A stretch of DNA of 32,000 bases from Candidatus Saccharimonadota bacterium (GTDB lineage: Bacteria > Patescibacteriota > Gracilibacteria > BD1-5 > UBA2023). Location: contig OY970170.1 of NCBI GenBank assembly GCA_963706795.1, positions 420,001 through 452,000 of the forward strand, written 5' to 3'. The notes under the pieces were generated by a model. The model saw nothing but the letters and a program-made list of their open reading frames with translations, was not told the origin of the DNA and did not search any database. Positions 1 through 32,000 of the stretch are shown in pieces. Made by a program: the position numbers and the translations under genes. Numbering within the stretch: the stretch's first letter is position 1; the number at the start of each line of letters is the position of its first letter.

Positions 1-234
1 GAAGATTGATTGAGAAGTAGAAGTGGATGAGAGTTTTTTGACGTATCTTTTTTTTGACTTAAACTTCGTTCAAATCCTAAAATCACCCGCATGAACTGAA
101 CCAATCACTCTCGGTCTCGCAACGGAAAAATTGATTTAAATCAACTCCCCAAGGAGGAAGACCTCGCAAGAGCCGTTTTTGAGGCCGAATTAAAAGCCGA
201 GTCATGTGCTGGATGAAGTCATGGGACGCAGATA

Positions 235-729
235 ATGTCAGGTAAAAGTCTAAATGCTCGGATATCTGCCTATAAAGATGCTTTCGCGAGCGGAGAGATA
301 CAAAAAACCTACCAAAATTTGGTCGCTATTGTTCAAAATCTTAGAACTGATTTTTTCAAAACGTATATAGGTGAGTACTCAGTAACAAGCGTACTGCATG
401 GCTATATAGATTTCACTTATTTTTATCTACAAAATGACTACCTCAAAAAGCGCAAGCTTAAGCTAGCTATCGTACTTAATCACCATCAAGCACACTTTGA
501 GCTTTGGCTACTTGGACAAACAAAGGATGTTCAGATTAGTTACTGGGAAAAATTGAAAGGTGTGAAGTGGGTAAACGAAAATACAATGCCAGAATGGTCA
601 ATTTTCGAAATAGTAATGCTTACCGAGCTTGATTTTGACGATCCTAAAAAGCTAACAGAATCTCTTCATGGTTCATTTAGAGTTCTTTCAAAAGATATTT
701 TTGACACACTCGCAGCATATGAGCGTTAG
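235..729 (+). CDS. hypothetical protein, 164 aa, no family recognised
   Basis: Uninterrupted ATG-to-TAG ORF with no in-frame TGA. Under table 25 the frame stays open upstream to the window edge, but that translation is not protein-like, so ATG 235 is kept. Confidence 0.55.
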   Translation: MSGKSLNARISAYKDAFASGEIQKTYQNLVAIVQNLRTDFFKTYIGEYSVTSVLHGYIDFTYFYLQNDYLKKRKLKLAIVLNHHQAHFELWLLGQTKDVQISYWEKLKGVKWVNENTMPEWSIFEIVMLTELDFDDPKKLTESLHGSFRVLSKDIFDTLAAYER

Positions 730-863
730 AGCAAAACAGGTGGCTTAGATTGATTCGTTATTTCTACCTGTAGAAATAGTCTTCTGGTCTAGAGTCTTGC
801 AAAATACTTGCCCCACATCCAGATAGATGAACGAATAGGATAGAGGATTTTAGATTTCGAAAG

Positions 864-890
864 AAAAAAGGCCTAATACAGGCCTTTTTT
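864..890. terminator. bidirectional rho-independent terminator
   Basis: AAAAAA-GGCC-taataca-GGCC-TTTTTT hairpin. The uvrB TAG stop (873..875) lies in the stem/loop. A/T runs flank both sides. Confidence 0.6.
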
Positions 891-2837
891 CTTTCTGCGG
901 AGTTCAATGAGCACATCTCGGATTTCACCCGCTCGTTCAAAGTCGAGATTGGAAGCGGCGACGTCCATTTCGAGTTCGAATCGTTTGATTTGAGTCTCGA
1001 GTTTTTCGCCGGTTGTTTCGGCAAGATCATCGGTTTTTTTACCTTTGAGGCTGAGCTCTTTGATTGACGAGATGATTGTTGTAGGAGTAATACCATGCTC
1101 GAGATTGTAGCTATGCTGGATTTCACGACGTCGATTTGTTTCACCAATAGCATCTACCATCGCAGCAGAGAGCTTCTTTTGATGAGAATACATCACTACC
1201 TTTCCATTTGAGTTACGCGCGGCACGACCGACGATCTGTAGAAGAGCTGAGGTGGATCGCAAAAATCCGATCTTTTCGGCATCCAAAATCGCAATGAACG
1301 AAACTTCTGGTAGGTCGAGACCTTCTCGTAGAAGATTAACTCCAACGATTACTTCGATTTTTCCGAGACGCAGATCACGAAGGATTTCGAGGCGTTCGAT
1401 GGTTTCGATTTCGGAGTGGAGATAGCGGACTTTGATCCCGTTGCCTGCTAGATATTCTGCAAGTTCTTCACTCGATTTTTTGGTGAGCGTGGTAATAAGC
1501 GCACGTTCATCTCTCGCTCGTGTCTCGACAAGATGTTGCATGATAGAGTCAACCATGTGCTCCATGTCCTCAATCTCAATGATCGGATCAAGAAGTCCCG
1601 TCGGTCGGATAATCTGTTCAAATATCCCACATTCCTGGGCGGCTTCGTATTTGGATGGAGTTGCAGAAACAAAGACAGCCTGGCCGATTTTTTGCTCAAA
1701 TTCTGGGAATTGTAGAGGGCGATTTTCGAGTGCAGACGGGAGACGGAATCCATATTCGACGAGATTCATCTTGCGAGAACGGTCACCTGCATACATTCCG
1801 CCAATCTGAGGAATCGTAATATGCGACTCATCGATAAAAGTGAGATAGTCCTTTGGGAAGAAATCTAAAAGCGTACTTGGCGTCATACCAGGACTTCGTC
1901 TGGAGAGATACATCGAGTAGTTCTCGACCCCATTTACATATCCAACTTCTTGGAGCATTTCGAGATCATATTCGGTCTTCATTTTGATGCGCTCAGCTTC
2001 TAGGAGTTTGCCATTTTCTCTAAAGAATTTTACGCGCTCTTCGAGCTCTGCGCGTATCAGAGGCACCATCTCAGCAACTGTATCTGGTGATGCAACAAAG
2101 TGCTTTGCAGGGAATATTGTCACCGTATCTACCGTCTCAATTGGCATATTTGTGAGAGCTTCTTTCCAGAGGATTCGTTCGAGTTCTTCTCCAAAAAAAT
2201 CGAGCACTAAAATATGTTCGCTCGATGATGGAAATATCTCGAGCGTATCACCCATAACACGGAACATTCCTGGCTTAAAATCTGCTCCAGAGCGCCTGAA
2301 TTGCAGAGATACCAATTGTCCGAGTATTGTCTCGATACTATATTGCTTCCCCTTAGTAAATCCGATCGTGTGCCCCTGATATTCCGCCACTTCACCGATA
2401 CCATAAATACACGAAACCGAAGCCACAATAATAACATCTCGTCTCGTGAGCAGGCTCTCAGTCGCAGCATGACGAAGACGGTCGATTTCTTCGTTGATAG
2501 TGGATTCTTTTTCGATATAGGTTGCGGTCTTTACGACGAAGGCTTCTGGCTGATAGTAGTCGTAATACGACACAAAATAATGCACCGCATTGTCCGGAAA
2601 AAATTCTTTGAATTCTTGGGCGAGCTGCGCAGTGAGTGTTTTGTTATGTGCCAAAACAAGCGTTGGACGCTGCAATCGTTCAATAATATTCGCCATCGTA
2701 AAAGTCTTCCCCGAGCCGGTAACTCCGAGAAGTGTTTGGTATTTATTCCCTGCATTGATCGAATCAACCAGGCCTTCTATCGCCTTTGGCTGATCACCAG
2801 TTGGGAGGTATTTTGAGTGGAGTTTGAATTTTTTCAT
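873..2837 (-). CDS. uvrB: excinuclease ABC subunit B
   Basis: 654-aa ORF with N-terminal Walker A (GVTGSGKTFTMA), helicase motifs throughout and a C-terminal UVR motif (ELEMDVAASNLDFERAGEIRD). Stop is TAG. Confidence 0.97.
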   Translation of the reverse strand: MKKFKLHSKYLPTGDQPKAIEGLVDSINAGNKYQTLLGVTGSGKTFTMANIIERLQRPTLVLAHNKTLTAQLAQEFKEFFPDNAVHYFVSYYDYYQPEAFVVKTATYIEKESTINEEIDRLRHAATESLLTRRDVIIVASVSCIYGIGEVAEYQGHTIGFTKGKQYSIETILGQLVSLQFRRSGADFKPGMFRVMGDTLEIFPSSSEHILVLDFFGEELERILWKEALTNMPIETVDTVTIFPAKHFVASPDTVAEMVPLIRAELEERVKFFRENGKLLEAERIKMKTEYDLEMLQEVGYVNGVENYSMYLSRRSPGMTPSTLLDFFPKDYLTFIDESHITIPQIGGMYAGDRSRKMNLVEYGFRLPSALENRPLQFPEFEQKIGQAVFVSATPSKYEAAQECGIFEQIIRPTGLLDPIIEIEDMEHMVDSIMQHLVETRARDERALITTLTKKSSEELAEYLAGNGIKVRYLHSEIETIERLEILRDLRLGKIEVIVGVNLLREGLDLPEVSFIAILDAEKIGFLRSTSALLQIVGRAARNSNGKVVMYSHQKKLSAAMVDAIGETNRRREIQHSYNLEHGITPTTIISSIKELSLKGKKTDDLAETTGEKLETQIKRFELEMDVAASNLDFERAGEIRDVLIELRRKKKGLY

Positions 2838-2853
2838 AGCACGACAGTATAGA

Positions 2854-2892
2854 CAAAAATACCCATAAAGAAAAGTCTTATATGGGTATTTT
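2854..2892 (-). terminator. rho-independent terminator downstream of rsmA
   Basis: 11-bp inverted repeat AAATACCCATA (2857..2867) / TATGGGTATTT (2881..2891), followed on the minus strand by a T run. It lies between the rsmA stop and the uvrB start. Confidence 0.55.
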
Positions 2893-2929
2893 GAGTTATT
2901 TTCATCTGCTCATTACGAACATTTTGAGA

Positions 2930-3751
2930 CTATATCCCACTCTCTGACAATGCTCTCCAAGTTTCTAGATCTAATTCTGCTGGACGCGCTTGGAGCGAAA
3001 TTTGGAGTTTTTCAAAAAGAGAAGTGACAAGCTCCTTTGAAGCACCAAGTCCAGAAACCAAATTGGAACTCAAAAATTTGCGTGGATGGAGAAATCCCAC
3101 CGAGAGCACCTTCAAAAACTTGGTGTCGAATTCGAGAGATCCCTTTGGTCTCGTTACAAAATGAAGAACGCTCGACTCGACCTTGGGCGCAGGGATAAAA
3201 TTACCTGGAGCAACTCGCATAATCTCGGAGACAGATTCACAAGCATGCGAACAATAGAGTGAAAAATATGATGGTTTAAAACCGCTCGCGAGTCGAATTT
3301 TGTCGCCCACTTCGCGCTGCATGAGGATAACCATCTCACTCGGACGCACCGTTGTCTGATAAAAAAACCTAAAGAGGATTGGCGAAGTAATATAGTACGG
3401 AATGTTCGCTATAACAACGGCTTCTTGAATGAGATCATACGTGAGCACATCCTGCTCGAGAATCTCGAGCTCAGTACCCTCAGGAACTCGGATATCGCCG
3501 CGTGCAAGACGATCTCTCAGGATGCGAACCATATTTGGATCGTATTCGATGAGGGTAAGTTTTTTTGGATTTTGTTCGAGGAGTTTTTCGGTGAGAGCAC
3601 CGTATCCTGGTCCGACTTCTATGACATTTTTACCAGCAATACTCGCAACTCCTGCAATTTTTTCGAGGATGCCATCCTGGATCAAAAAATTCTGGCCGAG
3701 AGATTTTTTGGCGTTAATTGCATAATGCGCGAGGATTTCGGTGTGTTTCAT
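2930..3751 (-). CDS. rsmA: 16S rRNA (adenine1518/1519-N6)-dimethyltransferase
   Basis: 273 aa with KKSLGQNFL, SAM motif VIEVGPGYGALT and NIPYYITSP, all typical of KsgA/RsmA. Stop is TAG. Confidence 0.93.
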   Translation of the reverse strand: MKHTEILAHYAINAKKSLGQNFLIQDGILEKIAGVASIAGKNVIEVGPGYGALTEKLLEQNPKKLTLIEYDPNMVRILRDRLARGDIRVPEGTELEILEQDVLTYDLIQEAVVIANIPYYITSPILFRFFYQTTVRPSEMVILMQREVGDKIRLASGFKPSYFSLYCSHACESVSEIMRVAPGNFIPAPKVESSVLHFVTRPKGSLEFDTKFLKVLSVGFLHPRKFLSSNLVSGLGASKELVTSLFEKLQISLQARPAELDLETWRALSESGI

Positions 3752-3793
3752 TGAAGGATTTGGAATCTCAAAAATCGATAATACGTCCAGATT

Positions 3794-4519
3794 TTAATGG
3801 TTTTGAATCTTGGTCTTTGAAGGCCATTTATCCTTAATACGAGCAAGTTCACCGATATAGATCATCCACTCGGTCAAAAAATTCTCATATTGATCCTTGA
3901 GCTTGGTAGTGAATGACGCAGTATCATTAGAATAACTCGTCACTACATTGCTCGTCGCAATGAGGAGAGCAATGTCACGGTAAGCATTCATCTTGGTTTG
4001 TGCGAGACCTTGACACTGATTGCCGCCTTGCAAAAATACCGGCGTAGCACCATCCGTTGTGACTCCTCCCGAAAATGAAGCGATGGTTTCTCTGAGTGGA
4101 TTTCCTGCAGTTTCGAGGTCCGAACAGACCTTGAGATAGCGCTTAAAATAGGTGGGGCTTGGACTTGTGAGATCGAACCAGTTTTTGATTTTTGTACTCA
4201 TTGCGAGTACATCCTTTGATTTGGTTTGCTGGAATTGCTTGAGTTCTTGTTTGATTTCTTTGTCGATTTTTTGGAACTCGAGATCGAGGACAACTTGATA
4301 GGCAATATCCTGCGGCAGCTTGACTCATTCTGGACAAACAAAATTCTCGATATTGCGGGGGTTTCCGCTTTTCACTGCTTCTAAACACTGAGTGATTTGA
4401 CCTGAATACTTGCTCTCGAGCTTTGGAGCGGCAAATGCATGAAACACAAAAAAACCAGCGAGCAACACACCAAAAAGTGTGGTCGCAAGTCAAAATACGA
4501 ATCGTATTAGTCTTTTCAT
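3794..4519 (-). CDS. secreted or membrane-anchored hypothetical protein, 241 aa under table 25
   Basis: Track ORF 3794..4201 extends upstream in the same frame through TGA codons at 4325..4327 and 4490..4492 to ATG 4519. The N-terminus MKRLIRFVFGLATTLFGVLLAGFFVFHAFA looks like a signal peptide or TM anchor. Stop is TAA. Confidence 0.75.
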
Positions 4520-4788
4520 TTACGGAAAAATCGAGAAAAAATCCGCTTGATGATACCTTCTTTTTTTGGCTTTTCAACACCGAAGACGAGCATACGGAGA
4601 ACGGAACCAATGCTGTGTTTATCGGATTCTTGGAGGATTTTTTCTTTAGCCTGCTCTACTGCTTGGTCCGATTTTTTGATACCATAAATCGATGCGACGA
4701 TACCACCGAGGATGAGTCCAGTGACGAGGGCATCCATTTTTTTGATACCCCTTTTTGTGAGTGCTTTATTGCTGCCTTGGCCAAACAT
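4507..4788 (-). CDS. small membrane protein, 93 aa (possibly YtxH-like)
   Basis: Track ORF 4516..4788 stops at a TGA; read as Gly, it ends at TAA 4507..4509. One hydrophobic helix (ALVTGLILGGIVASIYGI). The start ATG overlaps the hsp20 TAA (TAATG). Confidence 0.55.
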
Positions 4789-5225
4789 TATGATTCGAGC
4801 TTGTTAATCTTGATGGTCTTTGATGGGAATGTGAGTTTTGCAACGCTGACGGTCAGGAGATTGTTCTCCATGGTTGCATGTATCTTATTAAACGCGAGGT
4901 TTTCAGGAAGAATGACCGAGCGTGAAAATGGCCCAAAGAAGCATTCTTCTACCAAAATACGTCCTGATTGTGCATAGACATCAGGGCGAACACGCTCACC
5001 AGAAATCGTCAGAATATTGCGAGTGACAGTAATATCAATATCAGCGATATCCACTCCCGCAAGCGGTGCAACGATGGTGATGTTTTCTTCGAGGTCGAGA
5101 ATATCGAGCGCAACCTGCCCCACATCAGCATCCGGAAGCTCTTCGTCCGAGTGCTCAATATGAATATGGCCATCGCCATGATGCGACTCCTCTTCGTCTT
5201 CTTTTAAGTGGAAAAACTTGAACAT
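4788..5225 (-). CDS. hsp20: Hsp20/alpha-crystallin family small heat-shock protein
   Basis: 145 aa with an alpha-crystallin domain pattern (ITIVAPLAGVDIADIDITVTRNILTISGER ... GPFSRSVILPENL ... NNLLTVSVAK). Stop is TAA. Confidence 0.9.
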   Translation of the reverse strand: MFKFFHLKEDEEESHHGDGHIHIEHSDEELPDADVGQVALDILDLEENITIVAPLAGVDIADIDITVTRNILTISGERVRPDVYAQSGRILVEECFFGPFSRSVILPENLAFNKIHATMENNLLTVSVAKLTFPSKTIKINKLES

Positions 5226-5265
5226 AGTGCGGAAAATACCCCGATGGTACTTCGACCTCCGGTTT

Positions 5266-5294
5266 TTGCAAATTTTTCACGAGCATGATACACT
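5266..5294 (+). promoter_or_regulatory. sigma70-like promoter for pilC (TTGCAA-N17-TACACT)
   Basis: -35 TTGCAA at 5266..5271, 17-nt spacer, -10 TACACT at 5289..5294. The pilC ATG at 5301 is only 7 nt downstream, which implies a leaderless or near-leaderless mRNA. Confidence 0.35.
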
Positions 5295-5300
5295 CACTGT

Positions 5301-6503
5301 ATGCAGATGAATGCTCTCACCGCCCGACTTTCGTCCCTCTTTAGAAAACCCGAGTCCACTGGGGTTGATATTGCGTCGACCGCAAATACCACGAGCATCA
5401 AGCTCTCACGCCAAGAAAAGATCTTTTTTCTCGATACGATCGGCAGCCTCATCGAGGCAGGAATCCCAATTATCAAAGCGCTTCAGCTTCTCTATTTTCA
5501 GTCCAAGAAAAAGTCCATCCAAAATCTCGCTGCGCTTCTCAAAATAGAGATCGAGAAGGGGCGAAGTCTCTCAGATATTGCTCGGGATCTCCCAAAAGTA
5601 TTTTCGGTTTTTGATGCTGCGATGTTTGAAATGGGAGACGCCACAGGACAAATCGGATCGATATTTCAGACGCTCACAAATAAAGAAGAAAAGACTCTGG
5701 AGCTCGAACGAAAAGTTATGGGTGCGCTCGTCTACCCGATTGCCATCGTGATGGTCGCGTTTTTGATGATTACAATCCTCCTGGTCTACGTCATACCTCG
5801 TATCGAGACAATCTATAAAGAAGCTCACACCAGCCTCCCTGCTCTCACGACTGCTGTGATCGGAGCTTCGCACTTTCTGCGGGATTACGGACTCTTTGTG
5901 CTTGTAGGATTCGCTGCAATTGGTTTTGGTCTCAAGCTCGCGCTCCGCGAACCCAAAGTACGAAAAGAAGTCGATCGATTCATTCTCACGATTCCACTCT
6001 TTGGGGGAATTATTAAAGCAAAGATTCTTGTAATTTTCGCTGAATTTTTGTCTATTTTGCTCGATTCTGGGATTACGATCTACCGAGCACTCGACATTGT
6101 CGCCGCAGCCACGAACAATCTCTATTATCAGGAAGAAATTCAAGGACTCATCCACGATATCCGCACCGGTAAGCACCTATCACTCGCCATGGGCGGAGAC
6201 TACCTCGAAAGACGCATCAAATGAGAAGTTGTCACCGGCAAAGAAATGCAAGCATCGGCTCGTCGCCTCGATTGCTTCACTATCGAACTCTCCACAGCCG
6301 TAAAGGTCGGGGAACAAACTGGAACCCTCGCCGCTATGCTCGGCAAAGCCTCCAAACGCTACGAACGCGAAATCGATACAACCGTTAAATCGCTCTCGAG
6401 TCTCTTGGAGCCCATCGTCATCATCGTCATTGGAGCGATTGTTGGAGTGATTGTTCTCGCTATTATGATGCCATTCTTTAATATGGTGCAGGTAATTAAG
6501 TAA
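5301..6503 (+). CDS. pilC: type IV pilus assembly / type II secretion platform protein (PilC/GspF family)
   Basis: 400 aa once TGA 6222..6224 is read as Gly, joining track ORFs 5301..6224 and 6246..6503 (same frame). Two GspF-type repeats, TM helices and the typical C-terminus LLEPIVIIVIGAIVGVIVLAIMMPFFNM. Stop is TAA. Confidence 0.9.
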
Positions 6504-6511
6504 TACATTTT

Positions 6512-6880
6512 ATGAATCAAAGCACTTCGCAGCTCATAGAAAGCCTCGAGATCGAACTTCTACAGCCCGATACACGCTGATCTACCGAGCGACTCAATGA
6601 ACTTCTTACGGATGACTTCTTTGAATTTGGACAATCAGGAAATATTTATGTCAAAGCCGATACACTGGACCATGTTCCAAAAGAATCCAGACGAACTTTC
6701 CAGATGAGTGATTTTAAAATAACCGAATTATCTGAAGATGTCATGCTGGCTACTTACTATATAGAGTTCACAGACATATCTACCAGTGAGCGGAAGGAAT
6801 CACTACGAAGCTCCATTTGGAAATTCCGAGATGGACGATGGCAAATGGCTTTCCATCAGGGAACACTCATTCGGAAATAA
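6512..6880 (+). CDS. DUF4440 / NTF2-like (SnoaL-like) domain protein, 122 aa
   Basis: Absent from the standard-code track because of in-frame TGA 6578..6580. The pattern LL.PD.R.S.ERL..LL.DDFFEFGQSG...LATYY...SLRSSIW.F.DG.WQMAFHQGT matches the DUF4440 family. Stop is TAA. Confidence 0.75.
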
Positions 6881-6881
6881 T

Positions 6882-6907
6882 AAAAACGCACCATATGGTG
6901 CGTTTTT
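6882..6907. terminator. bidirectional rho-independent terminator between the DUF4440 gene and prfA
   Basis: AAAAACGCACCAtaTGGTGCGTTTTT, a perfect palindrome with A/T runs on both sides, lying between convergent genes. Confidence 0.7.
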
Positions 6908-6929
6908 ATTATTTAGGATTTTATTATTC

Positions 6930-8003
6930 TTATCCTCCACTCGCCTGTGCAAGTTTTGCGCTCTGGTCTGCGATTTGAAGAGCTTCGATAATGTGTCCGA
7001 GTCTTCCTTGCATGATGGCAGGAATATTGGAGAAACTCTCGTTAATGCGATGATCCGTCACGCGATCCTGTGGGAAATTATAAGTTCGGATTTTTTCAGA
7101 GCGGTCTCCGGTTCCAACCTGTGCGAGACGAACAACACCAAGTGCGGCATTGCGCTTTTCTTCTTCCATAGCGTAGACGCGGGCTCGCATGATTTCGAGG
7201 GCCTTCATCTTGTTTTGAAGCTGGGAACGTTCGTCCTGACATTCTACAACGATACCCGTTGGCATATGCACCATACGGATCGCGGAATTTGTCTTGTTGA
7301 CGTGCTGACCTCCAGCTCCACTGGCTCGGGATACTGAGATATCGAGGTCTTCATCACGGATTTCAACATCGAGAGCTTCCACCTCGGGCATGACTGCAAC
7401 CGTGATAGTACTCGTATGAACGCGACCTTTGTTTTCAGTTTCTGGAATTCGCTGAACACGATGGGTTCCTCCTTCAAATTTAAATTTGGAATAGGCTCCG
7501 TACCCCGAAACCTTGATGACCATTTCTTTGATTCCACCAACATCCGCACCGTTTTCGTCGAGGATTTCGAGTTGAAATCCTTCTGCCTGCGCATAGATCA
7601 TATATGCATTAGCAAGCTCGCGACCAAAGAGTGCAGCTTCGTCACCACCGGCTCCGGCTCTGATTTCGAGGATGATGTTTTTTTCATCATTTTTATCCTT
7701 GGGAAGCAGGGCGAGTTTGAGCTCTTCTTCGAGCGTCGAAATACGTGCTTCGCCTGTTGCAAGCTCTTCTTTGGCCATTGCGATCATGTCGGGATCTTTT
7801 TCGTTCGCAAGAAGATCCTTCGCATCCTGCATATTGGTGATGAGGCCTCGGTATTCGAGATAGAGTCCTACGGATTTTTCGAGGGACTTCTTTTTTTGCA
7901 TGACCTCTTTAAGCTTTTTTGGGTCAGCATAAATCGCACCGTCTTCGAGAGACTTTTCGAGTGCGTTATATTCGTCTACTAAATGGTCGAGTTCGAACTT
8001 CAT
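6930..8003 (-). CDS. prfA: peptide chain release factor 1
   Basis: 358 aa from ATG 8003. GGQ motif (SGAGGQHVNKT) and RF1-type PxT tripeptide (RIPETENKGRVHTS). The 62-codon upstream extension in track ORF 6930..8189 runs into tRNA-like DNA and is rejected. Stop is TAA. Confidence 0.95.
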   Translation of the reverse strand: MKFELDHLVDEYNALEKSLEDGAIYADPKKLKEVMQKKKSLEKSVGLYLEYRGLITNMQDAKDLLANEKDPDMIAMAKEELATGEARISTLEEELKLALLPKDKNDEKNIILEIRAGAGGDEAALFGRELANAYMIYAQAEGFQLEILDENGADVGGIKEMVIKVSGYGAYSKFKFEGGTHRVQRIPETENKGRVHTSTITVAVMPEVEALDVEIRDEDLDISVSRASGAGGQHVNKTNSAIRMVHMPTGIVVECQDERSQLQNKMKALEIMRARVYAMEEEKRNAALGVVRLAQVGTGDRSEKIRTYNFPQDRVTDHRINESFSNIPAIMQGRLGHIIEALQIADQSAKLAQASGG

Positions 8004-8092
8004 ATTTGAGAAATGCGGAGATTGTACGATGACCTCGCGAAAAGTCCAATTCTTTTGACAATAGAGGGATAATCGATACTCTCGGAAACGTT

Positions 8093-8120
8093 GCCCTGAG
8101 GGCGGAATGGTAGATGTGCG
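8093..8120 (+). pseudogene. truncated copy of the 5' part of tRNA-Leu
   Basis: GCCCTGAgGGCGGAATGGTAGAtG matches the first 24 nt of the intact tRNA-Leu at 8231 at 22 positions. It then diverges, and no matching 3' acceptor strand or foldable anticodon arm follows. Confidence 0.4.
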
Positions 8121-8230
8121 ACCTTGCGAAGCATGGAAGCCATACCCCCGAATACGAGCATCCGAACTCTGAAAGAGTCGGTGCGACATATGAGTGGGGT
8201 ACGCGGAATATTTGAAGATACGAATTACAT

Positions 8231-8314
8231 GCCCTGATGGCGGAATGGTAGACGCGGAGGACTCAAAATCCTCTTCCTTCGGGAGTGCGGGTTCGAGCCC
8301 CGCTTAGGGCACCA
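8231..8314 (+). tRNA. tRNA-Leu(CAA): tRNA-Leu, anticodon CAA
   Basis: Manual cloverleaf: acceptor GCCCTGA/TTAGGGC, anticodon arm GAGGA-CTCAAAA-TCCTC, long variable arm TCC-TTCG-GGA, T arm GCGGG-TTCGAGC-CCCGC, encoded CCA. Confidence 0.9.
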
Positions 8315-8613
8315 ATTGTTCAAAATTCTCGATATTCACGTTCAGACTTTACGTTCCTCGCTCGAAGTACTTACCAGTACATCTTCGCTTCGGTACTCAG
8401 TCTTCGCATGAATCTCTTCGTTTTTGAACAATTCACTAGGACACACTGTAGTAAATTGTTTTTGAAAACATCCCCAAAAGAAAGTCTTTAGACTTCTCAG
8501 AAACTGGCAAGTTTGTGTGAAAAGCGCGTACCGAAGCGAGACGTACCCATGCGCGTTGAGTGAGGAACACAGCTTTGAACGCAAAATTGACGTTTTATGA
8601 GAAGTCTACACCT

Positions 8614-8704
8614 GGAGAGATGGCAGAGTGGTTGAACGCGCTAGTCTCGAAAACTGGTATACCAGTCTCTGGTATCGAGGGTTCGAATCCCTCTCTCTCC
8701 GCCA
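8614..8704 (+). tRNA. tRNA-Ser(CGA): tRNA-Ser, anticodon CGA
   Basis: Acceptor GGAGAGA/TCTCTCC, anticodon loop CTCGAAA, long variable arm ATACCAG-TCT-CTGGTAT, T arm GAGGG-TTCGAAT-CCCTC, encoded GCCA end. Confidence 0.9.
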
Positions 8705-8723
8705 GAAAAAATCAATGAAACTT

Positions 8724-8747
8724 AAATACCCTATGAGGGTATTTTTT
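8724..8747 (+). terminator. rho-independent terminator after tRNA-Ser
   Basis: AATACCCT-atg-AGGGTATT followed by TTTTT. Confidence 0.6.
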
Positions 8748-8810
8748 AGAAAAAAGTGATAGAACTCGAATCGAGGGTAAAATGCACATGCGTTTTAAGA
8801 GTCCAACAAC

Positions 8811-8838
8811 TTGGACTCTGGCCCGAGGTGTCTATAAT
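8811..8838 (+). promoter_or_regulatory. sigma70-like promoter (TTGGAC-N16-TATAAT) for the ClbS-like gene
   Basis: Consensus -10 TATAAT at 8833..8838 and -35 TTGGAC at 8811..8816. The -35 sits in the 3' arm of a 9-bp perfect hairpin (AGAGTCCAA-caac-TTGGACTCT, about 8798..8819). The ATG is 12 nt after the -10. Confidence 0.45.
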
Positions 8839-8850
8839 TAGAGAAAAAAC

Positions 8851-9366
8851 ATGACTAGCATCCCACAAAATAAAGAGGAGCTTGTAGAAGCTATTAAATC
8901 TACATCTCAAAAATTAAGAGAGGATCTTGTCAGTATCCCTGATGGACTCACTCGCATCAAAGAGTTACATGGTCATGCCCAGGACACAAAGATGAGTGTT
9001 TGCGACCTTATCGCATACCTAGTTGGGTGGGGTGAATTAGTTATAAAATGGCACAAAATTAGAGAACAAGGAAAAGAGCCGGATTTCCCCGAAACAGGAT
9101 ACAAATGGAATGAGCTAGGAAAACTTGCCCAAAAATTTTATGACGATTATAAAAATGATGATTTTAAAACATTGCTAAAAAAATACGATAAGGTTGTGAG
9201 AGACATGCTTATATTCATCGAAGGAAAAACGAATAAAGAATTATATGGGGTGCCTTGGTATACAAAATGGACCATGGGTAGAGTTATTCAGCTTAATACG
9301 TCATCACCATATAAAAATGCTCGTAATAGAATTCGTATGTGGAAGAAGGAAAAGGACTGGATGTAA
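8851..9366 (+). CDS. ClbS/DfsB family four-helix-bundle protein (DUF1706)
   Basis: 171 aa with family hallmarks: DLIAYLVGWGELVIKW, DFPETGYKWNELGKLAQKFY, GRVIQLNTSSPYKNARNRIRMWKK. Stop is TAA. Confidence 0.85.
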   Translation: MTSIPQNKEELVEAIKSTSQKLREDLVSIPDGLTRIKELHGHAQDTKMSVCDLIAYLVGWGELVIKWHKIREQGKEPDFPETGYKWNELGKLAQKFYDDYKNDDFKTLLKKYDKVVRDMLIFIEGKTNKELYGVPWYTKWTMGRVIQLNTSSPYKNARNRIRMWKKEKDWM

Positions 9367-9496
9367 GGTTTGTTTATAGAGATTGACAATATGACAGATA
9401 AAAAAGTTGTTGAATACATAAATAAACAAAATTTCTAAGATGGACATGATCCGAAGCTCTGGAAACGCCCCTCTCTCCGCCATAACATATTAAATC

Positions 9497-9751
9497 ATGG
9501 TCAGCATCCAACGAAAGTGAGACTATCTCACTAAAGATCAGCGTTATAGCGCATGTGAAGCGATCATTTCGCATTTTCGGTCAGAATGAAACGAAGAAAT
9601 TGGTATGATTGCCGCTTGAGATTTTTTGGATGCAGTTCTCGAGGAAGTTGGTAAGGCGATCTACAAAAAAGGTATCGAAGACGCTCGAATGACCATGCGA
9701 GAATGATTTGAAAACCTCGAAGTCAATCTCGAGGTCCTCACTGAGCGATAG
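9497..9751 (+). CDS. DUF2164 domain protein, 84 aa
   Basis: Visible only under table 25, with in-frame TGAs at 9518, 9587, 9617 and 9704. The translation ...EEIGMIAAGDFLDAVLEEVGKAIYKKGIEDARMTMREGFENLEVNLEVL matches the DUF2164 pattern. TAG stop, followed by a terminator. Confidence 0.7.
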
Positions 9752-9763
9752 TCCAAAAACATA

Positions 9764-9789
9764 AAAACACCCTTCTCAGGGTGTTTTTT
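9764..9789 (+). terminator. rho-independent terminator after the DUF2164 gene
   Basis: CACCCT-tctc-AGGGTG followed by TTTTTT. Confidence 0.65.
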
Positions 9790-9971
9790 GAAGCTATTTG
9801 ATGAGTGTGGATATTCCGTATCTCTCGGACCCGATTACGAAGTGGCTGAACACCGAACTTCTCCAGACTCGGGGAAAATTGTATCTCTCAAAGCCCCAAT
9901 GACAAGCCATTTTTCAAATCCAAAACGATCGGCTGAATTCACTAAATGTCAATCGATTTACCCACTTCTTC

Positions 9972-9999
9972 TTGAAGACCAAAAGAGCTAGGATATACT
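9972..9999 (+). promoter_or_regulatory. sigma70-like promoter (TTGAAG-N16-TATACT) upstream of the structured intergenic region
   Basis: -35 TTGAAG at 9972..9977 and -10 TATACT at 9994..9999. No protein-like ORF follows on this strand. Confidence 0.35.
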
Positions 10000-10005
10000 C
10001 TCCGG

Positions 10006-10210
10006 AGCTGCCGTTCAAGTGCATCTGTCTCGCGTATTTTTCTCTACAATTCTACGCAATTCATGGGTTGGCCCGCTGGATACGGTCTCCGTACCGGCCA
10101 CGACAACCCTCAGGAATGATCTGATCCGTTCGGTGATTTCCGCTTCCTGCACACAGGGAACAAATGGAGATACAACGGTTCGGCGGGTCCAGTAAATTTA
10201 TTTGCTGGAT
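10006..10210 (+). ncRNA. candidate structured small RNA, class unknown
   Basis: A locally GC-rich, non-coding stretch in an AT-leaning genome.
- Hairpin TGGCC..GGATACGG-tct-CCGTACC..GGCCA at about 10068..10099.
- Hairpin CCCT-CAGGAA...TTCCTG...AGGG at about 10109..10160.
- Possible closing pairs CCGTT (about 10011) with AACGG (about 10173), and CCCGC with GCGGG.
- Bounded by a promoter-like element and a strong terminator.
- I found no match to tmRNA, RNase P or 4.5S consensus motifs. Confidence 0.35.
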
Positions 10211-10247
10211 TTTATAAACCCCCGTCTTTTGGACGGGGGTTTATAAA
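10211..10247. terminator. strong bidirectional rho-independent terminator
   Basis: Near-perfect palindrome TTTATAAACCCCCGTC-ttttg-GACGGGGGTTTATAAA. It abuts the TAA stop (10249..10251) of the 1373-aa gene on the minus strand and closes the ncRNA candidate on the plus strand. Confidence 0.8.
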
Positions 10248-10248
10248 A

Positions 10249-13200
10249 TTACATGTAGAGTTCTTCATCAAATGCGATTCACTGGCTTTCAGAATACGCA
10301 CGGTAGCGTTCGAGTTCTTCTGGGTTCATAGTGGCAGTTTGTGGCTTTTTTACTTTAGGAAGAGGCATATCGAGGATATCGATCGTCCTATCCATGACTC
10401 TTTGCATGAGATTTTGATAGACTGTTTCGGTCTGATTTCGGTAGATAACATTCTTCACCTTATCCTGAAGAATCTTGCTAGATTGCACATCAGGCGAGAG
10501 GAAAGCGGCTCTATCCTGAGGCGTGGTGCCAGCAAAGTGATATTTTTCTTTCCGCTGAAGAGTGTCGTAGTAGTCGCGGTAATGTGCCATGATTGGAATA
10601 CCCGCATCCTCGAGCTGCTCTACCCAATCAAGTGTAGTGTTAAATACATCCGGATCGAGCTTGAGATTTTGGTTTCGTATCCACTTCATGAGTGTGCTGA
10701 GAATATTCTCAAGCTGCCATAGACGATACTGATCTACCTCTTCTTTTGATCTAGTGCCATCAGAGAAAATATTCGAATTTCGAGCCTCACGATAGGTCTT
10801 GAGGAATGCCTGGAAATACTTCGTACTATCCGCATTACGGAATCCTCATCGTGCATTAAGACCAATTCCGTCAGCCTTAAGGAAGAATTGCTCGATCATC
10901 GGAGGATTATCGAGATACGATTCGATCTTGTCCTTTGAGATGCCGACTTCGGAATGCCCAGAAATAGGATCAATTTCGTAGAGCCCCTTTACAGCATTCC
11001 AATACGCAACATATTCTGGATATTTTGCTGGCTCTGTTTCTGCGAGGTAGCGGATTTCTGGATCGTCGGAGAGCGAGAGTTTTTTATGGATTTTCGCTCC
11101 GTAAGTATTCCAAAATGTCTCAGCGTATTCGATTGCATCTTTGATGCCTTTGTCCTTGTCCTGTACTGCCCGTGCCTTTCTGGCTTTCTCAATCTTGAGA
11201 TACGCGTCCAGCATTCCTGGATCATTTTTTGAAAGACGTGCAATGGTATTACGGAAAATATCAACGTTTCATGGACGTGCCATGAGATAGAGCTCAGGAT
11301 GATTGGTTCCTCGGAAAAAGCTTGATGGAATCTTTCAGAGTACTGTTGGGTCCATAAATTCAGTAGAATCCGTCATCATAAGTACAAAACCAAGCTTACG
11401 CATCTCAACTGCATCCCCTGGAGATCCCTTTGCCCAAATCTTTTCTATCGCTCCAGCAGCCGTAATTGGTTGACCGTCACGAATCTTGCCAAGAGCATAT
11501 TTGTATCGACCGGCCGCAGTAGCAAAATCACGTTCGGATTCATCACCACCCTTTTTAAATTGTGCTTCTGAGGCATTGATTCGGGCGATTTCAAATTTCT
11601 TACCCATCGTGGTAGGGATTGCAGCAATCTTCTCATCCGAAAGATATTTTAAATATTGTTCGATGAGCATAAGTTCAGTGATCGCAATCGTTGCACCTTG
11701 TGCGTCACGTATCTTTTTTGTATATTCTGCTTTAAGTACCTTGGCTCGATTGGTATCTCCTACTAATTTTTCAAAAAACACATCCTGTCAGCGGTATGCT
11801 TTAAGTTCTCAAACATAGAGTGAACCGTTGTCTTCAACAAGGGCATAGATCGCCGCAATGAGCTTGAACTGATCAAAATGTTTTGATTCCAAGAGATGAA
11901 GTACTTCGCCAGAGAGTGAACCCTTCATTTCCTGGAACTCTTTTTTATAATCATCGAAGACCTTATCACGTTCACGATCGGCAAGGACACGAGCTTCACG
12001 AGTAAGTGGATGTCATCGACCAAGTGTACGAACCATCAATTCATAAAACATTTCTTGTTCGATGAGCTTGTTCCCATGTGACAGCTTATGCTGTACCATA
12101 TGAGTAACACTTTGAAAGATATTTCCCACATTCGAAACACTGATTCCATTTCGCATCCATGATCCAAAAAATCCAGCAAGTCCACCATGTTCATGGAGAT
12201 GTTTTCCATGACCATGTTCGTCGTCATGTTTCTCATCCGGCTTAAAATCATCTTCGCTACGAGCATTAATTTTGAGAAGCTTCAGACGACTCACTAAGAC
12301 TGAATACGAAACATTATTCGCTACAAATTGCTCTCCACTGAGCTTATAGCTCTTTTCTTTGTCATCGATCTTTACTTTTGTTGCATAGCGAAATGAGACT
12401 TTATTTTCGGAAGCCGATGTGATTTCTAAAAATCCGTCACCTGCTTTGTTATAAAAATATTTTACTCATGGATGTTCTTCTCCGTGAGATGAATGCTCAT
12501 TTGGTACAAGTTTTTTATGCTCTGTATCCAAGAAAAGATCACTGAATTGAGATCGAAGCGATGGATCGCTTTGAATAAATGCGGCAAATTCACCGTAGTT
12601 ATCGCAGGGTTTAATACGTGCATATTGAGCTTTTGCAGTACGTTGATCAAGGGGTTTTTTGCTATTTTCTTGATCAAAAACAAAGCTGTAATAGAACCAC
12701 GTAAACGGACTCATGCCAGCCGGCGGACCAACAACCACTCCTGCTGGGGTCATGATTTTCATTGACTGAGGAGCTTCCGAAATGCTCTCAATTCGATAGA
12801 TTTCGTATGGTGCATGCTTCGATTGAAATGTCATTCCTGCCGCAATAGGAATTCCTACTCCATCCTTATCAAGATCATCAATATTTTTTTGAAGCTCAGC
12901 AAGCGAGAGAATATGTATCTTATCGCTCAGAGATTCGTCAATGTCTTCTCCTGACTGAAACGCTGCGGGATAGCGCTCCTTAAAGAGAGAAGAATTGGCC
13001 GAAAGTACAATAGAACTATCTACTGCCTCAATGAGTGATAACCTCAAGAGACGTGCAAAATCTCCGTACTCAAGTGTACGAGTCTGAACATGACTCGTGT
13101 CTTCGTATTTACGAACCCCATTTGATCCTGCTAATCGAAATTCGATTTCGGGGATCAATTCTTCTCCTTCTTTTTTTCCTATGGAGACAATTTCCATAAT

Positions 13201-14370
13201 CTCATTTCCCCCATTTTTTGTAGGGAAAACGACAAAACTTCCTGGGCCCATAGTCGTGATGCTTGCCCCTTTGGAATCAAGCCCTATAAGCCTGCCTCAG
13301 AGAAGCTTATCAAGCTCGTGGGCAAACGATTCAAAAGTAATTTCTCCGGTCTTTTCATCTGCAAAACGAGCATTTTCATTTGCGGTTTTATCTCCATTGA
13401 GTCGATCCGTTACGACATCTGTTTTAAGAAGTTCTTTTCCGATTGACCCATAGTCTGCATCATAAATCCATTCAAGTGGAATATCGGCATTTTCTTCTCT
13501 CAAGCTCGAAAAAAATTGCTCTTTATCCTCAGGAGTAAGGAATTTTTTTGTTTTTTCATCTGTTGCGGACAATCGACTATTGAGAACATCAATAAGTTTG
13601 TCCTTTACAGTTTTTTGATCTAGTCAGAGCGCCTTTGCCGCAGCAATCAAGCTCAAAAGCGGGATCGCGGGAGAATATTTCTCTAAAATCTTTCGGAGTT
13701 CTTTTGGTTCATTTTCAAAGGCTTCGGCAATCGTCTGCACTTGCGAAGTCAGAAGCGTACGACCTCCAGACTCCAAGAGGAGAATTGCTTTTTTTTGTTC
13801 TTCATTCTTGAGTCAAATATGAGCCTTAACGGTCTCTTCTTCACCTGCTTGAATTTTTTCTTTTTTGGCAGTTCTTCTGACAAGAGCATCAAATGATACC
13901 AGTCTGGCACCACGTGAAATATCTATTAACTCAGAAAACTCCATCTTTGAAACCGTAGACTCAAAGAGTTCATCAGTTTGGCTCGCAGAAAAACCGAGAC
14001 GTTTAATACGACTTCGAAGTACTGACTCTGCAGCATTGCGATCAAAAATAACCTTGCGCATTACGCTCTGTAAAACGGTAGCATTGAGCGAAGTAAGTCG
14101 GATAGGCTCATGAGCAATATTCGTACTGGTCAAATACGCCTCAATCATAGCAAGGAGCTCTAGACGGGTTTCTTCTTTTTTTTGAGCAGAAAGACTTGTA
14201 TCAGCAAGACGAAATACAAGTTTATTAAATTCAGCTTCGCGTAGGCACTTTTTATCAATAGCACGCTTAAGCGCCTCAGATTCTGTAAGCACATTTTTTG
14301 TGTTTTGTGCAGTTTTTGAGTTCGCCGCGACCTTGGCATTTCGGCTATTAGGGGAATTTTCTAGAGACAT
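10249..14370 (-). CDS. giant ORFan protein, 1373 aa under table 25
   Basis: Seven track ORFs (13813..14370, 13297..13572, 12466..13251, 12013..12294, 11335..11781, 10846..11214, 10279..10689) share one frame. I translated all gaps by hand and found only TGA (12 in total), with no in-frame TAA or TAG until 10249. An upstream in-frame TAA at 14401 fixes ATG 14370. There is no clear TM segment, and one His-rich patch (DEKHDDEHGHGKHLHEHGG). Confidence 0.85.
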
Positions 14371-14443
14371 AAGTGTGAAAGTTGCTAGGATTATACCCTT
14401 TTAGCGAGAATTGCGCAACAAACGAGAGCCAGAAGAATCTTGT

Positions 14444-14722
14444 TTATGATTTTTTTAAAATCCGAACAAGTTTTGTGCGATCACTTGCTCCCGAAATAAT
14501 CTCGATTTCCGAAGTTCTCACCCTGTAATAATCAGCAAAAAAGGAGATGAGCTCGGCGTTGGCCTTTCATTTTTCGGGGACAGCCTTTATATGCATTTTG
14601 TAGGTCCCATCCTCCATGAGTGCAAAAAATCCCGTTTTTGACTGACGGGGAACTACTCGAATCTGGAGATAGAGTGGCGTATCCCCAGATATTTTTGGGA
14701 ACGGATCTTGGATTTGAGACAT
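14444..14722 (-). CDS. yggU: DUF167 (YggU/UPF0235) family protein, 92 aa
   Basis: Missing from the standard-code track. TGA 14567..14569 falls on the invariant Gly of the family motif (..AVPEK-G-KANAELISFF.., compare E. coli PPVDGQAN). The C-terminus SGASDRTKLVRI matches the family. Stop is TAA. Confidence 0.85.
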
Positions 14723-14762
14723 TTGGAGCTATACTTCGCCCATCTTAGGTAAAAAATCAAAA

Positions 14763-15899
14763 ATGGCACGAATAGGAATCGACGCCCGCATGTTTGGAAG
14801 CACTTTCACCGGCATTGGCAAATACGTAGAACGCCTGCTTGAGTGACTCGCAAAGACTCCAAGTGAGGATACTTTTGTCATCTTTACGGACCCTGCACAT
14901 GAGCGAATAATCCAAAATCTTAGTGAAAAATTTGAGGTAATTCCGGTGGCTATCAAGCATTATTCACTCGCCGAACAAGTGGTATTCCCTTTTCTTTTAA
15001 AGAAGGCTCATCTGGATCTTGTACATTTCCCGCATTTTAATGCTCCGATTTTTTCGAGAATTCCTGCAGTAGTAACGATCCATGATCTCATTCTTTCGTT
15101 TTATCCTGGACGCTCAATTGCTTCAAGTATTAGACGGCGAGCCTACGAATGGACGATTGGTTCGATCACTAAGCGCGCAAAAAAGATCATCACCGTCAGC
15201 AATTACACAAAAAAAGACCTCACAACGCTCCTTGATATCTCCGAAGATAGCATCGAAGCCATTCATCTCTGAGTGGATACGAGCTTTTTTGATAAAGCGA
15301 GTCCCGAATCTATCGAAGCAGTCGCAAAAAAATATGGGATTCATGGCGAATACATCATGACACTCTGACTGCATCGCGAGCACAAAAATCTTCCTCGTCT
15401 CATCCGAGCATTTGGCAAAGTCGTCCAAAAAGGCTATGAGGGTCAACTCGTACTTGTCGGCAAAGAAGATATGCGATCTCATGATGTTCGAGATGCTATT
15501 ATTTGAGCTGGTCTGCGCAATCGCGTGATCCTCACGGGTTTTGTGGATAATGAGGATATTGCACCTCTTCTCCAGGGCGCTTCACTCTATGTGATGCCAT
15601 CGCTCTATGAGGGCTTTGGACTCCCTATTCTTGAGGCTATGGCAGGCGGAGTTCCTACTGCGGTAGCTAAAGCGACTTCGCTCCCTGAGGTTGGATGAGA
15701 TGCGGCAGCGTATTTTCATCCGCTACGCGAAGACGACATTGCTGATGTTCTCTATCACTGTGCCACCGACAAAAATACTCAGGAAGACATGCGGACGAAA
15801 GGCCTTGCTCGTGCACACGAGTTTACCTGGGAAAAGATGGCTGCACGAACTTACGAGATCTACCAAGAAACGCTTCAGGGCACAAAAAAACAGGGATAA
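14763..15899 (+). CDS. glycosyltransferase, GT4 family (Glycos_transf_1)
   Basis: 378 aa with 5 in-frame TGAs (by manual translation). Family features: ARIGIDAR..G.GIG.Y, VHFPHF, TIHDL, and the C-terminal catalytic region LYVMPSLYEGFGLPILEAMAGGVPTAVAKATSLPEV-G(TGA)-GDAA. The track shows only fragment 14946..15272. Stop is TAA. Confidence 0.9.
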
Positions 15900-15912
15900 T
15901 CCCTGTTTTTTT
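15884..15912. terminator. bidirectional terminator between the GT4 and FNR-like genes
   Basis: AAAAAAA-CAGGG-ataat-CCCTG-TTTTTTT overlapping the GT4 stop codon, between convergent genes. Confidence 0.6.
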
Positions 15913-15926
15913 AACTGTTCAATTTT

Positions 15927-16610
15927 TTAGAATTGTTCAAACTTAATTGCCGTCTTTGGAATTCCGCGTGCCTCGAGTTTCGCACGAGCATCCTTGACCA
16001 TGACTGGACTTCCACAGATATAGAATTCTTGGAATTTTAGAACTTCGTCAGCATTATCGAGGAATTCAGTGACGTAGCCTTTGGTGAATTCAGATTTCTC
16101 TTCACGACTGAGATACTGATCAAAAGTAAAATTTGGATTTCGTTTTACGATAGCATGAAGCTCATCTTGATAAAACACATCCTCGCTCGCTCGTACGCCA
16201 AAAATAAAATGACTCTTTGCACTAAAGTTACGATCTTCCAAAGCTCGGATTTGGAAATACAATGGAGCAAATCCTGTCCCTGTTCCAATAAAGAGACGTG
16301 GGATATCTCCATCAGTAAGCGTAAAGTGTCCAATCGGAGACATCGCATGAATTACTGCACCAATTTCAAGATCACAAATCTCCTTGCTTCCTCCACCACC
16401 CTCTGGAAGTCTTTTAATAATGAGCATATAGTCATTACCAGCAGCATATGCTATCGAATACGAACGCTTGAGTCCTGAAGGAAGTGTCAGTAGCAGATAC
16501 TGACCAGGCTTAAAAGGAAGTGGATTTTCAGCCGAGAGATGTAACTCGAACACATCATGTGTCAGTGAGATTTTTTTGGTAAGTGTAAATGGATACGTAA
16601 CGATGGCCAT
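15927..16610 (-). CDS. ferredoxin-NADP reductase-like FAD/NAD(P)-binding oxidoreductase
   Basis: 227 aa from ATG 16610. FAD motif RSYSIA and NAD(P) motif GTGTGFAPL, with an FNR-type C-terminal fold pattern (YICGSPVMV). Stop is TAA. Confidence 0.85.
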   Translation of the reverse strand: MAIVTYPFTLTKKISLTHDVFELHLSAENPLPFKPGQYLLLTLPSGLKRSYSIAYAAGNDYMLIIKRLPEGGGGSKEICDLEIGAVIHAMSPIGHFTLTDGDIPRLFIGTGTGFAPLYFQIRALEDRNFSAKSHFIFGVRASEDVFYQDELHAIVKRNPNFTFDQYLSREEKSEFTKGYVTEFLDNADEVLKFQEFYICGSPVMVKDARAKLEARGIPKTAIKFEQF

Positions 16611-16645
16611 AGAGAAATGTAGATCAAATAAACACGATAATATAC

Positions 16646-16676
16646 AAAAAAACTCGACCAAATCGAGTTTTTTTAA
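16646..16676 (-). terminator. rho-independent terminator ending the recA transcription unit
   Basis: On the minus strand: AAAAAAACTCGA-tttgg-TCGAGTTTTTT. It lies between the stop of the 102-aa ORF (16704) and the FNR-like start. Confidence 0.55.
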
Positions 16677-16703
16677 AGTTTATAAGTCTGAATTGAGATT
16701 TAT

Positions 16704-17012
16704 TTAAGCTATATCTCGATGGCTTGCATCATTGGCGGCACGGCTATTGTTAACGATAGCGACAACCTGTGACCAATAGGCTATTTTTTCTGGAGAAAGC
16801 TGACCTGAGAGACTCAAGATACTGAGAATATTGAGCGCTGAGGCGGGTCAAACAAGCTCTGAACGGATACCATCAAGGGTTAACTGAGCTCCAACACCCA
16901 TTCGAACCTGTTCTGCAAGTTCGGCAGCAGAGCGGGTTAAAGCTATCTCCTGGGATGGTGATTCGGAAGCAATAGAAGAAGCGGGGGTCGTGATTTGATT
17001 TTCGAGTGCCAT
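16704..17012 (-). CDS. hypothetical protein, 102 aa, downstream of recA
   Basis: A table-25 ORF (ATG 17012 to TAA 16704) with one in-frame TGA, starting 36 nt after the recA stop. No family recognised, and it does not resemble RecX. Confidence 0.45.
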
Positions 17013-17048
17013 GGATGAATTATGACTCGAAGTTTAACACAGAATCCC

Positions 17049-18041
17049 CTATTTTACAAATTCTGCCCGTACTGCTGTTTCGATCTCAGTTGCGAGTGCT
17101 TTATTTTGATTGAGGAATTCTCGTGCATTTTCTCTTCCTTGTCCAAGTTTTGTCTCACCGTAGCTGTAGAATGCTCCTGATTTTTTGATGACACCAATCT
17201 CAGAACCGATATCGAGGACTTCTCCAGAACGAGAGATTCCTTCGTTAAAGAGAATGTCGACTTCGACTTCGCGGAAAGGAGGTGCGACTTTATTTTTTAC
17301 AACCTTAATCTTTGCGCGGTTTCCTGTTGCTTCTTTGTCATCACCGGATCCACTTTCGATCTTTTCTTTGCGACGGATATCAAGACGCTGTGAAGCGTAG
17401 AACTTGAGAGCATTTCCTCCGGTCGTTGTTTCTGGACTTCCGAACATAACTCAGATCTTCATACGGATCTGGTTAATAAAGATCACTGTTGTGTTCGATT
17501 TTGAGATGACACCTGTAATTTTACGAAGTGCCTGACTCATAAGACGAGCCTGAAGTCCCATGAACGAGTCACCCATATTTCCTTCGATTTCTGCCTTTGG
17601 TACGAGCGCAGCAACTGAGTCCACAACGATGAGATCAACTGCTCCTGAGCGAACGAGTGCGTCTACGATTTCGAGAGCTTGCTCTCCGTAATCAGGCTGT
17701 GAGACGATGAGCTCGTCGATATTTACACCAATCTTGCGAGCATAGGCTGGATCGAGTGCATGTTCAGCATCGACGAATGCAGCTGTTCCACCTGCTTTTT
17801 GAACCTCGGCAATCGCATGGAGTGTGAGAGTAGTCTTACCAGAGGATTCTGGACCGTAGATTTCGACGATACGCCCTTTTGCATATCCACCTCCCAGAGC
17901 ATTATCAAGCGCAATCGAACCTGATGAGGTTGTCTCAACCTGCATACCGGTACGATCTCCGAGTTTCATAACTGAACCCGCTCCAAACTGCTTTTCGATC
18001 ATGGCGAGTGCGGCACTCAGTGCCTCTTTCTTGTTGTCCAT
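17049..18041 (-). CDS. recA: recombinase A
   Basis: 330 aa. Track ORFs 17451..18041 and 17049..17447 are one gene: TGA 17451..17453 encodes the conserved Gly in [30 protein letters not shown]. Walker A is GPESSGKTT. Stop is TAG. Confidence 0.97.
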
Positions 18042-18073
18042 AGGGAAGGTGAAAAAATGAAAACAAAACGGAG

Positions 18074-18118
18074 TATATGTACACTATATGTACTTTGCAA
18101 TACTTTTTATGTACTTTG
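18074..18118. promoter_or_regulatory. phased direct repeats in the recA upstream region (candidate operator/promoter)
   Basis: TATATGTAC occurs at 18074..18082 and 18085..18093 (11-bp period). TATGTACTTTG occurs at 18087..18097 and 18108..18118 (21-bp period). The ATGTACAT core is palindromic. A minus-strand -10-like TATACT sits about 30 nt upstream of the recA ATG. Confidence 0.3.
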
Positions 18119-18125
18119 TATATAT

Positions 18126-18359
18126 TTACTTTCTTTTTGAATAGAACTCTCGGATCGAAGTTGCTGATCCTGATGAGATGTTCCGACCTGTACATATAGT
18201 ACACTGATATATAGCCTTTTCTTCGTCAATAGTCTCTACGTCCACCTCCTTTACACAATCACGGCAGTAGTGAATAAACTCACCTCGTTCCGCCTCAAAA
18301 TTCTCTCGTTTCTTGCCGAAACTTGAGACATTTACGAGATCATTGTAACTAGAGGACAT
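18126..18359 (-). CDS. small zinc-ribbon protein, 77 aa
   Basis: Two CxxC pairs (CRDC ... CTIC). The first ATG is at 18359; track ORF 18126..18410 begins at an upstream TTG, so the start is uncertain. Stop is TAA. Confidence 0.5.
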   Translation of the reverse strand: MSSSYNDLVNVSSFGKKRENFEAERGEFIHYCRDCVKEVDVETIDEEKAIYQCTICTGRNISSGSATSIREFYSKRK

Positions 18360-18479
18360 AGATGAAAGATAATACGATGGAGAGTGTAGAGTGTCTTTCG
18401 GAGAAGTCAAAAAGGGGAAGCCTTTTCCAAAAGACAGAATACGAAGCGATGAGCGAAAATCTTGGAAAAAAGACAGAAA

Positions 18480-19079
18480 TTATATTTTCTTCTGGAACAA
18501 TATACTTTGCTGGTACATCGGTCGTCCGCCTGTCGTTGCAGACACTTCACCGACACGAATTTCTGGCTGATAACAGATTTCCCAACCTGTATACACTTCA
18601 ATCATTTCCTCAACCGACGGGAAGAAGAATTCTGGTTTATGGATCGTTTGGGCAGTGAAGAAATTGATCGCATTGAAGCCTCCTGGCTTTGTATGTTCCT
18701 GCATTTTATGCACAACAGTCCATGCATTTTCGATACTCCCAAGAAAGTGTAAAAGACGAATGCAAAGAAACGCATCATACTGTCGTTCAAGCGTATGAGT
18801 TACCGCGTTACTTGGATCTTCGATGATCAACTTTCCCGTCTTAGATTGTACCATTTCACGTAACTGTGTGATGTAGAGTTCATTGAAATCCTGAACAGTA
18901 ACATTGTACCCAGCCTCGAAAAGTGGGAGCGCATTTCTTCATTTTCCAACACCAAATTCGAAGATCTCTGCCCCCTGAGGAAGTCTTGCGCACAATTCAT
19001 GAAAAATAGGATCTGGTCCATTTTTCGGATCGACCATTTGGGTTCTTGCAGCTGTATTTTGATAGAAGGGATTTGTCAT
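18480..19079 (-). CDS. class I SAM-dependent methyltransferase (TehB-like)
   Basis: 199 aa. Track ORF 18480..18854 extends upstream in frame through TGA 18939..18941, which is the last Gly of motif I (FEFGVGK-G-RNALPL). ATG 19079 lies 14 nt after the dnaJ stop. Stop is TAA. Confidence 0.85.
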
Positions 19080-19093
19080 ACGAGATAAAGAAA

Positions 19094-20194
19094 TTAATCA
19101 AACAACCCTCCAAAAATTCCCTTCGAATTATATGTCGAGATGTCTTTTTCTTTGGCGATTGCCTCGTAGAGTTCGCGTTCTTTTTTTGTGAGTTTTTTGG
19201 GCATGGCCATAACGAGCTCAACGATGAGGTCTCATTTGCCGTGACGAGATACGCGCTGGACACCTTCTCCTCGGAAAACGAGCTCTGAGCCTGGGTCGGT
19301 TCCTGGTTTGAGATCGATGGCTTTTTCGCCAATAACTGGGATTTGGATGGTTTTTTTGGTACCGAGAATAAACTCTACAGGATCAAATGAAGCCTTGTAG
19401 TGGAGGGTTTCCTCATCACGGATGAGGCCTTCGAATTCGGATGGAACTTCGAAATGGACGAAGAGATCGCCAGATCCATCTCGTCATTCGTGTCATTCAC
19501 TGCGGAGCTTGATGGTCATGCCATCGTCGATTCCGGCTGGAACTTCGATAGTTCGGGCTCGCGTATCATCAACATATTTTGAACCCTTACATTTTGGACA
19601 GGCTTCTTTGACGATTTTGCCAGAACCACCACAGCGCTCACAGGTGACAACCTGCTCGACCACACCAAAAAGTGACTGCATACGGCGCTTTACACGGCCA
19701 TTTCCGTTACAATCCGGACAGCTCATCATGTCGGTTCCTTTTTTAGCACCGGTTCCGTGACAATCACCACAGATGATGCGCTTTTTGAATTTGATTTCTT
19801 TTTTTATTCCGCGAATTGCTTCCTCAAAAGAAATTTTGACCTGGACCTCGATGTCAGCGCCGATTTCTTGGCGTCTTCCGCCGCCTCCTTGGCTAAATCC
19901 TCCGCCAAAAAAGCTCTCAAATATGTCTCCAAAATCCATATTCGCTCATCCGAAGCCTCCACCCTGAAAACCTCCTCATTCGCTCGAACCGAAGCGGTCA
20001 TAGTGCGCTTTTTTTTGAGCATCAGAAAGCGTCGCATATGCTTCGTTAATGCGTTTGAATTCTGCTTCTTTTGCCTTGTCGCCACCGTGTCGGTCAGGGT
20101 GGGACTCCATTGCTTTTTTGCGATATGCCTTTTTGATATCGTCAGCGGACGCATCGCGAGATACGCCGAGTGTGTCATAAAATTCGTAAGCCAT
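19094..20194 (-). CDS. dnaJ: molecular chaperone DnaJ
   Basis: 366 aa. J domain with HPD ([13 protein letters not shown]), G/F region, and four CxxCxGxG zinc-finger repeats ([32 protein letters not shown]). Five in-frame TGAs (19976, 19946, 19493, 19484, 19232), two of them inside the Gly/Phe-rich linker. Stop TAA at 19094. Confidence 0.95.
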
Positions 20195-20293
20195 GCGCCA
20201 CATTGTAGTAAAAAATAGCACCGAGACAAATCATGTGCAAGAGTTTTTTGTGCAAACTCCTTGCATCCTGTCAAAATTCAGGAGAATAGCCAC

Positions 20294-20983
20294 ATGAATC
20301 AAAAACTCTCACAATTTCTTGGAATAAAATCAGAGCCGAGCGAATACGAAAAAGCGTTCTTTTTAAAGACGATTCGAGCAATGCGGCTCGTGTCATGGAT
20401 CCCATGAATTCGTATGGTGGCGATCTGTAATTCGCTCTCGATGTACGCATCGGATGAGGATTCGGATATTGATCTTTTTGTCGTGAGCGATCCTCGTCGG
20501 ATGTGGCTCGTACGCATTTTGATGACTGCGGTTTTCCATTTTTTGAGACTCAGACGACATGGCGCACGCGTGAAGGGGCGATTTTGTCTCTCGTTTTTTG
20601 CGACAACAAACGCTCTCGACTTCAGTGAATTTGCCATCACAGATGACATCTACCTCACCGCTTGGATCGAACATTTGAAGCCGATCATGAATATCGGAGA
20701 ATGCTATGAAAACTTCCTCCAAAAAAATGCTCATTGGGCGCCGGTAAGTATTGGGCAAGTAAGTAAAAATCGAGTTTTTGAACGGGTTATATATCCAATA
20801 AAAAACGAGCGTTTCCCAATGATATGGGACACGCTCGATAGAGTTTGTAAGTGACTTTTTGAATGGATTACCCTGCGTGAATACCGACGCCTTGGGAAAC
20901 CATGGGGCGTAATCATCTCGGATGATATGCTCAAATTTCATGAGAATGATCAGAGGGAGAAAGTGAGAGAGAGGATGCTGTAG
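20294..20983 (+). CDS. Pol-beta-superfamily nucleotidyltransferase domain protein, 229 aa
   Basis: Table-25 ORF from ATG 20294 (GGAGA 9 nt upstream) to TAG 20981..20983 with 2 in-frame TGAs. NTase signature NSLSMYASDEDSDIDLFVV (G/S-x-D-x-D type). The track shows only 20414..20854. Confidence 0.7.
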
Positions 20984-20985
20984 GG

Positions 20986-22866
20986 CTATTTGCCGACATC
21001 TCCGATAATCTTTACACCTGCAGCCTTTGCTCCAACAGTAATGAGTGCAGTAGCCAGAGTAAATGTCACAATCGTATTTCGCATATATGCAGCTGCTACG
21101 AAAGAGAGCATGATACCTCCCATAATAGAATAAAACATAGACGGCTCTTGGATGCGAATCTGGTTGAGAGCATCAATGATATTTTTACCAACTCCAACAC
21201 TCAGAAGCATACCTTCATAAGCAGCGTGATTGAGCTGAGTACCCGCGAATTCGTTGAATTCAGCAATATACTTGTTCGTAGGAGCTTCTACGAATTGGAT
21301 GAGTCTTTTTGCACCTTCTTCTCCAGGATGTTTCTCTAGAATCATCGCCGACATTGCCAAGTAGAGTTCAGAGCGAGTTCCTTGATTCATTTTCTCAAGG
21401 TTAGTCTCACCACCTGTAATAGCATAGAAGGTAAGTAGTTGATGAACAGAGAATGTTTCACCGTTATTAAATTCTCCAAGATAGTCTTTAAATCAGAACT
21501 TATCAAGTGCTCATGACATCTCAGAAGCAAATCCGTCCTTTTTTGTCATATCTTCGAGTAATGCTTGTGCCTTTGGATTAAATTTTCGATCACGGAGCAC
21601 ATTACGATACTCTCAAACATTTGTTTTTCCTTCGGTACCAGTGATACGGAGAATTACCTCCTCATCTAATCAACGATCACGAAGAGTACCCATACTTTCA
21701 TCCACTACACCATCAAAGTTACCTGTGGTTGGATTTTTACGAAAGATAGTAGCAGTGAGATGAGTGATAAGTTCTTCTGGTTTACTCATATCAATGTTTG
21801 CAATCGCCTGTTGAACACGATCCAGTTTTTCATAACCGATACCCTTGTAGAGACTACGAAGTGATTCGGATAATGGCATGTTTTTCCAATTTGGATTGAT
21901 CGTTCTGAGATTTTCATCCATCCAATCAGCATTTGCAGAAAGTGCCTTCAGCATAAGGGAAGTTGCAGAGAGTTCTTTTGCGCCACCTGAGAGTCCAAGT
22001 TTCTCAGGATAGTCATTAAATTTCTGGAGTTCGTTGAAAGTCTTGTTTCGTACAACATCATACGAAAGAATTCGTGAAGCGAGACCTACAGCCTCATCCT
22101 CTGCCTTTCGCTCATCATTGCCCCAAGTTCCAGCGGCTACGCCCGCACCAATAGCACCCCAAAAACTTTTGAAGACCTTTCGGTTATTTCTGCGAATGAG
22201 GTGACGTGCCATAAAGCTGTACTCAGCCTCTTTGAGCGCTTCTTTTGAAGACTCTGGAACCTTTTCTTCGGTTTGTTTGATCTTTTCTTTGGCTTCTTCA
22301 ACAGTTTTTTTAGTCGGCAATTTACCACCACTGCCCTCATCAGGCTGAAATTCAAAAAGCTTTGCAAGGCTCGGAAAGGCATGAGAAAACCATTTTTCGA
22401 TCTTGTTCAAAAAAGAGTCCCAGATATCGCCTGTCTTTGAAAAAGCGGCTGTGATTTTTTCGATCAAATTAAGTCCGCTGGCATTTTTTACACCATCAAA
22501 ATTTGAGACACTTGCTGCAACTGCGGCACCTGCCGCCGCTGCAATACCACCCTTTTTGAGAGCAACTTCGATGTTTTTGTCATGTTCTTCTTCATTGGAT
22601 CCAGCAGATACTTCCTGTGCAAAAGCTTTTACATCTGGACTCGCTTCCGAAGACTTTGAAACCTCAGAGATAATATCCATATCATCGCTCGAAAGTTCTG
22701 TACGAAGTGCTTCTTGCTGCTCTCGGGCAGTTGCCTTGGCTTTTGAGATCTTTATAAGGCGCTTTGAGAGATCACTGTCTTGCTTTTCGATAGATTTTGC
22801 AAGATCGTGAAGTGCAGAACGCGGAGCTTCTGAGGCTACTGATTTATCTTTGAGAATTTCTGACAT
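20986..22866 (-). CDS. ORFan membrane protein F, 626 aa (last gene of the ORFan array)
   Basis: Track ORFs 21670..22920 and 20986..21390 share a frame, and the gap contains only TGA (4 in total). Start is ATG 22866, stop TAG 20986. Ala/Gly-rich hydrophobic stretches (GIAAAAGAAVAASV, WGAIGAGVAAGTWG) and a C-terminal TM hairpin (MFYSIMGGIMLSFVAAAYM-RN-TIVTFTLATALITVGAKAAGV). Confidence 0.8.
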
Positions 22867-22904
22867 AGGAGGGTGTAATGTACTTGCTTCGATGTTATCA
22901 CTTG

Positions 22905-22935
22905 GAAAATAAAAAGGCAAATATCTGCCTTTTTA
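22905..22935 (-). terminator. terminator-like hairpin between ORFan genes E and F
   Basis: On the minus strand: AAAGGCA-gatatt-TGCCTTT followed by TATTTT, starting at the gene E TAA stop. It could act as an attenuator or partial terminator within the array. Confidence 0.45.
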
Positions 22936-25473
22936 AAATGTTTTCCATTTAGAACCAAATCACGTTTTATCAATTTCGGTAAGAAAATCTTTCTGGCGCT
23001 TGTAAGCAACAGCAAGATTGAGAATGGCTACAAATCAATCTCCGCGGGTGAGAACACTATCTAACGTACTAGTATCCTTTGTAGGACTTGAACGCTTCGG
23101 GATAGGCATCCCAAATTTTTCATACCATTCATCTGTCATTGCAGTCGTATCATCAATTATGTTCTGATACATTCGCAACTCAGCCATATCTGACATATAG
23201 AGGCCCGTTTTCACTTTTTTTGTAGTGAGAATGGTTCGGCCACCTGAAATTACTTTTGGCTCGGTAACATCCATGAGTCGATCAACAGAGGAAATCGGCT
23301 GCTGCCCTGCTATAATTCTTTCGACTACTTTTCTTGCAAGATCTCAAGACTTTGGAGGAAGAAGATCAATATACTCTCCTATGAAATCATCAAGATTTTT
23401 CTTATCTGCCTCAAGTGTTTTCTTGGCATGCTCAATATAGTGAGAATCTATTTTGAGAACATTTCCATAATTACTCAGAATAAATTCAATCATGTTTTTT
23501 TGCTGTGCAACATTTGCCTGTGAAGTGACAGTGCCAGTGATGTACTCAATTATATCCTCTACGACTGCTTCATGGGCATAATTCGCTCGTAGTGTAAACT
23601 TATAGGCACTATTTTTATCATCTCATTGAGAGTATTCTGGCTCACCACTTCCTGCAATAATCATAGCAATACGCTCTCTTAGCGCTTGATCTTTATTCCG
23701 ATGCGTAGTCTTCACTCATTGCATATTTTTTTTCTCGGTGAGACCGTAAAGCATCGTATTTCCAGAAGAAAACATCCCACGTTCTGCACGATAGTCACTG
23801 AGAACCGCTAGAATGGCTGATGTAGACCACTTCGTAAACTCATCAATGCGTGAGTTCCAAAGTCCTGTATCTCGAATTCCTACGGTCATGAATTCTCTCG
23901 GATCTGTACCAAAATCGAGTGTCGTCTTATAAAAAGCAATATCTGGTGCAACTGTATCTCGGCCGAAAACATTATGAACACGGAATCATCCACGTGTTCA
24001 CGGAACACGAATGTCTGCACCATTTGTTTTATCAAGTAAGTCGTGGGTAGCACCAAATGATAGTATATGTCCTGTGACAGATTTACCACTTGATGACTCA
24101 CGTCCTGGAAAGTTTCTCCAAGCAGCCTTATCAAGTCAGAACTGACCTCAAAGAGCCATTCCTGCAGCAATAGTAAGACCTCCGGCAATCATTGAGGCAG
24201 GTATCTTCCAAAGTCATGGAGCTATCTTGCTTCATGCCTTTGCTCACGCGGTGAAAAGTCAGGCTTCAGCTATTCATTGTGAGAATGAAAAAAGATCACT
24301 CGAATTTTTGTGATACTCACGGAAGAATACCCCCATCATAAGTCCATGCATGGTTGTACCTCCTACTTTAGCAAGTCCATTGAGACTGAGAAGCGTTGCC
24401 TGCAAAGTCTTTTCTGTAACTCCACCAAACTTGGCAAGTAGCTCTGTTTTTGCGGCAGAAAATTTTTGCAGATCAACAATCTTGAGTTCGCTTGGTGTAA
24501 GCGCAGCAAGTTTTGCATGCGCACGATCAAAGCCCGCAAGGCTATAGCTCGTAAAAGCTCATCGAGTAGAGTTATACACCTTCCCCATTTCCGCCATAAT
24601 TCGGAATGAAAGACTTGAGAGCTTGGAACGATCGAGGGCAATTGCTCCGAATTGTTTCACAATAGATCGATCAACCTCCTCTAGCGCCCCAAGTTCATTA
24701 CGAAAGAAGACCCGTTGGATTCTATGTACCGTATTCCCAATAGTATCAATAGTACCAGCTCAGACACTCATCAATCAAAATGTGCTCGCCGTATTATTTA
24801 TCAAGCTCTTAGCCTGTTGGACTCTCTCGTATTTAATCACAATAGCACCCCCGAGATAACTCTCAGTCTCAAGATTGTCCCTAAGTGCATCTAGCTGATC
24901 ATTGAACGGCTTATTGCGTGCACTCAAAATGGGTGCTGTATCGATAAGAGGGGCTCATTTTTTGGACGAAACCTTGAAAACCTCTGCGAGGTTAATCATA
25001 TATTTTGTGTTCTCAGCCTGAGACGGAACAGCTACCCAAAGCGTCAACATGCCTCGGCTTACTTGGGCTTTTTTGATCTGGGCAAGCCCGCCAAAACTTT
25101 GAGCAATTGCATCAGTGAAGGCTATTGCCTTTTCTGTAGCGATTGGTTTGTGTTTGTGCTCCTCTGCAAGCGCACGATCCTTTGGCAGAGCATCGAAATC
25201 CTTAAGAAGTGCAGCCCGTATAAGACCCGCTATTTCAAGTCCTTTCTTTGCAATTGATTGCTCTGCTCCTGTCTCCTCATCCTTGAAGTCTGTCTCGTAG
25301 ATACGCTTATAGGCGATCTCTGTGTCAGGTTCCTTGCCGAGCTGTATATCCAGGTGATGGAGCTCTTTTTGTCGCAATAAAGACTCTTGGGCACGCGTAA
25401 ACAAGGGGCGAGCCCCTTGAATTTTTTCTCTATATGAATCGCTCGGTTGAACCGTATTGAGTGCTTCGGACAT
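22933..25473 (-). CDS. ORFan protein E, 846 aa, with a Gly-rich hydrophobic core
   Basis: One frame runs from ATG 25473 to TAA 22933..22935. It joins track ORFs 24955..25524 and 23035..23274 across about 1.7 kb that shows no ORF in this frame on the standard-code track. I translated it codon by codon: 18 in-frame TGAs and no TAA or TAG. The hydrophobic segment is GLFTAGAKAGSKIAPGLWKIPASMIAGGLTIAAGMALGG. Confidence 0.8.
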
Positions 25474-25499
25474 AGTGTGAGGATTACTTCTTGAGTGTA

Positions 25500-27791
25500 T
25501 TAACCTTTCTTGAGTACTTCTCAAGCCTTTTTAATGAGACTTGCAAAATCTAGCTTGAGAGACTTAGGGTTAAAGAAAGTATCTGAGAGTACCTTTGATC
25601 CAACATGTGCATTGATCTCATGGATTATACCAAAAATGCTATCTGCTGCGGTAGGACTTCACTTAAGTGCCGTAATATCAGTCACAAATTGTGCCCGAGT
25701 TCCGCCCTTTGGCTTATAGGTAAGGGACTTTCCTTTGATATCAGATACCTCTCTCTTCAAATCTCTGCCTTCCTTATTCAGTTCTTTCATCTCACCCTGA
25801 AGAGCACTAAGCTCACTAACAAGAGCATCTCTCGCTGGATTTGTAGTTTGTGTGCTCATGCTCGTAGTATGACCACGTGCATCTGTGCTCATAATTGGAG
25901 CTCCTGGAATACTGGCTGGAGTGGTTTTTAATTCATCAAGTTTGGCATCGATTGCTTTTTGTTTCTTTTCAATTTCTACGTCTACATCAGCAATGCGATT
26001 TACTTTCACTTGTGCCTTGCGATCGTTTTCATCCCATTCCTGCATATCTGCATATTTCGTTAATTGATCTCGAAATTTCTCATACAAAACGCGAGATTTT
26101 TCATCTGAAAAGTTTATATCTTTTTTCTCCATGTCAGTTGAATTGTATGCATTACCCTTAATTCGCTGGGCAACAGCATCAATGGCATCGGTACTATCAG
26201 ATTTTGTAAGGAATCTACCATTTACAAAAGGAAGTGAGTCTCCAAGCTTTTGAGCACTTCGAATAACGGTTGCAGTTTTCTGAACTTTTCCTTCAGCAGT
26301 ACGTACTGGGATTTGCCATAGACCTCGCTTTCCAGCGATAATATCCTCGGCGCGAGTTGCGTATTCTGAAGTAGACATCTGACCAGCTTCATATTTTGAG
26401 CTGAGATCACGATAAGCGGATTCACGAGCGCGTGCTTCCTTTCTTTGACGTGCCCAAGTTGGCTCTTGAGACTTGAGCCCATCTTCGGCAGCCCGTTGTT
26501 CATCAGGAGTCATAGCGGCGTATTCCGTGCTATCCTGAAGAGCTTTTAAAGCTACTTCAAGTTTAACTGGTGATGTAGCTCGGATTTTTTCGATAGTCTT
26601 CGCACGATATTCTGTATAATTCTTCGAAGCTGGAGTAAATTCTGGGAGCTCATGATGAGCATCAGCATAATCAGAGCTGAGTGCATATTTAGAAGCCACA
26701 TCTCCAAATAGTTTCATCTTATCTCCAATACCCTGTATCGTGGGCGCTGCAACACGAACACCAGGAATTACACCAGCAAAAGCTCCAGCCCCTTTTACAA
26801 ATGCACCTGGCGCATTAAATAAAAATTTTGTAGCCTTTGGAACTCTACGCATCGTCTTCCATATAAGTATTGCGGCAGCTCCTGTTAATAGTAGGTGCTC
26901 ACTTGCCACTCATCCGGTCACATCCCAAACAAAACCTGCTGTGTTATCTATTCCGCTATTTATCATTCCTGTAACGGCTTTGGTTGCCATATTAGGCAAT
27001 ACCTCATCACATCCAGACTCGAGTGCAGACATCCATGAAGCAAGCGTAGTGAGTTTATCTAAACGGGTTCCCTCATTTCCTGGGTTCTGGCCATTTGGCA
27101 GAAGCGTACTCTGATCTTTTGCTGCGGCAACAACCGAATTAATCACCTTTGCAAACTGCTCTCGAGATGCATTTCGTACATTATGAGCAGTATCTTTGGT
27201 AGCTTGAGCTTGGATTCCAATATCGCTACTTCCAAAGAACCGTGAAGCCTTATTCCCCTTCTGAGCACCATCTCCCGCGATAACATAGGTATCAAATTTT
27301 CTCATACTTCGTTTTGCCGAAGCAATAATCTCTTCGACAAGTGCCTGTTCTTTTTCAGCATTATCTCTCAAATCCGCAACTGAGTATCCAAAATCGGCCG
27401 CGCTTTTAAATACCGATTTTGTACTCAGCTTGAGACGCTCAGCATCTGTAAGACCTACAGGGAAAGACTTTCCATCGCGAGGAGTATATACCTGCAGTTC
27501 ACGAATTTCACCTACAAGATCACTGAGTTTTGCAGCAGTACTTGTGCGAGTCTTCTTGAGTTCGTCATGAAGCTGTACAATCTGTGAATCAGGCAGACTT
27601 CGCACAGCAGGAAGCAGAACTTCACGTACAAACTGTGGCGTGAGCTTATCAAGATTACTCGGAAGTTCATTTGCAATCCCTGACATGGAATTTTTGAGAG
27701 CCTGGATTGCTTTTTTATCTTCGGAAGTGATCGGAAGATCTCCAGATACTTTGTCCTTGATCTGAGTATAGAGAGGAGTGTCGAGTGACAT
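25500..27791 (-). CDS. ORFan protein D, 763 aa
   Basis: Track ORFs 26910..27791 and 25659..26909 abut at TGA 26910..26912. The frame continues past TGA 25659 to TAA 25500..25502 (3 TGAs). Internal hydrophobic pair HLLLTGAAAILIWKTM / GAFVKGAGAFAGVIPGVRVAAP, with coiled-coil-like K/E/Q-rich regions. Confidence 0.85.
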
Positions 27792-27819
27792 ATACGGGAA
27801 ATTTAAAATCTATTTATTT

Positions 27820-29781
27820 TTATATCTGCTTGAGAGTTGCGGCGTCTACAAAGAAATTTTCATCGTTATAGATGATTTCAACATAGATACTTTGGCCGAA
27901 TTTGGCGGTATTTTTTCCAAGTTCGACAACATTATTTTGAGTGAGGACGTACTGATTTTGAGGATTCTTTGAAAGTGTCGAATTTGCGAGATACGCTCAC
28001 GTTGCATCACGAGGGACTGTTGGGAAGGCCACCTTTACATTCTTACCGACCGGAATATCCAGTCCATTAATCTTATGTGAGCTCACTATTGTATTATTTG
28101 GAGTACTCTGTGGACTTTGAGTGACCTGCTGTACAGGCTGAGCATCTTTCACCGGAGGAGATTTGAGATTTTTAGCAATCTCCGGAAGGAGATCGGAGAG
28201 TTTTTTGGATGCAATCTTTTTAGGTGTGAGATCGTATTGTTTAAGAAAAGCTTCTTTTTCTGTTACTCCTTCGTTTGGTCCATTTCCTGTAAGTCTTGCA
28301 TTTGCATCTCATCCATTGATATATGCCCTGAGTACTCGCTTGAGCATTTTAGTCCCTAGTTTAGAATTCACAGGGAGTTCTGTTTCTAAAGTATTTGAGA
28401 AGATTGACGCCTTATGATCCGCTGGAAAAAGTTTTGCGAGTGGGATATCTTCCAAATCTGATTCTACAAAATCTAAGTAGTCTTCGAATTTTCATGGACT
28501 CGGAGTTCCTTTGAGTTCAGAGAGTTGTGTAATGTCAGCCTTGAGTCCCGCCTCGCCTTCAAGAGCCTTTCGGAGAGTCTTTTGCTCTGTAGTGTTTACG
28601 CTGTTATCGTCTGGTCCAGAATCCTTCGCATCCTTCTTATTCTTTGATTTTCCTGTAGATCAGCCGAGCCCATCGAGTAACTCTGTAGCCTTCTCAACTC
28701 CTCCAAGTGACTTAGTAACTCCATGGAGGAAAAGTCCACCAAGAAGGAGTTGCCACCCTGAAAACCCCTTTATTTCTCCCGTAAGAAGCTTAAATGCGAG
28801 ATAGAGCATACCCACAAAGACGATAGGTGCTGAGCTGCCAGAACCAGAAATAATATCCTTGGCGAGATTTACCGTTGTGCCAACTGGAGCTTCCATGAAA
28901 TCTTTTGCAAGCCCCTTGGTACCACGATCTTTAAGCTTTTGAAGGACACTGTCAGACACTTCTACCTCTCCCGTTGGAGTTGCAATCTTTCCAGTCTTTG
29001 CAACTTCTGAGAACTGCTTCTCAACATTGGCTGTCGTTTCTACATATCGAGTAATCGTCACACGATCTACTGCGCCAAAGTCGCTTGCAGCAAAACTGAG
29101 GAGGAGACGCTTATCGGCAGGGTCTTTTACTTTTTCTTGGATTTGAGCTTCGTATTTCTCGCGGTCAGTTTCTGTGAGATCGTATTTCTTTTTGAGTGTC
29201 TCTATATATTCCTTGGTTGTTGCATTTGAATCAAGTACCCCCTTTGCATCCTTTTTTGAATCTACAAACTCCGAAAACTCTGGAGTATTGATGACCATTG
29301 CCTGTTGAATAGAAGGGAGAACGAGTTTGTTTTGTATAATTGCCGCATTCATCATATCGGCAATTTCCTTGGAATGATCCTCAGTCTTTCCAATATGTTT
29401 AGCCGTGATTTTTGTACCCTCGAGAACAAACTCGTAATCTGCTTGGAGATTTTTAAAAAGCTCTGAGATTACGCTGATACCACCTCCACCGAGGATCGCA
29501 AGGGATTCGAGTGTCTTTTGAACACGCTCAGTATCTTTTTGGCCAGTTGAGATAGCCTCAGAAGCTGTTTCTTTAGGTTGAGACGCAGTAGATTTTGCAG
29601 TGATTTCTCACTGGAGCACGTCGAGTCGTGTATTGATCTCCGCGAGCTTATCAGGAGTAGTCTCGAGCTCAAGCTTGAGACTTGCAAGTTGATTCTTTGC
29701 AAGGTTTTGATCATCCGCTGTAGGAAGCTTGTTTGCAGCTGCTTCGATAGCTGAGAATTTTGTTTCGATAGGTGTCGCCAT
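27820..29781 (-). CDS. ORFan protein C, 653 aa
   Basis: ATG 29781 to TAA 27820..27822 with 5 in-frame TGAs (29608, 28660, 28492, 28309, 27997); I checked every in-frame triplet. Central TM hairpin APIVFVGMLYLAFKLL ... GWQLLLGGLFLHGV. The C-terminal roughly 90 aa looks beta-rich. Confidence 0.85.
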
Positions 29782-29837
29782 AGACGGACTTGAGGAATAA
29801 TTACTTCTTTAGTTTGCCATATATGCGTCTTCTATTG

Positions 29838-29866
29838 CAAAAAAAAGCACCTTTTGGGCGCTCTTT
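29838..29866 (-). terminator. rho-independent terminator after ORFan gene B
   Basis: On the minus strand: AGCGCC-caaaa-GGTGCT (one G-U pair) followed by TTTTTTTT. It lies in the 156-nt gap between genes B and C. Confidence 0.6.
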
Positions 29867-29937
29867 TTAGTGAAAATATATTGACTTCTCTATATAAATA
29901 GGTTTGGAATATTTTTGATATTCACTGGTTTTGCTCA

Positions 29938-31605
29938 CTATACAGCGGTAATCGCGATCTTTGAGGCAAATGCGTGATTGGTGGTATTTCCTTTGTAGAG
30001 ATCGGTGACAAACTTTGCCATCTCCGCACGTGAGACGATCATAGGGTCACCTTTTCCAAACTGCTTACTCGCACCAATGAGTTCAAAAGACGAACCATTC
30101 ACACGAATATCTAGGATGAATGCATCATCGATAGTCTTAGTCAGTCCATAGAAGGATTTTTCGAATGGCTTTACAGCGATTGCAAATTTTTTGTCTCCGA
30201 TGACAATCACCTGCTTTGTACTATCAAAGGCAATATTTCCAGTTGGGAGATTAATGCCAGCTTCCTTCATTTTAGGAGCATCAAGCTCTGACCAGTCGAG
30301 CGTAATAGGAAAGTTAGTTGCCTTGTTGACCATGCTTGCCATCACTTCATCACGCTTAGTTGCGTATTGTGATTGTGCATTGGCGCTGTCGATCTTGGCA
30401 CGCTCTGTCTGAATGGTTGCAAGCGCTGCAGCTGGCTTCGTAAGATATGCTTCGTTGTATCCCACAAGTGCAAGGAGTTGCTTGCGAAGTCCGTAGACAT
30501 TCGCAAACCCCGTATCGAATTCTCCACCTGCAACTTGTTTGCGATACTGAGATTTAAATGGCTCAAACACATTATTTTTAATTGCTCCATTGATCACTGC
30601 TCCAAGCGTATAGAGATCAGCCATGATCGCAGCGCGACTCGCATCATACTCTTTTGAAGCAAGAATCTTGTTTGCAATCGCTCGATATGAGCCGTCACTG
30701 AGATTCTGGACGCTCATGTCCTTAAATTTTTCTACGAGATCTGGTGTGATCGCAGTACCCTGAAAGAGCGCGAGATATGGCTTGTTATGATTGAGTCGTT
30801 CAGTAGCAGCTTTTTGAGCAGATTTCACTTCGTTAGTCTTGGCTTGCATGAGTTGGTTTTGCTTGTCGGCTTCGGCTTTTTGAGTTTGCTCGAGAGCAGT
30901 TCGACTTTGAGTTTCGAGGGCTGTTTTGTGGTTTGCGCCAAGAGAATTGAGCTTTTGATAGAGTCCTTCGTAGTCGTTTTTAAAATCGGCTGATTCAAAT
31001 TTTGGTGTCTTGATCGCCTCATTTACTCAAGCAAGTTCGCCTGCAAATATTGCTGCCCAGAATTCTGGAGTGTCGATTTTTTGTTTTTGTTCGCGTGCAA
31101 ATTCAAAGAATGGAACAAGATTTTTACGTTTCAGACCTGAAAGATCAACTCATTTAATGAGTTCAATCTTTATAAGCTTTTTACTCTCAGGATCCGAACT
31201 TTCAGGCATGCCATTTTTTGAGAGCTGAGCAAGAATATTGAGCGACTTACGCTCTTCGAGCTCCTTTCCTACGCCCTCAATGGCCATGTCTCCATCGCTA
31301 TATCCAAGGAACTTTGCAAAAATATCACCCACAATCGGAAGACTCAGAAGCCACTTAAAGATTTCTTGTATAAACGAAGGCGCGGAAGCCAAAAAATTCA
31401 TACCCTTCTCCTTGAGTGCTTCAAGCGGGAGAATCTTGCGATCAATCTCTAAAATTTTGCCATTCAGAGAATTGAGATACGCACTAAGATCATCTTGTGA
31501 GAGCTCTGAAATTTGTGTAGGAATTTCACCACCTCTAAATCCTGCGACGAGAGCCGGATTTGAAAGAAATTTTGAGAGATTTACAGGCTTCGTTTTTTCA
31601 TCCAA
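29938..31605 (-). CDS. ORFan protein B, about 555 aa (start uncertain)
   Basis: Track ORFs 31150..31605 and 29938..30849 share a frame and join through TGAs at 31150 and 31027. Stop is TAG 29938. The first canonical start after the upstream gene's stop is TTG 31605, but the frame stays open to ATG 31794. Amphipathic/hydrophobic stretch FIQEIFKWLLSLPIVGDIFAKFLG. Confidence 0.7.
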
Positions 31606-31739
31606 AAGCTTCGTGAGTGGAACAACAGAACTATCGATGAGGTTCGTGATACGTTCCTCAAACGAATTTGCGCTCGTTTTCGCCTCTGTAGCTGCATCCT
31701 CTGGATTCGTTTTTTCTGGGGAAGATGTGAGAGCTTGGA

Positions 31740-31999
31740 TGTATTCACCTTTTCAGAGATGATCTACTGAACTTTTGAGGGTATCAGTCGCTCATCCAAG
31801 GAGATCCATCGTCTCAGGATTTGAGAGTAGACGATCCATTGTCCCAAGAACCACACCCTTTTTTTCGGTAGGCGTAAGATTATATTTTTGGAATTTAGAC
31901 TCGATATATGCCGCAAAGGCTTTTTGATGCTCTGACGAGAAAAGCTCCGATTTTACACCAGCAAATACTCGGTCGAGTTCATGAGAACGTGCAACCTCA
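31740..31999 (-). CDS. ORFan protein A, C-terminal fragment (gene continues beyond the window)
   Basis: A different frame from gene B gives a protein-like translation: ..RSHELDRVFAGVKSELFSSEHQKAFAAYIESKFQKYNLTPTEKKGVVLGTMDRLLSNPETMDLLGGATDTLKSSVDHLGKGE. It ends at TAA 31740..31742. Confidence 0.55.
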
Positions 32000-32000
32000 G

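Follow-up and report, generated by a model that had tools for sequence, protein, structure and literature searches.

The window, i.e. the whole 32,000-nucleotide stretch of DNA that was analysed, carries on its minus strand, at 10249..14370, a complete coding sequence for a 1373-aa protein followed by a TAA stop, when read with genetic code 25 (TGA = Gly). ORF reading of the window bounds this frame by an in-frame TAA at 14401-14403, where the first-pass annotation had placed it, and by the TAA at 10249-10251; the first ATG, at 14370, opens a product of 1373 codons. Within 10249..14370 (-) the frame has no TAA and no TAG, as had been stated, but it contains 11 in-frame TGA codons rather than the 12 originally counted. 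Their positions, read from the sequence, span 10279..13815 on the minus strand: 13813-15, 13624-26, 13297-99, 12466-68, 12013-15 and 11809-11 (residues 186, 249, 358, 635, 786 and 854, respectively), followed by 11788-90, 11335-37, 11269-71, 10846-48 and 10279-81 (residues 861, 1012, 1034, 1175 and 1364). No other frame across the region contains an ORF longer than about 310 codons, even if TGA is taken as a sense codon.

Under the standard code the same frame yields seven fragments of at least 60 aa and one of 50 aa, and in at least one public protein collection the gene exists only in such fragmented form (NCBI/ENA record; fragments of 185, 122, 93, 261, 91 and 148 aa); in another assembly of the same organism it is translated with TGA as Trp. 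An independent Logan assembly contig, 100% identical, has a 1373-aa gene call at 10249..14370. The gene looks fragmented because of UGA-to-glycine reassignment. Over the whole family, 461 residues are aligned with TGA positions, of which 166 are Gly and none is Trp; residues 854 and 861 of the window protein lie in invariant Gly columns of the family alignment and residue 1175 in a column with Gly in 6 of 7 sequences. At the in-frame TGA sites of seven neighbouring genes, the orthologues of relatives provide 99 codons other than TGA, of which 71 are GGN and none is TGG. The homologues' own TGA sites differ in position from those of the window gene. By these comparisons, UGA is decoded as glycine (code 25) in the source genome. 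The window itself encodes prfA (RF1), and its only tRNAs are tRNA-Leu(CAA) and tRNA-Ser(CGA). Reassignment of UGA to glycine (translation table 25) is said to have been described in 2013, in SR1/Absconditabacteria and Gracilibacteria, by Campbell et al. and by Rinke et al.; the present case, with TGA at conserved glycines, termination by TAA and TAG only and prfA present, shows no difference from that description, and the code itself is not new.

That standard-code gene callers break the region into fragments could be taken to mean that some of the TGA codons are true stops and that what lies here is a set of small ORFs or a pseudogene. Against this stand the glycine at TGA positions in both the family and the neighbouring genes, the collinearity of the homologues across the TGA sites, a 4.1-kb frame free of TAA and TAG while all other frames are interrupted, and purifying selection over the full length. 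Code, collinearity, selection and open-frame data together refute this reading, whose probability we regard as negligible. The earlier proposal that the seven same-frame fragments are a single gene read through TGA is borne out by the collinear homologues and by Gly at the TGA columns, and 10249..14370 (-) is almost certainly one real, intact gene and a member of a family. The practical point is one of annotation, with code-25 calling recovering the 1373-aa protein and tying it to nine relatives.

The large gene ends at an 18-bp perfect hairpin (10209..10249, minus strand; -28.2 kcal/mol, z = -8.1, with 0 of 200 shuffles as stable) that begins on the final base of the stop codon. The hairpin is likely a transcription terminator, possibly a bidirectional one. 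The first-pass annotation had a strong terminator abutting the stop; the strong hairpin is indeed at the stop, but the clean T-run of a canonical call is absent, which is why a simple terminator scan missed it. Upstream of the gene we infer, by eye, a promoter-like element (14390..14418, minus strand) with a perfect -10 TATAAT at 14390-14395, 19 nt upstream of the ATG, and a weak -35 TTGCGC at 14413-14418, the two being separated by a 17-nt spacer; the element falls below the threshold of a consensus scanner. Directly upstream on the same strand, 73 nt away, is yggU (DUF167; 14444..14722, minus strand; PF02594, E = 1.2e-19). Synteny with yggU had been put forward as a point for survey, and among the loci with a readable flank yggU stands beside the large gene in two only, the window and locus L015, in which the orientation of the large gene is opposite; a yggU operon or pair as a conserved feature was rejected on these grounds. 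Co-occurrence with the array at 20986..31999, which had also been raised, fared no better, its five ORFs having no clear counterparts beside the homologues (best E = 0.004). Paralogy of the large gene with the array ORFs was rejected.

The neighbour that does recur is a GT4-family glycosyltransferase (14763..15899, plus strand; Glycos_transf_1, E = 7e-24; Glyco_transf_4, E = 3e-17), which is the one gene that adjoins the large gene, or nearly does so, in all loci with a readable flank (yggU lies between the two in the window and in L015). The large gene is found beside GT4, between prfA and fnr-recA, in nearly every locus, in a neighbourhood that includes prfA, rsmA, uvrB, recA and dnaJ; this neighbourhood is visible in full in the window, L003, L005, L009 and L010, and as far as the contigs reach in L008, L011, L012 and L015. 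In genomes of the L002 type the block is absent from this locus. The constancy of the GT4 neighbour, which persists even after inversion of the large gene, would be in line with the large protein being a novel enzyme, or an enzyme partner of GT4, in cell-envelope glycan or glycoconjugate synthesis. In six loci, where both genes share a strand, 45-110 bp separate the end of the large gene from the start of GT4 and this gap has no strong terminator; the protein also has a few invariant polar residues. Both points favour a GT4 partnership. The short gap, however, contains a conserved TATACT -10-like box belonging to GT4 itself, the large gene is inverted relative to GT4 (divergent) in both L008 and the window, searches of the large protein detected no carbohydrate-related domain, and the adjacency may be simple inheritance because the whole region is syntenic. 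We consider a role alongside GT4 decidedly unlikely.

The nine homologues (L003, L005, L008, L009, L010, L011, L012, L015 and L017) come from related Gracilibacteria assemblies; seven are full-length or nearly so and two are partial. As judged from sequence searches, the family has so far been found only in related Gracilibacteria (BD1-5/'Altimarinota', candidate phyla radiation). The description of the gene as an ORFan thus holds in the sense of lineage specificity but not in the strict sense, given nine collinear homologues, mostly at the same chromosomal position. Family proteins are 1,250-1,540 aa long; that of L005 (GCA_965191385.1) is called by NCBI as a single 1475-aa product without a Pfam family. 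The L008 homologue, a partial gene on JANOQA010000155.1, is 35.5% identical to the window protein over residues 8-1243 of the latter, spanning 10 of the 11 TGA positions, with the L008 contig stopping short of the eleventh. A family HMM scores 1242 bits on the window protein and matched no other ORF in the window or the loci. Two to three subtypes occupy the conserved locus, the window's own comprising the window, L008 and L017; an exhaustive search with a 276-aa fragment returned two matches, which are fragments of L008 and L017. A word-indexed search of 5.8 billion proteins with the full-length protein gave no match, and the same search with a 4-sequence profile gave only the gene's own N-terminal fragment. 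Pattern scans of genome-contig and metagenome-contig collections with the full-length protein yielded nothing, as did a second metagenome scan with an 8-sequence alignment, the patterns of which were probably too degenerate. Relative to the positional homologues (L005, L008), the window protein has the same length class, collinear layout, core and locus beside GT4, but identity is only 35.5% (L008) or 22-26% over the core only (others).

Within the window's subtype, identity of the protein is 35-39% (37% to L008); between subtypes it is 16-19% overall and ~24% over the BLAST-alignable core. The corresponding identities of neighbouring products across the loci are 84-91% for RecA, 74-79% for PrfA, 44-61% for GT4 and 44-60% for FNR, and the large protein, on this measure, diverges far faster than they do. 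The substitution pattern nonetheless indicates that the gene is under purifying selection, with far fewer non-synonymous than synonymous differences (pN 0.29-0.45 vs pS 0.71-0.81). For the closest pair, dN/dS is ~0.07 in the core and ~0.24 in the N-terminal half, with dS near saturation. In subtype-B pairs pN is about twice as high over the N-terminal ~740 residues as over the core, and for the window protein vs L008 this ratio is ~1.7; the core is 55-77% identical within subtypes, with pN far below pS. The family is unnamed, small and fast-evolving, and of the 'conserved hypothetical' kind, i.e. real but fairly ordinary; it is one among many unannotated protein families of candidate phyla radiation bacteria. 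It can now be delimited compactly by its conserved locus and core together with a small set of invariant residues.

The protein has a putative layout of four parts. Its N-terminal region (residues 1-~360; 13291..14370, minus strand) is fast-evolving, with identities in 50-residue windows of 8-12% (second subtype) and 8-30% (L008), and opens with a polar Asn/Ser/Gln-rich stretch that has a similar composition in most full-length members; the N-terminal half, on a reading of the sequence by eye, is probably helical. The middle region (residues ~360-720; 12211..13293, minus strand), which is 31-43% identical in the closest relatives, appears from an AlphaFold2 model of residues 359-634 to contain small beta modules, of which 'GMTFQSKHAPYEIYRIE' and 'KYFYNKAGDGFLEITS' are examples, and Y638, F639 and G644 in this region are invariant in the family. 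The conserved, probably helical core of about 400 residues (~740-1150; 10921..12153, minus strand) is the sole part that BLAST aligns between subtypes; the window protein has its characteristic blocks, 'G-x-LY-x-G', 'FF' and 'FW-xx-YG', and the polar residues S744, H761, E899, E944, R955, K962 and R1040 are invariant in all nine long members. The 34 invariant positions of the family include 11 Gly, 10 aromatic and 7 polar residues. A variable C-terminal tail (residues ~1151-1373; 10252..10920, minus strand) completes the protein and is replaced in the second subtype by a coiled-coil-like segment. Linkers of low complexity that differ between lineages are a further trait of the family.

Domain library searches bear out the first-pass view that there is no recognisable domain, nucleotide-binding motif or TM segment, with libraries, Walker A scan and hydropathy all negative. 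Sequence searches of Pfam, NCBIfam, PHROGs and the PDB with the window protein gave no match at E <= 1. Extension of the Pfam, NCBIfam and PADLOC searches to family members, PHROGs being run on the window protein only, likewise gave none. PDB searches with whole-family and core-only profiles returned coiled-coil noise from the subtype-B tail and one match at E = 0.4. Neither Walker A ([AG]xxxxGK[ST]) nor HExxH occurs in the eight members scanned. Internal repeats were also rejected.

The active site of Fic/Doc proteins has the motif HxFx[DE]GN[GK]RxxR. 'H-K-L-S-H-G-N-K-L' at residues 761-769 of the window protein resembles H-x-F-x-D-G-N-K-R, but both motif arginines are missing and G-N is not kept in L015 ('HRLEHSSKHH'); as the Pfam Fic model also gave no match at E <= 1 in nine members, a Fic/Doc identity was rejected. 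A 1768-aa IMG/VR protein (L013), a large multi-domain phage virion protein, was likewise rejected as a chance local match (29% over 96 aa, to the window protein only), the family HMM giving no match to it; a tblastn search of 50,697 phage records was negative.

Structure modelling was limited to two between-TGA fragments. AlphaFold2 with a 3-sequence alignment placed two beta-hairpin modules and helices in residues 359-634 (mean pLDDT 58); hhalign between the beta modules gave E >= 0.027, and a single-sequence model of residues 862-1011 was all helices at low confidence (pLDDT 44). Foldseek of the residues 359-634 model against the PDB returned no significant match (best E = 0.33, probability <= 0.23), and a known fold could have been missed because the fragment models are of low confidence. 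Sm, LSm, Tudor and chromo domains are among the weak matches of this model, which, together with the information-processing neighbours, i.e. prfA, rsmA, uvrB, recA and dnaJ, would suit a nucleic-acid- or ribosome-associated housekeeping factor that binds via small Sm/Tudor-like beta barrels. Given matches that are non-significant and derive from a model at pLDDT 58, a protein that is acidic overall, and a divergence far above that usual for such factors, we judge this reading very unlikely.

A variable half beside a conserved half, coupled with fast evolution, might also describe a protein of anti-phage defence or of another conflict system, in which a variable sensor is paired with a conserved effector, and the neighbouring GT4 protein scores above the cut-off of the Pfam 'GT4-conflict' model (46 bits), although below the generic GT4 models. 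A defence role is nevertheless highly improbable, since PADLOC-DB gave no match at E <= 1 for any of eight members, there is no NTPase, nuclease, TIR, SIR2 or protease signature and no similarity to phage records, and the locus shows stable vertical synteny in a housekeeping region, as opposed to a defence island.

The product is acidic (pI ~6; members 5.3-6.1) and has no 19-residue window with a Kyte-Doolittle mean above 1.4; the maxima of the members are 0.85-1.58, and their N-termini are polar. By this hydropathy heuristic no signal peptide or TM segment occurs in any member with a readable N-terminus, and neither do a Sec/Tat signal, a lipobox or a sortase motif. The product is thus predicted to be soluble and to lack a classical export route. 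The role of effector or scaffold put forward at first pass is a guess, and the apparent absence of an export signal argues against a classically secreted effector. Gracilibacteria are inferred to be host-dependent and to have many large proteins of unknown function (PMC6851277; PMC11452946), which is one reason to consider that the family might instead reach the cell surface or the bacterial host by non-classical delivery, and act in attachment or predation with the N-terminal half tracking host specificity. Such a host-interaction factor would be compatible with the very rapid divergence of the protein, with the presence of two to three subtypes at a single locus, and with linkers that differ between lineages (acidic, Gly-rich or Pro/Thr-rich). 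It would also be compatible with the polar N-terminus, which is similar in composition in most members and could be an unrecognised export signal. The lack of any of the export or anchoring signals above in members with readable N-termini speaks against it, as do the stable synteny among housekeeping genes, i.e. not in a variable island, and the lack of a detected adhesin, toxin or repeat domain; library searches of the window protein and members detected no toxin domain, and the architecture, with a variable N-terminal half and a conserved C-terminal core, is the reverse of that of polymorphic toxins. On balance we see host interaction as unlikely.

According to Sieber et al. 2019 (PMC6851277), closed Gracilibacteria genomes encode numerous unassignable proteins as well as several large proteins with a presumed role in contacts with other cells. 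The window family shares phylum and code with these large proteins, but those highlighted have signal peptides, toxin/invasin annotations or a hypervariable PTD repeat, none of which the window family has, and PMC6851277 does not mention the family. Identity with the hypervariable gene described in that paper was rejected in view of its PTD repeat and different genome (1.34 Mb vs 1.27 Mb).

Our tentative overall account, which we hold with somewhat less than even confidence, is of a code-25 gene for a member of a soluble, Gracilibacteria-only family that acts as an intracellular scaffold or adaptor. As a mechanism, scaffolding is possible, though doubtful when taken by itself: the large protein would stay inside the cell and serve as a structural scaffold or adaptor, binding or assembly would fall to its conserved core, and adaptation to lineage-specific partners to its linkers and variable N-terminal half. 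The scaffold reading fits because the invariant positions are mostly Gly or aromatic and only about seven are polar. However, those seven (S744 through R1040, as listed above) could equally form a catalytic site, and fast evolution and variable linkers are also typical of surface and host-interaction proteins. Should the core turn out to be a new fold or an interaction machine, it would be of real interest. A bolder version, in which the core is a fold or enzyme class without a characterised relative and the family is a lineage-defining component of host dependence, for instance as part of a non-classical apparatus for delivery or attachment in which the variable N-terminal half determines host specificity, strikes us as improbable.

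A His-rich patch, DEKHDDEHGHGKHLHEHGG, at residues 712-730 (12181..12237, minus strand) had been proposed to bind metal. The patch is present, but only its 'HLHEHGG' end is conserved, and that only in the window's subtype (3 of 3 members, i.e. the window, L008 and L017), with partial retention in L005 ('EHTEHGG'); the remainder is unique to the window, and family-wide metal binding was rejected because the patch is not conserved. The second subtype has acidic, Gly-rich or Pro/Thr linkers and a C-terminal coiled coil that are absent from the window protein, which has the His-rich patch instead.

The analyses show that the large minus-strand gene at 10249..14370 encodes a real, vertically inherited and selectively maintained, soluble multi-domain protein, whose family, within the range sampled, occurs in a single group of Gracilibacteria. 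Its reading frame opens after the TAA at 14401-14403 and ends at the TAA at 10249-10251; counted from the first ATG (14370), the product has 1373 residues. A codon scan of this frame found no TAA or TAG, as the first-pass annotation had stated, and 11 in-frame TGAs, one fewer than the 12 given there; its seven fragments match the list of standard-code ORFs at a cut-off of at least 60 aa. Judged from sequence, UGA is read as glycine (table 25) across the window (1-32000). TGA stands in the window RecA and DnaJ genes where E. coli has Gly; opposite the in-frame TGAs of seven neighbour genes, the codons of orthologues in related loci are GGN in 71 of 99 non-TGA cases and never TGG. The glycosyltransferase gene GT4 (14763..15899, +) contains five such TGAs, the DnaJ gene five and the ORF at 22933-25530 18. 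Because many window genes carry in-frame TGAs, standard-code gene calls are fragmented here, and the broken appearance of the target is a standard, already known artefact that arises when table 11 is applied to a code-25 genome. The gene for RF1, prfA, is present (about 6930-8000, -), and the closest RecA matches (84-91% identity) are labelled Candidatus Gracilibacteria, Altimarinota or Patescibacteria.

Several lines of evidence concern the integrity of the gene. The Logan assembly ERR12037365 has a contig 100% identical to window 8679-17483, in which the target is called as a single 1373-aa product with Trp written at all 11 TGA sites; the 90%-identity cluster of this product holds only itself and six standard-code fragments from the NCBI/ENA record, which has a contig of 1,267,896 bp and for this genome contributes to the protein collection only the standard-code pieces of 185, 122, 93, 261, 91 and 148 aa. 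The homologues each have 4-16 in-frame TGAs, mostly at differing positions. Opposite TGA, the family alignment has Gly at 166 of 461 residues and Trp at none; the TGA-encoded target residues 854 and 861 fall in columns where Gly is invariant, and the column of residue 1175 is Gly in six of seven. Over its full length the gene differs far less at non-synonymous than at synonymous sites (pN 0.29-0.45 versus pS 0.71-0.81), and for the closest pair, with dS near saturation, dN/dS is ~0.16 overall, 0.07 in the core (target residues ~740-1150) and 0.24 in the N-terminal half. The TGA sets particular to each homologue, the Gly columns and the excess of pS over pN refute a reading as fragments or a pseudogene and bear out the proposal of a single gene running through TGA. 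Separate conservation of the fragments was looked for in relatives and the opposite was seen, the pieces not being separate genes there.

The flanking signals agree with the earlier description. A perfect 18-bp hairpin (10209-10249; -28.2 kcal/mol, z = -8.1 against 200 shuffles) lies directly at the stop, as expected of the strong terminator claimed there, and yggU (DUF167, E = 1.2e-19) does lie 5' of the target, with 73 nt between its end and the target start. A perfect TATAAT, read from the sequence, is located 19 nt 5' of the ATG. Between a DUF2164 gene (9497-9751, +) and the terminator hairpin lie ~450 bp (9752-10208) in which neither code gives a convincing ORF and no Rfam family reaches its gathering score; the sole sub-threshold match, anti-hemB (29 bits versus a cut-off of 49.5), overlaps the hairpin.

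Used alone as query, the target protein matched nothing in Pfam, NCBIfam, PHROGs, PDB sequences or a word-indexed search of 5.8 billion proteins, and scans of genomes and metagenomes with target-derived patterns found nothing. Homologues were reached by three routes: RecA contexts, a HMMER search with a TGA-free fragment, and a GTDB pattern scan. The contexts of the closest RecA proteins yielded two loci, L003 and L005, with a large gene without Pfam family at the corresponding place, whose similarity to the target covers residues 727-1195 (22-25% identity, E = 1e-16 to 1e-18), and one additional RecA context yielded L015. Exhaustive HMMER, for which the query was the longest TGA-free fragment of 276 aa, retrieved two matches (32% and 43% identity), which are fragments of the L008 and L017 homologues; five further loci (L008 to L012) came from the pattern scan, in which a 3-sequence core alignment was used against GTDB species genomes. 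The L008 protein aligns across target residues 8-1243 (35.5% identity) and that of L017 across residues 369-763 (39%); BLAST alignment of the others is confined to the core. A family HMM spans every member end to end and matched no other ORF in the window or the loci. These identity levels, the core-only alignments and the end-to-end HMM argue for at least two or three subtypes, comprising that of the target (window, L008, L017), a second (L003, L005, L009, L010, L011, L012) and the divergent L015. For the target protein, overall identity is 16-19% between subtypes, or ~24% where only the BLAST-alignable core is counted, and 37% to L008, the corresponding values to the window across loci being 84-91% for RecA, 74-79% for PrfA, 44-61% for GT4 and 44-60% for FNR. 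By these comparisons the supposed ORFan is instead a member of a small, lineage-restricted, fast-evolving family with homologues in Gracilibacteria loci. Large unannotated proteins are common in Gracilibacteria genomes (PMC6851277). A 1768-aa standard-code protein of an IMG/VR phage contig (UViG_3300045988_044795, 6480-11783, +), which has a zincin-like 'HELGH' motif, was rejected as a relative, its 96-aa match to the target tail being a chance local one.

The conserved gene order is uvrB, rsmA, a hypothetical gene, hsp20, a T2SS-F/PilC-like gene, prfA, a variable stretch, the large gene, GT4, an fnr-like gene, a hypothetical gene, recA and dnaJ. In the second subtype and L015 the large gene lies upstream of GT4 on the same strand; in the window and L008 it is inverted, so that the two genes diverge, and this flip matches the deepest division of the family. 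The window and L015 are the only loci with yggU between the two. In six loci GT4 follows on the same strand, 45-110 bp beyond the end of the large gene, and the gap contains no strong hairpin. A -10-like TATACT precedes the GT4 start codon by ~6-9 nt in five of the six (L003, L005, L009, L010, L011; TACACT in L012), a spacing that suggests that GT4 transcripts may be very short or leaderless. A role as an enzyme, or as a partner, working with the GT4 neighbour would fit this adjacency and is unlikely. The family is absent from the locus in five further RecA contexts (L002, L004, L007, L014, L016). L002 (Logan SRR27217540, 4098-6063) has the closest RecA (91%), yet its neighbours are more divergent (46-49%); its T2SS-F gene directly follows fnr, and the prfA-large gene-GT4 block is absent from that position. 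In L004 (GCA_042852035.1, Altimarinota; 12095-18282, -), two proteins without Pfam family (1000 and 1059 aa) follow fnr and by HMM are unrelated to the target family. The site downstream of fnr seems to be a recurrent place for large lineage-specific genes.

The array at 20986-31998 (-) is an uninterrupted run of five large ORFs of about 627-847 aa, the last of them cut by the window end; they have hydrophobic TM-like segments and resemble neither one another nor the target. At its position, relatives carry two different proteins that are large (about 1300 and 900 aa), fast-evolving and homologous among the relatives. Since these resemble the window ORFs at most marginally (E = 0.004, to the first ORF), the suggested co-occurrence of target and array in other genomes found no support.

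Compared with the second subtype, the target is conserved at near-background level until ~residue 500; conservation climbs over the beta modules (about 500-560, then 630-700) and is maximal from ~750 to 1150. Among nine long members 34 positions are invariant, including 11 Gly, 10 aromatic residues and the polar S744, H761, E899, E944, R955, K962 and R1040. An AlphaFold2 model of residues 359-634 from a 3-sequence alignment (pLDDT 58) shows two beta-hairpin modules with helices after each; Foldseek against the PDB gave nothing significant (best E = 0.33). A nucleic-acid-binding factor might be considered, as Sm, Tudor and chromo domains occur among those non-significant matches, and is quite improbable; the pI of family members is 5.3-6.1. 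Modelled from a single sequence, core residues 862-1011 form helices throughout, but the model is unreliable (pLDDT 44). As the first-pass annotation held, no domain, nucleotide-binding motif or TM segment is apparent: Pfam and NCBIfam have no model for the family, hydrophobic segments are absent from all members (the highest 19-residue Kyte-Doolittle mean is 0.85-1.58), and the members examined have no hydrophobic N-terminus, Walker A or HExxH. A defence or conflict role is highly improbable, PADLOC (target and members) likewise having no model; PHROGs (target) has none either. HMMER against PDB sequences detected no solved relative; the sole source of PDB 'hits' was the coiled-coil-like tail of the second subtype, which also has lineage-specific acidic, Gly-rich or Pro/Thr-rich linkers. 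A Fic/Doc-like 'HKLSHGNKL' in the target was set aside, the motif arginines being missing and G-N not conserved in L015.

With no export signal visible, the protein would be intracellular; a host-interaction factor exported by a non-classical route is doubtful. The dominance of Gly and aromatic residues among conserved positions, the lack of catalytic signatures, and the long variable regions and linkers tentatively favor an intracellular scaffold or adaptor over an enzyme. Conservation of the His-rich patch is limited to 'HLHEHGG' and to the target subtype. The HSP20 gene (N-terminus at about 5100-5240, -) encodes an acidic, His-rich start (EDEEESHHGDGHIHIEHSDEE) that resembles this patch in composition.

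Follow-up and report, generated by a model that had tools for sequence, protein, structure and literature searches.

Layout of the array

Within the window, by which we mean the whole stretch of 32,000 nucleotides that was analysed, the minus strand from 20986 to 31998 carries five genes under genetic code 25, in the order B, C, D, E, F, and together they take up about 11 kb. An earlier note on this DNA had counted six genes; its partial gene A and its gene B of about 555 amino acids are in fact one open frame at 29938–31998. The genes and the elements between them are listed below.

29938–31998, minus strand: gene B (earlier A plus B), partial; single open frame of 686 codons, no stop
29838–29868, minus strand: terminator-like stem-loop with U8, between B and C (folding and shuffles)
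27820–29781, minus strand: gene C, 653 aa, TGA read as sense
25500–27791, minus strand: gene D, 763 aa, TGA read as sense
22933–25473, minus strand: gene E, 846 aa, TGA read as sense
23764–24393, minus strand: most conserved core of E, aa 361–570 (sliding conservation, 10 orthologs)
22910–22935, minus strand: stem-loop with a U-rich tail, overlapping the E stop codon (folding and shuffles)
20986–22866, minus strand: gene F, 626 aa, TGA read as sense

The intergenic distances were re-measured as 156 nt (B–C), 28 nt (C–D), 26 nt (D–E) and 66 nt (E–F), exactly those given before. The two hairpins that had been described in the B–C and E–F gaps are both supported by their folding energies against shuffled sequences: the B–C stem-loop with its U8 tract reaches −13.5 kcal/mol (z = −2.9; 2 of 200 shuffles do as well), and the stem-loop at the E stop codon −12 kcal/mol (z = −4.3, none of 200). 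The former probably sets B apart from a C-D-E-F transcription unit, and the latter is a possible partial terminator or attenuator ahead of F. The GC content of the array is the average of the whole window.

Genetic code and reality of the genes

The five genes contain 34 in-frame TGA codons (18 in E, 5 in C, 4 each in B and F, and 3 in D), a recount that slightly raises the 32 reported earlier. TGA is confirmed to encode glycine, not tryptophan. Among the ortholog residues aligned to TGA, glycine accounts for 36%, against a background of 5.9%, and tryptophan for 0.4%; TGA also falls on conserved glycines in the GKGDL motif of DnaJ and in the GxGxG motif of a methyltransferase. A lineage using code 25 (Gracilibacteria and Absconditabacteria) would be expected to keep release factor 1 and to have lost release factor 2 together with its TGA recognition; by reading the sequence we have identified an RF1-like gene at 6930–8189 of the window.

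The standard code does conceal the array, as had been claimed. In public collections the array proteins are either fragmented (code 11) or carry Trp in place of Gly (code 4), and the public ortholog P0001 is stored with Trp at 44 TGA positions. Such wrong-code records hamper both family building and structure prediction for these proteins.

Reading TGA as sense lengthens open frames on either strand, and the long frames might thus be an artefact of that reading, laid over non-coding or decaying DNA. This explanation deserves hardly any credence and is refuted by the uninterrupted full-length orthologs, which show no TAA or TAG breaks at 20–37% identity in 11 lineages, and by the alignment of TGA sites with Gly codons; motifs and gene order are kept as well. 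The array genes are genuine and under selection.

Absence of recognisable relatives

None of the five proteins has a match in Pfam or NCBIfam at E ≤ 0.1, and searches of the PHROGs (nothing below E = 0.05) and of the PADLOC models of anti-phage defence (nothing at E ≤ 0.01) were likewise negative, in line with the earlier statement that no domains are recognisable. No match was obtained by tblastn against 50,697 phage genomes or in IMG/VR, nor any significant one among PDB sequence profiles, where D had no hit. Hits to phage tail, tape-measure, T4SS or T7SS proteins, which the earlier note had named as evidence against a novel system, did not turn up. With a low-confidence AlphaFold model, Foldseek against the PDB gave nothing with E below 0.1; tape-measure and minor capsid proteins are among the non-significant Foldseek rows (best E = 4.7e-3, TM-score 0.07). 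These structural negatives carry little weight, since the models have a pLDDT of only 49 and 59.

The reported lack of Walker motifs and signal peptides also holds, as B to F contain neither a Walker A motif nor an N-terminal signal-like segment, and no signal peptide, lipobox or LPXTG was found in the array proteins of any lineage. The window and all related loci are free of capsid, terminase, integrase, relaxase and VirB4-like genes and of type IV/VII secretion or conjugation Pfam families (VirB4, VirD4 or EssC-type ATPases, VirB6-like polytopic proteins). Genes for a type III apparatus, its chaperones or ATPases are absent from the window and the 11 related loci, and no secretion-system gene adjoins the array at any related locus. 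The families are unrelated to every curated family searched: the genes are genuine, no relative of known function is recognisable, and the array is novel dark matter in the sense of conserved proteins that match no known function.

Conservation across lineages

Synteny, which the earlier note had proposed to check, is clearly conserved: 11 distinct TGA-recoded lineages, at 20–35% identity, share the order [C-position][D-position][E][F-position]. Orthologs of C, D, E and F follow one another in this way in L003, in L005/L004 and also in L002, where a gene of 203 aa is inserted between E and F (25–37% identity for all of these); in L006, L007, L008/L014, L009/L010, L011, L012 and L013, E is accompanied by large neighbours at equivalent positions. 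The arrays always sit among housekeeping genes, and these flanks vary with the lineage (DnaJ, EF-P, Era, RecG, RNase HII). The differing flanks and the native GC content argue for a native chromosomal unit held together by selection. Very probably, this conserved, co-directional and tightly spaced cluster is one functional system.

The five families are mutually unrelated (hhalign probability ≤3%), so they are not paralog-like representatives of the shared architecture that had been described. They also differ in pace: C, F and B diverge past recognition between lineages, whereas E stays conserved.

Gene E, the conserved core

Ten E orthologs were aligned, and 11 lineages are represented once L013 is added. 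The E protein of the window aligns end to end with nine orthologs, with hmmsearch E-values from 1e-135 to 1e-273, and as a query it matches P0001 at E = 6e-83. An exhaustive phmmer search among 1.84 billion representative proteins returned only 28 matches. The family is unnamed, its NCBI label being 'hypothetical protein' (for example, MDD2487341.1), and the sole annotation of one ortholog is hypothetical protein of Candidatus Gracilibacteria.

The family motifs FFxEYHKN, APGLWKIP, LDKKxW, F.T[ND]PRE[YF]M, WN.R.D and a C-terminal GDxFxxLLNxxxEYKR are all present in the E protein of the window. Sliding conservation over the 10 orthologs peaks at aa 361–570 and in the final 35 residues. Along the core run FFxEYHKN, a Gly-rich helical hairpin around APGLWKIP, LDKKxW..P.RE.., PGTRGG, F.T[ND]PRE[YF]M and WN.R.DE[YF], in this order, and the best-conserved part is the hairpin with the roughly 120 residues that follow it; the polar residues flanking the hairpin are conserved too. 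In the AlphaFold model of the E ortholog P0007 (pLDDT 59), which is largely helical except for a mixed alpha/beta domain near the N-terminus, predicted helices 307–330 and 333–357 fall on the hairpin as a helix-turn-helix. That conservation peaks at the hairpin and just after it suggests that E acts in or at the membrane and is more than a passive anchor. E is the conserved core of the system.

Partner proteins B, C, D and F

Residues 8–363 of B align with residues 77–460 of homologs of 666–686 aa from two other genomes; since the alignment starts at homolog residue 77, B is cut off by the edge of the window and misses some 75 residues at its N-terminus. In L007 and L009, where they measure 686 and 666 aa, these homologs come first in the array. 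B carries W-L-x-x-[LI]-P-[IL]-[IV]-G-D-[IL]-[IF]-A-x-F-x-G-Y, a conserved motif of amphipathic/hydrophobic character.

C comprises a helical N-terminal half, a central Gly-rich hydrophobic pair at aa ~313–360 and, at the C-terminus, a domain of some 90 aa that looks beta-structured, with the conserved block DYLxFxExDLxxIPLxKLFPxDHK...KMLKRVLR; orthologs occur at the same array position in L003, L005/L004 and L002 (partial) at 26–32% identity. D combines a conserved N-terminal helical domain with LASWMSALExGxDxVLPN, a weakly hydrophobic Gly/Ala segment at aa ~290–350 and a long helical C-terminal half bearing the motifs MQEW, IPGxP and FNPKxLKLD. Its aa 1–293 were modelled by AlphaFold as all-helical (pLDDT 49). 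D orthologs are found in L002, L003 and L005 (30–37% identity), and more distant relatives fill the D-position in L007/L009 (hhalign 89%) and L006/L011/L012 (85%).

F has an Ala-rich segment at aa ~101–123 and a hydrophobic helix pair at its C-terminus (aa 575–622). Its ortholog in L003 was recovered at E = 8e-31, and by profile comparison the proteins at the F-position in L002, L008 and L004 are related to it (hhalign 91%).

Hydrophobic segments and composition

Segment hydrophobicity was scored on an approximate Hessa scale, applied without positional weighting. Paired hydrophobic segments are present, most of them scoring above +3 kcal/mol. The C-terminal pair of F, at +0.5 to +2.3 kcal/mol, is the only transmembrane-grade part of the array in the window; the E and C segments are borderline (+3 to +6 kcal/mol), and those of D and B (+5 to +11 kcal/mol) score as soluble housekeeping proteins do, a PilC-like control scoring −5 kcal/mol. 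Transmembrane-grade segments also occur in the X, Z and F3 variants. The segments hold their relative position across orthologs, even where sequence similarity has been lost (C-position ~310–360, D-position ~250–370, E ~330–490, F-position at the C-terminus or ~205–240). Of the hydrophobic hairpins claimed earlier, what stands is a Gly/Ala-rich segment in every protein, at a position kept in orthologs; most of them are only marginally hydrophobic, and the F pair is the one of transmembrane grade. Inside these segments lie glycine-zipper-like [GAS]xxxGxxx[GAS] patterns, namely GMALGGQFG in E and GAFAGVIPG in D.

The array proteins are rich in K, E, A and Q, and neither internal repeats (by BLAST) nor a heptad-rich giant coiled coil were detected. 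Cysteine is eight-fold rarer than in the neighbouring housekeeping proteins: the 40 array proteins have 27 in 28,004 residues (0.10%), against 0.81%, and the depletion within the window alone is significant at P = 7e-12. A low cysteine content (0.15%) is also seen in g13, a large relative-less protein of the window that has no hydrophobic segment. Exposure outside the cytoplasm is hinted at, indirectly, only by the cysteine depletion and the fast divergence of the partners. No link was found between the cluster and the cell-surface, host-contact or predation role that the earlier note had envisaged, as signal peptides and adjoining secretion genes are both lacking.

A proposed membrane assembly and its alternatives

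We tentatively favour, at a little short of an even chance, the reading that the array products are subunits of one lineage-specific, hetero-oligomeric assembly at the cell's own membrane, built around E. With the same reserve, part of this best explanation is that the array is an operon passed on vertically and confined to TGA-recoded Gracilibacteria. B would end at its own terminator, with C, D, E and F following. The subunits may associate through their small-residue-rich helices, packed in glycine-zipper-like fashion, to build a structure embedded in the membrane or apposed to it; E and F, the latter with its transmembrane pair at the C-terminus, would serve as anchors, and an envelope-associated scaffold or conduit could consist mainly of the long helical N- and C-terminal regions. 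The membrane assembly is supported by the conserved order, the C-D-E gaps of 26–28 nt, the kept segment positions, the conservation of the E hairpin, the transmembrane-grade segments of F and of the X, Z and F3 variants, the zipper motifs in E and D, and the absence of a secretion signal and an ATPase. Against it, the best segments of soluble housekeeping proteins are at least as hydrophobic as the B and D segments, C and E reach only borderline values, and cysteine exclusion suits exported proteins better than cytoplasm-facing ones.

That last feature bears on another explanation, an exported or host-directed apparatus whose proteins would exit the cytoplasm along some route not yet recognised and then be displayed on the surface or insert their hairpins into a host or prey membrane, much as translocators, colicin-type pore formers, tape-measure proteins or fusion peptides do. 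Exported proteins of monoderm bacteria typically exclude cysteine, as the 40 array proteins do eight-fold, marginal hydrophobicity is the pattern of proteins that pass from a soluble to a membrane state, and the divergence of C, F and B around a conserved E is what host-driven selection on surfaces would be expected to produce. In L005, the C ortholog has segments such as FGFLGGIAGFLGLGAINNW that may resemble viral fusion peptides. Relatives of the lineage are, moreover, episymbionts or predators (PMC8080830, PMC11452946). However, no lineage offers a signal peptide, lipobox, LPXTG or adjoining secretion-system gene, hydrophilic N-terminal regions of 300–400 aa precede the first hydrophobic segment, and the cysteine content, low in g13 too, may just mirror the composition of long helical proteins; we regard an exported apparatus as unlikely, though not far-fetched. 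The bolder version, a Gracilibacteria-specific machine for breaching or bridging membranes, in which E and its fast-evolving partners open or fuse with the host membrane through Gly/Ala-rich hairpins akin to fusion peptides or pore formers, is improbable on present evidence; if true, it would supply these metabolically dependent episymbionts or predators with the missing conduit for uptake of host contents without a classical secretion system.

The same segments could instead be buried packing cores of a soluble, cytoplasmic, lineage-specific scaffold, cytoskeleton-like or coiled-coil, that F alone tethers to the membrane and that would loosely parallel the attachment-organelle proteins of Mycoplasma. 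The mainly helical models (D aa 1–293 entirely, the E ortholog largely), the K/E/A/Q-rich composition, the lack of signal peptides, the soluble-range segments of B and D and the location among housekeeping genes would all suit a scaffold, yet it fits poorly with the transmembrane-grade segments of F and of the X, Z and F3 variants, with an E protein best conserved exactly at its hydrophobic hairpin and the polar residues flanking it, and with the absence of internal repeats and of a heptad-rich giant coiled coil, and we consider it quite unlikely. A remnant of a prophage or mobile element, contributing tape-measure, ejection or conjugation proteins, is very improbable: large, helical, relative-less proteins with Gly/Ala hairpins do superficially resemble tape-measure proteins, which also appear in the weak Foldseek rows, but the phage searches and the inventory of neighbouring genes described above were negative throughout, and the same order is kept in 11 lineages in a housekeeping context at native GC.

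Comparison with known systems and significance

Like the array proteins, the type III translocators (IpaB/SipB/YopB class) and chlamydial Inc proteins are large, mostly helical and operon-encoded, lack a classical signal peptide and have two hydrophobic segments lying close together inside the chain. In contrast to them, the array has no Pfam or NCBIfam match to either family and no type III genes in the window or related loci, its pairs are Gly/Ala-rich and mostly below transmembrane grade, and it belongs to a monoderm Patescibacterium. The tape-measure and ejection proteins of phages share the length, helicity, fast evolution and Gly-rich hydrophobic segments, which in their case are thought to form a membrane channel; the array differs in having no PHROG, phage-genome or IMG/VR match and no tail or capsid neighbours, and in consisting of four or five different proteins in a fixed order and a housekeeping context in 11 lineages.

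The marginally hydrophobic, Ala/Gly-rich hairpins of the array, with [GAS]xxxGxxx[GAS] motifs in them, recall pore-forming proteins that bury a hydrophobic helical hairpin (the colicin pore domain, the diphtheria toxin T domain, the Bcl-2 family) and channel formers of the glycine-zipper type such as VacA, a likeness that is one of composition only and comes with no sequence or fold match (Foldseek against the PDB, none below E 0.1). By analogy with such hairpin pore formers, the array proteins could stay soluble until they meet a membrane.

The Mycoplasma proteins HMW1-3, P65 and P200 are large, signal-less, operon-encoded and lineage-restricted structural proteins of a wall-less or reduced, host-associated bacterium, with no homologs elsewhere. 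The array resembles these attachment-organelle proteins in being lineage-restricted, large, signal-less and operon-encoded, a resemblance by analogy; unlike them, it shows no acidic proline-rich or EAGR-type domains, and it has no match to them in Pfam or NCBIfam.

Gracilibacteria and their relatives have barely, if at all, been brought into culture; their metabolism is minimal, and they must live on other cells. Some 11 kb of a small genome, kept in order at 20–35% identity and without detectable relatives elsewhere among 1.84 billion representative proteins, make the array a strong candidate for a lineage-defining cellular structure. The conserved core of E and the membrane anchor of F offer concrete targets for proteomics, correctly translated structure prediction and imaging. 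Apart from type IV pili and a small number of giant surface proteins, little is known of the apparatus with which Gracilibacteria and their relatives attach and take up material (PMC8080830). Jaffe et al. 2021 (PMC8406219) reported about 70 families common only to Gracilibacteria and Absconditabacteria, nearly half of them unannotated, as well as small modules of hypothetical proteins that are lineage-specific; the cluster analysed here, its order and its proteins are not described there, and it is the kind of content that such modules hold.

Genetic code and chromosomal context

Once TGA is read as a sense codon, many short frames of the window become long. Reading of their translations revealed the housekeeping genes for UvrB, RsmA/KsgA, RF1 and DnaJ, and Pfam identified a T2SSF/PilC-like protein, a GT4 glycosyltransferase, an FAD/NAD-binding reductase and a TehB-like methyltransferase. 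From this gene content, together with two tRNA genes and the sense TGA codons, it is clear that the window comes from the chromosome of a TGA-recoded bacterium; its GC content is 43%, with no compositional break at 20986-31998. TGA is a glycine codon in this organism, with glycine standing opposite TGA in 36% of cases in ortholog alignments of the array proteins (5.9% background; Trp 0.4%), and the conserved glycines of the DnaJ GKGDL and SAM-binding GxGxG motifs in the window housekeeping genes being encoded by TGA. This code (code 25) is known solely from Gracilibacteria and Absconditabacteria. One deposited array ortholog, MDD2487341.1, is entered as a hypothetical protein of Candidatus Gracilibacteria.

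Features noted outside the array are:
5244-6503, plus strand, T2SSF/PilC-type platform protein (E-value 8e-46), roughly 15 kb away from the array and without further pilus genes in the window
6930-8189, minus strand, RF1-like gene without TGA, whose automatic start seems too far upstream
8231-8314, tRNA-Leu(CAA), after the RF1-like gene
8614-8704, tRNA-Ser(CGA), after the RF1-like gene

Organization of the array

The array itself consists of five genes:
20986-22866, minus strand, F, 626 aa
22933-25473, minus strand, E, 846 aa
25500-27791, minus strand, D, 763 aa
27820-29781, minus strand, C, 653 aa
29938 to the window edge, minus strand, B (partial), open frame of 686 codons

The earlier note had described six genes here. 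Its protein sizes and gaps are exact for C to F (66 nt between E and F, 26 between D and E, 28 between C and D, and 156 between B and C) and its 32 in-frame TGAs become 34 on recounting, but its division of the first frame into two genes, A and B, has to be given up: the frame is stop-free, and residues 8-363 align to residues 77-460 of homologs of 666-686 aa that hold the first array position in two other genomes. Judging from these homologs, the window edge cuts off about 75 codons of B, which is probably transcribed separately, ahead of C-D-E-F. The proposed terminator in the 156-nt gap was recovered as a stem-loop with a run of eight U behind it (-13.5 kcal/mol, z = -2.9), and the E-F hairpin as a stem-loop with a U-rich tail over the E stop codon (-12 kcal/mol, z = -4.3).

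In-frame TGA-Gly codons are concentrated in E (18 of 846 codons, versus 3-5 in D, C and F), an excess that recurs in its orthologs (44 of 880 in the related locus L003), with many of these codons in the conserved Gly-rich hairpin. A clear Shine-Dalgarno sequence was found ahead of none of the array genes. The leaders of E and C (25474-25499 and 29782-29810, minus strand) both hold AAGAAGTAAT and then CCTCA, about 14-25 nt before the ATG, and this AAGAAGTAAT-CCTCA string may represent either a -10 promoter element or a translation signal particular to this organism.

Conservation of the array across lineages

A word-indexed protein search with E gave a single match, P0001 (31% identity over 80% of the query), which lies on a contig of a Patescibacteria MAG within four consecutive genes of 681, 730, 880 and 622 aa, orthologous to C (29% identity), D (33%), E (32%) and F (25%). 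Scanning GTDB representative genomes and metagenome contigs revealed the same arrangement in a "Ca. Peribacteria" MAG and in two assemblies of another organism. An exhaustive phmmer search of 1.84 billion cluster representatives with P0001 returned only 28 matches, of which nine were full length; the rest were short fragments, as expected, since standard-code gene calling breaks TGA-recoded genes. Wherever the contigs of the full-length matches held sufficient sequence, large co-directional genes flank E.

In all, the array has been found in 11 distinct lineages, with GC contents of 24-45% and sense TGA in every one (4-51 per 1000 codons), and the check for conserved synteny that the earlier note had suggested thus came out positive. 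No ortholog is interrupted by TAA or TAG, and the array genes are real. Divergence is considerable, the nearest ortholog pair sharing 62% amino-acid identity. E alone is recognisable in every lineage (within the set, hmmsearch E-values run from 1e-135 to 1e-273). The D-position proteins form three groups still linked by hhalign (89% and 85%), those at the F position are linked in part (91%), and profile comparison detected no similarity among the three groups of C-position proteins. Ahead of the array, the window and loci L007 and L009 encode B-type proteins.

A protein of 203-206 aa with histidine-rich N- and C-termini (MSSHEHSHS... ...HEHGGGHH) is added, at varying positions, in four lineages:
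L002 5251-5862
L003 16855-17466
L007 16234-16854
L009 12238-12858
It has no Pfam match and is missing from the window. At the F end of the window array, a gene of 229 aa (20294-20983, plus strand) converges on F with a 2-nt gap; it has no Pfam match, and its motif SDIDLFVV resembles, in what is our own reading, a nucleotidyltransferase signature. Its orthologs occupy the same convergent position in L006 and L011, followed by DnaJ in L006 as in the window. The other flanking genes (Era, EF-P, sortase, RecG, RNase HII) vary by lineage, and the array has therefore been held together while its surroundings changed. Gene order kept at such divergence is a classical sign that the gene products work jointly and often touch each other.

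Families without assignable relatives

No family match was obtained for B-F or for g13, a window protein outside the array, in scans of Pfam, NCBIfam, PHROGs and PADLOC. Pfam matched no family in more than one member of the E alignment and nothing in ten accessory proteins of the related loci. Searches of PDB sequences with profiles of families C, D, E and F and with a 10-sequence E profile reached a best E-value of 0.05, all matches being spurious. The statement of the earlier note that no domain can be recognised in these proteins stands. Walker A, HExxH, LPXTG and CxxC motifs are likewise absent from the array proteins. The D profile found nothing among JGI metagenome contigs, and word-indexed searches with the D profile and g13 found no homolog; the probable reason in the case of D is that the database stores proteins from TGA-recoded genes in pieces or with Trp. 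In public collections, E orthologs (P0001, at L001 10001-12643, and also P0002, P0011, P0022, P0025, P0026 and P0028) are stored with TGA rendered as Trp, P0001 carrying 44 spurious Trp residues in strings such as LVWWWVGVVWWNALGG, or, for other orthologs, as short code-11 fragments. Such mistranslation probably explains why word-based searches nearly failed.

The shared architecture noticed earlier does not reflect common descent: in all-versus-all comparisons the five families are unrelated (BLAST E-values of at least 0.1, hhalign at most 3%). A common C-terminal beta domain of C, B, F3 and U was rejected by hhalign.

Hydrophobic segments and the conserved core of E

Every array protein carries one or two Gly/Ala-rich hydrophobic stretches, whose relative position is kept across orthologs even where sequence similarity is lost. 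These segments, the hairpins of the earlier note, are only modestly hydrophobic.

Hydrophobicity of the best 19-residue window (kcal/mol), on an approximate Hessa apparent-free-energy scale with unweighted values
F, C-terminal pair: +0.5 to +2.3
X, Z and F3 (variant proteins of other lineages): +2 to +3
E: +3.3 to +6.4
C: +4.5 to +5.2
D: +4.9 to +8.4
B: about +8
Soluble housekeeping proteins of the window (control): +5 to +11
PilC-like protein (control): -5

Set against the controls, these approximate values make F a plausible membrane-spanning protein and E and C possible ones, while for D and B membrane spanning is doubtful. Conservation of E peaks at the hairpin and the next 120 residues, and again in the last 35 residues, and the hairpin is flanked on both sides by conserved polar residues (FFxEYHKN, APGLWKIP, LDKKxW). 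This peak and these flanks argue that the hairpin region would be a functional centre and not a passive anchor.

Predicted structures added little. The TGA-free fragment of D (aa 1-293) was predicted as helices with an uninformative pLDDT of 49. A model of the E ortholog P0007, built on an alignment of nine rows in which Trp partly stands for Gly, reached a pLDDT of 59, with a mixed alpha/beta domain near the N-terminus (pLDDT ~70-85), a helix-turn-helix at the hydrophobic hairpin, a helical bundle past the conserved core (pLDDT ~70-85) and then the conserved C-terminal helix. Foldseek searches of PDB and BFVD yielded nothing below an E-value of 1e-3 (TM-scores at most 0.26), a weak negative, since the model is poorest exactly where the E family is most conserved. 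Rows for CagA, LolA/LolB/RseB and tape-measure proteins were rejected as non-significant.

A possible assembly and its alternatives

Taken together, the array is real, conserved, confined to a narrow clade and without an assignable family. We tentatively favour the possibility that the products of the operon combine into a single lineage-specific hetero-oligomer at the cell's own membrane; both complex formation and membrane embedding are inferred. Such an assembly would be organised around the Gly-rich hairpin of E and the domain right after it. F would anchor it through transmembrane helices at its C-terminus, and C, D and B would add long helical domains, with their small-residue-rich helices packing against the core.

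The topology of these proteins bears on the alternatives. Cysteine makes up one of 3,574 residues in the window array proteins versus 29 of 3,573 in housekeeping proteins (binomial P = 7e-12), and 27 of 28,004 (0.10%) in 40 array proteins of all lineages versus 0.81% in those housekeeping proteins that could be recognised in the same loci. Exported proteins of monoderm bacteria typically exclude cysteine, and this exclusion, together with the fast evolution of the partners, argues that the array proteins may be exposed outside the cell, as they would be in a host-directed or exported apparatus of the pore or fusion type. The lack of signal peptides and the hydrophilic N-termini of 300-400 residues argue that at least the N-terminal halves would be cytoplasmic, and we regard such an apparatus as rather unlikely. 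One may speculate that bitopic E and C, with the N-terminus inside and the C-terminus outside, would reconcile both arguments. Cysteine exclusion is also seen in long helical structural proteins, and cysteine is likewise scarce in g13 (0.15%). A mostly soluble cytoplasmic scaffold tethered by F would suit the values of D and B, and we consider it less likely still. A prophage or mobile-element remnant is highly improbable: tblastn of E and D against 50,697 phage genomes and a scan of IMG/VR gave no match. Non-coding DNA, with the reading frames uninterrupted in every ortholog, can practically be dismissed.

The membrane assembly that we prefer resembles known systems in general features only. 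This holds for type III translocators and Inc proteins, for tape-measure proteins, for pore formers with buried hydrophobic hairpins and for Mycoplasma attachment-organelle proteins; the testable hallmarks of these four classes were either absent or, as with the paired hydrophobic segments, mostly short of transmembrane grade. The array is new in a limited sense, namely in its protein families and their arrangement and not in a demonstrated mechanism. CPR genomes hold much such dark matter. No description of the cluster was found in the literature searched, and it is absent from PMC8406219, PMC8080830 and PMC11452946 (a metaproteogenomic study of Gracilibacteria). Gracilibacteria and Absconditabacteria have dozens of unannotated families and small hypothetical-protein modules in common (PMC8406219), and the membrane proteome of a cultured relative is unusually rich in large proteins (PMC8080830).

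Further observations

Two lineages have sortase genes only a few kb away from the array (L011 17572-22568 and L003 6476-7393), the one in L011 adjoining very large CLIPPER-domain surface proteins; a link with the array is unlikely, since the array proteins have no LPXTG motif. Locus L002 (CAZXUQ010000010.1), titled 'uncultured Candidatus Peribacteria bacterium', uses sense TGA at 18 per 1000 codons, with 14-22 per array gene. Peribacteria/Peregrinibacteria are generally described as users of the standard code, and for L002 either the label or this generalisation may be off.

The protein g13 (10249-14370, minus strand) has 1,373 aa and 11 in-frame TGA-Gly codons. No homolog was found by Pfam, NCBIfam, PHROG or word-indexed search or in any related locus, and it has no hydrophobic segment. 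Its cysteine content is 0.15%, and in its sequence a histidine-rich stretch precedes a Gly-rich hydrophobic patch (DDEHGHGKHLHEHGGLAGFFGSW).
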